A stretch of DNA of 64,000 nucleotides from Bryobacterales bacterium (lineage in GTDB: Bacteria; Acidobacteriota; Terriglobia; Bryobacterales; Bryobacteraceae): positions 4,358 to 68,357 of the forward strand of contig CAVPZQ010000010.1 in assembly GCA_963710155.1 (NCBI GenBank), given 5' to 3'. The position numbers and the translations under genes are program-made. A model generated the notes under the pieces. That model searched no databases. It worked only from the letters and a program-made list of their open reading frames with translations, and was not told the origin of the DNA. Positions 1 to 64,000 of the stretch are shown here, one piece after another; within the stretch, counting starts at the first letter, position 1; each line of letters starts with the position of its first letter.

Positions 1-113
1 GGCTTTTTGTGGCTTATGCGGGATAAGTAGCGGAATATAACTTTAACTTACGCCAGCCTCCATTAAAGGCTAGCTCGCGCGGACTGGGTTTCAGTACGCA
101 ATATCGCGGAAGT

Positions 114-1190
114 GTGCGCGGTTCATGTGCGGGGTTCATGTATGATATGCTTCTGAAACTGGTCGCGAAGGCCTCTCCACCCCACATGCGCGCCAAGCAA
201 TTTCCGACGCACGCGAACCGGCCACCGGGGGATCGCGATGTTCTGGATCAAACCCAGCCCGCGTTCCGACTCTTGAATCTAGTCCATGACGCCGTGATTG
301 CGGTCGGGCAGGAGGTAATCGTCCTCTATAATCAGCGCGCCGAAGCCATATTCGGATACCGGGCGGAGGAGGTCTTGGGCAAACCGCTGGAGCTTTTGCT
401 TGGTGCGGGGGGGAAAGAGACCCACTGGCGGCGCAAAGACGGGAGTGAGATCGTAGGGGAGTCGTCGCGGTCTGAAATTCCCTGGAATGGCGGCAGTATT
501 TGCGCTTATACCCTGCGCGATATCACTCCGCCGACGGTTATCGAAGAACGGTTGCGCGCGACACTTCGGGAAAAAGAAGTGCTGATCGAAGAGGTCCATC
601 ACCGGGTTAAAAACAATTTGCAGGTGATTACCAGCCTGCTCGGGCTCCAGGCGCGCAGCATCAAAGATCCGGCGACGCGCAAGAAATTCGAAGAGAGCCG
701 CTACCGGATTCAGGCGATGGCGATCCTGCATGAGATTCTGTACGAGTCCTCCAGCCTGGCCGAAATCGATTTCGCGGACTACATTCGCAGGATGGTGGAG
801 CACCTGGTTCGCTCCCATGGGGCGGCCTCGCGGATCCACACCGCAGTGCGTCTGGAGCCGCTGCAATGCCACCGGGATGTCGCGCTGCCGTGCGGCTTAA
901 TCGTGAATGAATTACTGTCTAATGCGTTTAAATATGCCTTTCCAGGAGGCACAAGCGGGAGAATTCGAGTGGTATTGCGGCGGGAGTCCCGCGGCAAAGT
1001 GCACCTTATGATACGCGATAACGGTGTGGGGTTACCGCCGGGATTGGACTGGAAAAACTCGCCCACGCTAGGACTGAGGCTGGTGCACACGTTAGCGCGG
1101 CAGCTTGATGCTGAGGTAAAAACCAGCGGACGCGCCGGGACTTTATTTTCCATAACTTTCCTGGACGGCCTTCCCATTTCTGCTGATTAG
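114..1190 (+). CDS. PAS-domain sensor histidine kinase (HisKA_2/HWE type)
   Basis: 358-aa ORF. H-box EEVHHRVKNNLQVITSLLGLQ (HisKA_2 signature) is followed by ATPase N/G boxes (NELLSNAFKYAF, IRDNGVGLP, LGLRLV). PAS-like N-terminal part (VILYNQRAEAIFGYRAEEVLGKPL). The real start may be 3' of 114. Confidence 0.8.
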   Translation: MRGSCAGFMYDMLLKLVAKASPPHMRAKQFPTHANRPPGDRDVLDQTQPAFRLLNLVHDAVIAVGQEVIVLYNQRAEAIFGYRAEEVLGKPLELLLGAGGKETHWRRKDGSEIVGESSRSEIPWNGGSICAYTLRDITPPTVIEERLRATLREKEVLIEEVHHRVKNNLQVITSLLGLQARSIKDPATRKKFEESRYRIQAMAILHEILYESSSLAEIDFADYIRRMVEHLVRSHGAASRIHTAVRLEPLQCHRDVALPCGLIVNELLSNAFKYAFPGGTSGRIRVVLRRESRGKVHLMIRDNGVGLPPGLDWKNSPTLGLRLVHTLARQLDAEVKTSGRAGTLFSITFLDGLPISAD

Positions 1191-1212
1191 CATGGAATAA
1201 TATGAGGAAGGT

Positions 1213-1965
1213 TTGGCTGATAAAATTTTAATCGTCGAAGACGAACGGATTACCGCTGAAGACTTGGCAGACATCCTGAAGGGGTTGAACTACCAGGTTA
1301 CGGCCGTAGTTTCGAGCGGCGCCGAGGCAATTCGCGAAGCGGAGGAAAATCCACCCGATCTGGTGCTGATGGACATCCGCATCAAGGGCGAGATGGACGG
1401 CTCGGAAACGGCGCGCATTCTGCGGGAGCGCTTCGATATTCCGGTAGTGTATCTGACGGCGCACGCGGACCGCGATACTTTGGAGAAAGCCAAACAGTCG
1501 CGGCCCTTGGGGTATGTCGTCAAGCCGTTTCATGAATCTGAACTGCACGCCAGCGTGGAGATTGCGCTTTCGAAACACCGCCACGACCGCAGCCTGCTGA
1601 GCCGCGCGCGACACATGACGGATGTGCTGGGCGCGTTGACGACGGCCATCCTCTCGGTGGACCAATCGGAAAAGATCGTGATGATGAACCCGGCGGGAGA
1701 AAAGCTGACGGGTTGGAGCAAGCAGGAAGCGCTAGGCGAGTCAGTCAGGGAAGTGTTCCGTCTGGCGGACTCGGAATTGCCGATCGAGGAGGCGCTTGAG
1801 GAGCGGTCTCTGGTGGAGATTCGCGACGCGCGACTCATCACAAAGAGCGGCATGCAGAAAGCGATTTCCGGGAATATCGCTCCGCTGCGCGATTCGAGCG
1901 GGGAGCCGGGCGGGGTCGTGATTATGTTCGAAGCCGCAGCGAGCGGGGGGAAGATCTTCACCTGA
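1213..1965 (+). CDS. response regulator receiver + PAS domain protein (possibly the 5' part of a disrupted REC-PAS-AAA+ activator)
   Basis: 250-aa ORF with TTG start. REC motifs (ILIVEDE, DLVLMDIRI, VVKPF) are followed by a PAS-like segment (KIVMMNPAGEKLTGWSKQEALG). It ends 59 nt before the AAA+ ORF. Confidence 0.8.
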   Translation: MADKILIVEDERITAEDLADILKGLNYQVTAVVSSGAEAIREAEENPPDLVLMDIRIKGEMDGSETARILRERFDIPVVYLTAHADRDTLEKAKQSRPLGYVVKPFHESELHASVEIALSKHRHDRSLLSRARHMTDVLGALTTAILSVDQSEKIVMMNPAGEKLTGWSKQEALGESVREVFRLADSELPIEEALEERSLVEIRDARLITKSGMQKAISGNIAPLRDSSGEPGGVVIMFEAAASGGKIFT

Positions 1966-2024
1966 TTTCGAAGACAGCGCTGGAGGGCGAGGGGAGCTCT
2001 ATTCAGTTCGGGCGTTTCTACATT

Positions 2025-2960
2025 GTGGCGGCGTCGGAGCCGATGAAGCAGGTCTTGTCCTTCGCGGTTCGGGTGGCACGAAGCGAGGCGACTACCGTTC
2101 TGCTGGAGGGAGAAAGCGGGACCGGGAAAGATCTGATGGCGCAGTTTTTGCACTATTCGAGCAACCGCCGCACAGGGCCGTTCGTGGCGGTGAATTGCTC
2201 GGCGATCCCGGAGGCACTGCTCGAAAGTGAATTGTTCGGGCGCGAACCGGGGGCTTATACGGATGCGCGCACGCAGAAAAAAGGGTTGCTGGAGGTCGCG
2301 CGCGGCGGGACCCTGTTCCTGGATGAGGTGGGGGACTTGTCTCCGGCAGTTCAGGCGAAGTTTCTACGGGTTTTGGAGCAGCAATCGTTCCGCAGGCTGG
2401 GCGGAGTGCAGGACATTGAAGTGGATTTGCGGGTGATTGCGGCGACGAATCGCGATCTTTCGGGTGCGGTGCAGACGGGTGCGTTCCGCCTGGATCTGTT
2501 TCACCGGCTGAGTGTGATTCAGATTGCGCCGCCGCCGCTACGGGATCATCCGGAAGATATTCTGCCGCTGGCGAATCATTTTGTGCGCCAGCACAACGTC
2601 CGCTACAAAGCCAATATTTCCGGAATCGCCCCGGCCACGGCGAAGATTTTAAGCGCATATGACTGGCCGGGGAATGTGCGCGAGCTACGCAATGTGATCG
2701 AGCGGGCGATTTTGCTGGAGGAAAGCGATGTGCTGCAGCCGGGGAGTATTCAGTTCGCTTCGCGGCGCGCGGGGGCGCTCGAGCACTCGACTCCGCCGCA
2801 AGCTGCTCCGAAGACGGATTTATCATTAAAGAATTCGGAGCGAAATTTAATTGTGCAGGCGCTGGAGAAAACGGGCGGCAATAAGACCAAGGCGGCGAAG
2901 TTGCTGGGGATCAGCCGGGATGTGCTGCGCTACCGGATGAAGCAATTCAAGCTGCTTTGA
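2025..2960 (+). CDS. sigma-54-interacting AAA+ transcriptional activator with Fis-type HTH
   Basis: 311-aa ORF. Walker A GESGTGKD, Walker B LFLDEVG, variant sigma-54 contact loop GAYTDA, C-terminal HTH NKTKAAKLLGISRDVLRYRMKQ. There is no sensory domain when translation starts from the GTG at 2025. Confidence 0.85.
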   Translation: MAASEPMKQVLSFAVRVARSEATTVLLEGESGTGKDLMAQFLHYSSNRRTGPFVAVNCSAIPEALLESELFGREPGAYTDARTQKKGLLEVARGGTLFLDEVGDLSPAVQAKFLRVLEQQSFRRLGGVQDIEVDLRVIAATNRDLSGAVQTGAFRLDLFHRLSVIQIAPPPLRDHPEDILPLANHFVRQHNVRYKANISGIAPATAKILSAYDWPGNVRELRNVIERAILLEESDVLQPGSIQFASRRAGALEHSTPPQAAPKTDLSLKNSERNLIVQALEKTGGNKTKAAKLLGISRDVLRYRMKQFKLL

Positions 2961-3768
2961 CGGGTCCGCCAGGCAGCGCGCGCGGGTGCGAAAGCCACTG
3001 CCTCCACCAGGCTCGCTTTTGCGCAGGGAAATGACGGCGCCAATAACTTCGGAAGTCACCGGTGCGTTGGTCGAGCCGCTCTTGGATGGCGATTACGGCG
3101 CTGGGGTCTTCGGGAAGAAGGTTGATGGTGGCCACGCAATCGTTAATAGCTCCCAGGCGGTCTTGCACGCCCTTTAGAGCTTTCGCTGCCGCCGCTATTT
3201 CAGGTCCGTAGAAGCGCTCGAATAACTCCAGGGTGTAGCGGAAGCGTTTGGCGCGGAGGCGAAAGCGGTGCAGGGTCTGGTAGTTCGAATGCGGGGCCGC
3301 TGCAGCGTCGCCGGTTTGGAAAAAGTCTTCCGCCAACGCGGGCAGGCGGGTGGCGATCTGCCAGTTGTCGTGGGCCGGCGGAGCGGCGTTTGCGGCCCGA
3401 TGGCGCTTGCGGCGTTCCTTCTTGAGCGTGCGGTGCAGTTTTCGCGCGGCATCCTCGCGCTCCTTCTTTAGTTGTGGTACAGACGGGCTTGCGGGGAGGC
3501 CGCACTCGACTAAAAGATCCAGAGCAATGTCACAATTTCTTACGGCGCCGCAGCGCTGCATTATCTTGTGAAGACGACGCCGCAGTTTTTTGACCGGTGC
3601 GCCGAAAATTCGGAAACATTGGAAGAGGCGGCGGATGGATACGCGCAGGTCGTGAATGGCGCCGGGATCGTCGGAATGTTTCGCGGCATGGCGGAGGTTG
3701 GCCTTGAAGTGGCAAAGACGGGCTCGCGTTTCGTGGCGCACGTACTGCGACATGGACGGCGGTTTCAT
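2947..3768 (-). CDS. CHAD domain-containing protein
   Basis: 273-aa helical ORF with the paired His/Arg blocks I associate with CHAD (IHDLRVSIRRLFQCFRIF; LHRFRLRAKRFRYTLELF). Its start overlaps the ppx stop (ATGA at 3765-3768). Confidence 0.7.
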   Translation of the reverse strand: MKPPSMSQYVRHETRARLCHFKANLRHAAKHSDDPGAIHDLRVSIRRLFQCFRIFGAPVKKLRRRLHKIMQRCGAVRNCDIALDLLVECGLPASPSVPQLKKEREDAARKLHRTLKKERRKRHRAANAAPPAHDNWQIATRLPALAEDFFQTGDAAAAPHSNYQTLHRFRLRAKRFRYTLELFERFYGPEIAAAAKALKGVQDRLGAINDCVATINLLPEDPSAVIAIQERLDQRTGDFRSYWRRHFPAQKRAWWRQWLSHPRALPGGPVKAA

Positions 3769-5294
3769 CGTTTCACGCGGACTTGCAGGGGCAGGCCGTA
3801 GATTTCACGGAACGCGCCAGACACTTGCTCGGCGTGCCATTGTTCGACGTCCAGATCGCGCTTCGACTGTAGCTGGAGTTCTACGGCTTTATCCAAAGTG
3901 GATACGAGCACGTCTTCGACCAATTGTTCCTGGCTTTGATCGAGGGCGACGGCGATGCGCAGGAGCGGGGCCAACAGCACCACGGCGCGGCGGCCTTCGG
4001 CGTCGAGCGACTGAAACTCCAGATGCGTGGGCTGCGGCATGGACTTGCGGTGATAGCGGCAGAGGTTGGCGATGACTAAGCGCTCCCATTCGGAAAAACC
4101 GGCGAGATCGGAATTCGCTACCAGGTAGAGCGAGTGCTTGTGGTGGCGCGATTCGTTTACCCAGTGGCCGATGTTATAGAGATAGGCAGCGGCTTCGAGC
4201 AACTGGCCATTTAAGGCGGGCAAGGCGTGCAGGGATCGCAATTGTTCGAACAACGTTGCGGCGAATTGAGCAACCTTGCGCACGTGTGGGGCGGAGAGTC
4301 CGTAGCGGCGGGAAAGCGCGACCACAACGCGGCGGCGGTCGGGATTGAGGCGCGCTTGGGCCAGGCCCACTTTGCGATGAGCCAGGTCAGCGATGATTCC
4401 TTCGCGCACGCCGGCGGTGGAATAGTAAAGGCGGGGCAGTTGAAACTTTTCGATAATCTCGCGCAGCACGGCTACACCGGCCACGATGATTTCGGCTCGC
4501 TTGGGGCCGATGCCGGTGATGCTGCGGCGGCCTTCCAGACTGGATGCGCTGACTTGATCGTACAAACTGCGGATCTGGGCGGCGGTGGCGGGAAGGCGGT
4601 CGGCTACATCGCGCCGTGAGCGGCGGACGCGGTTGACGGCGCAGACTACGGCGGCGGCGGTGGAGGAAGTGGCGACCATGCGGTCGATCTTGGCGGGTCC
4701 AAAACGGGCTACGGGACCGGCGACGCGTTCCTGAATATATTTGCGCATGCGGACCAACTCGCGGGGATCGGCGGGGTCGCTTTTCAGGAACATTTCGGTC
4801 AGGCGAACGGCTCCGAGTGGCTTGGAAAAGGAGTCGATGATATGGCCGGCGTCGCTCAGGATCAGCTCCGCGCTGCCGCCGCCGATGTCGGCCACCAGCA
4901 GGCGCTGCTTAGGATGAGGCCATTGGCTTTGCAGGCCCAGGTGCACCAGGCGGGCTTCTTCTAAACCGGAAATCACTTCGATGGGGGAGCCCAGGATAGT
5001 GGAGGCTCGGGCCAGGAATTCCGGCTGATTACGGGCGTCGCGCAGAGCGGCTGTGCCAACTGCGCGCACGGCTAACACGTCGAGCTTGCGGTAAGTGGCA
5101 GCCATGCCGGCGAGGACATCGCAGGCCAGATTCATGGTGGCTTCGTTGAGACGGCCTTCACGAAAGACGCTGGTGCCCAAGCGGACGACCTGGCGCTCGG
5201 AAGCGAGCACTTCCACCTTGCCATCCGCGTCGACTTCCGCCGCAAGCATACGAATGGAATTGCTACCGATATCGATGGCTGCGTATTGGGACAT
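3765..5294 (-). CDS. ppx: exopolyphosphatase / guanosine pentaphosphate phosphohydrolase (Ppx/GppA family)
   Basis: 509-aa ORF. N-terminal ASKHA motifs AAIDIGSNSIRML and DIGGGSAEL, plus a C-terminal HD-like region (NESRHHKHSLYLV). Confidence 0.85.
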   Translation of the reverse strand: MSQYAAIDIGSNSIRMLAAEVDADGKVEVLASERQVVRLGTSVFREGRLNEATMNLACDVLAGMAATYRKLDVLAVRAVGTAALRDARNQPEFLARASTILGSPIEVISGLEEARLVHLGLQSQWPHPKQRLLVADIGGGSAELILSDAGHIIDSFSKPLGAVRLTEMFLKSDPADPRELVRMRKYIQERVAGPVARFGPAKIDRMVATSSTAAAVVCAVNRVRRSRRDVADRLPATAAQIRSLYDQVSASSLEGRRSITGIGPKRAEIIVAGVAVLREIIEKFQLPRLYYSTAGVREGIIADLAHRKVGLAQARLNPDRRRVVVALSRRYGLSAPHVRKVAQFAATLFEQLRSLHALPALNGQLLEAAAYLYNIGHWVNESRHHKHSLYLVANSDLAGFSEWERLVIANLCRYHRKSMPQPTHLEFQSLDAEGRRAVVLLAPLLRIAVALDQSQEQLVEDVLVSTLDKAVELQLQSKRDLDVEQWHAEQVSGAFREIYGLPLQVRVKR

Positions 5295-5374
5295 GCTTAC
5301 TTTCGCACGGTGATTTCTTGTAACACAACGTTAACCAACAGCAGGGGTGCCTCTCGTTTATGATATAGGGGCTG

Positions 5375-6088
5375 ATGCAGGTTTTCCTACAAAATCGATG
5401 TCCTGGGCGTTTGATTGTGGTGGAAGGCATTGACGGCTCGGGGAAGTCCACACAGATTTCGCTGCTTTCGCAATGGCTGCGGCGGCGCGGATATGCGGTG
5501 ACATTTAGTGAATGGAATTCTTCTCCGCTGGTGCGTGAAACTACGCGGCGCGGCAAGAAGAAAGAGATGTTCACGCCGACATCGTTCAGCTTAATTCACG
5601 CCACGGATTTCGCGGACCGGCTGGAGCATTACATTGTTCCTCTGCTTAAAGCAGGCGCGGTGGTGTGCGCGGATCGCTACGCTTACACTGCGTTTGCGCG
5701 CGATGTGGTGCGGGGCGTGGATCGCTCGTGGGTGCGTAATTTATATCGCTTCGCCATTAAGCCGTCGCTGGCTTTCTACTTCAAAGTCCCGCTGGATGTG
5801 GCGCTGGGGCGTATTTTGGGCGGGCGCGACGCTTTGAAATATTACGAGGCTGGCATGGACCTGGGGCTCAGCCGGAACATCGAAGAGAGCTTTCGCATTT
5901 TCCAGGGACGGATTCTGGAAGAGTACGAATCGATGATCGAAGAAATGGGCTTCCATGTGATTGACGCGACCAAATCCATCGAGACGCAGCAAAAAGAAAT
6001 GCGGCGGATTGTGGTGCAGGAATTCGGGCGGACGCGGCCGCCGGGCGTGTTGGGGACGGAGGTCCGGGTTGCGGAATTACAAGGGTAG
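5375..6088 (+). CDS. thymidylate kinase-like P-loop kinase (paralogue 1)
   Basis: 237-aa ORF. Tmk-type P-loop VVEGIDGSGKSTQ and DRY motif (CADRYAYTA). The rest diverges from canonical Tmk. Confidence 0.7.
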   Translation: MQVFLQNRCPGRLIVVEGIDGSGKSTQISLLSQWLRRRGYAVTFSEWNSSPLVRETTRRGKKKEMFTPTSFSLIHATDFADRLEHYIVPLLKAGAVVCADRYAYTAFARDVVRGVDRSWVRNLYRFAIKPSLAFYFKVPLDVALGRILGGRDALKYYEAGMDLGLSRNIEESFRIFQGRILEEYESMIEEMGFHVIDATKSIETQQKEMRRIVVQEFGRTRPPGVLGTEVRVAELQG

Positions 6089-6125
6089 ACCGCCGCTGTC
6101 GTATTACAGGACGGCGTTGCCGGGC

Positions 6126-6842
6126 GTGGATTATGCGGAACTGCAAGGCAAGTTGATCGTGATCGAAGGGCCGGATGCGGTGGGTCGCAGCACGCAGGTG
6201 CGGCGATTGAAGCCGTGGCTGGAGGAGTTCGGACACGCGGTGCTGGATACCGGCATGGCGCGTTCGGCGCTGGCGGGTAAGGGCATCAAGGAGGCGAAGG
6301 CGGGGAATACGCTGGGTCCGATCACGATGACCTTGTATTATGCGACGGACTTCGCGGATCGGCTGGAGAACGAAATCATTCCGGCGCTGCGGGCGGGGTT
6401 TGTGGTGCTGACGGACCGCTACATTTTTTCGATCATGGCGCGCGCGATCGCTCGCGGGGAGAATCGCTCGTGGATCGAGCGGACGGCGGGGTTCGCGCTG
6501 GTGCCGCACGCGGTGCTGTACATGCGCGCGGAAGTGAAGGACCTGATTTCGCGCGTGGTGGTGGGGCGCGGGGCGTTCGATTACTGGGAAAGCGGTCTCG
6601 ATCTACACTTCGGCAAAGACATGTATGAGAGCTTTGTGCGTTATCAGTCGAGCTTGATTCAGGTGTTCGACGATATGGCCGAGCCTTACGGTTTTGAGGT
6701 GATCGATTCCTCGCAATCGCCGGACCGGGTGTTTGAATCGCTGAAAAAGGCGATCTCCAAAGTGGTGGAGATGGACGCGCCGACCAAGCCGCGCGCGAAG
6801 CGTAAAGTGGCAGTACCAGCAAAAAAGGCTGCCGCTCGCTGA
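6126..6842 (+). CDS. thymidylate kinase-like protein (paralogue 2, Walker-A Lys replaced by Arg)
   Basis: Frame of ORF 5961..6842. Start placed at the first in-frame GTG after the upstream gene stop. P-loop-like VIEGPDAVGRSTQ, DRY motif LTDRYIFS, Lys/Ala-rich tail. The start is uncertain. Confidence 0.6.
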   Translation: MDYAELQGKLIVIEGPDAVGRSTQVRRLKPWLEEFGHAVLDTGMARSALAGKGIKEAKAGNTLGPITMTLYYATDFADRLENEIIPALRAGFVVLTDRYIFSIMARAIARGENRSWIERTAGFALVPHAVLYMRAEVKDLISRVVVGRGAFDYWESGLDLHFGKDMYESFVRYQSSLIQVFDDMAEPYGFEVIDSSQSPDRVFESLKKAISKVVEMDAPTKPRAKRKVAVPAKKAAAR

Positions 6843-6847
6843 GGGCT

Positions 6848-8164
6848 GTGATCGCAACTCAAAAGGAACGGACGCAGTTCGGCAGAAGCCGGCGCGAGAC
6901 GGTGAGTCGCGCGGCGCAGGCAGAGTTGCGGGCGAAAGAGCGGCGCTTCGATCCTATGGCGGTGTTGCGCGCTGCGGCGGAGGGGCGCGTTCGCCAGCTT
7001 CTCCCGATTAAATACGCGCGTATGAAAGTCTCGCCGTTTGCGTTTTTCCGCGGGGCGGTTTCGATCATGGCGGCGGACTTGGGACGGTTGCCGCATTCGG
7101 GATTGACGGTGCAACTGTGCGGCGACGCGCATGTGCAGAATCTGGGGTCGTTCGCTGCGCCAGATGGAGCGCTGGTCTTCGATCTGAATGACTTCGACGA
7201 AACCATTCGGGGGCCGTGGGAATGGGACGTCAAGCGCATGGCGGCTAGCATTGTGCTGGCAGGGGGAGAGAGCGGGCACGCGCGGCCGCGATGCAAAGAC
7301 GCGGCGGAGATGTTTGGGGATAGCTATTGCCGCTCGATTCGGGAATTCGCGAACCTGCCGATTCTGCAAGTGGCGCGGCGGCAGATTCACCGGCAGGAAC
7401 GCGTCCGGCCGATTCATGCGGCGTTACGGCAGTCGCAACGAGCGCGGCCCTCAGAGCTGCTGCAGAAATTTACGGAGAACCATGGGGGACAGCCGCGGCT
7501 GCGGGATCTACGGCCGGGATTCTGGCGAGTGCGTGGCGGGAAAGCGCAGGAGGTATTGGATTCGCTGGCGTCGTATCGCCAAATTTTGTCGCCGGACCGG
7601 CGGCATTTGTTCGATCTGTTCCGGCCGATCGACGTGGGCTTCAAGGTGGTGGGAACCGGGAGCGTGGGGCTGCGCGATTACGTCGTGCTGTTTGAAGGGA
7701 ACGGGGCGCTAGACCCGATGTTTTTGCAGATCAAGCAGGAGATGCCGTCGGCGTATGCGCAGTGGCTGCCGGATTTGGTGTATCCGCATCAGGGACGGCG
7801 CGCGGCGGAGGGGCAGCGCGCGGTGCAGCCAATCTCGGACTTGTTGCTGGGCTGGACATCTATTGGAGAGCATCAGTATTTGGTCCGGCAGCTCAACGAT
7901 CACAAGGGCAGTGTCGATTTGCAGAAATTGCGCGGCGGCGGGCTGGAGAGTCTGGCGCAGGTGGCGGGAGAATTGCTGGCGCGGGGGCATGCGCGGTCGG
8001 GCGATGCGTGCGAAATTTCGGGATATTGCGGGGCCGGGACTAAAGTGACGCGGGCGTTGCGCGATTTCGCCGGACAGTATGCGGATCAGACCGATTCTGA
8101 CTATGCCGCATTTATGGCGGCGATCAAAAAAGGACAAATAAAGCCTGCCGAAACCCCAGCTTAA
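6848..8164 (+). CDS. DUF2252 domain-containing protein
   Basis: 438-aa ORF. The blocks RMKVSPFAFFRGA, VQLCGDAHVQNLG, LVFDLNDFDET and GPWEWDVKRMAASI match my memory of the DUF2252 family. Confidence 0.7.
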   Translation: MIATQKERTQFGRSRRETVSRAAQAELRAKERRFDPMAVLRAAAEGRVRQLLPIKYARMKVSPFAFFRGAVSIMAADLGRLPHSGLTVQLCGDAHVQNLGSFAAPDGALVFDLNDFDETIRGPWEWDVKRMAASIVLAGGESGHARPRCKDAAEMFGDSYCRSIREFANLPILQVARRQIHRQERVRPIHAALRQSQRARPSELLQKFTENHGGQPRLRDLRPGFWRVRGGKAQEVLDSLASYRQILSPDRRHLFDLFRPIDVGFKVVGTGSVGLRDYVVLFEGNGALDPMFLQIKQEMPSAYAQWLPDLVYPHQGRRAAEGQRAVQPISDLLLGWTSIGEHQYLVRQLNDHKGSVDLQKLRGGGLESLAQVAGELLARGHARSGDACEISGYCGAGTKVTRALRDFAGQYADQTDSDYAAFMAAIKKGQIKPAETPA

Positions 8165-8258
8165 CGTTGTGATAAAGTTGGATCTGCAGTCACCCGTCTG
8201 AACGTCTTGCCTTGTCCGCAAGAGATCCCATCGAATTTTAGAATTGGTGTGTCGATCC

Positions 8259-9227
8259 ATGCCGGGCGAAATAAAGGCCATTTGTTTTTCATGCGGTTTG
8301 TTGATGTTGGCGGCAGTCAGAGGGACTCTCGCCGATACACCGGATCTCAAGGCCGTGCGCCGGCCGATGGCGGACTTGCACGCTCTCGCGAAGATTGCGG
8401 TGCCAGGATCCCCGGATTGGGTGGCGATCGGCGGCAGCGTTTGGATCTCGAATAATCCCAAAAACAACGTCTCTAATATCGACCCGAAGACCAACACTAT
8501 TGTTGCTACCATTCCGGTAGGCAAGTCTCCTTGCGCGGGATTAGCGATTGGCTTCGGAAGTGTGTGGGTTCCTAACTGCGGCGATGGCAGCGTTTGGCGG
8601 CTGGATCTGCAAACACACCAGCGGGTGGCGGCGATCATGACGGGCGTGGCTGACACCGAAGGCGGAATCGCGGCGGGCGGCGGTAGCGTTTGGTTGCCTT
8701 CCGATAAAGCTGGGATCCTGTCACGCATCGATCCTAAAACGAATCAAGTGGTATCGAAAATCAAGATTGCTAGCGGGTCGTTCACGGCGGTCGATGGCGA
8801 AGGCTCGATCTGGGTTAGCAGCACCAAGAACAATCTGGTGTCGCGCGTCGATCCAAAATCGGAAAAGGTTGTGGCGTCGATTCCAGTGGGGCCGTCGCCG
8901 CGATTTCTCACGGTGGGATTGGGCAGCGTGTGGGTGCTGAACCAGGGCGACGGCAGTGTTTCGCGCATTGATCCGGCGTCGAACCGCGTCGTCGCGACCA
9001 TTGCTGTCGGCGTTCCGGGGGCGGGCGGCGATATTGCTACGGGAGACGGCTCGGTGTGGGTGACTGCGATTGGAACGCCGTTGTCGCGCATTGATCCGGC
9101 TACAAATCGCGTGGTGAAGCAGTACATTGGAAAGGGCGGAGACGCGCTGCGGTTCGGCGTGGGTTCTTTGTGGTTGTCCAACCATGAAATGCAGGAAGTC
9201 TGGCGAATCGATCCGAAGGGTTTGTGA
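8259..9227 (+). CDS. secreted beta-propeller repeat protein (YVTN/Vgb-like)
   Basis: ATG at 8259 (TTG at 8244 is also possible). Hydrophobic signal-like N-terminus (ICFSCGLLMLAAV), then about 7 repeats of the form G-SVWV..(D)GSV.RIDP.TN.VVA.I.VG. Confidence 0.65.
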   Translation: MPGEIKAICFSCGLLMLAAVRGTLADTPDLKAVRRPMADLHALAKIAVPGSPDWVAIGGSVWISNNPKNNVSNIDPKTNTIVATIPVGKSPCAGLAIGFGSVWVPNCGDGSVWRLDLQTHQRVAAIMTGVADTEGGIAAGGGSVWLPSDKAGILSRIDPKTNQVVSKIKIASGSFTAVDGEGSIWVSSTKNNLVSRVDPKSEKVVASIPVGPSPRFLTVGLGSVWVLNQGDGSVSRIDPASNRVVATIAVGVPGAGGDIATGDGSVWVTAIGTPLSRIDPATNRVVKQYIGKGGDALRFGVGSLWLSNHEMQEVWRIDPKGL

Positions 9228-9228
9228 T

Positions 9229-12048
9229 ATGAAGCACGTTGTTATATTGACGATGATTTCTGCGGCCTTGGTAGCCGCGCCTCCGCCTGCTTCTCCGGAG
9301 GGCAGCGATCTTTTCGAGAATAAAATCCGGCCGGTGCTGGCAGAGAATTGCTATGTTTGCCACACCAATGTTCAATCGGGCGGGCTGCGTCTGGATTCGC
9401 GCGAGGGGTTGCTGAAGGGCGGAACGTCGGGGCCGGCGTTGGTGCCGGGCGATCCGGAGAAGAGCCTGTTGATTCAGGCCGTGCGGCAGACGGGCGATCT
9501 TAAAATGCCGAAGGGCGGGAAGCTGAAGCCGGCAGAGGTGGAGGCGCTGGTTGCGTGGGTGAAGATGGGCGCGCCGTGGACGGAGGCGGTTAAGGTAAGC
9601 GTCGCTGCGCCGGTGAAGGGCACGGTGACGGCTGAACAGCGGGCTTTCTGGTCATTTCAACCGCTGAAGCAGCCGGCGGTTCCAGCGGTGAAGGATCGCG
9701 CTTGGGCTCGCACGACCATCGATAAATTTGTTTTGGCGAAGCTCGAAAGCGAAGGACTGAAACCGGTGGGGGCTGCGGACAGGCGAGTGCTGATTCGGCG
9801 CGCGACGCTCGATTTAACCGGCTTACCGCCGACGCCGGAAGAAGTGGATGCGTTCGTGAGCGACAAGGCTCCGAACGCTTTTGAAAAAGTAGTGGACCGG
9901 CTGCTCGCTTCGCCGCAGTATGGCGAGCGCTGGGGGCGGCATTGGCTGGACGTGGTGCGTTACGCCGAGGACGATGTGCGTGGGCTCGACCCGCAAGGCC
10001 GAGGCTTCATGCCGTTCAGCGGGGCGTATGTATTTCGCGATTGGGTGATCCAGGCGTTCAACACCGATATGCCGTACGATCGCTTCGTCAAAGCGCAGAT
10101 CGCGGGCGATTTAATGGATAGCAAGCAGCAGCCCGACCCGGTCACGGGGACTGCCATGTTGGGGCAAGGGCCGTGGTGGTGGGATCAGGCCGAGCCGGTG
10201 CAGGGGCGCGCGGATGAGCGTAATGAGCGGGTGGATTTGGTGTCGCGCGGGATGCTTGGGCTCACAGTGGCGTGCGCGCGCTGCCACGATCATAAGTACG
10301 ATCCGATTTCGCAGAAGGACTATTACTCGCTGGCGGCGGTGTTTTTGAACACCACTTACAAGGAGTATCCGGCGGCGTCTGCGGCGGAAACGGCGGTTTG
10401 GGAAAAGCAGCAGAAGAAGATCGACGATGAGGAAGAAGTGCTGGGCGATTTTCTGGATGAGCAGAGCAAGTTGTATGCGGAAGTGCTGGCTCATAAGACG
10501 TCGAAATACTTAGTGGCCGCCTGGAAGGTTACGGGCGAACCGAAGGCCAAGCTCGCGGAGGCCGCCGCGGACGAGAAAGTCGACCCGGAGATGCTGGAAC
10601 GTTGGATCAAATTTCTGGCGAAGCCTCCGAAGCACTATTCGTATTTAAGAGATTGGCAGGCGATGGTGAAGAGCGGGGGCACGCTGGAGCAGGCGCAGTT
10701 TTTGGCGGATAACTTTCAGAATCTAGTGCTGTCGGTGCTGGCGGATGCTAAAAAGTTGAAGGAAGAGAACGACATCATTAAAGCCAAGGCGGACGTGCGC
10801 AAGAAGCCGCGGCGTGATGCGTATCCAAACGAGTTTGAAACCAAGGATCAGTTTTGTCCCGGGTGCGATTTGGAATTGAAAACCATGCCACTGGAGCGGA
10901 CGAACTTGTATTTGGATGTGTTCCTGTTCGACCTGGACTCGGACAGCGATCAAAAGCCTGATCCGGGGTTGTTGTCGCTTCACGACTGGAACTTGGAGCG
11001 GCATTTTTCGGCGGAGATTTTGGAGCACGTGACCACTTCGCGCAGCGAGATCGAGGCACTGAAGAAAGCGGAGCCGCAGTTCCCATTCATTCATGGGGTC
11101 AGCGATACCAAGGCGTTGGGGCAGATGCATGTGAACCTGCGCGGGAATCCGAACGTGTTGGGCGACGAAGTTCCTGCGAAGTTTCCTACTGTGCTGTCGG
11201 CAGAGGATGCGCCGCCGTTTAGCAAAGGCAGCGGGCGTTTGGAATTGGCGGACGCGATTACCAGCAGTCCGCTGGCGGCGCGAGTGATCGTCAATCGCGT
11301 GTGGAAGTGGCACTTCGGGACGGGATTGGTCGAGACGCCCAGTAACTTCGGGCGGATGGGCGAGCGGCCGTCGAATCCGGAGCTTCTCGAATACCTGGCT
11401 AAGAGTTTCGTCGATTCGGGCATGTCGATGAAGAAACTGCATCGCGATATTCTGCTGTCGTCGGTGTATCAGTTGAGCGCGGACGCGATCGAGCCCAATA
11501 CCGAGAAGGATCCGGGAAACCGGTGGTATTGGCGCGCGAACCGGCAGCGCCTGGAAGCTGAAGAAATTCGCGACTCTGCGTTGTTTGTATCGGGCGCGCT
11601 GGATCTGAAGAAGGCCGGAGGGCCGTCGACTGATTTCGGCGACGACAACGTGCGGCGGACTGTGTACGCCAAAGTGAGCCGTTATCGTTTGGATAACTTT
11701 TTGCAGGTGTTTGATTTCCCGAATACATCTGTCACTACCGAGCAGCGTTTCGTGACAAATGTTCCGCTGCAGCGTTTGTTTTTCATGAACAGCAGTTTTA
11801 TTTTCAAGCAAGCGGAATTACTGGCGCGGCGGGTGTATGACGAAGGCACGGACGAGGCGCGCATCCGCAAGGCTTACCGGCTGCTCTACGGGCGTGTGCC
11901 GACGCCAGCCGAAACCGCTGCGGGGCAGGGTTTTTTGAAGAAGAATCCGGAAACGCCGGGCGGCGAAATCGCCGGGCAGCCTACAACGGCGTGGAAAGAG
12001 TACATGCGGGTTCTATTGAGCTCCAACGAATTTGAGTACGTGAATTGA
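9229..12048 (+). CDS. PSCyt1/DUF1549/DUF1553 domain protein
   Basis: ATG at 9229 with a signal peptide (MKHVVILTMISAALVAAPPPA). CxxCH motif CYVCHTN. DUF1549-like blocks (RATLDLTGLPPTPEEV, QYGERWGRHWLDVVRYAE) and DUF1553-like blocks (CARCHDHKYDPISQKDYY, C-terminal SNEFEYVN). Confidence 0.85.
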   Translation: MKHVVILTMISAALVAAPPPASPEGSDLFENKIRPVLAENCYVCHTNVQSGGLRLDSREGLLKGGTSGPALVPGDPEKSLLIQAVRQTGDLKMPKGGKLKPAEVEALVAWVKMGAPWTEAVKVSVAAPVKGTVTAEQRAFWSFQPLKQPAVPAVKDRAWARTTIDKFVLAKLESEGLKPVGAADRRVLIRRATLDLTGLPPTPEEVDAFVSDKAPNAFEKVVDRLLASPQYGERWGRHWLDVVRYAEDDVRGLDPQGRGFMPFSGAYVFRDWVIQAFNTDMPYDRFVKAQIAGDLMDSKQQPDPVTGTAMLGQGPWWWDQAEPVQGRADERNERVDLVSRGMLGLTVACARCHDHKYDPISQKDYYSLAAVFLNTTYKEYPAASAAETAVWEKQQKKIDDEEEVLGDFLDEQSKLYAEVLAHKTSKYLVAAWKVTGEPKAKLAEAAADEKVDPEMLERWIKFLAKPPKHYSYLRDWQAMVKSGGTLEQAQFLADNFQNLVLSVLADAKKLKEENDIIKAKADVRKKPRRDAYPNEFETKDQFCPGCDLELKTMPLERTNLYLDVFLFDLDSDSDQKPDPGLLSLHDWNLERHFSAEILEHVTTSRSEIEALKKAEPQFPFIHGVSDTKALGQMHVNLRGNPNVLGDEVPAKFPTVLSAEDAPPFSKGSGRLELADAITSSPLAARVIVNRVWKWHFGTGLVETPSNFGRMGERPSNPELLEYLAKSFVDSGMSMKKLHRDILLSSVYQLSADAIEPNTEKDPGNRWYWRANRQRLEAEEIRDSALFVSGALDLKKAGGPSTDFGDDNVRRTVYAKVSRYRLDNFLQVFDFPNTSVTTEQRFVTNVPLQRLFFMNSSFIFKQAELLARRVYDEGTDEARIRKAYRLLYGRVPTPAETAAGQGFLKKNPETPGGEIAGQPTTAWKEYMRVLLSSNEFEYVN

Positions 12049-12055
12049 GGTCGCT

Positions 12056-13493
12056 ATGAAACTAAGACTTAATCGGCGTGAGGCGCTGTGCCGCATGGGC
12101 GGCGGCTTTGGCATGTTGAGCTTTGCCAGCATGGTGGGAGAATCGATCGCGAAGGCGGACACGCCGTCGGATTCGCAGGGCGTGCCGAGCGCGCGCATTC
12201 CTAACTTCAAGCCCAAAGCCAAGCACGTCATCTTTCTGTTCATGAACGGCGGGATTTCGCAGGTGGACAGCTTCGATCCCAAGCCGATGCTGGACAAATA
12301 CAACGGCCAGCCGATCCCGGGCGACACGCTGACGCATGAGCGCAAGACCGGCAACCTGATGCGCTCGCCGTTCACGTTCAAGAAGTACGGACAGAGCGGC
12401 ATTGAGATGAGCGAGATCTTCCCTAACCTGGGCGAATGCGCGGACGACATGTGCATGATCCGCTCCATGTACACCGATATTCCGAACCATGAGCCATCGT
12501 TGCTGATGATGAACGTCGGGCATATTCAGCCGGGGCGTCCGTCGATGGGATCTTGGATCACTTACGGCCTGGGCACGGAAAATAAAAGTTTGCCGGGTTT
12601 TGTAGTGTTGTGCCCCGAGGTGCCGACCACAGTGGGGCCTCCGCTGTGGAATTCGGCGTTTCTGCCTCCGGTTTACCAGGGTACGTTTATCACGGACAGC
12701 GTGAAAGAGAAGAAATTCGATCCGCAGAAATTGATTCCGGATATTCACAACGATAAGTTCGATCTGAAGCAACAGAAGGGCGAGATCGATCTTCTGGAAA
12801 CACTGGATCGTTTGCAGATGCAGCAGGAACGGTCCGCCGATCCGCAACTGGAAGCCACGTTGCAATCGATGGAAACCGCTTATCGAATGCAGACCGAGGC
12901 GCCGGATGTGTTTGACGTGCGCAAGGAAAGCGAAGCCACCATCAAGATGTATGGCGAGGGCAGCACGGCGCGGGGATGTCTCACTGCCGCGCGCCTAATC
13001 GAACGCGGCGTGCGTATGGTGCAGATTTACTACGCCAAGGGCGATCCGTGGGATCATCACTTCGACATCGAATTGCACCGCAAGAACGCCAAGGATTCCG
13101 ATCAGCCCTTCGCGGCGCTGATTAAAGATTTAAAGCAGCGCGGCTTGTACGACGAGACGATTATTGTTTGCGGGTCTGAATTCGGACGTACGCCGGTGGT
13201 GGAAGTCGGCAGCGGCTTTATGGGCGGCCAAGTGCACAATGGGCGCGATCACAATCCGCACGGCTTTACGGTCTGGCTCGCTGGGGGCGGCTTCAAGCGC
13301 GGCATGGTTTACGGCTCCACCGACGATTTCGGCTGGAAGGCTGTCGACAACCCGGTGCACGTGCACGAATCTGCACGCGACGATCCTTTATCAACTGGGA
13401 ATTGACCACACCAAACTGACATATCGCTATAGCGGTCGCGATTTCCGGTTAACAGATGTGGCCGGTAAAGTGATTCACGATATCATCGCTTAA
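12056..13493 (+). pseudogene. DUF1501 (sulfatase-fold) protein gene, frameshifted near 13367-13370
   Basis: The main frame (12056..13405) ends ...[18 protein letters not shown]. The conserved DUF1501 C-terminus [41 protein letters not shown] continues in another frame to 13493. Removing one A from gtgcacgAAtctgcac restores VHVHDLHATIL. Confidence 0.8.
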
Positions 13494-13544
13494 TCATCGC
13501 CTAGCACTTGTAGTAAAGAGTCACCCACTGGCGTGTAAATACGC

Positions 13545-13572
13545 TTGACATCTGCTTGCTCTCGCGGATAAT
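13545..13572 (+). promoter_or_regulatory. possible sigma-70-type promoter of the receptor gene
   Basis: TTGACA (13545-13550), 16 nt, GATAAT (13567-13572). This would give a leader of about 185 nt. Confidence 0.3.
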
Positions 13573-13761
13573 GGAATGAAGCAGGGGGTCGTCCGGGGCT
13601 CATGTCCATAGATCAGGACCACGTTCCTCCTTCATCGTACAGCCATTAAGTAGTTCCACGTAACTTGCATTGGCCGCTCCGAATTGCGGTCCTCGCCTAC
13701 GCCGGCACTCTGTACCCGTCGTTCAAATCTACATTTGATCTGCGTTTTTAGAGGAGAGAAT

Positions 13762-16700
13762 ATGCCTGCTGCAAGGATCTCTGTATCTATTTTCCGTAGC
13801 ATCGGACTGGGCTTGGGTTTATTGGTGGCGCTGGTCTTGTTGAACGCTCAGGCCACCAGTTCGCTGCACGGCACCATCACGGACCCGCAAGGCGCGGTGA
13901 TTCCTGGCGCGGTGGTGAAACTCGGGAATGCGGCTACCGGATTTTCGCGGCAAGTGACTACCGATCAGGCGGGCGTGTATCAATTTCCTCAAATGGCACC
14001 GGGCGAATATTCTATTAATGTGCAAAAGCCGGGGTTCGCCACGGCTACGCGGGACAAACTGCAACTGCAAGTGAACGTTGCGGCCGCGCTAGATCTCCAG
14101 ATGGAAGTGAGCAGCACGGGAGACGTGGTGAATGTGACGGCCGAGGTTGCCCTGGTGAGCACCAGTGACGCGTCGATCGGGAACGCATTCACGGAGAACC
14201 AGGTGCGTCAATTACCGCTCGAAACGCGCAATATTGTGCAATTGCTCAGCCTGCAGCCCGGTGTAACTCCGACGGGCGAAGTGATGGGCGCACGCCGCGA
14301 TCAAAATAACATCACGCTGGACGGCGTGGATGTGAATGACAACCAGGACAGCGGCCTGTCGGGGAGCACGAATGACCACCAGGGATCTAACGCCAATACG
14401 TCCAATCCCATCGCCGGCTTTAATTCAGTGTTGCCGATTCCGCTGGATTCCGTGCAGGAGTTTCGCGTCACGGTGGGCGGCCAGGGGGCGGATGAAGGGC
14501 GTTCCTCGGGCGGCCAGGTGGTGCTGATTACCAAGAGCGGGACAAATTCTCTACATGGCTCGGCGTACGAATTCAACAGAAACACCCTGTTTGCGGCGAA
14601 TAGCTGGTTTAACAACCGCAGCGGCGTGGACCGGCAGACGCTGAACCGCAATCAATTCGGGGCGTCGCTCGGCGGACCCATCAAGAAGAATCGCGCATTC
14701 TTCTTTTTTAATTACGAGCGCCGCATCGATGCCAGCGCTACCGGGCAAGAACGGTTTGTTCCTAGCGAAACTTTGAAGCAGGGGATCTTGACTTTCGCCG
14801 CGTCGGACGGCAGCATACAAACCCTCAATGCAGCGGATATAAAAGCGCTCGACCCGCTGGACATCGGGCTGAATCAGGGCTATCTGAATATTCTCAAACA
14901 GTATCCGGTGGGCAACGATCCGGCGTACGGCGCGGACGGCGGATTGAACTTTACGGGATACCGCTTTAATGCGCCCAACCGCCTGGACAATCGCGCCTAC
15001 GTTGCAAAAATGGATTTCATCCTGGATTCATCGGGCAAGCACACACTGTCGATCCGCGGCACGCTCTCGAACGGCTCACAGGATCAGCCCAATGCGCTCC
15101 AGCAGTTTCCTGGTCAGGGCGGCGCTGTGCTGCTGAATAATAGCAAGGGGATCTCAGCTTCCTACACCGCGGTGTTAAGACCGACGCTGGTAAATAATCT
15201 CACGTTCGGATTGACCCGCCAGGGGCTGGCGCAATCCGGTACCGCTGGCGCGCAATTCGAATTGGCCGACACCAGCATTCTGGATCCGCTGCAGAATTAC
15301 AATTCGTTCGCCAGGGCCAGCGGACGCATCCTGCCGGTTTACAATATCGTCGACAATCTCACTTGGACGAAGGGCAAACACACCATCGCTACGGGCGTGA
15401 ATTTGCGGTACATGACGAACAGCCGCTTTTCGTACGCGCAATCCTATCCGAGCTACGGCTTCAGCGCGAACGTAGCGGTGGGGTTGGGCGAGGACATCCA
15501 AAACGATCTTACGCAATACATTCAGCAAAAGACAGGGAATCCGGGGTTGCAAGTGAACGACCCGGCGACCCAGGCCACGGCATTGGGAATCCTGTTGGGA
15601 CTGGTGAACAATACTTCGATCACTTATCAGTTCGAGCGCAACGGTTCGGTGTTGGCGCAAGGCCTGCCGCAAGTTCGCGACTTCGTTTCCCGCGAGTATG
15701 AAGCCTTCGTCAGCGACACCTGGCGGGTTTCGCGCGATCTCACGCTTACGCTGGGCCTGCGTTATAGCAACGACCGTCCGCCTTACGAGGCAAACGGCTT
15801 GCAGGTTTCCCCTACCATCGGCTTGAACCAATTCTTTGCGGAACGAAATTACCTGCAGAGCCAAGGCGTGCCGGACAATGCAATGCCCGACGCGCGGCTC
15901 AGTTACGTGCTAAACGGACCCGTGAACAACAGCGCGAGTTGGTACGGCCCGGATAACAACAATTTTGCACCGCGTCTCGCGCTGGCTTACAGCCCCAGCA
16001 ATCCTAAGGGCATCCTGAAGGAAGCTTTCGGCTCGAACGGAGTCTTTCGCGTAGGCGCCGGTATGGTGTATGACCGCTTTGGTAGTGACCTGATCACGCA
16101 GTTCGATCAATTCGGGTCCTTCGGACTTTCGACCACATTGGGTAATCCGATTTCTTACGACTTCACGACTTCGCCGCGCTACAACGGGTCTGCGCCAACT
16201 CAAGTGGCCGCACCGGTGGGCGGCTTCCCCTATACGCCTCCCGACATTGCGGCCATCGTGGGCGAGTTCCAAGGGATTTCTCCCGACTTGAAGTCGCCTT
16301 ATTCAATCATCCTCAATGCATCCTTCGCGCGTTCCCTGCCCGGTAAGCTGAATCTGGAATTAAGCTACGCGGGCCGGCTTTCACGGAAACTGTTGCTGCA
16401 AGGAGATGTGTACACGCCGCTGGAACATTTCAAAGATCCGATCTCCGGCGAGACGTGGATCCAAAGCATGACGGCGTTTCGCAACCTTAATAACGCTGGA
16501 GTCGACCCCAACGCTGTGCAATCAAATCCGTCGCTGGTGCCCAATAATCCTTTCGTCCAAAGCATGTTCCCGGCGCTCACGAATTTCTATTTCCCGGGTA
16601 GCGCATCCGCGAACTACTATTACGGGATCTACGGAGTTTATGGCGGGAGCTACCTGGACATTCTTCACGCGGTAGACCGCATCCCCGGTCAATTCAATAC

Positions 16701-17538
16701 GCCCGCGGGCACTTGTGCTTCGCGCACCGGCTGCTACACCTTCTTTGGTCCGCAAGCCAGTTCGATGCCCACTTGGATGAACGCCGGCAGCGCGGATTAT
16801 CACGCCCTCACGGTTACTTTGCGGCGCGCGTTTAGCAGCGGGTTCTCTTTCGATTTCAACTACACCCTTTCGCACTCAATCGACAACGCTTCGGCGGCGG
16901 AGAGTGGATCGGGACAGGACGGCGCGGTGATTCAGGACATTTTCAATCCCGGCGCCTTCCGCGGGTCGTCGGATTTCGATATCCGGCACCTGGTGAACGC
17001 GAACGTGGTTTACGAACTTCCCTTCGGAACCGGTAAACCGCTACTCGGGCATGCTTCGAAATGGTTAAATGAGGTGGTGGGCGGCTGGCAGGTTTCGAGC
17101 ATCATGCGGTTAGCCAGTGGTCTGCCCACGGTTATTCAGGGTAACTTCACTTGGAACACCAATTACTGGCAGAACTCACTGGCGATTCCGGTGGCCCCGT
17201 TTACCCGCTCCATCGGTTACGACAGCAACGGGAATCCTAGCTTGTTTACGAGTACCGACGCGATCAATAGCTTTGCGGATCAATATCCCGGCCAAGTGGG
17301 CACCCGCGCGCTGCTGCGCCTGGCGCCGCAATACAACGTGGACCTGGCGATTGCTAAATCCTTCCAGATGCCTTGGGAAGGACATCGCCTGCAGCTTCGC
17401 GGTGAAGCTTTCAATGTTTTCAACAACGTGAATTTCACGAACCCGAGTCTGGCGCTGCACACGGCTGGTACGTTTGGTGAGTTCACCGACACCACGCCGC
17501 CGCGCGTGATGCAGTTCGCTCTTCGCTATGAATTCTAA
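13762..17538 (+). CDS. TonB-dependent receptor-like outer-membrane protein with N-terminal carboxypeptidase-regulatory-like domain
   Basis: ATG at 13762 preceded by GAGGAGAG. Signal peptide, then a CarboxypepD_reg-like segment (LHGTITDPQGAVIPGAVVKLGNAATGFSRQVTTDQAGVYQFPQMAPGEYSINV), a plug-like region and a long beta-barrel ending in the typical aromatic terminus ...FALRYEF. Confidence 0.85.
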   Translation: MPAARISVSIFRSIGLGLGLLVALVLLNAQATSSLHGTITDPQGAVIPGAVVKLGNAATGFSRQVTTDQAGVYQFPQMAPGEYSINVQKPGFATATRDKLQLQVNVAAALDLQMEVSSTGDVVNVTAEVALVSTSDASIGNAFTENQVRQLPLETRNIVQLLSLQPGVTPTGEVMGARRDQNNITLDGVDVNDNQDSGLSGSTNDHQGSNANTSNPIAGFNSVLPIPLDSVQEFRVTVGGQGADEGRSSGGQVVLITKSGTNSLHGSAYEFNRNTLFAANSWFNNRSGVDRQTLNRNQFGASLGGPIKKNRAFFFFNYERRIDASATGQERFVPSETLKQGILTFAASDGSIQTLNAADIKALDPLDIGLNQGYLNILKQYPVGNDPAYGADGGLNFTGYRFNAPNRLDNRAYVAKMDFILDSSGKHTLSIRGTLSNGSQDQPNALQQFPGQGGAVLLNNSKGISASYTAVLRPTLVNNLTFGLTRQGLAQSGTAGAQFELADTSILDPLQNYNSFARASGRILPVYNIVDNLTWTKGKHTIATGVNLRYMTNSRFSYAQSYPSYGFSANVAVGLGEDIQNDLTQYIQQKTGNPGLQVNDPATQATALGILLGLVNNTSITYQFERNGSVLAQGLPQVRDFVSREYEAFVSDTWRVSRDLTLTLGLRYSNDRPPYEANGLQVSPTIGLNQFFAERNYLQSQGVPDNAMPDARLSYVLNGPVNNSASWYGPDNNNFAPRLALAYSPSNPKGILKEAFGSNGVFRVGAGMVYDRFGSDLITQFDQFGSFGLSTTLGNPISYDFTTSPRYNGSAPTQVAAPVGGFPYTPPDIAAIVGEFQGISPDLKSPYSIILNASFARSLPGKLNLELSYAGRLSRKLLLQGDVYTPLEHFKDPISGETWIQSMTAFRNLNNAGVDPNAVQSNPSLVPNNPFVQSMFPALTNFYFPGSASANYYYGIYGVYGGSYLDILHAVDRIPGQFNTPAGTCASRTGCYTFFGPQASSMPTWMNAGSADYHALTVTLRRAFSSGFSFDFNYTLSHSIDNASAAESGSGQDGAVIQDIFNPGAFRGSSDFDIRHLVNANVVYELPFGTGKPLLGHASKWLNEVVGGWQVSSIMRLASGLPTVIQGNFTWNTNYWQNSLAIPVAPFTRSIGYDSNGNPSLFTSTDAINSFADQYPGQVGTRALLRLAPQYNVDLAIAKSFQMPWEGHRLQLRGEAFNVFNNVNFTNPSLALHTAGTFGEFTDTTPPRVMQFALRYEF

Positions 17539-18124
17539 ATCGGGTGCGCTCGGATTATTATTGGTCGCAGGTGCGATTTTTGGCAGCGCCTCCACGGTGT
17601 TCGATTACGTGCCGCTGGCGATCGACGGCAAACCCGCGCCGCTGGCGGCCTACCGCGGCAAAGTCCTGTTGATCGTCAATGTGGCTAGCCAGAGCGTTTT
17701 CGCGGGGCAATACGAGGGTCTCGAAGCGTTATACCAGAAGTACCGCGATCAGGGATTGGTGGTGCTGGCGTTTCCATCGAACGATTTTGGGCAGCAGGAG
17801 CCGGACGGCAACGACGCGATCCAGGAGTTCGCCACCGCGAAGTACAAAACCGATTTTCCGCTGTTCGCGAAAATTGTGGTCACCGGCGATCACATCGCGC
17901 CGTTGTATCAGTTTTTAACGGAAAAGCCGGCTGTGGCGGACGATGCGGCCAAGGACAAACCGGCCGAGCCCACGACGGGGGGACCGGTTCGCTGGAGCTT
18001 CACCAAATTCCTGATCGGCCGCGACGGCAAAGTGGCCAAGCGGTTCGAGCCTGACACGGAACCGGACGATCCCGAATTAGTCAGCGCCATTGAAAAGGCC
18101 CTGGCACTCCCTGTGAAAAAGTAG
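17528..18124 (+). CDS. glutathione-peroxidase-fold protein lacking the catalytic Cys (secreted)
   Basis: 198-aa ORF overlapping the receptor gene end by 11 nt, with a signal-like N-terminus. GPx blocks are present but altered: VNVASQSVFAGQYEGL, LAFPSNDFGQQEP, RWSFTKFLI. The whole protein contains no Cys. Confidence 0.8.
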   Translation: MNSKSGALGLLLVAGAIFGSASTVFDYVPLAIDGKPAPLAAYRGKVLLIVNVASQSVFAGQYEGLEALYQKYRDQGLVVLAFPSNDFGQQEPDGNDAIQEFATAKYKTDFPLFAKIVVTGDHIAPLYQFLTEKPAVADDAAKDKPAEPTTGGPVRWSFTKFLIGRDGKVAKRFEPDTEPDDPELVSAIEKALALPVKK

Positions 18125-18127
18125 TCC

Positions 18128-18880
18128 CTAGACGTTCATTACCGCAGGGGCCTGATTCAAAACGGTGGGCTCGGGTGAGCCGCCTTGGTTCAGGAAATCG
18201 AGAACGCTGCCGCTGAAATTCGTGGCGCCCAATTGCGAGACCTGCACGCCGGAAAGAACTTTCATAAACAGGTTCGCGTATTGCGTACCCATTGCTTGCG
18301 GGTCGATCCCTTGACCCATGGATGGATACGCCGTGATCCGCTGTTGCACCATGGAAACAAAGTTATCGGTGATCGCCGCAGAGCCGCCGTTGGCCCAACC
18401 CTGGGTACCGCTGATGAACCCGTACATGTCGGAGACGGATTGCCCGATGAACTTCTGCATGTAGGAGTCCATGGAATCCGCCTGGAACGGCGTCATGCCG
18501 CTGGTGGGCGTGACGGTGGTGTACTGGTCCGGAGCGGGCGTGAAATAGGGCGCGGTGGAGGAGATGCTGTAGGCGGGCGTTTCTTGCGGTACATCGCTGG
18601 TGTTGACCGAAGGCGCTGCCGGACTGGTGGATGCAGACGCGACACTCGAAACCACGGGGTCTGCAATGGACGGCACTGGCACGGACGGAGCTGTCGTCGA
18701 CGCGGCGCCGAGAAAGTATTGGAGGAAAGAGTCCTGCAGGACTGCGGGACTGGAAGACGAATTCTCGCCCGCGGTCGCGAGTTGGTCAGCGAAGGAGGCG
18801 GCGGCGGCCGATGTGCTCGCGGGGTTGGTAAGGGGCAGCTCGGCAGGCGGCATCGTCAAGGGGTTGGTTGCAGTGATCAT
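18128..18880 (-). CDS. hypothetical Ser/Thr/Pro/Ala-rich protein (sigma-54 promoter upstream)
   Basis: 250-aa ORF. No signal peptide and no motif I recognise. GGAG lies 9 nt before the ATG, with a sigma-54-type promoter immediately upstream. Confidence 0.55.
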   Translation of the reverse strand: MITATNPLTMPPAELPLTNPASTSAAAASFADQLATAGENSSSSPAVLQDSFLQYFLGAASTTAPSVPVPSIADPVVSSVASASTSPAAPSVNTSDVPQETPAYSISSTAPYFTPAPDQYTTVTPTSGMTPFQADSMDSYMQKFIGQSVSDMYGFISGTQGWANGGSAAITDNFVSMVQQRITAYPSMGQGIDPQAMGTQYANLFMKVLSGVQVSQLGATNFSGSVLDFLNQGGSPEPTVLNQAPAVMNV

Positions 18881-18907
18881 GGGTTCTTTGACTCCGGCGA
18901 AGAAGAT

Positions 18908-18923
18908 TGCAATCCCGGGGCCA
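18908..18923 (-). promoter_or_regulatory. sigma-54-type promoter (-24/-12)
   Basis: The minus strand reads TGGCCC-CGGGA-TTGCA (GG-N10-GC spacing exact). The GC lies 28 nt upstream of the ATG at 18880. Confidence 0.65.
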
Positions 18924-19064
18924 TTGCGTTTGCGCGTTTAGAAAGCGTGGATCGTGACGCCGCAGCGAGTCGGGATTTTGGCAGATCGTCAAGTTTCCGC
19001 CGTTGCCACACGCTTTCCGCGCGGCAAAAGCGCCGCAAAAGCTTGGATATGAAGGGACGCGGGT

Positions 19065-19080
19065 TGGTTCGCGAATTGCA
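19065..19080 (+). promoter_or_regulatory. sigma-54-type promoter (-24/-12) of motAB-1
   Basis: TGGTTC-GCGAA-TTGCA with exact spacing. The GC lies 22 nt before the GTG at 19102, and GGAG sits at 19093-19096. Confidence 0.5.
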
Positions 19081-19101
19081 TTATGAGCGGTGGAGTGATT
19101 T

Positions 19102-19926
19102 GTGTCTTCGCCCACCACTGTTCCTACTGAACTGACCGCCGTACCGGGCGAAACTACCCGGCGAGTGCCCGTGGACCGATGGATCGTGGGCGGGATTGCG
19201 ATCGCGGTATTGACCGTTATCGCCGGGATCGCCTCCACTGGAGTCAGCCTCCGTTACTTCCTGCAGCCCACGGCAGCGTGGATCGTTCTGGGAGGAACCT
19301 GCGGAGTTACTTTGATCACGACGCCTCGCAAGGCCCTGATGCACGCCGTTCAGCGGGTGCTGGGACTGCTCCGCCAGCCTGCCACCGATCGCGAAGAATT
19401 GATGGACGAGATTGTTTCGTCGGTCAGGATCGCTCGCTTACAGGGGATGCTCGCGGTGGAACCGAGAATCAAGCAGCTCAACAATGCTTTTCTGCGCGAG
19501 ATGCTGGGGCTGGCGATTGACGTGAAGACCCGTGGCGAGTTTCAGAGCATTCTCGAAACCAAGGTGCGATTGCACGAGCGGCAGGGCGACGCGGACGCGA
19601 AAGTCCTGGAAGTGGCGGGGGGGTTCGCGCCGGCGATCGGCGTCATCGGCACGGTGGTGGGATTGATCGATGTGCTCCGCCAATTCTCCAACATGAACTC
19701 GGTGGCGTTCGGAATCGGAACCGCGTTCGTCTCGACCATGTACGGGTTGGCGCTGGCGAATCTGATTCTGCTCCCCGCCGCGCACCGTATTCGAGCGAGC
19801 GTGGCGGAGGCGTTTGAGATCGAGGAAATGATCGTCGAAGGCGGGCTGTGCCTGATCGACGGCACTCATCCTTCGCTGGTTCGCGAACGGCTGATCTGCT
19901 TTTTGCGGCAGGCGCCCAGCAAATGA
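19102..19926 (+). CDS. motA: flagellar stator protein MotA/PomA family (set 1)
   Basis: 274-aa ORF, MotA/TolQ/ExbB-type. Four TM segments and a conserved C-terminal channel region (GFAPAIGVIGTVVGLI..., TAFVSTMYGLALANLILLPAA). Confidence 0.8.
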   Translation: MSSPTTVPTELTAVPGETTRRVPVDRWIVGGIAIAVLTVIAGIASTGVSLRYFLQPTAAWIVLGGTCGVTLITTPRKALMHAVQRVLGLLRQPATDREELMDEIVSSVRIARLQGMLAVEPRIKQLNNAFLREMLGLAIDVKTRGEFQSILETKVRLHERQGDADAKVLEVAGGFAPAIGVIGTVVGLIDVLRQFSNMNSVAFGIGTAFVSTMYGLALANLILLPAAHRIRASVAEAFEIEEMIVEGGLCLIDGTHPSLVRERLICFLRQAPSK

Positions 19927-20576
19927 AGCCCGCGTATTATCAGAATCAACAAGGCGGACGCGATCGCTGGATGGTGAGCTATCTGGATGTGTTAACCATC
20001 CTGCTGATTCTGTTTGTAGCGATGGCGGCACAGACCCTGCAAAACTCGCAGAAGAAACCGGCTCCAGTGGCGGCTGTCGCACCCGTTGCGCCCGTTGCGC
20101 CGGTCGCGAAAGCGCCCGTAATGGAAGGACCCAGCGCGGCGATGACCGCGATCAAGCAGGACCTGGAAAAAAGCAATCTGGACGTGCAAGTAGATTCCCG
20201 CGGCGTGGTCGTCAGCCTGCCGCAGGCTCTGCTGTTTCAACCCGGCGCGGACAAAATCAACGCCGACGCGCTGCCGACGGTGCAGACGATCGGCGATGTG
20301 CTCAACAAGATCCCCAACAATGTGAGTCTGGTGGGGCACACGGATGCAACTCCCATTCACAACCGGCACTTCGCCAACAACTGGGAGTTGGCTGCGGCTC
20401 GCGGACTGCGTCTGCTGGAGCTCTTAAGCAGCCGTTATGGAATTGAAGAATCACGGCTCTCGGTGGCGAGCTTTGGCTCCTACGATCCTAAGAACTCGAA
20501 CGATACTCCGGATGGGCGCGCCAGCAATCGCCGCGTGGAAATCGTGATTCTAGATAGCTACGCGCGCAAGCCGTAA
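19923..20576 (+). CDS. motB: flagellar stator protein MotB (OmpA-like C-terminal domain, set 1)
   Basis: ATG at 19923 overlaps the motA stop (ATGA). N-terminal TM with the conserved Asp context (WMVSYLDVLTILLILFV). OmpA-like end (VGHTDATPI..., NWELAAARG, NRRVEIVI). Confidence 0.8.
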   Translation: MKPAYYQNQQGGRDRWMVSYLDVLTILLILFVAMAAQTLQNSQKKPAPVAAVAPVAPVAPVAKAPVMEGPSAAMTAIKQDLEKSNLDVQVDSRGVVVSLPQALLFQPGADKINADALPTVQTIGDVLNKIPNNVSLVGHTDATPIHNRHFANNWELAAARGLRLLELLSSRYGIEESRLSVASFGSYDPKNSNDTPDGRASNRRVEIVILDSYARKP

Positions 20577-22633
20577 TAGTTCGCGGTCGACGTGATGTCG
20601 GGGCCATGCTCATTGCGCAGCAGGCTCAGCAAGTCCAGCGGCCGTGTGGGATTCGACGTCAACCCGACCGCAGAGGGATTCGCGACCTTGCGTAGACGGC
20701 CCGACTCCACCACATATTTCTGATTGTCGGCGCCTTGTAGCAACTCGCCTTCTCGGGCACCCACTTCAGCACTCAGGCGGTCAAAGGACGCCCCGTAGCC
20801 GTCCATGATTCCGGTATCGAAGCCTTGCAGGCCGCCGGTGGGCATCTGGTTGCGATGGATACTCCACAACAGATGTTCGCGCGCAGTGATGGCGCCGTCC
20901 CAGCTCAGGCTTTCCGCCATCGCACGCCCGTTGTTCGCGAGCCGTTGCCGGAGCTCGGGGATACGGACCAGGCCATCGAGCGCCACTGCGAAGTCAGCGA
21001 TGACGCGCGGACGCGCCACGATCGCAGTGTGGCCGTCGATTGCGTAACCTTCTGTCCCGTAGGGCGTGGTGATTACGGCCGTGCCGCAGGCCATGGCTTC
21101 AATGGGTGGCAGCGGGCAGCTTTCGTACCACGAAGGGCACAACGCGATATCGCTTTCGGCGTAAAGACGGCTCAGGGCATCGTGATCGAGCGTCCCGTGA
21201 AACTGGTAGGGCGCGAGTTCATTGTTGGGTCCGAAAACCGGGTGCTCGAAACCGTAGACGTGCCACGCGATCTTGTTGGGATAGCGCTGCATGAGCTGTG
21301 CCATGGCGGGCACCGCGTCCTGGAAACCCTTCCACTTTTCGGGGCGGCAGTAGGTGACGACGCGGATCACGCCGTCCTGCGCGCTCAACTTCGGGCGCGG
21401 GTGAAATTTGGCGGTGTCGACTCCGTTTTGCACCACTGGAACAATTTCGTTAAAGCGGCGGCGGAACTCGCCGGCGAGCCAGCTCGAATTCGCGATGCGG
21501 TACATCGGCATCTGAAACGTATTGCGGCACAGCATCTTGATCAGCGGATTGCCTTGCAAGCCCGAAGCGGGGTTGGCATCCGAAGCGAAAAACACTTCGT
21601 CATAATGTTGCGGGAAGTGAACCGGCTTGCCTTTTCCGGATTGCCAGGCGGGGATGATGCTTTCCCAGTTGGCGGCGATGATCAGGTCGGCTTCGGGGAT
21701 CGCTGGCGTTAGCAAGTGCGTGTAGGCCAAGAAGAAGCGCAACTCACCTAGAAAATCCCGCGGCGTTTTATCCAGAAAATGATACGGCAGAGATTCGCGT
21801 CGGGCTGCGGCGTCGTAGTGAATGGGCACTTTGAAATCGAGTCCCGGGAATGGTTCATCCTCGAGCCACATGAACTGCGGCCAGGTAGTGAGCGAGACTT
21901 CATGTCCCCGCGCCTGCAGGCGGCGCGCGTATTCTAGGGTGCTGGCGGCGCTTCCGGTGCGGACTCGCGCCGTGGGGCCCAGCAAAAAACTCATGGACAA
22001 GTGCTGCGGTGCGTGCACGGCGGGAGCTTGAACCGTCTTCACGACAGGCTGCATCGGAGTGGAAGTTCTCTTCGCCACGCCAACCACGACGGCAAAGCCG
22101 TTGCCAACTTTGTCATCGGTGTCCTGAACATGCAGGATGTTCCAGCCCAGCCAGTGAATCAGCTCGACAAAATCTTCAGTGATCCACACCGAGCAGTGTT
22201 CGGCGAGAGTTTCCGGCTGTTTGCCAGTCTCGTGCCGTTCGATCAGCTCGGCCAGAGTGGAGCGCGGACGCTCCTTGTCGAAAGTGCGTTCCTTGTGCGG
22301 AGCAATGATGTAAAGATAACCGCCGGGCTTGACCACGCGATACCACTCGCGGAGTGCCTTAATAGGATCGGGAAAGTGCTCGATGACGTGCGAGCTGATG
22401 ACGAAATCGACGCTGTTGTCTTCGAGCGGCAGTTGGTCGCCAGGCGACACGATATCCACAGGCAGAGAGGTCCCGCATAGCTTGACCTCTTCCTGCTTGA
22501 AACAGGTCAGCTCATTTGTGTTGTCGACGTTGCGAGTCTTCAGACCGAACGAGTTGTGCGCGGAGCCGCCGATTTCAAGCCCATCGAGGCCGTCGAGCAG
22601 CTTGTGAGCGAGTGCGCTTTCTTTGAATTTCAT
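20558..22633 (-). CDS. SAM-dependent methyltransferase :: GT4-type glycosyltransferase fusion protein
   Basis: 691-aa ORF. The N-terminal ~190 aa are a class-I MTase (LEIGGSAHN, VDFVISSHVIEHFPDP, VVKPGGYLYI). The centre and C-terminus are GT-B/GT4-like (RPEKWKGFQDAV..., ESCPLPPIEAMACGTAVITT). Confidence 0.75.
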   Translation of the reverse strand: MKFKESALAHKLLDGLDGLEIGGSAHNSFGLKTRNVDNTNELTCFKQEEVKLCGTSLPVDIVSPGDQLPLEDNSVDFVISSHVIEHFPDPIKALREWYRVVKPGGYLYIIAPHKERTFDKERPRSTLAELIERHETGKQPETLAEHCSVWITEDFVELIHWLGWNILHVQDTDDKVGNGFAVVVGVAKRTSTPMQPVVKTVQAPAVHAPQHLSMSFLLGPTARVRTGSAASTLEYARRLQARGHEVSLTTWPQFMWLEDEPFPGLDFKVPIHYDAAARRESLPYHFLDKTPRDFLGELRFFLAYTHLLTPAIPEADLIIAANWESIIPAWQSGKGKPVHFPQHYDEVFFASDANPASGLQGNPLIKMLCRNTFQMPMYRIANSSWLAGEFRRRFNEIVPVVQNGVDTAKFHPRPKLSAQDGVIRVVTYCRPEKWKGFQDAVPAMAQLMQRYPNKIAWHVYGFEHPVFGPNNELAPYQFHGTLDHDALSRLYAESDIALCPSWYESCPLPPIEAMACGTAVITTPYGTEGYAIDGHTAIVARPRVIADFAVALDGLVRIPELRQRLANNGRAMAESLSWDGAITAREHLLWSIHRNQMPTGGLQGFDTGIMDGYGASFDRLSAEVGAREGELLQGADNQKYVVESGRLRKVANPSAVGLTSNPTRPLDLLSLLRNEHGPDITSTANYYGLRA
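22071..22633 (-). repeat. duplicated methyltransferase module, copy A (pairs with 24562..25124)
   Basis: Direct repeat of about 563 bp with no indels. I counted about 60 mismatches in 553 aligned nt by eye. Similarity stops exactly at the start codon. Confidence 0.85.
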
Positions 22634-22722
22634 TGTGTTGTCAATCCGTCCTTTGTGAAGACCCTACGCGTAAACAACTAGAACATCGGCAGAATCGCCT
22701 TAGAACTGCAATATGGCGGGCG

Positions 22723-24303
22723 TCAGCTGTAGTACGAAAACTTCTGACTGCCGCGGTAAAACGCTTCTTCCTCTGCGGGGACAATTCTGTCCTTGTACCA
22801 GGGCAAATGCCGGCAGGTGTATTTTCCACCGACTCTGACGCCCCTCAAGTGGTCCACCGGATCGAAGAAGCGCTTGTTGTATACGGCGAAGGTGGTGTCG
22901 ACGGCGGCGCTATAAACCTCGTCGCCGGTGCTGGTGAAGCCGACCGGATTCTTCCAGAACTGGGCTTCCCACTCCCAGATCTGATATTCCGCGGCGCCGA
23001 TGTGGAACTTTTCGTGGCGCATTTTGGACCAGTCGGATATGTTGAGAGCCAGTCCGGCTTTGCCTACGCGGTGTTTCTCGGTAAGCGAGATCAGTTCGTA
23101 GATGAAATCTTGCGACAGCGACGGGTTCAGTTCCAGGTCCGGATCGGTAATACAAAAATAATCCGGCAATGAGAACAGGTTTTTCGGATCCAGAAATAAG
23201 TTGTGCGGTCCTTTGTTCTCTTCCAGGCGGATAACGGAGAGATCGGGACTGCCCTGCGACAGGTAGTCGAGCAGCGGCGGAAAGGTCGAAGCGTTGTCTA
23301 TGGCGATGATCTCTTCGAAACCAAAGCGGCGTAGTTGCGAGACCATGCTCTTCAAGTACGTCACGGAGTTGAATACCGGAATCAGAACCGGGATGCGTTT
23401 CTGGAAGTGGCCGCCCAACGATGAAGACGGTTTGGTGCGCACGCTGACGGGAGCCTGCTGGGGCGCGGGCGCGGCCATGCAAGATCGCAATGGTGATTTT
23501 GCATCGAACAATTCCGACGCGATCCGCGGTATCAAGGCAGCTTTCACGAATAGGATGTTGAACTGATGGTCTCCATACTCGCGGTCGCGGGCGATCGGGA
23601 CAAAGCCTTTCGCGATCAGCTCACGCGTGATGTAGGCGCTGTCCTTCTGTTCTTTCCAAAACTCGAAGTTTTCGACTTCGATCAGGACGGCCACTGCGCT
23701 CGCCAGGGCTTTTTCGGCGCCTTTCACGACTTTGTCAGCGGCGCCCTCCGCGTCGATCCAGAGAGCGATGCGCTGCTCCGCTATATCAAATCCTTCTTCG
23801 GCGAGGAACCCGTCCAGAGTGGTCCCGTCCACATTGAATTCTTCGTAAATAGCGTCCTCGTTTCTGAGGAGCAGCGATGTCTTGCCAGTGGTCTTGGGCT
23901 CATTGATATGACCCGGAAGCACCACGCCCTTGTCGTAGTATCGCGACAAGGTTCGCGGCGCGTAGATCTTGACCGGACCCACGGAGTCCGCGATCGCGCG
24001 GTTGAGATATTTTACGCCGGCCGCCGAAACATTCGCTTTGTGAAGCGTGAAGATTTCGGGGTTGGCTTCGAAAGAATACACCAAAAGCCTGGGAAATCTT
24101 TGTTTGGCGGCGACGGCGCAGCCTCCATCGAACGCTCCGATATCGAAGAACACAGTAGGGCGGAGGCGCTCCAGGACGTCCCACAGAAGAGACGTCAATC
24201 TTGCGTTGCCGGCCGGGCCTTCTTCGCCGCGGTCTAGCATGTTCAGATTCGCCATCAGCAGGTAATCGATCGCCAGCTTGCTGTTCTGCGTCTCGGTGGT
24301 CAT
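22723..24303 (-). CDS. FkbM-family methyltransferase :: GT2-type glycosyltransferase fusion protein
   Basis: Start set at the ATG at 24303 (AGGAG upstream, 8 nt after the stop of the preceding gene) rather than the ORF-track 24492. N-terminal FkbM-like part (VFFDIGAFDGGCAVAAKQ..., SFEANPEIF). C-terminal GT2-like part (VLIPVFNSVTYLKSMV..., EIIAIDNAST, DPD). Confidence 0.7.
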   Translation of the reverse strand: MTTETQNSKLAIDYLLMANLNMLDRGEEGPAGNARLTSLLWDVLERLRPTVFFDIGAFDGGCAVAAKQRFPRLLVYSFEANPEIFTLHKANVSAAGVKYLNRAIADSVGPVKIYAPRTLSRYYDKGVVLPGHINEPKTTGKTSLLLRNEDAIYEEFNVDGTTLDGFLAEEGFDIAEQRIALWIDAEGAADKVVKGAEKALASAVAVLIEVENFEFWKEQKDSAYITRELIAKGFVPIARDREYGDHQFNILFVKAALIPRIASELFDAKSPLRSCMAAPAPQQAPVSVRTKPSSSLGGHFQKRIPVLIPVFNSVTYLKSMVSQLRRFGFEEIIAIDNASTFPPLLDYLSQGSPDLSVIRLEENKGPHNLFLDPKNLFSLPDYFCITDPDLELNPSLSQDFIYELISLTEKHRVGKAGLALNISDWSKMRHEKFHIGAAEYQIWEWEAQFWKNPVGFTSTGDEVYSAAVDTTFAVYNKRFFDPVDHLRGVRVGGKYTCRHLPWYKDRIVPAEEEAFYRGSQKFSYYS

Positions 24304-24311
24304 GCCAGCTC

Positions 24312-25124
24312 CTAGACGTGGCCTTGCGCCATGTCCTTCAGCATTTGCTTCTCGACGATCAAATCGGCGATCGCACGGCGCAACTGCGCGTTTTCTTTTT
24401 GCAGCTTGTTCAACTGATCCGGATCGGGGCTCACGAAGGAGGCCGCTGGAGAAGACTGCGCAGCGGGCGCAAAGCGCGGCGGATTCGCCCATGCAGGCTG
24501 CAGCGGGGAGGCGGACGGCTTCGAGACGCCGGCCGCAACGTTCAACTTGGGAGCGTTACCCTTCGTCACGCCGACCACGACGGTAAAGCCGTTGCCAACT
24601 TTGTCATCGATGTCCTGGACATGCAGGATGTTCCAACCCAACCAGTGAATCAGCTCGACAAAATCTTCGGTGATCCACACCGAGCAGTGTTCGTTAAGGG
24701 TTTCAGGCTGTCTGCCTGTCTCGTGCCGTTCAATCAGCTCAGCCAGAGTGGAGCGCGGGCGTTCTTTATCGAAAGTGCGTTCTTTGTGCGGCGCAATGAT
24801 GTAGAGATACCCACCGGGTTTGACCACGCGATACCACTCGCGAAGCGCCTTGATGGGGTCCGGAAAGTGTTCGATGACATGCGAGCTGATGACGAAATCG
24901 ACGCTGTTTTCTGCTAGGGGCAGTTGGTCGCCAGGCGAAACGATGTCCACCGGCAGGGACGTGCCACACAGCTTGATCTCTTCCTGTTTGAAGCAAGTCA
25001 GCTCATCGGTGTTGTCGACGTTCCTAGTCTTCAGCCCGAACGAGTTGTGTGCGGAGCCGCCGATTTCAAGTCCGTCGAGGCCGTCGAGCAGCTTGTGAGC
25101 GAGTGCGCTTTCTTTGAATTTCAT
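24312..25124 (-). CDS. SAM-dependent methyltransferase with C-terminal coiled-coil tail
   Basis: 270-aa ORF. The first ~186 aa are nearly identical (9 substitutions) to the N-terminus of the 691-aa protein. The tail is LNKLQKENAQLRRAIADLIVEKQMLKD. Confidence 0.75.
   Translation of the reverse strand: MKFKESALAHKLLDGLDGLEIGGSAHNSFGLKTRNVDNTDELTCFKQEEIKLCGTSLPVDIVSPGDQLPLAENSVDFVISSHVIEHFPDPIKALREWYRVVKPGGYLYIIAPHKERTFDKERPRSTLAELIERHETGRQPETLNEHCSVWITEDFVELIHWLGWNILHVQDIDDKVGNGFTVVVGVTKGNAPKLNVAAGVSKPSASPLQPAWANPPRFAPAAQSSPAASFVSPDPDQLNKLQKENAQLRRAIADLIVEKQMLKDMAQGHV
24562..25124 (-). repeat. duplicated methyltransferase module, copy B (pairs with 22071..22633)
   Basis: See copy A. The first ~73 nt of the two CDSs differ at only 2 positions. 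Confidence 0.85.
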
Positions 25125-25143
25125 GGTTGCTTTTCCTTTTTAA

Positions 25144-26229
25144 TCAAATGGCTTCGAGGACGGGCGACAGTTCCTCAACCTGGCTGGTGCAAGGGCGGTC
25201 GCCGGCGAGAACCTGTTCCCATAGCTCAACGTTCTTTTCGATATTGCGGTGCGTCAACACCCAATCGCGCTGTTCGCGATATAACTTGGTCCGATCCGCT
25301 TGCAGAACTTCTTCCAGCTTCCGCTTCCAAGACTCGCGATTATTCTTCGCCGTAATCGGGACCTCGGTGGAATACGGAACCACGTGCGACGCCAGCGTGA
25401 TCGCACCCGACATGGCGTATTCGTAGTATTTAATGCAGCTCTTATGACGATTGAACTGATCATCGAGCAGGGGCGCGATGCCGACGTCCAGTTTCAAATC
25501 GCAGACTTTTCGCGGATGCTGCTCAAGCGGGACGTTGGGATGGAACTCGTAGCGGATGCCCGACAGCTTATCCATGAAATGCTTGATGGATCTGCCCAGC
25601 GGCGTATGGAACAAAGCCTGGCCCCAGCGCGCTTCGAGTACGGCCATCAATTCTTCAAGAGTCGATTCCTGGCAAATTCCCTGAAGCACAAAAGTGAACG
25701 GAATTTTTTTCTGCACTTCGCGGACCGCATCCAGCGCGACGGCCAGATCCAGAAAGTGCGTGGGGCTTCCGGTCCATCCGATGCGGGCTTCCCCGCTCCT
25801 GGGTTCGACCGTCCATTCCTCCGGATCAACACTATTGGGAATCACCGTGACGTTGGGATTCCACTGACGAAGATAGCCGGCCAACGTGTCCGTCGTAGTG
25901 GTCACGACGTCCGCGGCGCGCAGCAGGAATTCATAAAGCGGCAGCCGCGCTTGCACAGCTTTGTAGTTCAGGTTCTCAGGGGGGACCAGATCCAGCGCGT
26001 CGTCGGTATCGAAGACTACTCGGATTCTGTTTTTCTTGCACCATTCGACGATTTTTACCGCTTGCGGATAGTGCGCGCGGTAGAGAACCAGAACGTCGGG
26101 CGCGTTATAGCTCTCTTGATTCGAGAGAATTTCGACTTGGTGCCCGCGTTGGCGCAGATATTTAGCGGGAATCGCGCCGCGCCATTTGTAGCAGCCGCTT
26201 TGCGTCTCGGTGAGCAAACAAATATTCAA
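25144..26229 (-). CDS. putative glycosyltransferase (GT-B-like)
   Basis: 361-aa ORF. The TTG start overlaps the fliJ stop (TTGA). The N-terminus is typical of GT-B enzymes (MNICLLTE...RGAIPAKYLRQRGHQVEIL; VVFDTDDALD; IGWTGSPTH). The family assignment is tentative. Confidence 0.55.
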   Translation of the reverse strand: MNICLLTETQSGCYKWRGAIPAKYLRQRGHQVEILSNQESYNAPDVLVLYRAHYPQAVKIVEWCKKNRIRVVFDTDDALDLVPPENLNYKAVQARLPLYEFLLRAADVVTTTTDTLAGYLRQWNPNVTVIPNSVDPEEWTVEPRSGEARIGWTGSPTHFLDLAVALDAVREVQKKIPFTFVLQGICQESTLEELMAVLEARWGQALFHTPLGRSIKHFMDKLSGIRYEFHPNVPLEQHPRKVCDLKLDVGIAPLLDDQFNRHKSCIKYYEYAMSGAITLASHVVPYSTEVPITAKNNRESWKRKLEEVLQADRTKLYREQRDWVLTHRNIEKNVELWEQVLAGDRPCTSQVEELSPVLEAI

Positions 26230-26687
26230 GCAGGTCTCTCCTCACTCTCGGCGTTCGAGCGCGCCCAATTTGAAATGAAGGATTCAGCGGCGGTGTTTTC
26301 GAGCTCGCGATCGTGCAAATAAGTCCAGGCCTTCTTACGCCGCTCTTTGAGATTCTCCAGGACTTTACAGTCTTTGCGGGCTTTCAGCAGTCGCTTGCGT
26401 TGTTCGGCGATGTGGATTTCCAGCTTCTTGCGGGCCGCAACCAAAGACACTTTTTCGCCGCGGATGCGCAACTGAAACGCCGCCAGGGCACGAAATTCAG
26501 TGGCTTCGACCAAGGGCCGGCCCAACACATTCATTTCCGCGTTCAACTGATCGGCGGTCAACGTGTTCTCGCGATGTAGAACTTCCGCCAGCTTATTTTG
26601 AATCGTGGAGAGCTTTTCTTCTTCCGTGCGCATCTGCAGCTCGCGCCACTCGAGAACTCGTTGCAACGGAAATTGGAACGCCTTCAT
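26226..26687 (-). CDS. fliJ: flagellar export chaperone/stalk protein FliJ
   Basis: 153-aa coiled-coil ORF directly after fliI. FliJ-like N-terminus FQFPLQRVLEWRELQ. Confidence 0.75.
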   Translation of the reverse strand: MKAFQFPLQRVLEWRELQMRTEEEKLSTIQNKLAEVLHRENTLTADQLNAEMNVLGRPLVEATEFRALAAFQLRIRGEKVSLVAARKKLEIHIAEQRKRLLKARKDCKVLENLKERRKKAWTYLHDRELENTAAESFISNWARSNAESEERPA

Positions 26688-28033
26688 GAGAGTTCCTTAG
26701 CCAGCGTAAACAGCCGGCTCCGCGTCTCGTCAAGCGGCGCGTAGGCCTCAGAGTCCTGCCGCAGGAATTCCAGAATCTGCGGACGAACGCGGATGCTGCG
26801 ATCCAATACCGGATTGGCGCCTTGCACATGCGCGCCCAACTGAATCAAGTCGGCTGATTGATGATAAGTCGACAGCGCTTCGCGAATGCGCCGGTTGGCG
26901 GACAGTTCTTCCGGCGTAATGACTTTGTTCGAAAGACGACTGACGGAGTTCAAAATATCGATGGCGGGATAGTGTCCGGACGAAGCCAGGTCTCGCGAGA
27001 GTATGAAGTGCCCATCCAGAATGCCCCGCGCCGCGTCGCAAATCGGTTCGTTGAAGTCGTCACCTTCGACCAACACTGTGAAGAAGCCCGTGATCGATCC
27101 TGTTCCGAAGTTGCCAGCGCGTTCAAAAATTTTGGGTAGTAGCGCAAAGACGGAAGGCGTGTAGCCCTTCTGGCTAGGAGGCTCTCCGGCAGCCAATCCG
27201 ATTTCGCGCTGCGCCATGGCCAGGCGCGTGACCGAATCCATGACCAACAGCACGTCGGCGCCTTGATCGCGGAAATATTCTGCCGCCGCTAAGGCCACAT
27301 AGGCGGCGCGGATGCGCAGCGGCGCGGGGCGATCGGAGGTAGCCACAACCACGACGGAGCGCTTCATCCCTTCCGGCCCAAGTTCGTTTTCGAGAAACGC
27401 TTTGACTTCACGATTGCGCTCGCCGATCAAAGCGATCACGCTGACTTGCGCCGAGTTCTTACGCGACATCGCGCCCAATAGAGTGCTTTTGCCGACGCCG
27501 CTGCCGCCGAAAAGCCCGATTCTCTGGCCTTTTCCGCAGGCGAGCAGGCTGTCGATGGAGCGAACACCGGTGACCAGGCGATCCGTAATGTGTTTGCGCT
27601 GAAGAGGGTTGGGAGGCGGCGCGTACAGCGGATAGGTGCTGGACGATTCGATCGGTGGACCGCCATCCATAGGCTGCCCGAAGCCATCAAGAACACGGCC
27701 CAGTAATCCCGGCCCTACCGCGAGCTGAGCATCCTGCGAACGGGCAATCACGCGGCTGCCTAGTTGTAAACCATCCGGCTCATCGAGTGGCATCGCCAGG
27801 ACGCGGCCGTTGCGGAAGCCGATGACCTGCGTGCGAATACTGCGCCCATTCGCGGCCTGAATTTCGCAAAAATCTCCAATCGCCGCCGCTGGACCCTGCG
27901 ATTCAATCAATAGGCCTACGGTGGCCGTTACCTGACCGCTCCACGGCAAGAGATCTATGCGATCGAGATCGACCATGTAAGGAGCGAGCGCTACTTTTTC
28001 TAAAGTTTCCATTTCTGAAATAGCCCTGGTCAT
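26684..28033 (-). CDS. fliI: flagellum-specific ATPase FliI
   Basis: 449 aa. Walker A GGSGVGKSTLL, Walker B VLLVMDSVTR, F1-ATPase-like fold motifs. Confidence 0.95.
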   Translation of the reverse strand: MTRAISEMETLEKVALAPYMVDLDRIDLLPWSGQVTATVGLLIESQGPAAAIGDFCEIQAANGRSIRTQVIGFRNGRVLAMPLDEPDGLQLGSRVIARSQDAQLAVGPGLLGRVLDGFGQPMDGGPPIESSSTYPLYAPPPNPLQRKHITDRLVTGVRSIDSLLACGKGQRIGLFGGSGVGKSTLLGAMSRKNSAQVSVIALIGERNREVKAFLENELGPEGMKRSVVVVATSDRPAPLRIRAAYVALAAAEYFRDQGADVLLVMDSVTRLAMAQREIGLAAGEPPSQKGYTPSVFALLPKIFERAGNFGTGSITGFFTVLVEGDDFNEPICDAARGILDGHFILSRDLASSGHYPAIDILNSVSRLSNKVITPEELSANRRIREALSTYHQSADLIQLGAHVQGANPVLDRSIRVRPQILEFLRQDSEAYAPLDETRSRLFTLAKELS

Positions 28034-28719
28034 CGGTTGGCGGGCACCCGGCGCAGGCGGTCCGCGAAGCCGCGTTCAATTTCGCGAAGCTGCGATTCTA
28101 TCGACGCATCCAAATTGCCGTGCGCGGTTTCGAAGATTACGTCGCCGCATTGCATGGAAGAATCCGCCACCAGCTCGACTTTCTGTGAATTTGAGAAGCG
28201 CTCCAGGGCGTTGCGGATGGCGTTTTCCTGGTCCGGGTGCACGCGGATGCGGCAGAGATCCCGGGATTGAAGTTTTTCGAGAGCCACGCGAATCACGCCT
28301 TCAATGGACTCTGGCTCAAGTGTCAATTCGCGATGCAGCACGCGCCGCGCGATGGAAATGGCAAGTTTGAGAAGATCGCCTTCCGCTTCCGACCGAATGC
28401 GCGAACGCAGCGAAGAAAGCGTGGCCAAGCTCTTGCCAAGTTGTTCAAGCACCGGCTGCAGCTCAGCTTTAGCCTGTTGCAGCCCTACGTTTTTTCCTTC
28501 GGCGAAGCCGCGCTGATAGGCTTCTTGCTCGATACGCTCGCGATCCTGCTGGAGCAGGTGATTCTCTTGGGGCGAGGGTTCCGAAAGAACCTCCTTCGCA
28601 GCGATCGGATTAGGTTTGGTTCTCGGAGGGAGCGCGGTTGTACTGGTGCGCCACGCAATCGGCGTGACCACCGCTTGTTCGGCGTCGCGCAGAATTCTAG
28701 ACGACGTATTGGTCATCAC
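28030..28719 (-). CDS. fliH: flagellar assembly protein FliH
   Basis: 229 aa between fliG and fliI. FliH-like central region (EAYQRGFAEGKNVGLQQAKAEL). Confidence 0.8.
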   Translation of the reverse strand: MMTNTSSRILRDAEQAVVTPIAWRTSTTALPPRTKPNPIAAKEVLSEPSPQENHLLQQDRERIEQEAYQRGFAEGKNVGLQQAKAELQPVLEQLGKSLATLSSLRSRIRSEAEGDLLKLAISIARRVLHRELTLEPESIEGVIRVALEKLQSRDLCRIRVHPDQENAIRNALERFSNSQKVELVADSSMQCGDVIFETAHGNLDASIESQLREIERGFADRLRRVPANR

Positions 28720-29722
28720 CGCCGCCTCCCTTCAAGCTCAGGACACCCTCGGTTTCGAGCTGCCGGAGGACCGCGATCATGGCCTGCTGTGCCGCTTCCA
28801 CCTCCCGAATTTTGATCGGCCCCAAGGCTTCCATGTCTTCAAGCAGCATGGCAGCGCCGCGTTGCGACATGCCTTTCAAGAGATGCTGCCGCAAATCCTC
28901 GTTGGTTCCCTTGAGCGCAGTGGTGAGCTGACGCCGGTCGGCGCGCGCCAGCAGTTCTTTGACGCCGTTGGCGTCGAGCGCCATCAGATCGTCGAACACG
29001 AACATCTTCTGACGGATGGAATCCATTAGCTCCGCATTCTGTTCGCCGATTTGAGTGAGGATTTCGCTGCTCAATTCGGTATCGAGTTGATTGAAGATTT
29101 CCGCGACAGCACGGGGGCCGCCGGAGGGCTGGCGTTTCATCTCGCCCAGCGACTTAAGTTTCTGCCCGATGACCGCGGAGATTTTGCCCACGACGATGGG
29201 TGAAATTTTGTCGAGTTTGGCGATGCGTAGAGCGATGTCCGGCCGCGCCGACGGATCCATCGAAGCCAGAACGCCGGCTGATTGCGAAGGATCGAGCTGC
29301 GACAGCACAATCGCCACAGTCTGCGGGTGTTCGCTTTTTACGAAGCGGGCTAAAAGTTGTGGGTCGACGTTTTGCAATTGCCGGGTGCTGCCCATCTCTC
29401 CGTGCGGCCCAGGCAACTGGTCCAGATGTTTTTTGCTTCCTTCAGGACCAAAGGCGCTGGTGAGAATCCGCTTGACGTAGGCCACGCCTCCGGGGCCAAC
29501 GCGGGCCAAGTCGGAAGTTGCATCGCGAAATTCTTCCAATACCGATTCCGCTTGAGCCGCGGTGACCGAGGAAAGATCGGCAATGGCTCCGCTGACGGTC
29601 TGCACTTGATCTTCGTTCAACTGCTTCAGTAATCCGGCGGAAGCCTGATCGCCCAAGGCGATCAACAGTACGGCCGCCTTTTGTGCCCCGGTGAGGGTCC
29701 CGGAGCCACTAGGAGTCGTCAT
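28697..29722 (-). CDS. fliG: flagellar motor switch protein FliG
   Basis: 341 aa. LTGAQKAAVLLIALG N-terminus, MFVFDDL motif, C-terminal torque helix region. Confidence 0.95.
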   Translation of the reverse strand: MTTPSGSGTLTGAQKAAVLLIALGDQASAGLLKQLNEDQVQTVSGAIADLSSVTAAQAESVLEEFRDATSDLARVGPGGVAYVKRILTSAFGPEGSKKHLDQLPGPHGEMGSTRQLQNVDPQLLARFVKSEHPQTVAIVLSQLDPSQSAGVLASMDPSARPDIALRIAKLDKISPIVVGKISAVIGQKLKSLGEMKRQPSGGPRAVAEIFNQLDTELSSEILTQIGEQNAELMDSIRQKMFVFDDLMALDANGVKELLARADRRQLTTALKGTNEDLRQHLLKGMSQRGAAMLLEDMEALGPIKIREVEAAQQAMIAVLRQLETEGVLSLKGGGGDDQYVV

Positions 29723-29728
29723 TACGAA

Positions 29729-31399
29729 CTAGACCTGCCCTTCTTTAAGCCAGCCGCGGAGCACTCCGGCGCAGATCTCCGCGTCTTTTTGAGCGGTCTC
29801 GCGGAGTTGCGTGGTGAGAGTCTCCAGGCGCGCCGGGGCGAGCGTGTGCAGGTTTGCCGATGCGGGAGTGGAGGGCGCCCACGTATCTTGCGCGGCCGCG
29901 GCGGAGCGCGATAATTCCTGGCCATGGCCGGCAGCAGACGCTTCCGGCAGAGCTTGCGTCATTTGAACCTTGGCGGCGGCAGCCGAACTTTTCCTCATTC
30001 GCGTGACCAGGAAACCGCATCCGGCCAGCAGCACGACCACGACGGCCCCTAAAATCGCCAGAAGTTTTGGGTTGGCTTTGAGCTCCTCGATAGGAGATTT
30101 TTGTTTGGGAGCCGCGCCCCCCGGCGGTAGCGCCGTCAGCGGAGGATCCAGATTTAGAGTCGATTCAAAAGGCAGCGCCTCGACGAACAAAATGTCGCCA
30201 CGATCCATATTGAATCCGGCCGTGGCCGCCACCAGGTCGTGAATCACCTTCATGCGCTCGGGAGACGGCGGAACCAGAACGCGCTTCGCGTTGGCGCCGG
30301 TGCCTTCCCAGTGGGCTTCGTGATCGATCAGCACCGATACCGACAGCCGTTTGATCGAGCCCTGCGGGAGAACCGTCCGCTTAACGGTGCGGCTGGTTTG
30401 ATAGTTGACGTTTTCCGTTTTGCGAGAAGTTCCGCCTCCGGTGACGGCAGGTTTCGGTGCCGCGTCCGGAAGATTCGAGGCGGTTCCCGGGATGCCCGCG
30501 ATGGCGCGAGTGGGAGTGGAAGTGTCTTCGGTGGTCTGCGAACTCACCATGGCGGATTTGGTGGGATCGAAACTTTCCTCGCTCTGCTCGCCGCTGGTTA
30601 AATCGGTGTCCGCGGAGACGGACGCGCGGAAGCGGCCGGCGCCGACTAGCGGCTCGAGCGTCGCTTCCAATTTAGATGTGAGATCCTGCTCTACTTTGTG
30701 GCGGTATTCGAGTGCCGCTTCCGATGAATCGCCGCCCCCGGAGCTGTCGACGCGCTTGGCGCGATTCAGTAAATTGCCGCGCATGTCCAACACCGATACC
30801 GATTCCGGGGCCAGGCCCTCGACCGCGCTCGAGATCAAATGCGTGATGGCGGGAATGGCGGTTTCGGGTAACGACGCGCCGGCGCGGATTTTGATCAGCA
30901 CGCTAGCTTTCGCCGGCTGCTGCGCTTCGCTGAAGACCGATTCTTTCGGAAAAGTGATGTGAACGCGCGCTTGCTCCACCTCGGAAATCGCCATGACGGA
31001 ACGCTCGAGTTCACCCTCCACCGCTCGGCGGTAGTTGATGTGCTCGGCGAAGTCGGTCATACCGAAATTTGTTTTGTCGAAAATCTCGAAGCCGATTCTT
31101 CCGCTCTTGGGCACACCGGCGGCGGCCAGTTCCAGGCGCAGCTCAGCCACTTTTTCTTCGGGCACCGAAACCGTGGTGCCGTTGTTGGACAAACGGTATT
31201 CCGTGCTCCCCTCTTTCAGTTTTTGAATGACCACAGCGGCGTCTTCCGGCGCCAGCGTGGTGTACAGCGGGCGGAATGCGCTTTCCTTTTCCCAGTGCAC
31301 CAGGCTGTAGAGGCCAGCCGAAATCAGGACGGTCGCAACCAGGATGGTCCAGCGTTGCGAGGTCGACAACATTGCTAACAGTCGTTTGAGTTGTTCCAT
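29729..31399 (-). CDS. fliF: flagellar MS-ring protein FliF
   Basis: 556 aa. N-terminal TM, YscJ/FliF ring-building motifs (PLYTTLAPEDAAVVIQKL), second TM near the C-terminus. Confidence 0.95.
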   Translation of the reverse strand: MEQLKRLLAMLSTSQRWTILVATVLISAGLYSLVHWEKESAFRPLYTTLAPEDAAVVIQKLKEGSTEYRLSNNGTTVSVPEEKVAELRLELAAAGVPKSGRIGFEIFDKTNFGMTDFAEHINYRRAVEGELERSVMAISEVEQARVHITFPKESVFSEAQQPAKASVLIKIRAGASLPETAIPAITHLISSAVEGLAPESVSVLDMRGNLLNRAKRVDSSGGGDSSEAALEYRHKVEQDLTSKLEATLEPLVGAGRFRASVSADTDLTSGEQSEESFDPTKSAMVSSQTTEDTSTPTRAIAGIPGTASNLPDAAPKPAVTGGGTSRKTENVNYQTSRTVKRTVLPQGSIKRLSVSVLIDHEAHWEGTGANAKRVLVPPSPERMKVIHDLVAATAGFNMDRGDILFVEALPFESTLNLDPPLTALPPGGAAPKQKSPIEELKANPKLLAILGAVVVVLLAGCGFLVTRMRKSSAAAAKVQMTQALPEASAAGHGQELSRSAAAAQDTWAPSTPASANLHTLAPARLETLTTQLRETAQKDAEICAGVLRGWLKEGQV

Positions 31400-31420
31400 G
31401 AACGGATTCGATCAGGTGAC

Positions 31421-31723
31421 TTACATCGGCATTTTCATGATTTCCTGATACGCGGAAACCACTTTGTTGCGAACTTGCATGAACATTTGAAACTCGAGAT
31501 CGGCTCGCTGCGTGGCGAGAATCGTGGAATGCAGGTCGCCGCCGTCTCCGGAAAGAAACTGCTCCACGCTCTTCGAAGCGCTGCTGCGCGAATTTTCTAC
31601 TTCACCGATGGCGCTGCTGAAAATATCCTTGAAGGAAGAAGTTCCACCGTCGCCAGCCGCGGGGGCGGCCACATCGGGCTGTATTTGGCTAAGAGACGAA
31701 ATTCCAGAAATATTCAGGGACAT
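31421..31723 (-). CDS. fliE: flagellar hook-basal body complex protein FliE
   Basis: 100 aa. Conserved C-terminal block LHSTILATQRADLEFQMFMQVRNKVVSAYQEIMKMPM. Confidence 0.9.
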   Translation of the reverse strand: MSLNISGISSLSQIQPDVAAPAAGDGGTSSFKDIFSSAIGEVENSRSSASKSVEQFLSGDGGDLHSTILATQRADLEFQMFMQVRNKVVSAYQEIMKMPM

Positions 31724-31732
31724 AGCGGGACT

Positions 31733-32167
31733 CTATTTGAACAGATCCAGAGAGCGTTGAATCATATCTTTTACCGCGGACACAGCCGAGACGTTGGCCT
31801 GATAGCCGCGCGACGCGCCCAGCAGGTCGACCATATCTTCGGCGGGATTCATGCGCGGGTAGGCCACGTAGCCGTCTTTGTCGGCGTCGGGATGCCCCGG
31901 CAGATAGCGCTTTTCAGGATCGCGTTGATCGGTGATCACTTGAGAAACGCGCACTCCCGTGCCCGAGCCCACTTCGGATTCGAACATCGACGAGAAATCC
32001 GCCGCCGAAGGATCTGAGGTGAACACCGCGTCTTTGCGCCGGTAGGGACCGCCTTCCGGAGTCCGCGTGGTATCGGAGTTGGCCAGATTTTCCACCAGTA
32101 GCTCCGTGCGCTGGCGCTGCGCCGACATCCCCGAGGCGCTGATCGATAATGCGGATAACAGGCTCAT
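31733..32167 (-). CDS. flgC: flagellar basal-body rod protein FlgC
   Basis: 144 aa. ISASGMSAQRQRTELLVENLANSDTTRT N-terminus and SRGYQANV C-terminus. Confidence 0.95.
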   Translation of the reverse strand: MSLLSALSISASGMSAQRQRTELLVENLANSDTTRTPEGGPYRRKDAVFTSDPSAADFSSMFESEVGSGTGVRVSQVITDQRDPEKRYLPGHPDADKDGYVAYPRMNPAEDMVDLLGASRGYQANVSAVSAVKDMIQRSLDLFK

Positions 32168-32170
32168 ACG

Positions 32171-32512
32171 CTACTTGCTTTCCTGAATCGCCGTTTTCGC
32201 CGCATTCAGCTCGGCGCGCGCAAAATTAGAGGCGATCGAGAAGCGCATGGCATTTTCCGCCAGCAAGCGGGCTTCGCGATCGATATTGACATTGTTGCCG
32301 TCGGGCTTACTGGCCAAACCCTCCGGTTCGACAACCGCGGGTTGAGTGGAATCTTCGCCGTCGAGCGCGTGTTGAAACTCCGCGCGGAAATTAATGTCCT
32401 GGGTGTGATAGCCGGGCGTGTCGGCGTTGGCGATATTGGAAGCGACCAGTTTCTGACGGGCGCTCAACAAACTCATGTAGTGTTCGGAGTTCAGAGCCAG
32501 ACCTTGGAACAT
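32171..32512 (-). CDS. flgB: flagellar basal-body rod protein FlgB
   Basis: 113 aa. SNIANADTPGYH motif. Confidence 0.9.
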   Translation of the reverse strand: MFQGLALNSEHYMSLLSARQKLVASNIANADTPGYHTQDINFRAEFQHALDGEDSTQPAVVEPEGLASKPDGNNVNIDREARLLAENAMRFSIASNFARAELNAAKTAIQESK

Positions 32513-32526
32513 GGTGCACTCTGAAT

Positions 32527-32542
32527 TGCACGCCGTGTGCCA
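32527..32542 (-). promoter_or_regulatory. sigma-54-type promoter of the flgB operon
   Basis: The minus strand reads TGGCAC-ACGGC-GTGCA, a near-consensus. The GC lies 15 nt upstream of the flgB ATG. Confidence 0.7.
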
Positions 32543-32625
32543 ATGCTTAACTGATTGATTTCGCTATCGCCGTACTGGCTGGGATAGGAGAGAATTCGAC
32601 GCTTTCGTCGGATCTCTGACGCTGC

Positions 32626-32925
32626 TTACGCGTCCAGATGGAGCACTTCGGTGTTGCCGCGGCTGGGCGTGTAAGCACTTTCGCGGCTGAGCAGAATCAG
32701 CTTGCGCTGCGTGTGTGAGCGTGCCACCAGTGTGGCCGTGCGCGCCCACTCAAAAACTTCGCTCACTTCCGTGGCGATCGCGAGCCGGGCATCGTCGGAG
32801 GTGGCCGCGTTCCAACAAGCTTCGACGTCGCAGCGGTACGCTTCGAGAAGCCGTTCGGCTTCCGCAAACGCCTCCGCCGAGACAGCCTTGCGAAACAGAT
32901 CAACTGCCGTTCTGGGCGATTGCAT
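32626..32925 (-). CDS. hypothetical helical protein downstream of fliD (FliT-like by position only)
   Basis: 99-aa ORF on the same strand, overlapping the fliD end by 26 nt. I recognise no motif; placement is analogous to fliT. Confidence 0.45.
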   Translation of the reverse strand: MQSPRTAVDLFRKAVSAEAFAEAERLLEAYRCDVEACWNAATSDDARLAIATEVSEVFEWARTATLVARSHTQRKLILLSRESAYTPSRGNTEVLHLDA

Positions 32926-34255
32926 TCTGGGCCTGGAAGAGTTGCGTCATGAAGGTGTTCTGCGATTGCAGGGTCGAAAGCAACGCGTCGGCCGCCGACA
33001 TCTGGGCCGTGAGTTGATTTTGCATGGTGGTGATGCGGGCTTGCGTGTCCGAGATCTCCTGATTGTCCGCTAGAATTCGATTCTCAATGGTGGCCTGCTG
33101 CCCTACAAAAAGACCGCTGGTCGGATCGTTGAGTCCACTGAGAGTGTTGGCAGCGGAAGCCAGGAAACCGCTTCCCGTGCCGGTGCCCATAAAGGCCGCC
33201 AAGTCGCCGGGATCGGCCGCCGCGACGCTGTCAAACTGAGATTGATTGAAAACCAGATGACCCGTCCCGTCAAAGGTGAGCCCTAGGTCGGCGATGCTGG
33301 CGACCGAACCACTGCCGCCCGTAAAATTCGTCATATCGCGAAGAGCCTGCTGCAAGGAAAAGACAACGCTTTGTCCCGTAAGCGTCCCGCCGGCGCTCCC
33401 GTGATTGGTGGCCAGTTCGTCCACCGTCTGGTTGTAGGCCGATACAAAAGAGGAAATGGAACTGGCGGAGGCAGTTGGATCGTCCGCTACAGTAACAGTG
33501 GTTTGGCCAGTCCCCAGGAGATTGACGGTCAGGCCGGGCGCGAGCGTAACGGAACTGCTGTCCGACGAAATTGGTGTGGACGGCTGTCCATTGATCTGAT
33601 ATTGCGCCGGTGCCCCGGTGGAAAGAGTGCTGAGCAGATTCTGGCTGCCGTCATTGAGCTGAATCGGGATATTTCCGAGTGCCGTACTCTGCAAAGACAG
33701 ATGGTAGTCCGGGGCAGAAGGAGAACCGAGATTCAGAACGGTCGCGCTGACGCCCGCGCCCGACGAGTTAATCGCCTGCGCCAGGGCATTCAAAGAATTC
33801 GTAGTGGGAGTAACCGTGAAGTTGGAACCGTTGACCGAGAGCGTATAAGAGCCGGAGGTGCTGATGGAGGACGCAGAAGGATCGGAGACCGCCGGCAAGC
33901 TGGCATTGCTGACACTGGTAGTGGGCGACCCGGTGCTGATGACATTCAGCGTATAAGTGCCCGCCGCGACGGCCGCGCTGGTATTCAAATTCGCCGTAGC
34001 GATGGTGTTGTCGCCGACCGATGCCGAAAGACTGCCGCCCGTCGAAGCCGTGGTCAGCCCCTGGATGGCGGTTTGAATCAAGTTGAAGCCGTTTTGCAGA
34101 TAGCCCAGTTCGGTCGACTGGCCCTGCAGCGTAGTGACGTTGGAGTTCAGCTGATTCAGCGGTATGGAGGCGACCGTCACCGCCTGGGTGATGACCTGTT
34201 GCAGATCGGCAGCGTAGGTACTCGATCCATTGAATGTGGCGGCGGTGGTGCCCAT
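32900..34255 (-). CDS. fliD: flagellar filament cap protein FliD
   Basis: 451 aa. AAGGAGG lies 6 nt before the ATG. FliD N-terminal (ADLQQVITQAVTVASIPLNQL) and C-terminal (RITTMQNQLTAQMSAADALLSTLQSQ) coiled-coil blocks. Confidence 0.9.
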   Translation of the reverse strand: MGTTAATFNGSSTYAADLQQVITQAVTVASIPLNQLNSNVTTLQGQSTELGYLQNGFNLIQTAIQGLTTASTGGSLSASVGDNTIATANLNTSAAVAAGTYTLNVISTGSPTTSVSNASLPAVSDPSASSISTSGSYTLSVNGSNFTVTPTTNSLNALAQAINSSGAGVSATVLNLGSPSAPDYHLSLQSTALGNIPIQLNDGSQNLLSTLSTGAPAQYQINGQPSTPISSDSSSVTLAPGLTVNLLGTGQTTVTVADDPTASASSISSFVSAYNQTVDELATNHGSAGGTLTGQSVVFSLQQALRDMTNFTGGSGSVASIADLGLTFDGTGHLVFNQSQFDSVAAADPGDLAAFMGTGTGSGFLASAANTLSGLNDPTSGLFVGQQATIENRILADNQEISDTQARITTMQNQLTAQMSAADALLSTLQSQNTFMTQLFQAQNAIAQNGS

Positions 34256-34300
34256 GAAATCCTCCTTCGCTGAAACTAAACTGCCCGGCGCAATGCTGAC

Positions 34301-34342
34301 CTAAAAGGAAACTGGGCCGTTCTCGGTAAAGAATCGGCCCAG
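34301..34342 (-). terminator. Rho-independent terminator after fliC
   Basis: On the minus strand: CTGGGCCG, a 15-nt loop, CGGCCCAG (perfect 8-bp GC-rich stem, 34312-34342), followed by TTTCCTTTTAG. It lies 28 nt after the fliC stop. Confidence 0.7.
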
Positions 34343-34370
34343 CTCGAATTAAACATTAGCCCCGCTGCGA

Positions 34371-35210
34371 TTATTGGAGCAGTTTCAGGAGAGCTTGCGG
34401 AGCTGCATTGGCCTGCGCCAGGGCAGCCACTGAGGACTGTTCCAGCACTTGCGACTTGGTCAGGTTCGCCGCTTCCACGGCGATGTTCGCGTCGCGAATG
34501 CTCGACTCGGAGGCCGAATCGTTGGTGATCTGCGACTGCGCCAGGCTGATGGAATAGTTCAGAGCGTTCTCACCAGTACCCACTGCGCCCTGCGTAAGGC
34601 CAAGGCTCTGTACCGCGGCCGTGATGTCCGTAATGGCCTTTAGCGCGTGGGCCTGCGTGTCGACAGTGTCGAGGCCGATTCCCAGGCCGCCGGAGTTGAC
34701 AACGTTGGCGCTACCGCTCAGATCGATAGTGACCTGGGCATTCGCCTGCGTGCTGCCGCCGCCGATATAGACCGAAATGCTGGCGTTGTACTGGGCGCTG
34801 GTGCCGGTACCGCTGCCCAAGCCGATGTTGGCCGCCTGGCGGTCAATTTCGGTCAGTAGCGTGGTGAATTCCTGGTTCAGGGTCCCGCGGTTGCCCGAGA
34901 AGGTGCCCGAAGCAGACTGGGTAGCCAGGCTCTTCAACTGATCCAAAATGTTCGAAATGTTGTTCAAGCCGCCGTCGATGGTCTGCAGGATGTTGGTGCC
35001 ATCGGTCGCGTTGCGCACACCCTGCGTCAGCTCGTTCACAGTGCTGCGCAAGCCGTTTGCGACGGCGAGGCCCGCGGCATCGTCGCCGGAAGAATTGATT
35101 CGGTAGCCGGAAGTCAACTGGTTGATGGTCTGCGACTGGAAGTTGCTGTTCACCTGAAGATTGTTTTCGGCCGTTAACGCGGTCACGTTAGTTTGAAATG
35201 AAAGTGACAT
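34371..35210 (-). CDS. fliC: flagellin
   Basis: 279 aa. N-terminal block LTSGYRINSSGDDAAGLAVANGL and C-terminal block IRDANIAVEAANLTKSQVLEQSSVAALAQANAAPQALLKLLQ. Confidence 0.95.
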   Translation of the reverse strand: MSLSFQTNVTALTAENNLQVNSNFQSQTINQLTSGYRINSSGDDAAGLAVANGLRSTVNELTQGVRNATDGTNILQTIDGGLNNISNILDQLKSLATQSASGTFSGNRGTLNQEFTTLLTEIDRQAANIGLGSGTGTSAQYNASISVYIGGGSTQANAQVTIDLSGSANVVNSGGLGIGLDTVDTQAHALKAITDITAAVQSLGLTQGAVGTGENALNYSISLAQSQITNDSASESSIRDANIAVEAANLTKSQVLEQSSVAALAQANAAPQALLKLLQ

Positions 35211-35278
35211 GTTTTTTCCTTTGCCTTAAAGTTTCCGGCGTCTCGCCGAACCCGACTGTTTTCTCAGCGGTGTTATTC

Positions 35279-35305
35279 ATGTCGCAGACACCCACTGAAA
35301 TTTTA
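35279..35305 (-). promoter_or_regulatory. sigma-28-type promoter of fliC
   Basis: The minus strand reads TAAA-N15-TGCGACAT, with an A/T-rich TAAAAC TAAAAC stretch just upstream. The leader is about 60 nt. Confidence 0.7.
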
Positions 35306-35370
35306 GTTTTAGTTCAATATTTTTTTAATAGTACGAAGAAGATGCGAGTCCCAACCGCTCGCAGTACCTG

Positions 35371-35420
35371 TCTTTTATTACCTGCATGTATCTTTTATTA
35401 CCCGCATGTATCTTTTATTA
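35371..35420. repeat. 2.5 tandem copies of a 20-bp unit TCTTTTATTACC[T/C]GCATGTA
   Basis: Read directly: tcttttatta cctgcatgta / tcttttatta cccgcatgta / tcttttatta. It lies between the divergent sigma-28-type promoters of fliC and ORF 35464. Confidence 0.9.
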
Positions 35421-35445
35421 GAAGATCCGTCCGCTTTTGCGATAT
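35419..35445 (+). promoter_or_regulatory. sigma-28-type promoter
   Basis: TAGA-N15-TGCGATAT, 18 nt before the ATG at 35464. Confidence 0.6.
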
Positions 35446-35463
35446 GCCTGGTGGGAACAACAA

Positions 35464-35742
35464 ATGACCTCCACCGCGCCCTTAACCGCCTCCGAACGCT
35501 ACGCCCGATCCATTCTTACTGCCTGGAATAAGCGTGCCATTAATGAGTTGCAATCCACCCTCCTGCAATCGTCCGCATTGGCTCCAGAAGCCTTGTGCGC
35601 CGAGGAGCGCGAACGGATGGACTTGATTCAGGGCCTGGGTCAAGACCTTCTTATATGGGACGCCGCCGGACGCGCGGAAAACGCTGCCAACCAAAGCGCG
35701 GCGCTGTCCTTGGTACGCCATCTCGCCCGCTGCGGCCGCTAG
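35464..35742 (+). CDS. hypothetical protein (predicted sigma-28 regulon)
   Basis: 92-aa ORF from the ATG at 35464 (the ORF-track start 35437 lies inside the promoter element). I recognise no motif. Its 3' end overlaps the fliM 3' end by 4 nt. Confidence 0.45.
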   Translation: MTSTAPLTASERYARSILTAWNKRAINELQSTLLQSSALAPEALCAEERERMDLIQGLGQDLLIWDAAGRAENAANQSAALSLVRHLARCGR

Positions 35743-36626
35743 GGCCTCTCTTCCACCTGAAACGCCCGCTTGTTACCCGCGCTCAGGACGTGTCCGAGCA
35801 GCGAAAGATCGCCATTCACTACGCCGCGTAGCGCCTGCTCTAGGCCATGGTCGAAGCGGACCACCTGGCCTTGCCGCAGCGCGCGCAAGTCTCCGAACGA
35901 TAGCTGGGTGCCCTCCAGAAGCACTTCGAGTTCGACTTCGGCGTCTTCGAGCAGGCGCGCATTGCGCTCCCTATCCAGTGGCGAGGGCGTCTCGCCCATC
36001 AGTTCCGGCGACTCGGCAGCCGGCGTCGCGGCCTCGAAAAAGGACCGCGGAACCGCCATTTCAAAGTGGCCGGATTGTTCGCCGAGCTGCAGGTCGAAAG
36101 CGATCCGCAACACCGAAAGTGCCGGCTCCGGGCACGGCGTCAACGAAGGATCGCTGTTGAGCGATTCGACCACAAACTCTACCGGTTTGATAACCTGCCA
36201 GCTTTCGCCCAGGCAGCGCATCATCACGCGGCTGACTTCCTCCAGCAGACTCCACTCGATTTCCGTCAGTTCACGGGGCGCGGGCGACGGCTGGCCGCTG
36301 CCTCCCAGAAAGATCTCCAGTAAAGAGAGTACAGTAGCGGAATCCAGATACAGGATCATGCGCTCCGCTTCCGGATGTAGCCGCAGCTTGATCAGACAGC
36401 TCGGATTCGCAAGATTCTTCTGGAACTCTCCGGCGGTAGTGACACTCATTCCCGCCAGACTCGCCTGGATTTCCGCCTCCAAAAACGTCGACAGCACGTT
36501 CGAGAGGGACTTCGCGAAGGTCTCGTGGACACTGCGCAGCTTGCGGAATTGGGGAGTGGAATCCTGCTGGCCCAGATCGAGTTTTTGACCCGCGCTTTTG
36601 CCGGTATCAGATTGCCGTAAGTTCAT
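35739..36626 (-). CDS. fliM: flagellar motor switch protein FliM
   Basis: 295 aa. FliM middle-domain blocks (LRSVHETFAKSLSNVLSTFL..., LDSATVLSLLEIFLGGSG) and a C-terminal SpoA-like part. Confidence 0.85.
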   Translation of the reverse strand: MNLRQSDTGKSAGQKLDLGQQDSTPQFRKLRSVHETFAKSLSNVLSTFLEAEIQASLAGMSVTTAGEFQKNLANPSCLIKLRLHPEAERMILYLDSATVLSLLEIFLGGSGQPSPAPRELTEIEWSLLEEVSRVMMRCLGESWQVIKPVEFVVESLNSDPSLTPCPEPALSVLRIAFDLQLGEQSGHFEMAVPRSFFEAATPAAESPELMGETPSPLDRERNARLLEDAEVELEVLLEGTQLSFGDLRALRQGQVVRFDHGLEQALRGVVNGDLSLLGHVLSAGNKRAFQVEERP

Positions 36627-36716
36627 AAGTGCACTTAGCGTTATGATCGTCCGCCTAAGAGGAATCCTTTAGGCTGCAGACGGCCCGCAGCGCGGTTTCT
36701 AAGTCTTTATTGCACA

Positions 36717-36743
36717 TAAACAATCCGGCTCTTTCTGCGATAT
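36717..36743 (+). promoter_or_regulatory. sigma-28-type promoter of flbD-motAB-2
   Basis: TAAA-N15-TGCGATAT, the best match to the classical TAAA-N15-GCCGATAA. It lies 41 nt before the flbD ATG. Confidence 0.75.
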
Positions 36744-36784
36744 GCAAATGTGCGGAATACGACCTCGGAAGGGTGGATAACTCC

Positions 36785-37048
36785 ATGATCAAGATCACCA
36801 GGCTGAACCACACCCCGTTAATCGTGAATTCAGATTTAATTGAGCACATCGAGGTCACGCCGGATACGGTGATCACGCTGACGTCGGGTCAAAAATACAT
36901 GGTCCTGGAGACCACTGAAGAAATCATTGAGCGGGTCATCTCCTTCCGCCAGTGCCTGCTTCGCAATCAGTCTTTCCCATCCACGCTGGCCCCGGGAACG
37001 AATCCGGCGGTCAATTTGGGAACAGGAGAGCCGCGGTCCAATGGCTGA
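36785..37048 (+). CDS. flbD: flagellar protein FlbD
   Basis: 87 aa from the ATG at 36785. MIKITRLNHTPLIVNSDLIEHIEVTPDTVITLTSGQKYMVLETTEEIIERV is the FlbD family signature. It sits directly upstream of motA, as in Firmicutes and spirochaetes. Confidence 0.85.
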   Translation: MIKITRLNHTPLIVNSDLIEHIEVTPDTVITLTSGQKYMVLETTEEIIERVISFRQCLLRNQSFPSTLAPGTNPAVNLGTGEPRSNG

Positions 37049-37901
37049 AAAGAAAGCCGCGGGTAAATCCAACCATCGAGCCTCGCGTCCGGACATTGCC
37101 AGCATCCTCGGGATCATCGTCGCCGTCGGCGGCATCATCGGCGGATTGGTGATGGAGGGCGGCAAGGTTTCTGACGTCACCCAGGTCACTGCCGCCATCG
37201 TGGTGCTGGGCGGAACGCTGGGCGCCGTCATGATCACTTCTCCCTTGCAGACTTTGATCAGCGCGGCCAAGAGCCTGAAGAAGGTGTTTTTCGAGGAAGT
37301 CACCGATCCTCACGCCGCCGTGGAGGAAATCATCCGCTACGCTACCAAGGCACGCAAGAACAGCATCATTTCGCTCGAAGAAGACCTGGACAAGATCGCC
37401 GACCCGTTTCTGCGCAAGGCGCTTTCGCTGGCGGTCGACGGCACCGACCTGCAAGAGCTGCGCAGCATGATGGAACTGGAGCTTACACAAGCCGAGCAGC
37501 ATGCCGAAAGCGATGCGAAAGTGTTCGAAGCCGCCGGCGGTTATTCGCCCACCATCGGCATCATCGGTGCAGTCATGGGCTTGATCCAGGTGATGAAGCA
37601 CCTGGAAAACATCGAAGAAGTGGGCCGCGGAATCGCCGTGGCGTTCGTAGCCACGGTCTACGGCGTCGCAGTCGCGAATCTATTTTTCCTCCCTGCCGCG
37701 AGCAAGATCAAAGCCCGAATCCATAACGACGTTTCCGCCAAGGAACTGATGCTCGAAGGCGTGATCAGTATCGTCGAGGGCATGAATCCCAAGCTAATTC
37801 GCGTGAAACTCGAAGCGTTCCTGCATGGCGAGGCCGGCGCGAAAAAAGCCAAGGCCGGGTCCGCGGCAGCCGAGGCCGGCCACGCCGTGACGGCCGGCTA
37901 A
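37041..37901 (+). CDS. motA: flagellar stator protein MotA (set 2)
   Basis: 286 aa from the ATG at 37041 (AGGAGAG upstream; overlaps the flbD stop). MotA channel region GYSPTIGIIGAVMGLI..., AFVATVYGVAVANLFFLPAA. Confidence 0.85.
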   Translation: MAEKKAAGKSNHRASRPDIASILGIIVAVGGIIGGLVMEGGKVSDVTQVTAAIVVLGGTLGAVMITSPLQTLISAAKSLKKVFFEEVTDPHAAVEEIIRYATKARKNSIISLEEDLDKIADPFLRKALSLAVDGTDLQELRSMMELELTQAEQHAESDAKVFEAAGGYSPTIGIIGAVMGLIQVMKHLENIEEVGRGIAVAFVATVYGVAVANLFFLPAASKIKARIHNDVSAKELMLEGVISIVEGMNPKLIRVKLEAFLHGEAGAKKAKAGSAAAEAGHAVTAG

Positions 37902-37907
37902 ACCTTC

Positions 37908-38738
37908 ATGGCCAGGCGGAAAAAACAAGCGGCTCACGAGAATCACGAGCGTTGGCTGGTATCCTACGCCGACTTCATCACCCTGCTGTTCGCGTTCTTC
38001 GTGGTGATGTTCGCTTCCTCGCAAACCGACAAATCCCGCGCCAAACAAATTTCAGAAGCCGTCGAAAAAGCTTTGGCCGATGGCAAAACGCTGGGCGTCC
38101 CTCCGGCCGTTGCCAAGATTCTCGGCGGTACGGTGGACGATCGCGGACAGGGCAACGCCCAGATGAGAGGGCCGGGCGGATCGCAAAAATCGACGAAAGA
38201 AACCGCGCCCGAGAACATCGTCGAGCTGACGCCTTCGATGAGGAAGTTGACCACAGACTTGGCCAGCGAGATCAAGGCCGGTTCGGTGGAGGTCAACCTG
38301 GAGCCGCGCGGCCTGGTGGTCAGCCTGAAACAGACGGCGTTTTTTCCGTCGGGCACCGATGCTATCGATCCTTCCACCTATCCGATTCTCGAAAAAGTCG
38401 CGGATGCGCTGAACGCCTTGTCGAATCCCTTGCGCATCGAAGGCCACACCGATTCGGTTCCCATCCACACCGTCCGTTTCCGCAGTAACTGGGAGCTATC
38501 GGCCGCGCGCAGCATTTCAATGATGGAAGTGATGGCGAGCCGCTTCCACGTAGACCGGCAGCGTGTGGCGATTGTGGGTTTCGCCGACACCGCGCCGCAA
38601 ACCTCCAATGACACCGAGGAAGGCCGCGCGCGCAACCGCCGCGTGGATATCGTAATTCAAAATAACTATATGGTTTCGCCGCTGGCGCTGAAGACGCCGC
38701 GTCCAGGGTCAGCTTCCGGAAGTCAAATAGTCAAATAA
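37908..38738 (+). CDS. motB: flagellar stator protein MotB (set 2, OmpA-like)
   Basis: 276 aa. HERWLVSYADFITLLFAFFVVMF (plug/TM with conserved Asp). OmpA-like end IEGHTDSVPI..., NWELSAARS, NRRVDIVI. Confidence 0.9.
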   Translation: MARRKKQAAHENHERWLVSYADFITLLFAFFVVMFASSQTDKSRAKQISEAVEKALADGKTLGVPPAVAKILGGTVDDRGQGNAQMRGPGGSQKSTKETAPENIVELTPSMRKLTTDLASEIKAGSVEVNLEPRGLVVSLKQTAFFPSGTDAIDPSTYPILEKVADALNALSNPLRIEGHTDSVPIHTVRFRSNWELSAARSISMMEVMASRFHVDRQRVAIVGFADTAPQTSNDTEEGRARNRRVDIVIQNNYMVSPLALKTPRPGSASGSQIVK

Positions 38739-39638
38739 ACTGCTTTTGGGCATCGTGGACTCGGCCTCAATGGCGGCCTGGTAGCTGGCCTGCTGCTGCG
38801 TCATCGCGACGCTCGCCGCTGCCATATCGGTGTCTTTCAAACTACTGAGCGCCGTCTGATCCTGCAGCTGGAATTTCTGCGCCACGTCCTGCGCGTTCGA
38901 GATCTGATTTTGCACGCCGCCATAGAAAGCCAGCTGCTGCGAGAGATAATCCTGCGCGGTATTGAGGGAGCTGATAGCCGTGTTGATTCCAGCGGTATCG
39001 TTGTTCGCCAACGCCACGCGCAGGCTATTCACCGCCGCGAAGATGTTGTTGCTGGCCAAGGTGTCGTCGGGATTGCGATTGTCGAAAATATTTTGCGCGG
39101 TCTTCGAAGCCGCGAAAGTAATTCCCGAGGCATCCTGAATCAGAGCTGTGGATTGGGTAGTCACCAGACGATCCACCCCGTTCGGATTACTGAGATCCAC
39201 CTGGTAGGAAGCCGTCGTCGGCTGATCGCCGCCGAACACATAGGCCCCGTTGAACTGCGTCTGGCTGACGCCCACCAGCGAAGTGAGGATCTGCCCGACC
39301 TGCTGTGAAAATGTGGCGCGGCTAGCCGCCGACGCCGTGGTGCCGGCGCCTTGCGCCGCGATGCTCGATACCTGATCCAGCAGGCTGGTGGCGGTCTCGA
39401 GCGCCGATTCCGCGCTGTTGACTTGACCCGAAACCAGGTTCAGATTGCTGGTCACCTGGTTCACGCTCCCCAGGTCGGATTCGAGCTGCAGAACGTCGCC
39501 CACCGCATTCGGCGCGTCCGACGCCTGGCTGATCTTGCTGCCGGAAGAAATCTGCTGTTGGGTCTGGGCCATCTGCTGCTGCAGCAAGTCTAGATTCGTC
39601 AGGAATTGCTGACTGATGGCGCCTGAATTTTGAATCAA
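38709..39638 (-). CDS. flgL: flagellar hook-filament junction protein FlgL
   Basis: 309 aa. Flagellin-like N- and C-terminal helices; follows flgK. Confidence 0.85.
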   Translation of the reverse strand: MIQNSGAISQQFLTNLDLLQQQMAQTQQQISSGSKISQASDAPNAVGDVLQLESDLGSVNQVTSNLNLVSGQVNSAESALETATSLLDQVSSIAAQGAGTTASAASRATFSQQVGQILTSLVGVSQTQFNGAYVFGGDQPTTASYQVDLSNPNGVDRLVTTQSTALIQDASGITFAASKTAQNIFDNRNPDDTLASNNIFAAVNSLRVALANNDTAGINTAISSLNTAQDYLSQQLAFYGGVQNQISNAQDVAQKFQLQDQTALSSLKDTDMAAASVAMTQQQASYQAAIEAESTMPKSSLFDYLTSGS

Positions 39639-39658
39639 GGGATGGCCTCTTTCTTCGT

Positions 39659-41083
39659 CTACGCGGTCGTCATGCTGAGCAGCGCCTGGGACAGCGTATC
39701 GATGACGCTGACCATCTTGCTGGCTGCCTGATAGCCTTGTTGCAATTGCAGTACCTGCGCCGCTTCAGCGTCGAGCGACACTCCCGACACCTGCGTCTGT
39801 AGCGACCGCGATTGCGCCAGTAACTGCGCCGACAGATTGCTGCCGGTTTGTGCGTCAGAGGCGCTCTGACCCGCTTGGGTTGCCATATTGCTCAAGTACT
39901 GGAGAATCGTTTGTCCGGAAATTTGGTCGGCCGGGGCAGTGGAGTTGCCCAGTCCCGCCAATTGCAGTGCGGCGCCGTTTGAAACCAGCGGCGGTCCCGC
40001 GCTTACCGGCGCTAGCGTACCCGCCGTAATGTTCGGATCGAGCGTCAGCGTTTGCGCGATATCGGCCGGACTCGCCGCATTATAGGCGAACAGCGGACTT
40101 CCCGCCTGCCCGCCGGAGGTCTGCGCCGAGGTCAAGATCGAATTCACGCGGTCCGCCACCTGCTGCGCCAATTGGTTCAAAGCGCCCTGCTGTTGTCCAT
40201 CCCCTTGCAGCGACGGCAGCACGGTGTTGCGGACATTCAGCAGCCCGCCCAAGCTTCCCTGCGAAATCTGAGAAGTGATGTCCTGCCCGTTCGCATCCAG
40301 AATGCGCGCGTCCGGCGTAGCGTTCGGAATAGCCGGGGTGCCAGTGGGCGCAAAACTGGCCTGGAGGGTGTACTGCTGCGCTCCGATCACCAGCGGCGTT
40401 TGCCCGCCCAGCAGCACCGTCGCCGTGCCATTGGGTTGGAACGACACGGTGATATCAGCAAGCTGCGAAAGCGATTCGAGCGATGCGTGCAGATTCGCGT
40501 CCAGTCCAGCATCCGGAGTGGGATTGTTTTGAATCGCAATATTCGCCTGCTGAATCGCCGCCGTGAGCGTGTTGATCTGGCTCACGTTGGAGGTGATCTG
40601 CTGATTTACGCTAGTGGTGATCTGCGAAAGACTGGCCGCGGCCGATTGAAAACTCTGCGCCACGGACTGCGCCTGGCTTAGAACGGCCTGCGCGCTGGTG
40701 GTGTTGGGCGTTGCGGCCCACGCCGAAAAGCTCTGGAACAAGTTGTTGAGCGAGCCGGTCACGCCTGTTTGCCCCGTAACGTCAAACAACGATTGAATGG
40801 TCGCCAGCGGGTTCGATTCCCCTGTGTAGTAACCTTGCGCCGAAAGCTGCGTCCGCACCGCCTGGTTGGCGTATTCGTTTTGCGTGCTCTGCGTGCCGCC
40901 GAATGTCACGCCGCCGGTGAGGCCCGCGGGAAGATTGAAAGCCTGTGACTCGAGCTGGGCAACCTGGCGCGCGTAACCGGGGGTAGACGCGTTGCTGACG
41001 TTATTCTGCGACACTGCCAGCGCGCTTTCGATGCTGCGCAGCGCGTCAACGCTGTTACTCAAAGAGCTGAAAAGTCCGCCCAT
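39659..41083 (-). CDS. flgK: flagellar hook-filament junction protein FlgK
   Basis: 474 aa. N-terminus ALAVSQNNVSNASTPGYARQ and C-terminus VSLDAEAAQVLQLQQGYQAASKMVSVIDTL. Confidence 0.9.
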   Translation of the reverse strand: MGGLFSSLSNSVDALRSIESALAVSQNNVSNASTPGYARQVAQLESQAFNLPAGLTGGVTFGGTQSTQNEYANQAVRTQLSAQGYYTGESNPLATIQSLFDVTGQTGVTGSLNNLFQSFSAWAATPNTTSAQAVLSQAQSVAQSFQSAAASLSQITTSVNQQITSNVSQINTLTAAIQQANIAIQNNPTPDAGLDANLHASLESLSQLADITVSFQPNGTATVLLGGQTPLVIGAQQYTLQASFAPTGTPAIPNATPDARILDANGQDITSQISQGSLGGLLNVRNTVLPSLQGDGQQQGALNQLAQQVADRVNSILTSAQTSGGQAGSPLFAYNAASPADIAQTLTLDPNITAGTLAPVSAGPPLVSNGAALQLAGLGNSTAPADQISGQTILQYLSNMATQAGQSASDAQTGSNLSAQLLAQSRSLQTQVSGVSLDAEAAQVLQLQQGYQAASKMVSVIDTLSQALLSMTTA

Positions 41084-41096
41084 CGCGTGGATCCTC

Positions 41097-41468
41097 CTAA
41101 CCCTCGAAAGAGCTTCGCGATTCGGTGGGCGTCAGCACCGGCAGCCCCTGCGCGGAGTACCCGGTTCCCATCCGGATTTGCAATAAGCCCATGCAATAGT
41201 TCGACCCATGCTCGAACTGAAGTTTCAGAAGCCCGGCCCGCTGGCGGATCCTCAGGATCGCCTGCCGGACCGCAGGATTATTCCGCGGCTTGAATTCGTC
41301 CGTCATCGAGCCGTGCGTGGCTTCGAGCAATGCAGCCACCTGCCCTAGTTCGGTCTCCCACTGCGCGAGCATTTCCGTCCCGGGAACCAATTCCCCGCTC
41401 TGGATTTCACGCAGCATGTTTTCGGCGCGCTGGCAAACTTCCAGCGCCGATTCTTGTTGGGAATTCAT
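41097..41468 (-). CDS. flgN: FlgN-like flagellar chaperone
   Basis: 123-aa helical ORF between flgM and flgK (the canonical flgN position). Sequence support is weak. Confidence 0.5.
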   Translation of the reverse strand: MNSQQESALEVCQRAENMLREIQSGELVPGTEMLAQWETELGQVAALLEATHGSMTDEFKPRNNPAVRQAILRIRQRAGLLKLQFEHGSNYCMGLLQIRMGTGYSAQGLPVLTPTESRSSFEG

Positions 41469-41477
41469 AGGACCGGC

Positions 41478-41771
41478 CTAGTCCCCGTACTGGGCAGCCG
41501 AGACCATGGAGGAGGCAAGCGCAGCGGTATCCACTTTATACTGACCGGATTGAACCAGAGCCCGCAGACTCTGCGTAATACTCGCCCGATCGGATAATCC
41601 AGCAGCCTGCGCGGTTTGAACCAACCCCGCCTGACTTCCGAGATCCACCCCATCCCCCGCGGTCTGCGCAGACGGCGTGCGGCCAAAGGCTTGGCTCTGG
41701 GCCTTAGATGGCTCTTGGACTCGGTCGCTTTGTGGCATTGAGATGTTCAAGAGATTATTCTCTAATTTCAT
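41478..41771 (-). CDS. flgM: anti-sigma-28 factor FlgM
   Basis: 97 aa from the ATG at 41771 (AAGGAG 8 nt upstream). The ORF-track start 41795 lies inside the promoter -10 element. C-terminal FlgM block ITQSLRALVQSGQYKVDTAALASSMV. Confidence 0.8.
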   Translation of the reverse strand: MKLENNLLNISMPQSDRVQEPSKAQSQAFGRTPSAQTAGDGVDLGSQAGLVQTAQAAGLSDRASITQSLRALVQSGQYKVDTAALASSMVSAAQYGD

Positions 41772-41786
41772 TGGACTGCTCCTTCT

Positions 41787-41813
41787 ATATCGCAAGAACC
41801 CCCCGGTTGTAGA
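41787..41813 (-). promoter_or_regulatory. sigma-28-type promoter of flgMN-flgKL
   Basis: The minus strand reads TCTA-N15-TGCGATAT, 15 nt before the flgM ATG. Confidence 0.6.
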
Positions 41814-41843
41814 GTTCTTTCTTACCTGAGACCCGAAGCGCTC

Positions 41844-42611
41844 TCAGGCCGCCGCTTTTTCCCGCGCTCCCCTAAGGTCCGGAGTACTCCGGCCGGGCGC
41901 CATTCTTAGAATCCGAACTGCATAGTTTCCATCCACCGCTACTACTTCGCCATAAGCCAGCACACAGTTGTTTACCCGAATTTCCACTTCATCGCCCAGA
42001 TCCTGATCCAGTTCGACGATCGATCCGTTCGTCAAATGCAGCAGATCTTTCATAAACATCTTGGTGCGCCCCAGTGACACGCTCACGGGCATCGTGACAT
42101 CCATCAGAATCTCGGCCAAATTTGCGCCAGCGTTTGCCAGGGTCTCCACATCTTTCTGTGCTTCATCATTCGCGGAAGCGCCTAGCGCCGCTTCCAAATC
42201 CGGACTGACACTGAAGTGAATGACCACCTCGGCTTCGGTCTCACGCGTGATCGTCAGCGGCAGCGAAGTCCACTCCGCCGCCGGCGCTTCCGAACGTTCT
42301 GCTTCGAGGCACGTGACTTCCGCGCCAAACCGGCTGCGGGCCGTTTGTTCCACCAGCGGAGTAATCCGCGCCGCCAGCTCATCGGCGGCGAATAGGGTCT
42401 CCCAAGTTTCCGGCGAAGCTCCCAGAAGAATGCGGCTGGACGGGTCGAAGCTCAGGCCGCTCGACCACCAGATGAAATCGGACAGCGCCGGTTCTGCACT
42501 TTCGCTCGGCGTAACGCTGGTGATTCCCGAATTTCCCTGCGACAACTGCGCCTTGAGTTCCTTCGCGAAAACATCCAGCAGGCTTTTGATGGATGGGTTG
42601 ATGTGGGTCAC
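41844..42611 (-). CDS. FliN/FliY-family switch protein with a long unrecognised N-terminal domain
   Basis: 255 aa. The C-terminal ~75 aa form a SpoA/FliN domain (VSVSLGRTKMFMKDLLHLTNGSIVELDQDLGDEVEIRVNNCVLAYGEVVAVDGNYAVRI). The N-terminal ~170 aa have no motif I recognise. Confidence 0.7.
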   Translation of the reverse strand: MTHINPSIKSLLDVFAKELKAQLSQGNSGITSVTPSESAEPALSDFIWWSSGLSFDPSSRILLGASPETWETLFAADELAARITPLVEQTARSRFGAEVTCLEAERSEAPAAEWTSLPLTITRETEAEVVIHFSVSPDLEAALGASANDEAQKDVETLANAGANLAEILMDVTMPVSVSLGRTKMFMKDLLHLTNGSIVELDQDLGDEVEIRVNNCVLAYGEVVAVDGNYAVRILRMAPGRSTPDLRGAREKAAA

Positions 42612-42612
42612 G

Positions 42613-43380
42613 TTAGTAGACTCCCCGCGGCGTCGGCCAACGCCGTTCGATGTAGTTGCGCAGGCGGAGAACCGCTTGCGCCTTGATTTGCGAAATACGC
42701 GTGATATGCAGGTCCAGAATGGGTGCGATCTCGCGAATGTTCTGTCCCTGCCGGTAATAAAGGTCCAGCACCAGGCGCTCCGGACCAGGCAGCTTCTCCA
42801 GGCCTTCCTGAATCAGTTTCTGCAATTCCGAGCGTTCCAGAATCAGGGCAGGCGAGTCGCTCCCTTTGTCAGCGAGATAACTTACCAGGCCGCGCGAGTC
42901 ATCCTCGTTGAGAGGCGCGTCCAGACTCCCGATGCTGATGCCACGCAAATCCGTGAGCCATTCCTGATACTCGCGCAGAGGGAGCCCCATCTCCGCGGCG
43001 ATCTCCTCTTCGGTCGGCGCCCGCTGCAAGCGCTGCTCCAAGGTGTTGAGCGCGCTATGAACCACCTTCAATCTCTTGCGCTTGTGGGGGGCGATGCCAT
43101 CCATGCCGCGCACACTATCCAGGATCGCGCCGCGGATTTTATATTCGGCGTAGGTCTTGAGCTTGACGTTGAACGACGCGTCGAAATTGTCAATCGCGTT
43201 GATCAGGCCAATGATCCCGATGGAGATCAGATCCTCCAGATTCGTATTGCCGGGAAGTTTTTCATGAATCCGCGTGGCGATCCAATTCACCTGCGGCAGG
43301 TGTTCCAGAATCAACTGCTCACGGGTGGCCGTGACATTCTCCGGCTGCTCGGAATACGCGGACGTGCTGAGAGTCGCCAT
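42613..43380 (-). CDS. fliA: RNA polymerase sigma-28 factor FliA
   Basis: 255 aa. Regions 2, 3 and 4 of the sigma-70 family with FliA-type blocks (LEDLISIGIIGLINAIDNFD, YAEYKIRGAILD, LDLYYRQGQNIREIAPILDLHITRISQIK). Located after flhA-flhF. Confidence 0.9.
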   Translation of the reverse strand: MATLSTSAYSEQPENVTATREQLILEHLPQVNWIATRIHEKLPGNTNLEDLISIGIIGLINAIDNFDASFNVKLKTYAEYKIRGAILDSVRGMDGIAPHKRKRLKVVHSALNTLEQRLQRAPTEEEIAAEMGLPLREYQEWLTDLRGISIGSLDAPLNEDDSRGLVSYLADKGSDSPALILERSELQKLIQEGLEKLPGPERLVLDLYYRQGQNIREIAPILDLHITRISQIKAQAVLRLRNYIERRWPTPRGVY

Positions 43381-43386
43381 TCCGTG

Positions 43387-44574
43387 TTACGCAACCGCCT
43401 GTGCGCGTGCCTTCGCGGGTTCCGCCGGCATGCTCAGCAGATCTTTGTACGATGCCGGACGAATGTCGTTGGGGATGCCCGGTCCGTGCGCTACAAACGA
43501 GAGTTTCAACCCCGCCCGTGCCGCTTCGGAAAATATCGAGCCGAACGATTGCGTCTCATCCAACTTCGTCACCAGTAATTTAGTTGGCCGGAAAGGCGCG
43601 TATCTTTCGATGCAAAGACGTAGATCGCGAGCCTTCATGTATCCCGGAACGACCAGGTGCACGTCGAGCTGCGGGCATTCCGCGAACGCCGCCGCCGCCG
43701 CTTCGGCTGCCTTCGAATCGGCGCCGGAATATCCCGGAGTATCCACAAATACAGTTTCTGTTTGACGGGTTTCCGCGATCAGCCCAGGCAGCAGGTACGC
43801 CGCCGGCACTTCCTCGAACGCGATATTGTTCGCGTTGGCCACGGCTTGAAGCTGCACATGCGCGGCAGCCCGCGACATATCGAGCGACAGCAGCCGCGCC
43901 GGCCGATCGTTCGCGAAGCGCGCCCGCAACACGGCGAGTTTTGCCAAGCTGGTGGTCTTGCCGGCACCCCGCGGGCCCACTAAGACCACGGCTGGGTTCT
44001 CGTCAACACCCAGGCGCGGAGCTAAGCCCACACGGCTTTCCAGCTCTACCCGAAGAAATGCTTCTAAGCGTCCCCAATCGGCGCGCTGCGGTTTCCAGCG
44101 GTTGCCGGCGTTTCCCGTGCCCGTAGAAAACGTGTCGGTAGCCAAAGTCGCTTCCAGGCGATCGATAATATCCTTGCCCAGCGCGGGTTCTATTTCAGCC
44201 GCCATCAAGTGTGCGTAAACATCGGCGAGTTCCGGAACCGCCCGCTGCATGGTCAACTGCGCCTGCGAAGAACGAAGCAATAAAGTCCGGATCTCATCGA
44301 TTTGCTGGTGCAATTGCTCCAGACTGTGCGTGTGCACTTCCGGCGCAGCGCTTTCTACCTTGGGCACCGGAAGCGAAGCAGGCGCTTCCGCAGCTAGTCC
44401 CCCGCTGACCACTCCGAAGATGACCTCGTAGTTCATCCCGCTAGGATGATCCGCCGGCGCCTTCCGTGTATTGAGAAGCATCGCCTCTTCGCCCAGTTCT
44501 TCCCTGGCTTGCGCCATGGCCTGGTCGACGGACTTCGCGAAATAAGATTTGATTCGCATCTGATCACGCTTCAT
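43387..44574 (-). CDS. flhF: flagellar biosynthesis GTPase FlhF
   Basis: 395 aa. SRP-type G domain (VVLVGPRGAGKTTSLAKLA, VDTPGYS, LVTKLDET). Follows flhA. Confidence 0.85.
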   Translation of the reverse strand: MKRDQMRIKSYFAKSVDQAMAQAREELGEEAMLLNTRKAPADHPSGMNYEVIFGVVSGGLAAEAPASLPVPKVESAAPEVHTHSLEQLHQQIDEIRTLLLRSSQAQLTMQRAVPELADVYAHLMAAEIEPALGKDIIDRLEATLATDTFSTGTGNAGNRWKPQRADWGRLEAFLRVELESRVGLAPRLGVDENPAVVLVGPRGAGKTTSLAKLAVLRARFANDRPARLLSLDMSRAAAHVQLQAVANANNIAFEEVPAAYLLPGLIAETRQTETVFVDTPGYSGADSKAAEAAAAAFAECPQLDVHLVVPGYMKARDLRLCIERYAPFRPTKLLVTKLDETQSFGSIFSEAARAGLKLSFVAHGPGIPNDIRPASYKDLLSMPAEPAKARAQAVA

Positions 44575-46649
44575 TATTCAATTACCCCGCGCGAACGGAC
44601 TTTCACATCTGTCGGCAGCTCATTGTGCGACAGCACCGTCAAGCTCGGCATCGACGATTCTACAATCTGCCGCAGGAAATAGCGTGACCCGGCGCTGGTA
44701 ATCACCACGGCCGTCTCCGCCTTCGCTATTTTGCGTTGCAGCCGTCCCAAAATGTCTCGAATCCCTTCCGGAGCCAGGGTCAATATACTGTTCATCTCGC
44801 CATGCTCGACCGACGATTCGATCGACCGCTCAAGCGAAGGATCCACCAGATACGCCGGCAACTCCCCCTGCGTATTCACCAATTGCTTGACAATCGAGCG
44901 CCGCACAGCCTGGCGCACGTATTCCGTAAGCAGGACCGGGTTCTTGCTGCTGTGCGCAGCCTCTCCCAGTGCCTCCAACATTCCGACGCCATCGCGAATC
45001 GGCACACGTTCCCTGAGCATGTTCTGGATCACTCGCTGGATCGTGCTCAGAGGTAGCAATTTCGGGACCAAATCCTCGATGACCTTGGGGTTTTCCTGCG
45101 CCACACGGTCGCAGAACAGCTTGGCGTCCTGCCGCGTGAACAATTCGTGCGCATGCCGCCGTACCAATTCGGTCAAATGCGTGCCGATGACGCTGACCGC
45201 ATCAACCACCGTGTAGCCACTGCTGCGCGCGCGGTCCACTTGATCCTGGCGAATCCAAATCGCCGGCAATCCAAACGCCGGGTCGACGGTCGCTTTACCT
45301 TGCAGCGTCGGATCGGGATTTCCGCTGGGAATGGCCAATTCATGGCCCTGCAGCAGCTCAAAGCGGGCGATCTCGCTGCCGCGCATCTGGATCACATATT
45401 CACGCGATCGCAGCGCCATGTTGTCCTTCACTTTCACCGGCGGCATCAAGTAGCCTAGCTGCGTTGCCAGCTGCCGGCGAATACCGGCAACCCGCGTGAG
45501 CAAGGGCGACTCTGCGCCGCGCTCCACCAGATTGACCAGGCCTAAGCCGACTTCCACCGAAAGCGGCTCTACCTTAAGCAAGCCTTCCAGATTTTCTTTG
45601 GGCTTAGCCGCCGCCACTGTCGAATCCGCGGCGATAGCGGCAGTTTTTTGACGCATCCTCCAGGAAATCGTGCCCAGCCCGCCCCCCATCAGCAGGAACG
45701 GAATGGTCGGCAGTCCCGGCAGTATCGCCAGCGTAATCAGAACCCCGCTCGCCAACATCAGCGGCTGGGCGTTTCCCAAAAGTTGTTTGTGGACTTGATC
45801 ACCCAGACTGTCCTCCGATCCAGTCCGGGTTACAATCAAGCCCCCTGAAATCGAGATCATCAGCGCCGGAATGACGGTAACCAAGCCGTCGCCAATGGTC
45901 AAGACCGTATAGGTTTCAAGCGCATGCCGCAGTTCCATGCCATGCTGCAAGACACCTATCAGAAATCCCGCAATAATATTGATTCCTGTAATAAGGATGC
46001 TGGCCACCGCATCGCGCTGCGTAAAGCGCGTCGCACCGTCCATGGCCCCGAAGAATTCCGCCTCCGCCGAAAGATGCTTGCGGCGCGCGCGAGCTTCATT
46101 CTCGTCGATCAGCCCCGAATTGAGATCGGCGTCGATCGACATCTGTTTCCCAGGCAAAGCGTCCAAAGTGAAACGCGCCGTCACTTCCGAGATGCGAACC
46201 GCACCATGGTTGATGACGACGTACTGGATGGCGATCAGCACCAGGAAGATCACCGCGCCAATAATATAGTTGCCGCCGACCACGAAACTGCCGAACGCCT
46301 CGATTACGTGACCCGCCGCAGAAGTTCCCGTATTTCCGTTCAACAAAATGAGTCGCGATGACGATATGTTCAGTGCCAGGCGAAACAGAGTGAGCAACAA
46401 CAAGGTAGTGGGAAAAACGCTGAAGTCGACCGGACGCCGGATGTACACCGCCACCATCATGACGATCACCGACAACATGATGTCGGTGACAATCAAGAAA
46501 TCGAGCAGCGGGCCCGGCATGGGCATGATCAGCGCGAGCACGATCGCTACTACGGCAATGGGCACACCCATCTCGCCGAAGCCCGCGGAAAAACGCGCGC
46601 CCCACGGAAGTGCGATGGTCTTCGTCCCGGCTGTTGTGGCGTCCGCCAT
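44574..46649 (-). CDS. flhA: flagellar export apparatus protein FlhA
   Basis: 691 aa. FHIPEP family blocks (FPTTLLLLTLFRLALNISSSRLIL, VVGGNYIIGAVIF, RFTLDALPGKQMSIDADL). Confidence 0.95.
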   Translation of the reverse strand: MADATTAGTKTIALPWGARFSAGFGEMGVPIAVVAIVLALIMPMPGPLLDFLIVTDIMLSVIVMMVAVYIRRPVDFSVFPTTLLLLTLFRLALNISSSRLILLNGNTGTSAAGHVIEAFGSFVVGGNYIIGAVIFLVLIAIQYVVINHGAVRISEVTARFTLDALPGKQMSIDADLNSGLIDENEARARRKHLSAEAEFFGAMDGATRFTQRDAVASILITGINIIAGFLIGVLQHGMELRHALETYTVLTIGDGLVTVIPALMISISGGLIVTRTGSEDSLGDQVHKQLLGNAQPLMLASGVLITLAILPGLPTIPFLLMGGGLGTISWRMRQKTAAIAADSTVAAAKPKENLEGLLKVEPLSVEVGLGLVNLVERGAESPLLTRVAGIRRQLATQLGYLMPPVKVKDNMALRSREYVIQMRGSEIARFELLQGHELAIPSGNPDPTLQGKATVDPAFGLPAIWIRQDQVDRARSSGYTVVDAVSVIGTHLTELVRRHAHELFTRQDAKLFCDRVAQENPKVIEDLVPKLLPLSTIQRVIQNMLRERVPIRDGVGMLEALGEAAHSSKNPVLLTEYVRQAVRRSIVKQLVNTQGELPAYLVDPSLERSIESSVEHGEMNSILTLAPEGIRDILGRLQRKIAKAETAVVITSAGSRYFLRQIVESSMPSLTVLSHNELPTDVKVRSRGVIE

Positions 46650-46656
46650 AGAATAT

Positions 46657-47985
46657 CTAACTTGCGACTGCCTCTAGTGCCTTGGTCTTATACAACAAAG
46701 TGGTGCGCTTCATCCCCAGGATGTTCGCGGCTTTTGCCTTATTGCCTCCGCAAGCACGCAGCGCTTCTTCGAGCAGTAGCTTCTCCACGCGCGCGGTGAC
46801 TTCTTCGAAATTGACGCCCGACGCGGGAACACGGATATCCGGCTCCATCGCCCTCACTGTTCGCGGCGAAGGAAACTGAAAGTCTCCCAGGTACAGCCGG
46901 CCGCGGCTTCCAGCCAATGTAACCGCCATTTCAATGGCGTGTTCCAACTGGCGGACGTTGCCCGGCCAGTGATAGCTGGTCAGACGATCGAGAGCGCTCG
47001 AAGACAAAACCTTCGGCTCGATTCCTTCGCGTACGCAAACCTTGTCAATGAAATGATCCACCAGCAGCGGAATGTCGCTGATTCGGTCGCGCAGCGGCGC
47101 CACGTGCACCGGGACTACATTCAAGCGGTACAGCAGATCCTCGCGAAATGTCTTTTGCTCCACCGCCGCATGCAAATCCACGTTCGACGCGGCAATCACG
47201 CGCGTATCGATCGGAAGCGATTCTGAACTGCCGATCCTTTGAATCTGCCGCTCCTGCAAAACCCGCAGCAGCTTCGACTGCGCTTCGAGCGGCAACTCCC
47301 CGATTTCATCCAGGAAGATGGTCCCGCGATGCGCCTGTTCAAAGTGACCCGAGCGCGGATTCGTCGCGCCCGTAAACGCACCCTTCGCGTGTCCAAACAA
47401 TTCCGCTTCCACCAGGTTCTCCGGGATCGCGGCGCAGTTCACCGCCACCATCTCGGATTCCGCGCGCCGGCTGGCCATGTGAATCGCGCGCGCGACCATC
47501 TCTTTTCCAGTCCCGGTCTCGCCCGTGATCAATGCCGTCGCCTGCCGCGGTCCGATCAAGCGGATCAAAGCATGCAGATCGCGCATCGGTTGGCTATCGC
47601 CGATCAAAAGATTCGCCCAAGCCTCGCGCCGCGTCCCGGCCCGTGGAGCATCCCGCACAACCGCACCCAACGCTTCCGCAGTCTGCACCCCGGTCAAATG
47701 CTGGAACATCGCCGGCGGCTGCACCAGCGACTCGTCGAGCACCGATTCCTTGTCGTAAATAACCACCGGCAGCGGCACCGCTGTCCGGTGAGCTTGCGCT
47801 AACGCCGCGCGGATCACCGAGGCTGCCGTGGGCAATTCGATCAGTACCGCCCGAAAACGGTCTTCAATGCGGTTCCAGTTGGTATTCAAGCCGTCAGCGA
47901 CCACGACCCGCAACTGCGTCACCCGCTCAAATGCTTGCACCAGATCCCCTTGCGGATTTGAGGTCAGCCACAAAACTGTCGACAC
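46657..47985 (-). CDS. sigma-54-dependent transcriptional activator, FleQ/FlrA-like (non-phosphorylatable N-terminal domain)
   Basis: 442 aa, GTG start with GGGAGA upstream. Walker A GETGTGKE, canonical GAFTGA, Fis-type HTH (NKAKAANILGMKRTTLLYK). The N-terminal domain lacks the REC acidic pocket (LWLTSNPQ, AVLIELP). Confidence 0.85.
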   Translation of the reverse strand: MSTVLWLTSNPQGDLVQAFERVTQLRVVVADGLNTNWNRIEDRFRAVLIELPTAASVIRAALAQAHRTAVPLPVVIYDKESVLDESLVQPPAMFQHLTGVQTAEALGAVVRDAPRAGTRREAWANLLIGDSQPMRDLHALIRLIGPRQATALITGETGTGKEMVARAIHMASRRAESEMVAVNCAAIPENLVEAELFGHAKGAFTGATNPRSGHFEQAHRGTIFLDEIGELPLEAQSKLLRVLQERQIQRIGSSESLPIDTRVIAASNVDLHAAVEQKTFREDLLYRLNVVPVHVAPLRDRISDIPLLVDHFIDKVCVREGIEPKVLSSSALDRLTSYHWPGNVRQLEHAIEMAVTLAGSRGRLYLGDFQFPSPRTVRAMEPDIRVPASGVNFEEVTARVEKLLLEEALRACGGNKAKAANILGMKRTTLLYKTKALEAVAS

Positions 47986-48083
47986 TTTTAGTTCTCCCGT
48001 AATACCGTCTGCACGTTAGTACTGCGCGATAGACCTTATATCGACGTAAGGTAGAGAAAACCTTAGGGCTTAGCAGATAGCAC

Positions 48084-48110
48084 TATACCTTCGCGGATTT
48101 GTTGCGATAT
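48084..48110 (+). promoter_or_regulatory. sigma-28-type promoter of fliS
   Basis: TATA-N15-TGCGATAT. The ATG at 48120 begins 9 nt after the -10 element. Confidence 0.6.
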
Positions 48111-48119
48111 GTACCCGTG

Positions 48120-48626
48120 ATGGATGACCAGTTCGCACAGCAAGCTCATCGGGACTACATTGAAAGCCGCGTCTTTTCCGCGCACCCGGTGGAACGCGTT
48201 CAGATGTTGTATGAAATCGCGATCGACAGCGTGAATACCGCGATCGCGCGCTTCAAAGACGGCGACATTTTTGCACGCGGCCGCGCGGTCACCAAAGCGC
48301 ACGAGGCTGTCGACGAACTCACCCTGGCGCTGGATCATTCCGTGGGCGCAAGTTTCACGCACACCCTTGCCGAACTGTACGGCTACGTCCAGCGGCAGCT
48401 GATGGCCGGCCACAGCCAGAAGTCCGAAGAAGCGTTTCAAAATGCCCTCTCCGTGCTTTCGACGCTCGCCGGTGCCTGGAAGGAAGTGGTGATCCGGACC
48501 TGCGGCAGCGGATCATCTCAAGTGGCGCCAATTTCGCAGGAACCGGCCGCGAGCTCTGAGCCGCGTTCGGCTTACGAGGGGGTGCCCCAGATGGCGTCTA
48601 CTTCGTCACGGGATTGGAGCGGCTAG
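48120..48626 (+). CDS. fliS: flagellar export chaperone FliS (with C-terminal extension)
   Basis: FliS core (VERVQMLYEIAIDSVNTAIARFKDGDIFARGRAVTKAHEAVDELTLALD..., LAELYGYVQRQL). ATG at 48120 chosen because the ORF-track TTG at 48099 lies upstream of and inside the promoter element. GTG at 48117 is also possible. Confidence 0.8.
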   Translation: MDDQFAQQAHRDYIESRVFSAHPVERVQMLYEIAIDSVNTAIARFKDGDIFARGRAVTKAHEAVDELTLALDHSVGASFTHTLAELYGYVQRQLMAGHSQKSEEAFQNALSVLSTLAGAWKEVVIRTCGSGSSQVAPISQEPAASSEPRSAYEGVPQMASTSSRDWSG

Positions 48627-48957
48627 CCGCTTCCGCCGCCGCATTCGCCGAAGCTTGGCCCAAGCTGGTGGTAATCATCCGCGCCAAGCCCAACCCTCCG
48701 TGCGCGGTGAGCGCGCGCGCGAAATATTCGTCGGCCATCTGCATAGTGGAGGCAGACGTCTGGTCTTCTTCCCCGGCGCCCATCCATCCGCCTTCTTCTT
48801 CGTGCGCCGATTTGAGAATCTGCCCCACCATCAGCGATTCAAACTGCCCGGCCGCGTCTTTGATCTTTTGCGGACTATCGGTTTTCTGCGACGGCCCGCT
48901 GCTTCCCGTCGCCAGGCCAGGGGTCGATAATACTCCGGAAATAAGTGAATCGGCCAT
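48598..48957 (-). CDS. flgJ: rod-binding protein (FlgJ N-terminal domain only, no muramidase domain)
   Basis: 119 aa. Rod_binding signature AAGQFESLMVGQILKSA ... YFARALTAHGGLGLARMI. Last gene of the flgF-flgI operon. Confidence 0.8.
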   Translation of the reverse strand: MADSLISGVLSTPGLATGSSGPSQKTDSPQKIKDAAGQFESLMVGQILKSAHEEEGGWMGAGEEDQTSASTMQMADEYFARALTAHGGLGLARMITTSLGQASANAAAEAASRSNPVTK

Positions 48958-48979
48958 GCGAGTCTAGAGGACGCCGTCT

Positions 48980-50074
48980 TTAGAGAACATCGATATCCGC
49001 TTCGAGCGCTCCCGCTGCCCGCAAGCTTTGCAGAATCGCGATCACATCGCGGGGCGTGGAACCGATCGAGCCCAGAGCGTGTACCAGTTGTTCCACCGTT
49101 GCCCCCTGCTTGAGCACCAGGCTGCGCGACTTCTCTTCCTTCGCGTTGACTTCCACCTGCGGGACCACCGTGCTCTGCCCCTGCGAGAAGGGCGCCGGTT
49201 GCGAGACAGTATTTACCGTCTGAATCTCTACCGTCAGATTGCCGTGCATAATCGCCACCGGGGAGACACGCACTTCCTTGCCCATCACGATGGTGCCCGT
49301 ACGTTCATTAATCACTACGCGCGCCGGCCGGTCGGTCTCTACCTGCAGCGCTTCGATCTCAGAAATGAATTCCACCGATCGCGAGGCGTACTCCGGCGGA
49401 ATCGTCACGGCCACCAATGCCGAGTTTTCTGCCTTGGCCAGCGGCGGTTTTCCGTCCGCAAACTTATCGTTGATCACATTGCTGATCCGCAGCGCGGTAG
49501 TGAAATCCGGCTGCATCAATTGAAAGCGCACGCGGCCGCTGGGCGAGACAGTAGGTGCGGGGCGCTCAATGGTGGCGCCTCCCGGAACTCGTCCTACGGT
49601 TGGATGATTCACCGTCTGGCTGTTCCCTCCCCTCCCGGCAACGAAACCTCCGGTCACCACCGAGCCCTGCGAGACTGCATAAACCTGCCCGTCGATACCC
49701 TTCATGCTGGTCATCAGCAGCAGGCCGCCTTGCAGATTAGCCGCGTCTCCCATGGAACCGACGGTGACGTCGATATGAATACCCGGCTGCCCGAACGCGG
49801 GAAGCGTGCCTGTGACCATCACTGCCGCCGTATTTTTCACCGCGAACAGCGTCGGATTGCTGGTCACGCCCATTTGCTGGAGTAAATTCGCCAGACTCTG
49901 GGCCGGAAAGAGCGTTTGCTGCTTGTCCCCCGTGCCCTTCAGCCCCACCACCAGGCCGTACCCGATGAGCTGGTTGTCGCGCACGCCTTCGATCGAAACC
50001 AACTCCTTGAGCCGGGCGCCGTTGGTCTGCGGCTCCAGTGCCAGCGTCAGAAGCGGAAGAATTACTGAAAGCAT
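48980..50074 (-). CDS. flgI: flagellar P-ring protein FlgI
   Basis: 364 aa. RLKELVSIEGVRDNQLIGYGLVVGLKGTGD and C-terminal LVHALGSIGSTPRDVIAILQSLRAAGAL. Confidence 0.95.
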   Translation of the reverse strand: MLSVILPLLTLALEPQTNGARLKELVSIEGVRDNQLIGYGLVVGLKGTGDKQQTLFPAQSLANLLQQMGVTSNPTLFAVKNTAAVMVTGTLPAFGQPGIHIDVTVGSMGDAANLQGGLLLMTSMKGIDGQVYAVSQGSVVTGGFVAGRGGNSQTVNHPTVGRVPGGATIERPAPTVSPSGRVRFQLMQPDFTTALRISNVINDKFADGKPPLAKAENSALVAVTIPPEYASRSVEFISEIEALQVETDRPARVVINERTGTIVMGKEVRVSPVAIMHGNLTVEIQTVNTVSQPAPFSQGQSTVVPQVEVNAKEEKSRSLVLKQGATVEQLVHALGSIGSTPRDVIAILQSLRAAGALEADIDVL

Positions 50075-50089
50075 TTTTCGCGAAATCTC

Positions 50090-50800
50090 CTAGAAGGGCA
50101 AGATCCCCAGCAGCAGGCGGTAAAGGATGTTGGGCCGGTGTACGGAATCCTCCACGACGCCCTTGCCGTTCACCTGAATTTCCATTTGCGCGAGTCTCGC
50201 GGATGGAACCGTGTTGGTGGTATCCAAGTCAATCGGGCGAATCACGCCGCGCACCGTAATGGTCTGATTTTCCGAATTGATTCCGACAATCTTCGTTCCC
50301 TCGACCACCAGATTGCCGTTCCTGAGAACGTGCGTCACGCGCGCGGAAACCGTCGTTGTCAGCGTCGTGGTGCGGCTAGTCGTGCCTTGTCCATTTAAAC
50401 TCGTTTGGCCGCCCAGGTTAGCCAGGTTCGCCCATGGCCCGGTAGCTTTCGTGAGTCCAGCTAGGGCCGTGATGCTGCTGTTGGCGCTCGACTGGCGGGA
50501 GGTCTTCACCGCGCCCGTGCTCACCGCCGAAGCGCTTTCCTGAACAGCGATCGTGACGATGTCGTCGATCCGCCGCGAACGTTGATCCGCCGCCAAATCC
50601 GAAAACCACGCCGCGGGAGTCCACAGCGATCCGGTGGGAACATTAGGGCCAGTTGTCGTTTCGGGCTGCGAAGCCTGCTCGATGTACTTGTCGAGCGCCG
50701 AAGGCGGCTTGGGCTTCGTCTTCTTATCATCCTTGGGTGCCCCCAGCACACCGCTGGCAGCCGCGCACAAAAGAATAACAGCGATGGCGATCTTCTTCAT
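50090..50800 (-). CDS. flgH: flagellar L-ring lipoprotein FlgH
   Basis: 236 aa. Signal peptide with Cys (AVILLCAAAS), DDIVTIAVQESASA, ITVRGVIRPIDL blocks. Confidence 0.9.
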   Translation of the reverse strand: MKKIAIAVILLCAAASGVLGAPKDDKKTKPKPPSALDKYIEQASQPETTTGPNVPTGSLWTPAAWFSDLAADQRSRRIDDIVTIAVQESASAVSTGAVKTSRQSSANSSITALAGLTKATGPWANLANLGGQTSLNGQGTTSRTTTLTTTVSARVTHVLRNGNLVVEGTKIVGINSENQTITVRGVIRPIDLDTTNTVPSARLAQMEIQVNGKGVVEDSVHRPNILYRLLLGILPF

Positions 50801-51696
50801 TGCACTGAATCCCCTACCATGACCCGGTTCTTTCCCACCACCATCGCGGGAAAATCTTTACCGCTCGAGAGATTGTGCATCACAATTGCGGATCCCTTGA
50901 ATCCGTCAGCCTGCGCCTTGGCTTTCACCACCAAATGAGCAGCGCCGGCGAAGACCTGAACATCCACCAGTTCGCCTTTCTCGACATCCGGCGGCGGAGC
51001 CAACTGCGTCTTGCGAATCGGAAATTCGGCGCGCAGAACGCTCTTCGGCAAGTACCCGACCACGTCCTCAAGATTGCGCGCCGTGGTCTCATCGAGCAGC
51101 GATTCCTCACCGCTTTCTACGCGCACCTGGTTGCGCTGAACCGGCTTTCCGCTAGGGATGTTGGCAATCGCCACGACGCGTGTGACGTTCGCGACGACGC
51201 GCACCTTGGCCCACACCGGGAAATCGCCTCCGCTATGGCGTACGAATCCGCGCCACATCGCTTCCTGTTGAATTCCGGCGGCCAGTTGCAATCCGCTTCT
51301 GGGGAAAACCAGCTCGCCAAACGGAACCGGGCGTTGACTGCTGGAAGAAATTTCGATTTTGGCCGCGTCGATTCCCGGGACATCCCGCAAGCTCTGGCGC
51401 AGCGCTGTCCGGATCTCGTCAGGCTGGGGCACAAACACCCGCAGAGCAAAGCACACGTTCGGCGGATCCTGCAGTTCCACGCCCTGATTCCTGGCGATTC
51501 GTTGCAGTTCGATCCCGTCGAGAATCCGCGGTGCGCCCGAATCGGACACGGCGCCCAGACGAAAATCGCCTGCCACGCGCGTGAAGCCCGGGATGACAGC
51601 CGCGACATCGCGCGCGAAGATCACCTCGCTCGAAATCGTATGGCATCCCGGCGGCAACACCGACAAAGCCATTAAAAAAGGAAACGCCATCATCAT
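50797..51696 (-). CDS. flgA: flagellar P-ring assembly chaperone FlgA
   Basis: 299 aa between flgG and flgH. SAF-like C-terminal part (GELVDVQVFAGAAHLVVKAKAQADG). Confidence 0.7.
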   Translation of the reverse strand: MMMAFPFLMALSVLPPGCHTISSEVIFARDVAAVIPGFTRVAGDFRLGAVSDSGAPRILDGIELQRIARNQGVELQDPPNVCFALRVFVPQPDEIRTALRQSLRDVPGIDAAKIEISSSSQRPVPFGELVFPRSGLQLAAGIQQEAMWRGFVRHSGGDFPVWAKVRVVANVTRVVAIANIPSGKPVQRNQVRVESGEESLLDETTARNLEDVVGYLPKSVLRAEFPIRKTQLAPPPDVEKGELVDVQVFAGAAHLVVKAKAQADGFKGSAIVMHNLSSGKDFPAMVVGKNRVMVGDSVQ

Positions 51697-52484
51697 CTCG
51701 TGACGTTATTCATCATTTGATACATTTCATCGGCGGCCTTTACGACCTTGGAATTGGCTTCGTAGGCACGCTGGCTGACGATGAGGTTGACAAACTCGTC
51801 CACCACGCTCACATTGGATTGTTCGGTGTAACCCTGCAACAGTGTCCCCATGCCTTCCTGCCCGCCCGGATTCCCCAGGACCGGATCGCCGGAGGCAAAG
51901 GTCGGCTGATAAAGATTCTGACCCAGGCTGTTCAGCCCAGCGGGATTGATGAAGCCGGCCAGTTGGATCTGTCCTGCCGTCTGCGCCGCCGTCTGGCCCG
52001 GCAGCGAGTAGCTCACAGTTCCGTCGGTAGCGATGGTGATCCCCTGCGCGTTTGCTGGCAAAGTAATCTGCGGACTCAGCAGATTGCCGTTGGCGTCCAC
52101 CAGGCTGCCCTCCCGGCTCATCTGAAACTGGCCGGCGCGAGTGTAAGCCAGCTCGCCGCTCGGCAGCGATACCTGGAAAAAGCCGTTCCCTTGAATCACC
52201 AGATCCAGCGGATTGGAAGTCTGCGTGAAATTCCCTTGCGTGAAGACGATCTCGTTAGAGGCCGCGCGCGTTCCCAGGCCGAGCTGCAATCCCGTCGGCA
52301 CCGTGGTCTGCGCCCCCGCAGCAGCGCCCGGCTGCACCATGGTCTGGTACATCAGATCTTGAAATTGCGGCCGCCGCGCCTTGTATCCCGCGGTGTTGGA
52401 GTTCGCCAGATTGTTGGCGATGTTGTCCACGTTGGTCTGCTGTGCGGTCATCCCGCTGGCAGCGCTGTACAGAGCTCTAATCAT
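51693..52484 (-). CDS. flgG: flagellar distal rod protein FlgG
   Basis: 263 aa. MIRALYSAASGMTAQQTNVDNIANNLANSNTAGYK and C-terminal LIVSQRAYEANSKVVKAADEM. Confidence 0.95.
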   Translation of the reverse strand: MIRALYSAASGMTAQQTNVDNIANNLANSNTAGYKARRPQFQDLMYQTMVQPGAAAGAQTTVPTGLQLGLGTRAASNEIVFTQGNFTQTSNPLDLVIQGNGFFQVSLPSGELAYTRAGQFQMSREGSLVDANGNLLSPQITLPANAQGITIATDGTVSYSLPGQTAAQTAGQIQLAGFINPAGLNSLGQNLYQPTFASGDPVLGNPGGQEGMGTLLQGYTEQSNVSVVDEFVNLIVSQRAYEANSKVVKAADEMYQMMNNVTR

Positions 52485-52530
52485 GTCGTTCTCTCATGTG
52501 TTCCCTCATCTCCCCGTTTTATTGCTGCGG

Positions 52531-53265
52531 TCACCCACCTACCCGAGCCACCTCGGTGAGCGCTTGCTTGTTCATATCGGAAGTAATAGTGATGGCCTTC
52601 TGCAGCATTTCGAATTGCCGCATCAGTCCCACCAGACGCACCGCGGATTCGGCCGGCGCCACGTTCGAATTCTCCGTCTTGCCTTGCACTACCGTGGTAT
52701 CGGCAGCGGCAGTCGGCACGTCCTTGGGATCGCTGGGCAGAAAATAACTGTTGCCCATCTTTTGGAGCGTCGAAGGATCTTTAAAATTCACCACCTGCAA
52801 TTGCGCGATGGCTTGTCCGTCCTGCGTAATGGAACCATCCGGAGTGATCTCCAGAGGGTCTTGCGATTGCGTTTGAATGGGCTGACCGTTGACGTCCCGC
52901 ACCGCATAGCCTTCGCTGGTGGTTAGCTGGCCCGTGGCAGACAGTTGGAACGATCCGTTGCGCGTGTATAGCGGACCCGCGGGTCCGTTCACCGCGAAAA
53001 ATCCTTTGCCGGAAAGCGCCACATCCAGCGGATTGCCGGTCGGCGCCAATACGCCTTGGCTGAAATCGGTCCATTGTTTCTGAATCAGCGGCAGCTTGGT
53101 CGACGTTTCGTCGCCCTCGTTTTCAGCCGCAGTGAATAAACTGTAGAACTCCCGGTCGAGTTTGAATCCACCCGTCGTGGTATTCGCGAGATTGTTGGCC
53201 ACCATGTCCAGCGCTTCCATGCGCGACTGCAGACCGCTGGCGGCTGTGACGGAAACTTGATCCAT
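52531..53265 (-). CDS. flgF: flagellar proximal rod protein FlgF
   Basis: 244 aa from the ATG at 53265 (MDQVSVTAASGLQSRMEALDMVANNLANTTTGGFK). The longer ORF-track start 53334 would include the sigma-54 promoter. Confidence 0.85.
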   Translation of the reverse strand: MDQVSVTAASGLQSRMEALDMVANNLANTTTGGFKLDREFYSLFTAAENEGDETSTKLPLIQKQWTDFSQGVLAPTGNPLDVALSGKGFFAVNGPAGPLYTRNGSFQLSATGQLTTSEGYAVRDVNGQPIQTQSQDPLEITPDGSITQDGQAIAQLQVVNFKDPSTLQKMGNSYFLPSDPKDVPTAAADTTVVQGKTENSNVAPAESAVRLVGLMRQFEMLQKAITITSDMNKQALTEVARVGG

Positions 53266-53283
53266 AACTTTGCTGTGCCAGAT

Positions 53284-53299
53284 TGCACGCACACGGCCA
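53284..53299 (-). promoter_or_regulatory. sigma-54-type promoter of the flgF-flgJ operon
   Basis: The minus strand reads TGGCCG-TGTGC-GTGCA. The GC lies 19 nt before the flgF ATG. Confidence 0.65.
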
Positions 53300-53322
53300 A
53301 ACTCACACAATGCGAATTTCCC

Positions 53323-53349
53323 TAGAATATTCATCGCAACTTGCGATAT
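53323..53349 (+). promoter_or_regulatory. sigma-28-type element upstream of fliK
   Basis: TAGA-N15-TGCGATAT, 134 nt before the fliK start. Its role is uncertain because a sigma-54 promoter lies closer to the gene. Confidence 0.45.
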
Positions 53350-53453
53350 GGAGACACGGCCGCTCCTGCGCCACCGTCAGATTCCCGACGAAACTCGTTA
53401 GAGCCCTGACAGCGCTCACGTGCTAACTCACTGAAAAACGAGTTCCCTAGAAT

Positions 53454-53469
53454 TGGCCGCCAATCTGCA
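53454..53469 (+). promoter_or_regulatory. sigma-54-type promoter of the fliK-flhB operon
   Basis: TGGCCG-CCAAT-CTGCA with exact spacing. The GC lies 15 nt before the GTG at 53484. Confidence 0.65.
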
Positions 53470-53483
53470 TAGCAAAGGCTCCA

Positions 53484-55382
53484 GTGATGACAGCTTCTGC
53501 TCCGATTGTGGGAACCCTGCGCGCCATTCCCGACGCTGCGTCTGCGCCCCCGCCCGATAGCGGAGTCCTCGCGCATGCGAATTTCCGCAGTGTGCTCGAG
53601 CAGTATCACTCGTCTCGCGAGAGCGCCACTGATGCCGATGCGGACGCTGACACGGACCGCACCGTCCCGCAGAAGAAACAAAAAGATTCCGCCACAACAT
53701 CGTCGACGCTGCCGGCTAGCCCTGCTGGTAATCTTGCTGGCAACCCGATCATCCCGCAAGCAGTAACGCCGCCTCTAGAACCACCGCGCCTGCTGCTGCC
53801 GTTCACGACATCCATTACCTTGCGGCAGGACACCACAGCTTCGCCCGACGACGCCGCCGGCCTCGATTCCACCACCGCAACGGACCCAACCCCCCAATCT
53901 TCAGGGACGCCGTCAGGTGCCACATCAGGCACCGCAACCGCCCTTCTCACTCCCGTGATTTTTCGGAGCACGTTCGATCTGCGCAGCTTGCCACTGGTGA
54001 GCGATTCAAAATCGATTCCTCTCTCCGCCGCGACGCAGCCGAAGACCCAGGTTAAATGGCAAACTCAGTTGTCGAAGGATTCAGCGCCTTCCCACGACGA
54101 AAGTTCCGCCGCCGCGACTCCTGCTTCTACCGCGCCAGCCGATCCGTTCACTCCGCGTCTTTCCGTGACGACTTCCAGCACTTTGCAGCCAGCCACAACC
54201 GGCACGCAGACGAGTGCCACTGTGAGCGAAGCCCCCGAACCCACTCCGGCTCCCGCTCCTTCGTTTACTGTGGACCGCCGGAGCGCCTATCAATTCCACT
54301 CCTCACCCGAACAGCGCGCGGAAACGCTCACCATCAACCGCACCTCCCAGGAGCCGCAAAAAGCTTCAGATCCAACCCCAACCGCTAACGCTAACGTAAC
54401 CGTCCCGATCCCGGTCATGAACACCGTCGAGCCACCACCTCCCGTTCATTTGCCTGCTGGCGCCCTGGCACCGCGGCAAGCTGCGGCGGCTGCACAAAAC
54501 AATTCCTCCGCCGTGACGCAGGATTCTTCCTCTGCCCAGGCAACCGATCCCAGAACCGCAATGCCGCCCGTGATCGAGCGAACAGAAGACACCATCGCCG
54601 CGCCGCCCCAAGGCTCTCTCGCCTTCGCAGCACGCCTCACTCCCACGGAAGAAACGCCGGCGCCGCCTGACGCCACTCGCACCAGTGACTCGCAGCCCCG
54701 TCCGCAAACCACGCTGCCGGCCGCGGTCACGGCAAGACAGACCATCTCAGAAGCAGACGTGCAGTCCGATGCCCACAGCGGCGACAGCGGAAACCCGTCT
54801 TCCGATCAAGAAAAGTTGGGTGAGCGCTTCGCCAAGCTCGAAACGCTGCTCCCGCAAACGCACGCCGCCACCGCGGATCAACCCGCTTCCGCCGCGGCCA
54901 GCCATGCGTCGTCCACCAGTCCCGTATCGGTGGCCGCCCGTATGGATCAGGTGCAAGAGGCTCCGCCAGCGCCCTCCAGCGGCAATCACGACATCACCAT
55001 TCGGATTCCCGACGCGACTACGGACCAGGGCACCGCTGTGCGCTTCGTCGAACGCGCCGGCGAAGTCCACGTTTCCGTACGCACCAGCGACACCGAAATG
55101 GCGCAAACTCTGCGTGGCGGTCTGAACGACTTGGTAACTCGCCTCGAAGACGGCGGCATTCGTACGCAAGTCTGGCAGCCCGGCTCGGACGCCTCCACTT
55201 CTCAGAACAATTCTCAGCAACCCTTCGCCGACCCCGACGGCTCCAAGGGCCGCCAGTATTCATCCGGTTCGAACTCCGAACAGGAATCCAAGCAACAAAA
55301 CAAACCCCGATGGGTAGAAGAACTGGAAGGTTCCATCGGCACCGAAAATTCTAAGGAGACACCACAACTATGGCAAGCATAG
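53484..55382 (+). CDS. fliK: flagellar hook-length control protein FliK
   Basis: 632 aa. Long Pro/Ser/Thr/Ala-rich region, then a FliK C-terminal (Flg_hook) block ITIRIPDATTDQGTAVRFVERAGEVHVSVRTSDTEMAQTLRGGLNDLVTRLEDGGI. Located upstream of flgD-flgE. Confidence 0.75.
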   Translation: MMTASAPIVGTLRAIPDAASAPPPDSGVLAHANFRSVLEQYHSSRESATDADADADTDRTVPQKKQKDSATTSSTLPASPAGNLAGNPIIPQAVTPPLEPPRLLLPFTTSITLRQDTTASPDDAAGLDSTTATDPTPQSSGTPSGATSGTATALLTPVIFRSTFDLRSLPLVSDSKSIPLSAATQPKTQVKWQTQLSKDSAPSHDESSAAATPASTAPADPFTPRLSVTTSSTLQPATTGTQTSATVSEAPEPTPAPAPSFTVDRRSAYQFHSSPEQRAETLTINRTSQEPQKASDPTPTANANVTVPIPVMNTVEPPPPVHLPAGALAPRQAAAAAQNNSSAVTQDSSSAQATDPRTAMPPVIERTEDTIAAPPQGSLAFAARLTPTEETPAPPDATRTSDSQPRPQTTLPAAVTARQTISEADVQSDAHSGDSGNPSSDQEKLGERFAKLETLLPQTHAATADQPASAAASHASSTSPVSVAARMDQVQEAPPAPSSGNHDITIRIPDATTDQGTAVRFVERAGEVHVSVRTSDTEMAQTLRGGLNDLVTRLEDGGIRTQVWQPGSDASTSQNNSQQPFADPDGSKGRQYSSGSNSEQESKQQNKPRWVEELEGSIGTENSKETPQLWQA

Positions 55383-55801
55383 CTTCCCCCATCACCAGTC
55401 CGAACAGCCCCACTACGGCCACCAGCCCGACTTCGACCTCCAACGCCCTCACTACCAGCGCCCTGGGCAACGAACAGACATTTCTGCAACTCCTGGTGTC
55501 CGAAATTCAGAATCAGGATCCCACCGCGCCCATGGATAGCACTACATTCCTCACTCAGCTAGCGCAGTTCAGCCAACTGGAACAGATGTCCGGAATTCGG
55601 CAGGACATCGAGACCGGAACGTACTCCGCCCCCAACACCCCGGCCAGCGCCGTTACCCCCACCACGCCAACCACGGCCGCCACCAACGACGCCTTGGCGA
55701 ATTTGGCGGCCACCTCAACACCCGCCGCCCTGGCTAACACCACCGCACAAGACCTTTCGAATACGGCTTTAACGACACCCGCTTCCACTAGCGGCATTTA
55801 A
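55370..55801 (+). CDS. flgD: flagellar hook capping protein FlgD (short form)
   Basis: 143 aa. FlgD N-terminal signature LGNEQTFLQLLVSEIQNQDPTAPMDSTTFLTQLAQFSQLEQM. The remainder is low-complexity Thr/Ala/Pro. Confidence 0.8.
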   Translation: MASIASPITSPNSPTTATSPTSTSNALTTSALGNEQTFLQLLVSEIQNQDPTAPMDSTTFLTQLAQFSQLEQMSGIRQDIETGTYSAPNTPASAVTPTTPTTAATNDALANLAATSTPAALANTTAQDLSNTALTTPASTSGI

Positions 55802-55830
55802 AAATTCACCATACAGAAAGAGAAAAATAC

Positions 55831-57066
55831 ATGTCATCGTTTTCCATACCACTCTCAGGCATGCTCGCTAGTGAACAGGCTCTGAACGTCGTCAGCGACA
55901 ATATCGCGAACTCGAACACGCAGGGTTTTAAGTCCAGCTCCGTGCTGTTTGAGGACGCCATGAACCAAGCCTCGGCGTCCCTGCAAGTCGGCGCCGGGGT
56001 CGGCAGCACCCTCAGCACTCGCAATTTCACCCAAGGCACGGTCCAGACTACCGGTGGTGCACTCGACGCTGCCATCCAGGGCGGTGGCTTCTTTGTCATG
56101 CAGAACCCGTCGGGCGCCACCACTTATACCCGCGACGGTAGTTTCAGCCTCAGTCCCTCCGGCCAGCTGGAAAGCAGCGACGGCTCTCTGGTGCAGGGTT
56201 GGACAGCCGTAAACGGAGTGGTGAACCCCTCCGGAGCGGTCTCCTCCATCTCTGTTCCCTCGCTCTCCTCGCAGGCCCCCACGCCCACTGCCAACATGAC
56301 GGTGAGCGCCAATCTCAATGCCTCGGCGGCCGTCGGCGATTCCTTCTCTGCGCCCGTTCAGGTAGTTGACTCCCTGGGCAACACCCATACCTTAACCGTC
56401 GATTTCACAAACACCGCCCCCTTGACGTGGAGCTACGCCGTAACCATCCCCGGCCAAGATGTGACTGGCGGAACGGCCGGTACTCCTACTTCACTCACCA
56501 CCGGATCTCTCACTTTCAGCAGTGCCGGTGTTTTAACCTCACCGGCCGCGGGTACTCCCGTTAGTGTGAAGACCACCGGCGGATTGGCGGACGGTGCGGC
56601 GGATCTCAATATCAATTGGAATTTGTTTGATACCACCGGCAGCCCACTGGTTACCCAGTACGCCAGCGCTTCCACCACCACCGGCTCCACTCAAGATGGT
56701 GTGCAGGCCGCGACGGTCACCGGCGTGACCTTACAAAACGGCGGCGTGCTGGTCGCCACTTTTTCCAACGGAACCAACCGTACGCTCGCGCAGCTTGCGG
56801 TTGCCTCTATCGCAAATCCCGACAGCCTTCTCTCAGTCACCAATAACCAATACGTGACCGGGGTCGGCACCAGCACTCCCTCGGTCGGCGCGTCCGGGAC
56901 CAGCACTCGTGGAAACATCGTGGCGGGCTCGCTCGAGGCATCCAACGTCGACATGGCCACCGAATTAACCAACCTGATCGTGTATCAGCGCGGTTACCAG
57001 GCCGACGCCAAGGCCATCACCTCGATTGACCAGATGCAGCAGACCCTGATCGCGATGCAGCTCTAA
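55831..57066 (+). CDS. flgE: flagellar hook protein FlgE
   Basis: 411 aa. N-terminal SGMLASEQALNVVSDNIANSNTQGFK and C-terminal LEASNVDMATELTNLIVYQRGYQADAKAITSIDQM. Confidence 0.95.
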   Translation: MSSFSIPLSGMLASEQALNVVSDNIANSNTQGFKSSSVLFEDAMNQASASLQVGAGVGSTLSTRNFTQGTVQTTGGALDAAIQGGGFFVMQNPSGATTYTRDGSFSLSPSGQLESSDGSLVQGWTAVNGVVNPSGAVSSISVPSLSSQAPTPTANMTVSANLNASAAVGDSFSAPVQVVDSLGNTHTLTVDFTNTAPLTWSYAVTIPGQDVTGGTAGTPTSLTTGSLTFSSAGVLTSPAAGTPVSVKTTGGLADGAADLNINWNLFDTTGSPLVTQYASASTTTGSTQDGVQAATVTGVTLQNGGVLVATFSNGTNRTLAQLAVASIANPDSLLSVTNNQYVTGVGTSTPSVGASGTSTRGNIVAGSLEASNVDMATELTNLIVYQRGYQADAKAITSIDQMQQTLIAMQL

Positions 57067-57087
57067 AGCGTCTGACGGAGCATCAGT

Positions 57088-57345
57088 TTGACAACCGAAG
57101 AACAAATGTCGCGCTACGCCCAACTCTCCTTTCCCGTCGAAGCCGAGTTGGGCCGTTGCGAAAAAGCTGTCCGGGAGATCCTCTCCCTATCTCCCGGCAG
57201 CGTACTCACCTTGCCCAAACCGGTCGGGTCAAAAATGAATTTGTACGTGGGAGGCGCCTCCTTCTGCTCGGGAGACATGATGCGCTTAGGCGGCGCAGTA
57301 GCCGTAAGAATCACCGGTTTTGATAGCCGGAAACGGAGTCAATAA
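57088..57345 (+). CDS. fliN: flagellar motor switch protein FliN (SpoA domain only)
   Basis: 85 aa (TTG start; ATG at 57106 is also possible). SpoA block VEAELGRCEKAVREILSLSPGSVLTLPKPVGSKMNLYVGGASFCSGDMMRLGGAVAVRI. Precedes fliOPQR. Confidence 0.75.
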   Translation: MTTEEQMSRYAQLSFPVEAELGRCEKAVREILSLSPGSVLTLPKPVGSKMNLYVGGASFCSGDMMRLGGAVAVRITGFDSRKRSQ

Positions 57346-57354
57346 GTATCTGCG

Positions 57355-57645
57355 ATGGAAGTGTTCCAACAATTCTTAGTCGTGTTAACTGTGCTCGGCC
57401 TCTTGTGCGGCGCCCTCTGGGCGATGAAGCGCAAAGGTTGGGCGCGCACCAGTCTACGTCGCAAGCGCGACGACGGCGCGCCGCGTCTCGAAGTGATCGA
57501 TCGTTTGCCGCTCACTCAGCACCACTCCCTGCACCTCGTTCGTCTGGCGGATCGCACCCTGCTCATCGGCCTCTCACCCAACGGCTGCAATCTGCTCGAA
57601 TCCGCGCAGATCGCCCTGCCCTCCGCCCTAAGGCAGGAAAGCTAA
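57355..57645 (+). CDS. fliO: flagellar biosynthesis protein FliO
   Basis: 96 aa. Single TM (FLVVLTVLGLLCGALWAM) and conserved LEVIDRLPLTQHHSLHLVRLADRTLLIG. Located upstream of fliP. Confidence 0.75.
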   Translation: MEVFQQFLVVLTVLGLLCGALWAMKRKGWARTSLRRKRDDGAPRLEVIDRLPLTQHHSLHLVRLADRTLLIGLSPNGCNLLESAQIALPSALRQES

Positions 57646-57648
57646 CTC

Positions 57649-58380
57649 ATGCTGCGAAATCTGTTCTTCGGAGTCCTGTTCGGGACGATCGCGTTCGCAG
57701 CGCCGGCCTCCAACTCGCCGCTCGCTGCGATGGGAGCCAAAGGCTCAGCCACTACGCTCAGCCTGCCCATGCAGATCGCGCTGTCACTCACCTTAATGGT
57801 GCTGCTGCCCGCCGCGCTGATGTCCATCACTCCGTTTCTGCGCATCACCATCGTCTTGCATTTCCTGCGCCAAGCCTTGGGCACGCAATCCACGCCCTCG
57901 AACCAGGTCTTGATCGGACTCTCCATGTTCCTCTCGCTCCTGATCCTCCAGCCCATGGCCACCGAAATTTATCACACCGCCTGGGAACCCATGGATCAAG
58001 GCAAACTCACTGCCAGCCAGGCCTTCGAAGAAGGCTCCAAACCTCTCAAAACGTTTCTGTCAAAGTTTGCCCGCGAAAAAGACATCGCACTCTTCGTCGA
58101 AGTATCGAAATCGCCCGCGCCGCGCAACGCCTCTGACCTCGGCCTGCAAGTGCTGATCCCCGCCTACATTTTGTCCGAGCTCAAGACCGGCTTCCAGATC
58201 GGCGCGCTGTTGTTCTTGCCCTTCCTGGTCATCGATCTGGTCGTCGCCTCCGTCACTCTTTCGATAGGCATGGTGCAACTGCCGCCCGTAATGCTATCCG
58301 CGCCCTTCAAGATCCTCTTGTTCGTCCTGGTGGACGGCTGGAATCTGGTCGTAGGCTCGTTGGTTAAATCTTTTTACTAG
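57649..58380 (+). CDS. fliP: flagellar export apparatus protein FliP
   Basis: 243 aa. ITPFLRITIVLHFLRQALG and GFQIGALLFLPFLVIDLVVASVTLSIGM blocks. Confidence 0.95.
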   Translation: MLRNLFFGVLFGTIAFAAPASNSPLAAMGAKGSATTLSLPMQIALSLTLMVLLPAALMSITPFLRITIVLHFLRQALGTQSTPSNQVLIGLSMFLSLLILQPMATEIYHTAWEPMDQGKLTASQAFEEGSKPLKTFLSKFAREKDIALFVEVSKSPAPRNASDLGLQVLIPAYILSELKTGFQIGALLFLPFLVIDLVVASVTLSIGMVQLPPVMLSAPFKILLFVLVDGWNLVVGSLVKSFY

Positions 58381-58390
58381 GACTTTATTC

Positions 58391-58660
58391 ATGACTCCAG
58401 AAGCAGCCGTACAGATTATTCGCGAAGCCCTCCTGGCAGCCTTTGGCCTGGCCGCGCCCCTGCTGTTGATTGGTTTCGGTGTCGGCATCGTCATGAACCT
58501 CGTGCAGGTGGCCACTTCTCTACAAGACTCCGCCTTCAGTACCTTTCCGCGCCTGGCCGCTTTCCTCACCGGTTTTATTGTCCTGATGCCCTGGATGCTC
58601 AAGCAGCTCGTCAGCTACACCGTGGGAGTTTTCACCGGCATCGCCAAGTATGGGCACTGA
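58391..58660 (+). CDS. fliQ: flagellar export apparatus protein FliQ
   Basis: 89 aa, two TM segments. VGIVMNLVQVATSLQDSAFSTFPRL block. Confidence 0.9.
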   Translation: MTPEAAVQIIREALLAAFGLAAPLLLIGFGVGIVMNLVQVATSLQDSAFSTFPRLAAFLTGFIVLMPWMLKQLVSYTVGVFTGIAKYGH

Positions 58661-59438
58661 TCTCACGGGCACTAATCTAACAATCGACGTCGGGACTCTC
58701 TACGCTTTCCTGCTGGTTCTAGCCCGCATTTCCGGAGCCTTCATCTTCGTTCCGATTCCCGGGATTCAAGCCGGCCCGCAGATCGCGCGCGCGGTCCTGT
58801 CCGTCAGCCTGACGCTCGCGCTCCAGTCGCGCTGGCCCATCATCGATCCCGACAGTGTCAGTTTCCCCTTGTTAATGGGCTGGATTCTGGCCGAAGCCGG
58901 CATGGGCCTGGCCGTTGGTCTCGCCGTGACGTTCCTCATCGAAGGCTTCCAAATGGGCGCGCAGATCATCAGCCTGCAAGCCGGCTACAGCTTCGCGAGC
59001 ACCATCGATCCTACATCCGGCGCCGACTCCACGGTTCTGATCATGATCGCCCAAACCACCGCCGGACTGCTCTTCTTCGCCACCGGCATGGACCGCCAGA
59101 TCTTGCGCGCCTTCGCCGATAGCCTCACCGCGCACCCTCCCGGCCACTTCGCCATCTCCCTGCCGATGGCCACCCGCATGATCCAGGCCAGTTCGTTGAT
59201 TTTTAGCACAGGTCTCCGCCTGGTACTGCCGCTCTTGGCGCTGCTGCTCATGGTGGAGATTTCGCTGGCACTCCTGACCCGCCTGAATTCGCAGCTTCAT
59301 CTGATGCAGATCTCCATGCCTCTCAAGATGCTGTTGTCCCTGACTCTGCTGGGCTGGCTCCTGCTGATTTTTCCGCAAGTGTTCGCCCAATCCGCCAACC
59401 GCGCCATGCAGTTGGTCTACAGTCTGCTCGCGGCCTAG
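58650..59438 (+). CDS. fliR: flagellar export apparatus protein FliR
   Basis: 262 aa polytopic membrane protein between fliQ and flhB. LVLARISGAFIFVPIPG N-terminus. Confidence 0.9.
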   Translation: MGTDLTGTNLTIDVGTLYAFLLVLARISGAFIFVPIPGIQAGPQIARAVLSVSLTLALQSRWPIIDPDSVSFPLLMGWILAEAGMGLAVGLAVTFLIEGFQMGAQIISLQAGYSFASTIDPTSGADSTVLIMIAQTTAGLLFFATGMDRQILRAFADSLTAHPPGHFAISLPMATRMIQASSLIFSTGLRLVLPLLALLLMVEISLALLTRLNSQLHLMQISMPLKMLLSLTLLGWLLLIFPQVFAQSANRAMQLVYSLLAA

Positions 59439-59447
59439 CGCAAAATT

Positions 59448-60524
59448 ATGGCGGATTCCAGCAAAACAGAAGATCCAACAGGCAAACGCCTCTTAAAGGC
59501 GCGCGGCGAAGGCCAATATGCGTCTTCACGGGAAATCATCGCGGCTGCGAATTTCCTGGTGTTCCTGGGAATTTTAGGTGCCTGGTTCCCCTCCTGGATG
59601 GACGGCATGAAGCAGATGCTGCGCCAGGCCCTCGAAGGCGCCTTCCGCGGCGAACTCACCGTGACCACCTTCCCGCGCATCGCCGGAGTCTTGCTGAACC
59701 GCGCCTTCCTTCCGCTCTCCGTCCTCGCCGGCCTGACCACGTTGACCACCGTCGCCATAAATCTCGCCGTCACCAAAATGGGTTTCAGCCTCAAAAAACT
59801 GATGCCCGATTTCTCGCGCCTGAATCCCGTCGGCAAGATCAAGAACATGGCCACGCAAGGGCCCGCCGCCGTCGGACAGGCAACCGCCATGCTGATCGTC
59901 TTCAGCGGCACCATTTATTTGATCGCCAAGCAGAACGCGGAAGTCTTCCTCTCCCTGCCCTTCGCCAGCCTGGACGTCAGCCTGCAAACCGTTGCCGCCG
60001 CCATCAAGGATTTGCTATGGAAAGCCGCCGGCGTCTTCCTGGTCTTCGGGATCATCGATGTCTTCCGCCAGCGTAAGCGCTACACCAAGGGCCTCAAGAT
60101 GAGCAAGCAGGAAGTGAAGGAAGAGGCCAAGGAATCTGAAGTCAATCCACAGGTCAAGGGCAAGATCCGCCGCATGCGCCGCGACCTGGCCCGCCGCCGA
60201 ATGATGAAGGAGGTCGCCACCGCCACCGCCGTCATCGTCAACCCCACGCACTACGCCGTAGCCCTGCGCTACCAGCACGATTCCTCCGGCACTCCCTTGG
60301 TCGTCGCCAAGGGCAAGAACTATCTGGCCCTCCGCATCCGCCAGCGTGCCCTCGAGAACGGCGTCCCCCTGGTCGAAAATCCGCCTTTGGCGCGGGCGCT
60401 CTACGCTTCGGTCGACGTTGGCCGCGAAATCCCGCCGAACCTCTATAAAGCCGTGGCCGAAGTCCTGGCCTACATCTACCGCCTGACCAACGCCCGCGCC
60501 TCGAACCACCGGCGCCGCGCCTGA
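59448..60524 (+). CDS. flhB: flagellar export switch protein FlhB
   Basis: 358 aa. EDPTGKRLLKARGEGQYASSRE N-terminus, MSKQEVKEEAKESEVNPQVKGKIR, autocleavage motif NPTH (VIVNPTHYAVAL). Confidence 0.95.
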   Translation: MADSSKTEDPTGKRLLKARGEGQYASSREIIAAANFLVFLGILGAWFPSWMDGMKQMLRQALEGAFRGELTVTTFPRIAGVLLNRAFLPLSVLAGLTTLTTVAINLAVTKMGFSLKKLMPDFSRLNPVGKIKNMATQGPAAVGQATAMLIVFSGTIYLIAKQNAEVFLSLPFASLDVSLQTVAAAIKDLLWKAAGVFLVFGIIDVFRQRKRYTKGLKMSKQEVKEEAKESEVNPQVKGKIRRMRRDLARRRMMKEVATATAVIVNPTHYAVALRYQHDSSGTPLVVAKGKNYLALRIRQRALENGVPLVENPPLARALYASVDVGREIPPNLYKAVAEVLAYIYRLTNARASNHRRRA

Positions 60525-60539
60525 CCCTTAGGAATTCCC

Positions 60540-60566
60540 TCTACAAACCTCCGGATTCCGCGATAT
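60540..60566 (+). promoter_or_regulatory. sigma-28-type promoter of the HDOD gene
   Basis: TCTA-N15-CGCGATAT. The ATG at 60576 begins 9 nt after the -10 element. Confidence 0.55.
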
Positions 60567-60575
60567 ACAGTCCGG

Positions 60576-61436
60576 ATGGGAGTATCCCTCATAACGCCGT
60601 CCTCGCTGCGCGCACAAACCCTGCGCTGCCTCGACCGTTTGCCCAAGATGTCTCCCATGCTCAACCAGTTGCTAGGCCAGCTCTCCCGGCGAAACTGCGA
60701 AATCAACGATTTAGTCGAAACCGTGGAGCGCGACCCCATGCTATCCGGCCAGATCCTGCGCCTCGCCAACTCGGCCATCTTCGGCCGCCTGCGCCCGGTG
60801 TCCTCCGTGCGTCACGGCGTGGCCATGATCGGAACCGCGGCCCTGCGCAAGTTCGCCCTCGGCTCGTCCATCTCGAATCTCTTTTCACGCACCAAGATGG
60901 CGAAGAGTTTTTCGGTGCGGCGCTTCAACGTGCATTCCGCGGCCACCGCCACGCTTCTCGAACTGCTCTCTGAAGCGGTGCCTTTCGAATTCGGAGAGGA
61001 TGCTTTCCTAGCCGGCCTGCTGCACGATGTTGGAAAACTATTGATCGCCGTGAGCCTGCCGCGCCAATACGACGATATCCTGGCCCTCACCGCCGTAAAC
61101 GGAGCCACGCTGATTGAGGCCGAGCGCGACGTCATCGGCATCGATCACGCCGAACTGTCTGCCCTGGCGATTTCCCGCTGGGAACTCTCCGAAGGCATCC
61201 AAGCGGCCGCAGCCGATCACCATCAGCCCCCCGAGCCTTCCGGGAAGCCGAAACTAAGCCTGGGAGTCCACCACGCCGACGCTTATATCAACCACTTGGG
61301 AATGTCGGTGCTGGCGATTCCACTGCCTTGCCAGAAAGCCGCGACTCTCGAAATCCCCGGCCTTGCGTTCTCTCAGGAGCGCGTTCTCGCAGCCTTCGAG
61401 CAGGAAATCCAGACGCTAGGAAGTCTGTTCCACTAG
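60576..61436 (+). CDS. HDOD domain-containing protein
   Basis: 286 aa. HDOD blocks LPKMSPMLNQLLGQL..., VERDPMLSGQILRLANSAIFG, VRHGVAMIGTAALRKFAL, AGLLHDVGKLLI. Confidence 0.8.
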   Translation: MGVSLITPSSLRAQTLRCLDRLPKMSPMLNQLLGQLSRRNCEINDLVETVERDPMLSGQILRLANSAIFGRLRPVSSVRHGVAMIGTAALRKFALGSSISNLFSRTKMAKSFSVRRFNVHSAATATLLELLSEAVPFEFGEDAFLAGLLHDVGKLLIAVSLPRQYDDILALTAVNGATLIEAERDVIGIDHAELSALAISRWELSEGIQAAAADHHQPPEPSGKPKLSLGVHHADAYINHLGMSVLAIPLPCQKAATLEIPGLAFSQERVLAAFEQEIQTLGSLFH

Positions 61437-61453
61437 CCGCGCTTTGCGCAGCC

Positions 61454-62026
61454 CTATTGCTGCGTCAGCCGGTTGAGAATCCCCAGCACGTAGTTCTTAG
61501 TCTCCGGAATCTCCGGTACCGTGCCGGTCTTGTCCACACGTTGCGCGCCGGCGTTATAGGCGCTGAGGGCCAACGATAAATCCCCGTGATAGCGGTCCAG
61601 CAAGTCGCGCAGCAGCTTGCTGCCCGCCTCCAGACTCTCTTTGGGGCTGAACGGATTCTTCACCTGGAATTGCACCTGAGTGGCCGGCATCAGCTGCATC
61701 AGCCCCGCCGCGCCCTTAGGAGAAACCGCGCAAGGATAGAAGCCCGATTCCTGGCGAACCACCTCGCGAACCAGGGCCGCACTGATGTTCTGCCGCGGAG
61801 CGATATCGTCGATCATCCGCGACAACTCCGGTTGCGATACCGGTTCACAAGCCGCCATCTCAGGTATCAACAGTGGGTTCGGGGTGTACCCGGTCGCCGC
61901 CGCGCTCACAACCTGCATCCGTACCGAAGCGCGCTGCTGGGCTAAAGAAGCCGCCATAGCTGCACGTACGCGATCCGCCTGCGAGTGCACGTCCTGCGCC
62001 AGGAGGAGCGCTAGTAAAACAATCAC
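61454..62026 (-). CDS. secreted lytic transglycosylase (SLT domain)
   Basis: 190 aa, GTG start, signal peptide (MIVLLALLLAQDVHS). SLT catalytic block VVRQESGFYPCAVSPKGAAGLMQLMPAT and AYNAG. Confidence 0.85.
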   Translation of the reverse strand: MIVLLALLLAQDVHSQADRVRAAMAASLAQQRASVRMQVVSAAATGYTPNPLLIPEMAACEPVSQPELSRMIDDIAPRQNISAALVREVVRQESGFYPCAVSPKGAAGLMQLMPATQVQFQVKNPFSPKESLEAGSKLLRDLLDRYHGDLSLALSAYNAGAQRVDKTGTVPEIPETKNYVLGILNRLTQQ

Positions 62027-62033
62027 AAATGGC

Positions 62034-62061
62034 CTATCGGCAGACGCCGTTTTTTTCTTTA
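62034..62061 (-). promoter_or_regulatory. possible sigma-28-type promoter of the SLT gene
   Basis: The minus strand reads TAAAG...-GCCGATAG (TAAA-N16-GCCGATAG, one nt longer than the other sites). The GTG at 62026 begins 7 nt after the -10 element. Confidence 0.4.
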
Positions 62062-62068
62062 CGGTTCG

Positions 62069-63082
62069 TTACAGCGGCCCGCCGCCGAGCGCCTTCGACA
62101 AGCTCGCCAGCTTGCTCTGGAATTTCAGAACGTCTGAGCCCGCCTGATGATCCACCACGCCCGCTGCCACTTGAAACACCAGCGTGCACGGAATTCCGTC
62201 GTGCTTAAACGAATACGGTTCCGTCAGCTTCTGCGCCGCATCGCGCGAGATCGCCATCGCGCTGCTCGGCGAGGCGTTCAGAATCGCCACAAATTGATTC
62301 GAAGTCCAGCGCCCCAGCATGGATTCCCCACCGAGCGCATCCCGCAGCCGCACTTGCAGGGATTCCAGCGCCTCCTCCACCACGCCGCCCGAATACCGGC
62401 CCGCCAGCATTTTCAGGTTCCGCAGAACGATTAACACTAGGCAGAACGATGTGTTCTGCCGCAACATCTGATCGATGCGATGATCTACGTCCTGCCGGTT
62501 CCAGGTCTCCGCGTTCAGCGCAGCCGGCCGCCGCCCGGCCTGAATTTTTTGATGTAGCAGCCGGATCTCGTCTTTCAACTGCGCGATGGCGAACTGATTC
62601 TTCGCCTGCATCTGCTCGAAACTCGAAAGGATATCCGCGGAAGCCGAGCGAATCGCCGCCTTCATCGCCTCCATCCGGTCAGTCGCTGCCGCGGTGTCCA
62701 GCGTCATGAGCGCCTGCTTCAATTGCTTCTCGTGATCGTCGCCGCGCGCCGAGGCGTTTCCCGCGAACTCCTCGAGCGCCCCCACCGCCGCGTCCATTTC
62801 CTTGCGCAACCGCCGCAGTAGCTCGTGCGTGCTATCCCGGTACTCGCGTAGTTCTTCGCGGAACAAGTCCTGGATGTTCTGCAATTGGTCGGGGCTTTTG
62901 GCCCCGCCCAGCTGGTTTATCAGCGCCTGCAACTCTCCCCGGAACTGCGTCGCCTGCTGGTGATCCACCTCAATGACGTTCTGTTCCGTCGAGGTCAGGG
63001 CCAGCCCGTAGCATTCGAGCGCCACCTTCTTGAATTTTTCCAGCCGCTCCATTTCAAAAGCGGTCTTCAGTAGTGAAATCAT
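62069..63082 (-). CDS. coiled-coil protein with degenerate GGDEF-like C-terminal domain
   Basis: 337 aa. The N-terminal ~170 aa are predicted coiled coil. The C-terminus has a GGDEF-domain layout with catalytic positions replaced (ETWNRQD for LTGLxNR; LVLIVLRNLKML for DxDxFK; GRWTSNQFVAIL for RxGGDEF). No RxxD I-site is seen. Confidence 0.6.
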   Translation of the reverse strand: MISLLKTAFEMERLEKFKKVALECYGLALTSTEQNVIEVDHQQATQFRGELQALINQLGGAKSPDQLQNIQDLFREELREYRDSTHELLRRLRKEMDAAVGALEEFAGNASARGDDHEKQLKQALMTLDTAAATDRMEAMKAAIRSASADILSSFEQMQAKNQFAIAQLKDEIRLLHQKIQAGRRPAALNAETWNRQDVDHRIDQMLRQNTSFCLVLIVLRNLKMLAGRYSGGVVEEALESLQVRLRDALGGESMLGRWTSNQFVAILNASPSSAMAISRDAAQKLTEPYSFKHDGIPCTLVFQVAAGVVDHQAGSDVLKFQSKLASLSKALGGGPL

Positions 63083-63369
63083 CCCAGCAACAACCGTGCA
63101 GTGCGGGCAGGGGACGCCGATTCAAGCAGGCAGCGCCGCATCCCGTCGCGGCCCTCCACGCGTATGCGGCCCGTTTCTTCGCTCACCCGGTAAGCCGACT
63201 GCGCCCCGTGATGCCGCGCCAGCGATTCCAGCGGCCAGTCCGAATCCGCCACCATGCGAATGTAGCCTTCCGGCCCGATGAGGATGGTCATGTCCGTACA
63301 AGCCTGCCCGTTCCGCGATGCCGATTCGGCGGCGTCCAGGATGTTGCGGGCTTGTTCGGCCAGATGCAC
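63079..63369 (-). CDS. hypothetical protein (first gene of a predicted sigma-28 operon)
   Basis: 96 aa, GTG start 6 nt after a sigma-28-type -10 element. Its stop overlaps the next start (ATGA). I recognise no motif. Confidence 0.5.
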   Translation of the reverse strand: MHLAEQARNILDAAESASRNGQACTDMTILIGPEGYIRMVADSDWPLESLARHHGAQSAYRVSEETGRIRVEGRDGMRRCLLESASPARTARLLLG

Positions 63370-63375
63370 ACCTTC

Positions 63376-63402
63376 ATATCGCAGAGCTTCGCCAGAATTC
63401 TA
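63376..63402 (-). promoter_or_regulatory. sigma-28-type promoter
   Basis: The minus strand reads TAGA-N15-TGCGATAT (gatTAGAATTCTGGCGAAGCTCTGCGATAT). Confidence 0.6.
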
Positions 63403-63511
63403 ATCGTCAATTCATTAACGGTTGTACCGTCAGATTTTGGACTCCCAGACGCAAATAACGCATATTTATCAGCAACTTAACGATTGGCTCTCGACTTGCT
63501 TTCGTGGAGGC

Positions 63512-63733
63512 ATGAACCTTATAGCGAATCTATCCCCCACCTATAGACGTTCTTTTTCCGTGAACAACCTCTCCGGCATGACCGACGCCGGCAACGATAG
63601 CAACCGCGCCTACACTGAGATGATGGGCATCCTCAACGGCCTCAGCCAGCACGATCCCAGCCTGTACCAGCGCGTAAAGCAGGAAATCGTAAGCAGCCTG
63701 CGAACCGCTAAATCGTTCCGCCGAAGCTGCTAG
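63512..63733 (+). CDS. hypothetical protein
   Basis: ORF-track 63422..63733. The ATG at 63512 is preceded by GGAGG with only 1-nt spacing, so the start and coding status are uncertain. Confidence 0.3.
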   Translation: MNLIANLSPTYRRSFSVNNLSGMTDAGNDSNRAYTEMMGILNGLSQHDPSLYQRVKQEIVSSLRTAKSFRRSC

Positions 63734-64000
63734 TGATGCCGCCCGAAATCGCCGTGTAGCCAGCGCTTCATATCGGGAGCGAACTCGTGCATGACATTGA
63801 TGCCGGCGTCGATCAAAATCGTATCCGATCCCGCGAAGAAGATGGCGCGCCCGTTATGAAAACGCTGCGGCCACCACATGCGCGACACCGCCGCTGCTCC
63901 ATAGTCGCCCAGGAATTCACTATAAGCCGGCATCATGCCGCCGCTATCGTCATGGCGCCAGATGGTGTGCAGGAACGCGTCGGCAATGCGCCCCTGGTAA
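63730..64000 (-). CDS. hypothetical protein, 5'-truncated by the window edge
   Basis: The reading frame is open from the window end (…YQGRIADAFLHTIWRHDDSGGMMPAYSEF…) to the TAG at 63730. I recognise no motif. Confidence 0.4.
   Translation of the reverse strand, partial: YQGRIADAFLHTIWRHDDSGGMMPAYSEFLGDYGAAAVSRMWWPQRFHNGRAIFFAGSDTILIDAGINVMHEFAPDMKRWLHGDFGRHH

Follow-up and report, generated by a model that had tools for sequence, protein, structure and literature searches.

Flagellin glycosylation islands that bring together GT2 and GT4 glycosyltransferases (GTs), SAM and FkbM methyltransferases (MTs), and MT::GT fusions have already been described (PMC4875605, PMC5109656, PMC5207246), and the glycosylation of flagellin happens before its export (PMC4065374). 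In C. difficile, the protein GT2 (PF00535 plus PF08241) adds rhamnoses to flagellin and has been proposed, from its methyltransferase domain, to play a methylating role; according to the authors of the type B study, methylation may halt chain extension (PMC5207246). In P. aeruginosa, FgtA has been described as a GT2 plus a phosphotransferase (PMC11833859). The locus analysed here, carried by a soil acidobacterium (Bryobacterales), is most likely a variant of these islands, found in an unusual place and built around an uncharacterised enzyme family. Its designation as "non-canonical" in a preliminary description was, thus, overstated, since comparable islands are on record (PMC4875605, PMC5109656, PMC5207246).

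The window, i.e., the whole stretch of 64,000 nt that was analysed, includes a supercluster of flagellar genes, about 42 kb long, that encloses the island (Table 1). ORF calls confirm the reported arrangement of four minus-strand genes downstream of fliJ, in the order GT1, MT2, MT-GT3, and MT-GT4, and Pfam and NCBIfam searches uphold the domain assignments of their products. The fliJ stop and the TTG start of GT1 overlap by 4 nt (TTGA, 26226-26229), and the following intergenic gaps measure 19, 8, and 89 nt. Shine-Dalgarno-like sequences precede every island start, including GAGGAG upstream of the GT1 TTG and AGGAG before the MT-GT3 ATG at 24303; a longer MT-GT3 ORF reaching 24492 overlaps MT2 and lacks homologue support. 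The 3' end of the island overlaps the convergent motB by 19 nt and, therefore, flagellar genes lie on both flanks, with the motAB arrangement being kept in type A, B, and C relatives. The flagellin gene fliC is not adjacent but 8 kb away.

Table 1. Features of the island and its flagellar surroundings (positions in the window).
Feature	Positions	Strand	Basis
Sigma-54-type promoter element TGGCAC-N5-GTGC, upstream of flgB	32528-32542	-	One mismatch to consensus
flgB-flgC-fliE-fliF-fliG-fliH-fliI-fliJ, export/basal-body operon	26226-32512	-	Pfam and NCBIfam matches, tblastn synteny, overlapping or very short junctions
fliJ	26226-26687	-	ORF call
GT1, 361-aa soluble GT-B glycosyltransferase (putative)	25144-26229	-	fliJ overlap, fold model, PHROG 7162, synteny
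MT2, 270-aa class I SAM methyltransferase	24312-25124	-	Methyltransf_11, 57.8 bits
MT module copy A (in MT2)	24560-25124	-	Paralogue of copy B
MT-GT3, 526-aa FkbM methyltransferase::GT2 fusion	22723-24303	-	Methyltransf_21, TIGR01444, Glycos_transf_2
MT-GT4, 691-aa SAM methyltransferase::GT4 fusion	20558-22633	-	Methyltransf_11, Glycos_transf_1, Glyco_transf_4
MT module copy B (MT-GT4 N-terminus)	22069-22633	-	Paralogue of copy A
motA-motB/D stator pair, convergent with island	19102-20576	+	MotA_ExbB, MotB_plug + OmpA, NF006541 MotD
fliC, 279-aa flagellin, most likely substrate (predicted)	34371-35210	-	Flagellin_N + Flagellin_C; composition
fliD, filament cap, alternative substrate	32900-34255	-	FliD_N + FliD_C; Ser+Thr 27%

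The four genes had been regarded as one unit, but conservation separates GT1, the conserved core of the island, from MT2, FkbM::GT2, and MT::GT4, which form a variable cassette. GT1 lies directly after fliJ in 28 of the 36 species-level Bryobacterales loci and elsewhere inside flagellar clusters in four more, and its identity in these loci (63-73%) exceeds that of FliF, FliG, FliH, and FliJ, being surpassed by FliI alone. GT1 is, in short, a vertically conserved chromosomal gene of the flagellar operon. More distant Acidobacteriota relatives (31-37% identity) have fliC-fliD or motAB at a distance of about 2-9 kb in six of nine loci, and giant MT/GT4/GT2 enzymes with GT1-like modules adjoin flagellin genes in all four sampled loci of proteobacterial type, one of which, in Azoarcus, is a classic island. 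The proposed flagellar link of the island is therefore supported by the supercluster, by the coupling of GT1 to fliJ across Bryobacterales, and by GT1-like modules beside flagellin in other phyla. The GT1 family also occurs in phages, where such modules are found on contigs, one of them within a structural gene module, as well as in candidate-phyla (CPR) bacteria and archaea. These carriers have no bacterial flagella, and this distribution counts against a flagellum-dedicated reading.

The AlphaFold2 model of GT1 shows a GT-B fold (pLDDT 90.8). Foldseek matches include the retaining GT4 enzymes MshA, BshA, and PglA (TM 0.61-0.70, E 1e-11 to 6.5e-13), which resemble GT1 in the two-Rossmann GT-B fold and in having a conserved Glu within the C-terminal nucleotide-sugar motif, although they are no more than 11-15% identical to it in sequence. 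Structurally, GT1 is best matched by a GT from an uncultured Caudovirales phage (TM 0.81-0.86, rmsd 2.4 Å), and the best family-level match is PHROG 7162 (full length, E 7e-34); GT1 belongs to an uncharacterised, orphan, PHROG 7162-like family. Pfam recognises only the N-terminal half, through Glyco_transf_4 (33 bits) and Glyco_trans_4_4 (32 bits); no C-terminal GT model, including Glycos_transf_1, matches. Residues D76-D77, N132, and K267 are invariant and E270 nearly so, the N-domain has a conserved DTDD motif that sets it apart from MshA, BshA, and PglA, and the first Glu of the GT4 EX7E motif is absent, with the family motif FN.xKSxIKxYEY in its place. Since this Glu and a C-terminal Pfam GT match are both missing, the catalytic activity of GT1 is presumed. 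Neither a TPR or other obvious substrate-recognition domain nor a DNA-binding or anti-repressor-like domain is found in GT1; the two catalytic gaps and the lack of TPR count against its proposed role.

In the cassette, MT2 consists of a methyltransferase module, a linker rich in Pro/Ala, and a short tail that forms a coiled coil, and is kept in type-A islands. MT-GT3 (Methyltransf_21, 44 bits; TIGR01444, 56 bits; Glycos_transf_2, 26.8 bits) is 85-92% conserved across 13 type-A metagenome loci. MT-GT4 contains Methyltransf_11 (58 bits) and Glycos_transf_1 (66 bits) in addition to Glyco_transf_4, and its N-terminal module and that of MT2 are duplicates of about 565 nt (90% nucleotide and about 95% amino acid identity). 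The dN/dS of about 0.045 between the two copies indicates strong purifying selection on both, and in the window and one related locus the copies within one genome (90%) are closer than orthologues between genomes (about 85%). The complete cassette is restricted to close relatives, and others have in its place UDP-galactopyranose mutase (UGM) plus (MT::)GT4, or nothing. Synteny, by which the preliminary description would have judged the flagellar link, is divided: no flagellar gene occurs within 10 kb of the MT::GT4 (+UGM) orthologues in two loci or of distant FkbM::GT2 homologues in three, and FkbM::GT2 relatives with 47-67% identity stand alone as single genes at other sites, whereas GT1 stays after fliJ.

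The sigma-54 promoter proposed before flgB is real, as its element keeps a fixed position of -30 from the flgB start across 34 orthologous loci, with at most one mismatch in 20 of them and GG/GC retained in the remaining ones. Counted within the window alone, sigma-54-like matches are at chance level; a sigma-54 activator gene is located at 46657-47985. The earlier view that no promoter or terminator separates fliJ from the island also stands, since promoter-like and terminator-like matches between 19000 and 35500 do not depart from shuffled sequence (5 vs. 5.0 and 21 vs. 20.9, respectively) and shuffled versions of the 89-nt spacer are more structured than the spacer itself (z = +1.69). Hence, fliJ and the island would be co-transcribed. 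It seems unlikely that the flgB-fliJ transcript includes only GT1 of the island and that an unrecognised promoter drives the cassette, or at least MT-GT4, under a regulation uncoupled from flagellar assembly. This arrangement would suit a swappable cassette whose MT::GT4 is a solitary gene elsewhere, and the 89-nt spacer, which varies between about 40 and 95 nt among relatives, is the sole sizeable gap. However, the spacer has neither a terminator nor a stable structure, the 19-nt and 8-nt gaps are too short to hold a promoter, the genes all share one strand, and a weak sigma-70-like match (9/12) at 22659-22632 could not serve MT-GT4 because its -10 hexamer overlaps the ATG.

We consider it fairly probable that the island encodes a flagellum-dedicated module for protein glycosylation in the cytoplasm, one that would attach a methylated glycan by O-linkage to flagellin or to other axial proteins. 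As the last, translationally coupled gene of the sigma-54-driven operon, GT1 would be co-produced with the export apparatus and, therefore, be ready when axial proteins, above all flagellin, are made and exported. With a nucleotide sugar as donor, it could glycosylate Ser/Thr residues while the substrate is still unfolded or chaperone-bound and has not yet entered type III export. The rest of the island would act as a lineage-specific cassette for extension and decoration. In it, the GT2 and GT4 domains may add more sugars, and O-methylation of these would fall to the FkbM module and to the paralogous pair of SAM methyltransferase modules; methylation might cap the chain, as has been suggested for the C. 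difficile GT2. The sugar added by GT4 is probably galactofuranose, because UDP-galactopyranose mutase partners GT4 in relatives; the identity of substrate and glycan and the order in which the GTs act are likewise predictions. None of the four proteins has TM segments, and no flippase, polymerase, ABC transporter, or initiating phosphoglycosyl transferase is present in the island or the window, which fits direct cytoplasmic protein glycosylation. Domain searches also bear out the reported lack of Maf, nonulosonic-acid, and TPR-GT markers. The 8 kb to fliC, the lack of nucleotide-sugar biosynthesis genes within the window, and the non-flagellar MT::GT4 and FkbM::GT2 loci count against the flagellar reading.

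The enzymes could instead be dedicated to the flagellum with a target other than flagellin (rod, hook, FlgK/L, FliD cap, or an export-gate or stator-associated component), or GT1 could double as a regulator, as does the Listeria glycosyltransferase GmaR, but we regard this as improbable. GT1 does reside, coupled to fliJ, in an early basal-body/export operon rather than beside fliC, an expression that would suit early substrates, motAB brackets the island, and FliD and FlgE have more Ser+Thr (27%) than FliC (22%). Ser/Thr content does not single out flagellin: its central segment (aa 126-195), described as Ser/Thr/Gly-rich, is indeed rich in Gly (17%) but not in Ser+Thr (21% vs. 19-23% in the remainder). 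Nevertheless, in the literature found, well-documented flagellar glycosylation is all on flagellin, distant relatives and the giant GT1-containing enzymes adjoin fliC itself, and no DNA-binding or anti-repressor-like domain would support a regulatory GT1. Equally improbable is a non-flagellar methylated glycoconjugate, either a cytoplasmic polymethylated polysaccharide, such as the mycobacterial methylmannose polysaccharide, or a cell-envelope glycan, with the locus reflecting co-regulation or hitch-hiking: three GT and three MT modules unaccompanied by export genes would be in keeping with a methylated polymer inside the cell, MT::GT4 (+UGM) can occur away from flagellar genes, and 7qsg, the M. 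hassiacum methylmannose-polysaccharide mannosyltransferase, is among the best PDB sequence matches of the MT-GT4 GT4 domain and the structural matches of GT1 (rank 37), but this likeness is generic, GT4-level only (E 6e-10), GT1 is strictly kept after fliJ with the 4-nt overlap in about 30 species, and adjacency to flagellin is seen again, independently, in other Acidobacteriota and in Proteobacteria.

As a flagellum-dedicated glycosylation module, the island most resembles the flagellin glycosylation islands of Enterobacteriaceae and Geobacillus, which also combine GT2/GT4 with SAM/FkbM methyltransferases and GT::MT fusions in flagellar loci and show high strain-to-strain variability (PMC4875605, PMC5109656); UDP-galactopyranose mutase is common to some of them and to type-B relatives of the island. 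However, the islands on record occupy sites between fliC/fliD and fliA or beside flagellin genes and usually carry nucleotide-sugar pathways, whereas this one is appended to the flgB-fliJ operon and has as its constant member an orphan GT-B enzyme instead of a GT2, GT41, or Maf enzyme. Type B flagellin modification in C. difficile (GT1, GT2, and GT3) likewise employs soluble GTs, one with GT plus Methyltransf_11 (PF08241), which act sequentially on flagellin, but these are all GT2-family and encoded directly downstream of fliC (PMC5207246), while here the MT domain is fused to GT4, FkbM to GT2, and the conserved enzyme is GT-B. Phage members of PHROG 7162 are annotated only as moron/auxiliary genes, in contrast to the chromosomal, flagellar-operon GT1. 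Finally, the giant proteobacterial GTs, for which no biochemical characterisation was found in the literature, hold the domain repertoire of the island in a single chain of 1250-2250 aa (Methyltransf_11, GT4, and GT2 along with one or two GT1-like modules), immediately beside fliC and in islands with sugar-biosynthesis genes; in Azoarcus sp. TTM-91 (WP_169149050.1), the GT1-like modules have 27-29% identity (E 5e-27 and 2e-23). A further point against the proposed reading of the island is that the flagellin-priming activity of these giant enzymes may sit in their GT2 domain, P. aeruginosa FgtA being GT2-type (PMC11833859).

The four minus-strand genes that follow fliJ agree exactly with the preliminary description when ORFs and junctions are inspected, and Pfam and NCBIfam searches bear out the domains it had assigned to the SAM methyltransferase MT2 and to the two fusion proteins, MT-GT3 and MT-GT4. 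MT-GT3 exceeds the cut-offs of Methyltransf_21 (44.3 bits; cut-off 22.7), TIGR01444 (56; 37.7) and Glycos_transf_2 (26.8; 23.3), and the C-terminal part of MT-GT4 is a GT4 enzyme, with Glyco_transf_4 (37.2 bits; 28.5) and Glycos_transf_1 (66.4 bits; 26.4) both above their gathering thresholds. A longer MT-GT3 ORF from 24492 overlaps MT2 and was set aside, homologue matches starting only at the ATG at 24303. No segment hydrophobic enough for a membrane helix is seen in any of the four proteins. Flanked by fliJ and motB, the island sits within a flagellar supercluster (19.1-60.5 kb) that runs from motA (19102) to flhB (60524). Upstream, on the same strand and with overlapping or tiny junctions, lie flgB, flgC, fliE, fliF, fliG, fliH, fliI and fliJ; downstream, a convergent motA-motB/D pair shares 19 nt with the 3' end of MT-GT4.

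Coordinates of the island genes and of other features in the window
Feature	Position	Strand	Description
GT1	25144-26229	-	361 aa; TTG start overlapping the fliJ stop as TTGA (4 nt); GAGGAG 8 nt upstream
MT2	24312-25124	-	270 aa; 19 nt after GT1; Methyltransf_11 (Pfam)
MT-GT3	22723-24303	-	526 aa; 8 nt after MT2; FkbM + GT2
MT-GT4	20558-22633	-	691 aa; 89 nt after MT-GT3; Methyltransf_11 + Glyco_transf_4/Glycos_transf_1
SAM-MT module, copy in MT2	24560-25124	-	homology begins exactly at the ATG
SAM-MT module, copy in MT-GT4	22069-22633	-	N-terminus; homology begins exactly at the ATG
MT2 coiled-coil tail	24312-24440	-	C-terminal
sigma-54 element	32542-32528	-	TGGCAC-N5-GTGC, upstream of flgB
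Region upstream of flgB, with sigma-54 element	32513-32600	-	
fliC	34371-35210		flagellin
Stator pair 1	19102-20576	+	best match MotD-type NF006541
Stator pair 2	36927-38738	+	
ORF	42220-43578	+	452 aa; between flgM and flhF; no significant Pfam match
ORF	18185-19135	+	316 aa; just upstream of motA; no significant Pfam match
ORF	41097-41468	-	123 aa; at the flgN position; no significant Pfam match
ORF	32626-32925	-	99 aa; overlaps the fliD 3' end, fliS position; no significant Pfam match
ORF	53484-55382	+	632 aa; before flgE; faint FliK (Flg_hook) match, E 0.009
Two thymidylate kinase ORFs	5375-6842	+	adjacent, partly overlapping

Both stator pairs of the flagellar cluster are conserved in relatives, and their MotA copies are 37% and their MotB copies 31% identical. 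The four ORFs without a Pfam match could be lineage-specific flagellar components or non-genes, and the 632-aa ORF is probably a divergent hook-length control protein. The thymidylate kinase ORFs adjoin DUF2252, Ppx/GppA and CHAD genes and have no bearing on the island.

Judged by its sequence conservation and synteny, the GT-B-like glycosyltransferase GT1 is the conserved core of the island. Its 273 close homologues are all of about 360 aa and 64-92% identical, those with names given belonging to Bryobacteraceae or Bryobacterales, and a further large protein search, with a diverse profile (A2), led back to essentially this Bryobacterales set and added no informative names. A scan of one genome per species yielded 36 Bryobacterales-type loci with GT1 at an identity of at least 49%, whose synteny was typed by tblastn (homologous loci carry L numbers below). 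Directly upstream of GT1, fliJ is found in 28 of the 36, with an overlap or a few nucleotides between them, and the 4-nt overlap is also seen in gene calls on large contigs. Elsewhere the order is fliC-fliD-GT1-flgB (L037), or GT1 lies between fliC/fliD and motAB (L041), abuts flhB-fliR-fliP-flgE (L019) or has FliG- and FliM-like genes nearby (L029); a reading of L019 as a locus without flagellar genes was overturned by a wider query set. The other four loci are short or broken-off contigs, among them L032, which holds a second GT1 paralogue of a genome that also has a fliJ-linked copy. Where GT1 is 63-73% identical, FliJ reaches 44-58%, FliH 54-65%, FliG 55-70% and FliF 59-77%, and only FliI (81-84%) is better conserved than GT1 in those loci. 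In six of nine loci, other Acidobacteriota relatives, with 31-37% identity to GT1, are some 2-9 kb away from fliC-fliD or motAB. Some Bryobacterales also contain, in the same locus as the canonical GT1, a very divergent second GT1-like paralogue (23-24% identity), either directly downstream of it (L062, 2542-3351) or about 2 kb upstream and adjoining a GT4 gene (L028, 1519-2388).

GT1 has the features of a member of the flgB-fliJ operon, namely the same strand, no intergenic space and a position kept across species. Consensus scans for promoters and terminators gave as many matches as shuffled sequence and are uninformative taken alone. The 89-nt spacer before MT-GT4 folds less well than shuffles (z = +1.69), and its sole sigma-70-like match cannot serve MT-GT4, since the -10 hexamer sits on the start codon. 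The sigma-54 promoter that the preliminary description had placed upstream of flgB can be accepted as a cross-species phylogenetic footprint, though the pattern count is unremarkable (eight sites with at most one mismatch in the window, a chance level): a GG-N10-GC element lies at a fixed distance, 30 nt before the flgB start, in 34 of 34 alignable orthologous loci, in which FlgB identity is 58-96% and the flanking sequence has diverged. Co-transcription of the island from this promoter is predicted from gene spacing. Directly before the -24 element, the 34 loci also share an AAATCA(A/G)-N4-6-TTAG motif. Moreover, the -12 GC ends 15 nt before the annotated flgB start codon with no Shine-Dalgarno sequence between them, and thus either the flgB mRNA is near-leaderless or the flgB start is misplaced.

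Since the only PDB matches to the GT1 sequence were spurious ones to flavivirus NS5 methyltransferases (E about 0.2), a fold search was used. The AlphaFold2 model, built with 30 homologues (pLDDT 90.8, pTM 0.87), has a GT-B two-domain Rossmann fold, and in the PDB it comes closest to the retaining GT4 enzymes MshA, BshA and PglA (TM 0.61-0.70, 11-15% identity), with the lowest E-value for MshA (6.5e-13). Pfam matches are weak and limited to models of the N-terminal half (Glyco_transf_4, 33 bits; Glyco_trans_4_4, 32 bits), and neither the Glycos_transf_1 C-terminal domain nor the GT4 EX7E motif was found in GT1. An alignment of 40 diverse members has R17, D76-D77 (DTDD motif), N132, G154, G184, F259 and K267 invariant and H158, D161, D248, N260, K263, S264, E270 and G275 near-invariant, the position eight residues before E270 being His or variable. 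This conservation resembles the pattern of an active enzyme, yet one without the first Glu of EX7E. Among named families, PHROG 7162, 'glycosyltransferase', matches best (E 7.4e-34, 118 bits), aligned over its full length (GT1 residues 3-340 against profile positions 4-304 of 309), and the best structural neighbour overall is a glycosyltransferase of an uncultured Caudovirales phage (TM 0.81-0.86, rmsd 2.4 A). As the preliminary description had noted, markers of classical flagellin glycosylation are absent: no Maf (MptE-like) or TPR match was obtained for the four proteins (Pfam, E <= 0.01), whereas the Maf, FlmG and GmaR types carry a Maf domain or TPR repeats fused to a glycosyltransferase. 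Placing GT1 in the Pseudomonas Fgt family would be speculative and was dropped because FgtA is described as a GT2 plus a phosphotransferase (PMC11833859).

A representative search found 9092 clusters of the GT1 family at E <= 1e-3, mostly free-standing proteins about 350 aa long that match no Pfam model; other members are modules in proteins of 1200-2300 aa with Methyltransf_11, GT4, GT2 and sometimes TPR domains. The four giant relatives sampled, in proteobacterial-type loci, all directly adjoin flagellin genes. One, from Azoarcus sp. TTM-91 (L091), lies in a classic flagellin glycosylation island with aminotransferase, acyl-activation, FkbM, further methyltransferase and TPR-GT41 genes, and two modules of this Azoarcus protein can be aligned with GT1 (29% identity, E 5e-27; 27%, E 2e-23). 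The second (L092) comes after NeuB-type nonulosonic-acid genes and before fliC-flaG-fliD-fliS-fliT-fleQ, the third (L093) lies between flgL and two flagellin genes, and the fourth (L094) directly precedes a flagellin gene. Two small family members with 34-39% identity are encoded on phage contigs (L095, 8001-9056; L096, 8001-9068): one within a structural module (terminase, portal, capsid, lysozyme, holin, the glycosyltransferase, head-tail attachment protein and tube protein), the other adjoining genes for a TOD1_MUCI70-type enzyme and a Methyltransf_11 protein. These contexts hint at glycosylation of virion proteins. The family is not limited to flagellated cells, since members occur in candidate-phyla (CPR) bacteria and archaea.

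The cassette that follows GT1 is variable. In type A, found in the window, in L007, L008, L017 and L040 and on 13 metagenome contigs (85-92% identity), MT2, FkbM::GT2 and MT::GT4 genes precede the convergent motBA. Type B (L005/L038, L010, L011, L035) has a 470-490-aa flavoprotein and a (MT::)GT4 before motBA, and in type C (L009, L039) GT1 is followed directly by motBA; in more distant genomes, only GT1 or else motAB closes the operon. A PDB search identifies the flavoprotein of type B as a UDP-galactopyranose mutase (UGM), the T. cruzi enzyme being the best match (E 4e-134; L005, 8491-9969), and the closest solved relatives of this flavoprotein are of the eukaryote type (T. cruzi, Aspergillus fumigatus), not the short bacterial Glf. 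UGM also partners a GT4 gene in L004, L006, L021, L030 and L062, and this partnership makes the GT4 domain probably a galactofuranosyltransferase; the window has no UGM gene. A flagellar role, as the preliminary description had it, would be contradicted by orthologues consistently sitting in O-antigen/EPS loci unlinked to flagella, and this is the case in part for the accessory genes and not for GT1: MT::GT4 and UGM have no flagellar gene within 10 kb in L003 and L006, and FkbM::GT2 homologues with 47-67% identity are solitary genes in unrelated contexts. The MT::GT4 and UGM pair of L004 lies about 4 kb from flaG/fliS. Distant FkbM::GT2 homologues (L079, L082) are in neither flagellar nor polysaccharide loci, and thus do not discriminate between explanations.

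The SAM-MT module occurs twice in the island, in MT2 and at the N-terminus of MT-GT4, in copies with 90% nucleotide and about 95% amino acid identity (dN/dS 0.045). Gene conversion is suggested by the closer similarity of copies within a genome (90% in the window and in L075) than of orthologues from different genomes (about 85%). In proteins P0223-P0232 of other genomes, this module is joined to hexapeptide acetyltransferase domains. The coiled-coil tail of MT2, LNKLQKENAQLRRAIADLIVEKQMLKDMA, is 62-91% conserved in type-A relatives; its reading as a leucine-zipper remnant of an IS3-type transposase (OrfA) was dropped because the sole match, to the C-terminal end of HTH_Tnp_1 (positions 52-75), is not significant (E 0.17).

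In the mechanism proposed here, GT1 would be a soluble, nucleotide-sugar-dependent glycosyltransferase made together with the export apparatus; its cytoplasmic targets would be proteins exported for the flagellum, most probably flagellin. Such action before export agrees with other systems, in which glycosylation of flagellin comes ahead of its binding by chaperones and its export (PMC4065374). The flagellin centre, which had been described as Ser/Thr/Gly-rich, is by composition Gly-rich without Ser/Thr enrichment. Extension and methylation of the glycan would fall to the cassette enzymes: the GT4 domain would probably add galactofuranose, and each newly added sugar would be methylated by the fused methyltransferase domains. 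GT1 is favoured as the protein-priming enzyme because it is the sole flagellum-linked glycosyltransferase in type-C and many other genomes; against this, its giant relatives also contain GT2 domains, and FgtA of P. aeruginosa is GT2-type (PMC11833859). More tentatively, and on balance doubtfully, GT1 might be the first member of an unrecognised class of protein O-glycosyltransferases whose substrates are self-assembling filament or virion proteins, a class distinct from Maf, FlmG, GmaR/CD0240 and FgtA, which would be hard-wired in the flagellar type III export operon throughout Bryobacterales, fused in giant enzymes of proteobacterial flagellin islands and phage-borne (with one relative in a structural module), and which might act at the export gate, or couple physically to it, via co-translation with FliJ.

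Flagellin glycosylation is well studied in pathogens and, to our knowledge, essentially unknown in Acidobacteriota, which are among the most abundant soil phyla; a literature search returned no report of flagellar glycosylation in Bryobacterales or Acidobacteriota. If the proposed role of GT1 is true, a glycosyltransferase found across the order would be produced alongside the export apparatus instead of alongside flagellin, which bears on when and where the substrates are glycosylated, and a GT-B family without Pfam coverage (PHROG 7162-like) would acquire a function. Swappable cassettes (MT/GT2/GT4, UGM/GT4 or none) would then explain strain-level diversity of the flagellar surface in soil bacteria, which matters for recognition by phages and predators. 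Until a glycan is shown, the practical value is modest.

The gene mix of the island is already known from flagellin glycosylation islands. In Enterobacteriaceae and Geobacillus, comparative genomics has described islands in which GT2 and GT4 enzymes occur alongside SAM and FkbM methyltransferases, GT::MT fusions and even glf (PMC4875605, PMC5109656), and experimental descriptions of such islands exist for C. difficile, P. syringae and P. aeruginosa (PMC5207246, PMC3927599, PMC11833859). The C. difficile enzyme GT2 (PF00535 + PF08241) adds rhamnoses, which it is also proposed to methylate; chain extension may, as its authors suggest, be blocked by methylation (PMC5207246). As in those systems, glycosyltransferase and modification genes are embedded here in a flagellar cluster. 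The differences are three. The window has no genes for nucleotide-sugar pathways, nor any for a flippase, polymerase, ABC exporter or initiating transferase, UGM being found in type-B relatives. Whereas the described islands adjoin fliC, the present one ends the early flgB-fliJ operon, and its GT1 lies about 8 kb from fliC, with that operon and fliD between; GT1 is adjacent to fliC in L037 and L041 and more loosely near it (2-6 kb) in L047, L049, L055 and L057. Finally, the constant component here is an order-wide GT-B enzyme of an uncharacterised family.

Follow-up and report, generated by a model that had tools for sequence, protein, structure and literature searches.

The locus raises the question of whether the genes beyond flhB form one uncharacterized flagellar module of late expression, as an initial annotation had proposed, or several units with separate roles. 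The window, the 64,000-nucleotide stretch of DNA that was analyzed, comes from a soil acidobacterium and contains a complete flagellar gene cluster. Positions 60,540-63,402 are the distal edge of this cluster, which is of the Bryobacterales type (Acidobacteriota). To our knowledge, there is scarcely any experimental work on acidobacterial flagella. In our best explanation, to which we assign a probability of about 55%, the edge would consist of three FliA (sigma-28)-type units encoding a lytic transglycosylase for the rod, an HDOD regulator and a scaffold protein with a degenerate GGDEF domain.

The four open reading frames of the initial annotation are real and occupy exactly the positions given there. 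The HDOD gene (60,576-61,436, forward strand, 286 aa) directly follows flhB (59,448-60,524). The other three genes are on the reverse strand: the SLT gene (61,454-62,026, 190 aa, GTG start), the gene of the degenerate GGDEF protein (ccGGDEF*; 62,069-63,082, 337 aa) and orf96 (63,079-63,369, 96 aa, GTG start). A sigma factor of the FliA/WhiG type is also encoded in the window and scores 206 bits with TIGR02479, above the cutoff of 189.6. The locus had been described as lacking che genes, and indeed the window from 20 to 64 kb contained neither che nor PilZ genes. The N-terminus of FliM, inspected by eye, showed no CheY-docking motif of the LSQxEIDxLL type, in agreement with the annotation. The underlying observations (open reading frames, domains, dead GGDEF motif, promoter elements) all stand. 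Of the interpretation built on them, the domain calls, the promoters and the missing che genes were upheld, but the late class, the three-gene operon and the single module were not.

A local FliA-type motif, TAAA/TAGA-N15-TGCGATAT, recurs in the flagellar cluster. A search for TAAA-N15-TGCGATAT with up to two mismatches returned 8 matches against 2.4 expected, a number reached in 0 of 100 shuffles. The motif is also found ahead of flagellin, flbD-motA, fliS, the unit upstream of flgK/flgL and the fliK-flgD-flgE-fliOPQR-flhB operon (hereafter fliK-flhB), where the element lies at 53,323-53,349. A position weight matrix trained on six other flagellar promoters was used to score ~128,000 positions. 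The element before orf96 (63,376..63,402, reverse strand, TAGA-N15-TGCGATAT, -10 end 6 nt from the GTG) has a single mismatch to the local motif and ranked 6 with 23.0 bits, a score that no random site reached. The element before the HDOD gene (60,540..60,566, forward strand, TCTA-N15-CGCGATAT, -10 end 9 nt from the ATG) ranked 8, and random windows contain on average 0.6 such sites. The SLT gene is preceded by a canonical sigma-28 element (62,034..62,061, reverse strand, TAAAG-N14-GCCGATAG) located 7 nt ahead of its GTG.

All three elements left phylogenetic footprints. The HDOD footprint, CTCTACAA...CGATAT/A with a variable spacer, is kept in the orthologous loci L001-L008 and L038 and, as judged by eye, in L046 and L047. 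At the SLT gene, TAAAG...GCCGAT(A/T)(A/G)-N7-start is kept in 10/10 orthologous loci, in which spacer sequence and intergenic length vary and the 7 nt distance to the start codon is fixed; it was seen in L046 as well. The orf96 footprint, CTAGAAT...GCGATAT with a variable spacer, is kept in L001-L006, and in L007 and L008 an element of this type precedes the GGDEF gene by ~600 nt. The sigma-28-type elements reported before HDOD, orf96 and SLT are thus supported as upstream elements resembling TAAA-N15-GCCGATAA in a genome with fliA. We infer that the locus is transcribed as three short FliA-dependent units: SLT, HDOD, and orf96 with the GGDEF gene. The initial annotation had placed SLT in an operon with the latter two while noting a possible promoter of its own; this promoter is borne out by its conserved element, and two units fit the reverse strand better than one operon. 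Its own promoter could serve the HDOD gene, which transcripts running on from the fliK-flhB operon probably reach as well. A generic scan for sigma-70 promoters and terminators between 60,400 and 63,800 gave nothing relevant.

Membership in a late flagellar class does not follow from these elements, because the hook and export genes of the fliK-flhB operon are preceded by a promoter of this type as well. In an enteric-type hierarchy, sigma-28 control of an enzyme required early in assembly would be odd; in this locus, however, hook and export genes share the promoter type. The sigma-54 consensus TGGCAC-N5-TTGCW was not enriched in the window (36 matches against 33.5 expected), and no class could be assigned on that basis either.

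Gene order separates a constant from a variable part of the locus. The HDOD gene directly after flhB, and the SLT gene convergent with it, were present in 11/11 loci, down to 54% HDOD identity. By comparison, orf96 is missing from L007 and L008, where a small Cys/His open reading frame takes its place, the degenerate GGDEF gene is missing from the related locus L046, and the paralogues are mostly non-flagellar. The proposal of a single module does not hold against this pattern: the conserved core is HDOD plus SLT after flhB, and the whole set is not one unit. A zf-HC2 anti-sigma motif was considered for the Cys/His open reading frame and rejected, as Pfam gave only E 0.11.

The SLT protein is a family-1 lytic transglycosylase by profile (Pfam SLT, PF01464, 3.5e-24, 85 bits) and by its intact catalytic motifs: QESGF with the catalytic Glu-Ser, GLMQLMP and AYNAG align with Slt70 and other lytic transglycosylases. 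Its N-terminus is hydrophobic, with a putative signal peptide without a basic n-region, and the protein is probably exported. The best NCBIfam match was the BB0259 flagellar assembly lytic transglycosylase (NF047373, 1.8e-15), whose cutoff of 234 bits is far above the 56.8 obtained; this match covered the SLT domain only (551-650 of 705 profile positions), and the protein is not a member of that equivalog. The FlgJ-like protein of the cluster (48,598-48,957, 119 aa) matched only the Rod-binding domain (E 8e-4, below the gathering score), and further peptidoglycan hydrolase domains were not found in the flagellar cluster. Since the FlgJ of the locus is rod-binding only, the SLT protein is read as the flagellar peptidoglycan-opening enzyme, a role that we hold with good confidence. 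Once exported it would cut peptidoglycan to let the rod pass, substituting for the hydrolase domain missing from FlgJ as SltF and BB0259 do elsewhere. This analogy is one of context and not of family membership. Pairing of a separate lytic transglycosylase with a single-domain FlgJ is on record (PMC8517470), and the SLT gene, which had been counted as part of an uncharacterized module, probably encodes the separate flagellar enzyme expected beside such a FlgJ.

The HDOD protein matched the full Pfam HDOD profile (PF08668, positions 1-196, 2.2e-46, 158.3 bits with the cutoff at 22.9) and also Pfam HD (1.1e-8). Its best match in the PDB was the Geobacter HDOD protein 3HC1 (1.2e-22), and the alignment preserves H, HD, H and HH. 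It predicts the metal-binding His/Asp pocket of 3HC1 in the window protein, in whose 20 orthologues the residues H120, H150, D151, H191, H215 and H216 do not vary. The initial annotation regarded HDOD and degenerate GGDEF domains alike as typically non-enzymatic; this agrees with the replaced catalytic residues of the GGDEF domain but is not established for HDOD, because all of the His/Asp metal ligands are retained. The two proteins would be non-enzymatic or metal-dependent motility regulators. Stand-alone HDOD proteins with motility phenotypes have been described (PMC11813219, PMC11004494). A part in motility is somewhat likely for the window HDOD protein, which by analogy with stand-alone HDOD proteins of Pseudomonas, Xanthomonas and Campylobacter is most likely a dosage-sensitive motility regulator acting through protein contacts.

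The degenerate GGDEF protein has a helical N-terminal region of ~190 aa followed by a GGDEF domain (aa 196-314), according to Pfam, AF2 and Foldseek. The profile match (PF00990, 3.3e-9, 37.2 bits) is above the gathering score of 23.8, 20/20 family members match the same profile, and the C-terminal domain was modeled with pLDDT 76-91. The best Foldseek matches were diguanylate cyclases or the degenerate GGDEF domain of FimX, and the top 50 were all GGDEF proteins, so that the fold assigned in the annotation is confirmed. Its RWTSNQF aligns with RYGGEEF of PleD. This alignment also bears out the reported loss of catalytic positions and of the I-site: neither the GG(D/E)EF motif of the active site nor the Mg-binding Asp of the DxD..N..D segment is present, and the RxxD inhibitory site, which would lie five residues before the GGDEF position, is absent from the protein, where the aligned stretch reads LGGESMLG, and from the family consensus. 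The protein has FCLVLIVLRNLKMLAGRYS where an intact relative in L047 reads FSIALFDLDNFKQTNDLYGH. It is predicted to be unable to make c-di-GMP, and the usual c-di-GMP-binding I-site is missing. The N-terminal region consists of long predicted helices (pLDDT 58-72), which supports that part of the proposed long coiled coil, though not its coiled-coil character beyond the helices. No described domain matched these 190 aa. Matches such as those to cytochrome b562, DUF7310 and FliL were all below cutoffs and were discarded as non-specific coiled-coil similarity, the weak FliL match being taken as noise. The protein is most likely a dimeric scaffold or adaptor, possibly together with HDOD, and the odds that it serves motility are about even.

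The small orf96 is conserved as a real gene: 379 homologues of ~96 aa were found, and substitutions concentrate at the third codon position ([4,2,16] to [15,14,47]). Its sequence had no match in Pfam (E<=1) or NCBIfam, and its AF2 model (pLDDT 85) had no Foldseek match in the PDB below E 0.02. The stop codon of orf96 overlaps the ATG of the GGDEF gene in an ATGA at 63,079-63,082, as had been reported, but the translational coupling read from it is not a conserved feature: the overlap occurs in 2/6 orthologous loci, and the other four have a spacer of 35-55 nt that carries its own AAGGAG, the start codon being TTG or GTG. Homologues of orf96 elsewhere stand alone and away from flagellar genes, some of them next to MacB-type permeases, and these distant contexts provided no functional lead.

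Two alternatives would reduce the flagellar content of the locus. One takes the SLT protein for a housekeeping or phage-derived lytic transglycosylase with no part in flagellar assembly. Its best PDB sequence match is indeed a phage tape-measure lytic transglycosylase domain (4e-14), and the BB0259 cutoff was missed widely; the constant position beside HDOD, the conserved canonical sigma-28 element at 7 nt from the start codon and the rod-binding-only FlgJ in a cluster with no other peptidoglycan hydrolase domain argue against it and make it very unlikely. The other alternative has more in its favor. It limits the flagellar genes to HDOD and SLT and sees in orf96 and the degenerate GGDEF protein bystanders at the cluster border, drawn from a general acidobacterial signaling family that has no special part in flagella. 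The GGDEF protein belongs to a multi-copy family found in Bryobacterales/Terriglobia genome bins, with at least 220 clusters at 50% identity (E<=1e-30), mostly degenerate and at some loci in several copies within 6 kb. Most paralogues lie away from flagellar genes, those of ~40% identity occurring in unrelated contexts, and the absence of the gene from L046, the permease neighbors of orf96 and the lack of conservation upstream of orf96 between loci fit as well. Yet the orf96 promoter resembles the flagellin and motA promoters as closely as these resemble one another, this promoter type is retained in 10/10 orthologous loci even with orf96 replaced, and the GGDEF gene lies directly upstream of SLT in 9/9 close loci. 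We therefore consider the bystander status of these two genes doubtful.

It has to be asked, too, whether the degenerate GGDEF protein senses a nucleotide (c-di-GMP or GTP, bound through a non-canonical site) and acts as a motor brake or clutch in CheY-independent control of swimming. The fold is well preserved, R258, W259 and F264 show little or no variation across the family, FliM has no evident CheY-docking motif in a cluster without che or PilZ genes, and in L047 a catalytically intact relative follows motA-motB in the same orientation and on the same strand as SLT, with one inserted motAB pair between them. Against this, A-site, Mg-binding Asp, guanine-contacting positions and the RxxD are all replaced, and the motif column RW[SGTADN]x[DEN]xF is hypervariable across the family, which speaks against conservation of a ligand pocket at this site. 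Such a sensor is improbable. The L047 arrangement is a single case, as the contexts of two further intact members, P0501 and P0507, showed no motAB linkage (one contig too short, the other non-flagellar). Joint action of HDOD and the degenerate GGDEF protein is a tentative idea at best: GGDEF paralogues lie directly before an HDOD gene, in the same orientation, in four other loci, where the neighbors, as read from their sequences, resemble a receiver protein and a hybrid histidine kinase, and these adjacencies amount to two independent events only. Quite unlikely is the bolder version, in which HDOD and the dead GGDEF protein would form a new motor-control device that works without c-di-GMP synthesis, is derived from an ancestral stator-linked diguanylate cyclase as in the motA-motB-GGDEF order of L047, and is expressed from near-leaderless FliA-dependent transcripts.

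The preferred reading, with a rod enzyme, an HDOD regulator and a GGDEF scaffold, does not overturn current understanding, and its value lies in annotation and testable leads. It names an enzyme that could be the missing rod-associated peptidoglycan hydrolase of acidobacteria, and a FliA-type promoter motif that can be used in this group. HDOD proteins recur in motility screens without a mechanism, and the one described here, placed in a flagellar cluster and with a full predicted metal site, is a good candidate for learning the function of the domain. The family of degenerate GGDEF proteins, large and for the most part inactive, is undescribed and illustrates the radiation of a cyclase scaffold into non-enzymatic roles.

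Three of the four proteins can be set beside known systems. The degenerate GGDEF protein resembles stalk or coiled-coil cyclases (SiaD, Caulobacter DgcB, WspR) in carrying a GGDEF fold behind a helical stalk, and its top Foldseek matches were SiaD (7e6g), DgcZ, WspR and DgcB (6ttr), together with FimX (3hva, TM 0.74). It was also compared with the degenerate GGDEF adaptors FimX (GGDEF domain), PopA and PelD; because its active site is dead and its I-site missing, it is neither a cyclase nor a receptor of the PopA/PelD type. SiaD has a small activator, SiaC, encoded just upstream in the siaABCD operon. A small protein gene likewise lies just upstream of the GGDEF gene here, but orf96, unlike SiaC, has no SiaC/DUF1987 similarity, and SiaC was not among its top 50 Foldseek matches in the PDB (best E 0.02). 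The SLT protein is comparable to two flagellum-specific lytic transglycosylases, SltF of Rhodobacter sphaeroides and BB0259 of Borrelia burgdorferi, each of which has a single-domain FlgJ as its partner (PMC8517470, PMC7277832): it is a separate SLT-family enzyme in or near the flagellar cluster, with intact family-1 motifs and a hydrolase-less FlgJ. Unlike BB0259 (model length 705), it has 190 aa and matches in the SLT domain only, and unlike both it would be expressed from a sigma-28-type promoter with leaderless-type spacing. Among HDOD proteins, the stand-alone PSPTO_4229 (P. syringae), Cj0248 (C. jejuni) and PFL_0554/PFL_5871 (P. protegens) and the multi-domain GsmR and SadB affect motility; for most the biochemical mechanism is not known, with the exception of SadB, a reported adaptor for AmrZ proteolysis (PMC11813219, PMC11004494, PMC12075610). 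The window protein shares with the stand-alone members a single HDOD domain and a length of ~270-300 aa, and Cj0248 (1vqr) was among its PDB sequence matches (2.7e-8). In contrast to these, its gene lies inside the flagellar cluster, directly after flhB and behind a FliA-type element of its own, and in contrast to SadB it retains every His/Asp ligand of the 3HC1 di-iron site.

An ORF scan of the end of the flagellar cluster returned gene coordinates identical to those of the initial annotation. flhB (59448-60524, plus strand) is followed by a gene for a 286-aa HDOD protein (60576-61436, plus strand; Pfam HDOD, 2.2e-46). Facing it on the minus strand are orf96, a 96-aa ORF with a GTG start (63079-63369), a gene for a 337-aa protein (62069-63082; Pfam GGDEF, 3.3e-9, 37.2 bits versus a gathering score of 23.8) and a gene for a 190-aa SLT protein (61454-62026; Pfam SLT, 3.5e-24). 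The orf96 stop and the start of the 337-aa gene overlap as ATGA. These results confirmed the earlier observation. The initial annotation had read these genes as one module. They are not a single unit: the conserved core consists of the HDOD and SLT genes only; the degenerate GGDEF protein and orf96 are variable additions.

The flagellar cluster in the window is complete and spans roughly 26 to 63 kb. It includes fliJ, fliI, fliH, fliG, fliF, rod genes, fliD, flagellin, fliM, motAB, flgL, flgK, a FliN/FliY-like gene, a FliA/WhiG sigma factor (TIGR02479, 206 bits versus a cutoff of 189.6), flhF, flhA, a sigma-54 activator, fliS, flgI, flgH, flgA, flgG and flgF, and a run consisting of a FliK-like gene, flgD, flgE, a small FliN-type gene, fliO, fliP, fliQ, fliR and flhB. 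Between 20 and 64 kb of the window, neither che nor PilZ genes were seen, and inspection by eye of the FliM N-terminus found no CheY-docking motif of the LSQxEIDxLL type. Glycosyltransferase and methyltransferase genes form a block (20558-26229, minus strand) that adjoins fliJ and fliI and may be a flagellin glycosylation island.

The SLT gene was convergent to the HDOD gene just after flhB in all 11 loci examined, including two lineages in which the HDOD protein was only 54-57% identical. Alignments to Slt70 and other lytic transglycosylases (LTs) showed that the protein retains the family-1 motifs QESGF, in which the E is the catalytic Glu, GLMQLMP and AYNAG, and its hydrophobic N-terminus was conserved among orthologues. 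The top NCBIfam match was the Borrelia flagellar assembly LT BB0259, far under the cutoff and covering the SLT domain only. The FlgJ-like protein of the cluster (119 aa; 48598-48957, minus strand) matched only the Rod-binding profile, below the gathering score (E 8e-4), and the profile search found no hydrolase domain in it, which fits a split FlgJ/LT system. Pairs of a single-domain FlgJ and a separate LT have been described (PMC8517470). On the strength of the motifs, the BB0259 match, the FlgJ-like protein lacking a hydrolase domain, this precedent and the synteny, the SLT protein is likely, at roughly three chances in four, to be the flagellar peptidoglycan-opening enzyme. It had been counted among the unknown proteins, and an ordinary, well-precedented role in flagellar assembly would take the place of that label.

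The predicted sigma-28 control of these genes gained support from motif enrichment, weight-matrix ranks and conservation in orthologous loci. The motif TAAA/TAGA-N15-TGCGA(T/C)AT is common to flagellin, the flbD-motA operon and orf96. Allowing up to 2 mismatches, the window holds 8 sites versus 2.4 expected, a count reached by none of 100 shuffles. Only one of these sites (8041-8067) falls outside the cluster. The other seven precede flagellar units: flagellin and a small divergent gene next to it, flbD-motA, fliS, orf96, the fliK-to-flhB operon and the unit upstream of flgK/flgL. A position weight matrix built solely from the six sites that lie beyond the gene group under study scored the orf96 site at 23.0 bits and the HDOD site at 14.3 bits, ranks 6 and 8 among about 128,000 positions; random windows gave 0 and 0.6 sites, respectively, at these scores. 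In orthologous loci the -35 and -10 blocks of both elements are retained, with variable spacers. An element of its own, TAAAGAAAAAAACGGCGTCTGCCGATAG, precedes the SLT gene and is essentially a textbook sigma-28 consensus. In 10 of 10 orthologous loci TAAAG...GCCGAT(A/T)(A/G) was kept, with the start codon 7 nt further on, despite intergenic lengths from 42 to about 125 nt; the element is also present in a more distant lineage (L046). Given the motif similarity and the presence of fliA, we infer that these sites would be recognized by FliA. A FliA-type element (TAGA-N15-TGCGATAT; 53323-53349, plus strand) also lies ahead of the FliK-like gene, the first gene of the fliK-flgD-flgE-fliOPQR-flhB(-HDOD) operon. 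This promoter type is therefore no marker of a late class here, and the earlier placement of the genes in the late flagellar class fails.

The -10 elements end 6 nt before the start of orf96 (GTG; 63370-63383, -10 at 63376), 7 nt before that of SLT (GTG; 62027-62041, -10 at 62034) and 9 nt before those of HDOD (ATG; 60559-60578, -10 at 60566) and fliS (ATG; 48103-48122). A Shine-Dalgarno sequence at normal spacing cannot be placed at any of these four starts, so the flagellar mRNAs may be leaderless or nearly so. The spacing is conserved in orthologous loci. Between flagellin and fliM (~35385-35440), a ~20-nt sequence (GGTAATAAAAGATACATGC) occurs in about three tandem copies that overlap a divergent FliA-type element at 35419-35445.

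As the HDOD gene lies 51 nt downstream of flhB, both its own element and read-through of the long operon may contribute to its transcription. The closest solved relative of the protein was Geobacter 3HC1 (1.2e-22), and C. jejuni Cj0248 was also matched. 3HC1 binds two iron ions via five His and one Asp (PMC12075610). These ligand positions were aligned in the window protein, and H120, H150, D151, H191, H215 and H216 were invariant in 20 orthologues (53-89% identity), so that the metal pocket, unlike that of SadB, is probably functional. [quoted passage not shown]

In the AF2 model of the 337-aa protein, the C-terminal domain was confident (pLDDT 76-91) and the long N-terminal helices were of lower confidence. 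RWTSNQF aligned to RYGGEEF of PleD, and substitutions have removed the RxxD I-site as well as the Mg-binding and guanine-contacting positions. The family (220 clusters at 50% identity, E<=1e-30) consists nearly entirely of proteins of 330-340 aa starting with MIS(I/L); its GGDEF position is hypervariable (RW[SGTADN]x[DEN]xF), with RWGGDEF retained only in a small subclade. All 42 genome loci found were in Bryobacterales/Terriglobia bins, except for one bin labelled alphaproteobacterial, and several hold two or three copies within 6 kb. In two orthologous loci a second paralogue of the degenerate GGDEF family (L006, about 5240-6280; L038, about 4380-5360) lies upstream of the flagellar copy at a distance of about 4.7-5.6 kb; the equivalent region would fall just outside the window.

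Whether the GGDEF gene belongs to a fixed module can be weighed from its distribution. Flagellar context was found only in the clade at >=58% identity, with paralogues at about 40% identity elsewhere. L046 has flhB-HDOD/SLT with the GGDEF gene absent, which argues against a fixed module. In each of four non-flagellar loci, an HDOD gene comes after a paralogue in the same orientation, with neighbours that, on inspection of the sequences, resemble a hybrid histidine kinase, a receiver protein and a TadZ/CpaE-like protein. In L047, a related lineage, two motAB pairs (8570-12900) flank a catalytically intact member (RWGGDEF) beside SLT/HDOD/flhB; this gene follows motA-motB, whose motA has a CCGATAT-type element upstream, and lies upstream of SLT on the same strand with one inserted motAB pair between them. 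These arrangements tie the family to this neighbourhood more closely than adjacency alone would.

orf96 had no Pfam or NCBIfam match, and a search with its confident AF2 model (pLDDT 85) found no similar PDB structure. Orthologues differ mainly at third codon positions, and the family (379 members, about 96 aa) has a strongly conserved core, ADSDWPL..L..HHGA..AYRVS. Homologues at 61-65% identity have no GGDEF or flagellar genes nearby. In L007 and L008, the most divergent loci of the flagellar clade, about 600 nt of different sequence takes its place between the conserved promoter and the GGDEF gene. The ATGA overlap was found only in the window, L001 and L003. orf96 is thus a real but lineage-specific passenger of its unit. 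The replacing stretch contains a small Cys/His-rich ORF (MQC..DHETIEAYALGK..H.LTCR.CQ; L007 9393-9830, L008 9410-9885) that recalls zf-HC2 anti-sigma factors (Pfam E only 0.11). Divergent from orf96 lies a putative gene of 103 aa (63422-63733, plus strand; gene-called as 73 aa), 72-79% conserved in L001-L004 and without a family match.

For the HDOD protein and the catalytically dead GGDEF protein we infer roles as dosage-sensitive motility regulators; in this favoured reading they would act via protein contacts, possibly working together. Foldseek matches of the latter were GGDEF proteins only, among them the stalk/coiled-coil cyclases SiaD, DgcZ, WspR and DgcB and the degenerate domain of FimX. 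Taken as a whole, the locus is a variation on familiar types of component and does not represent a new type of system.
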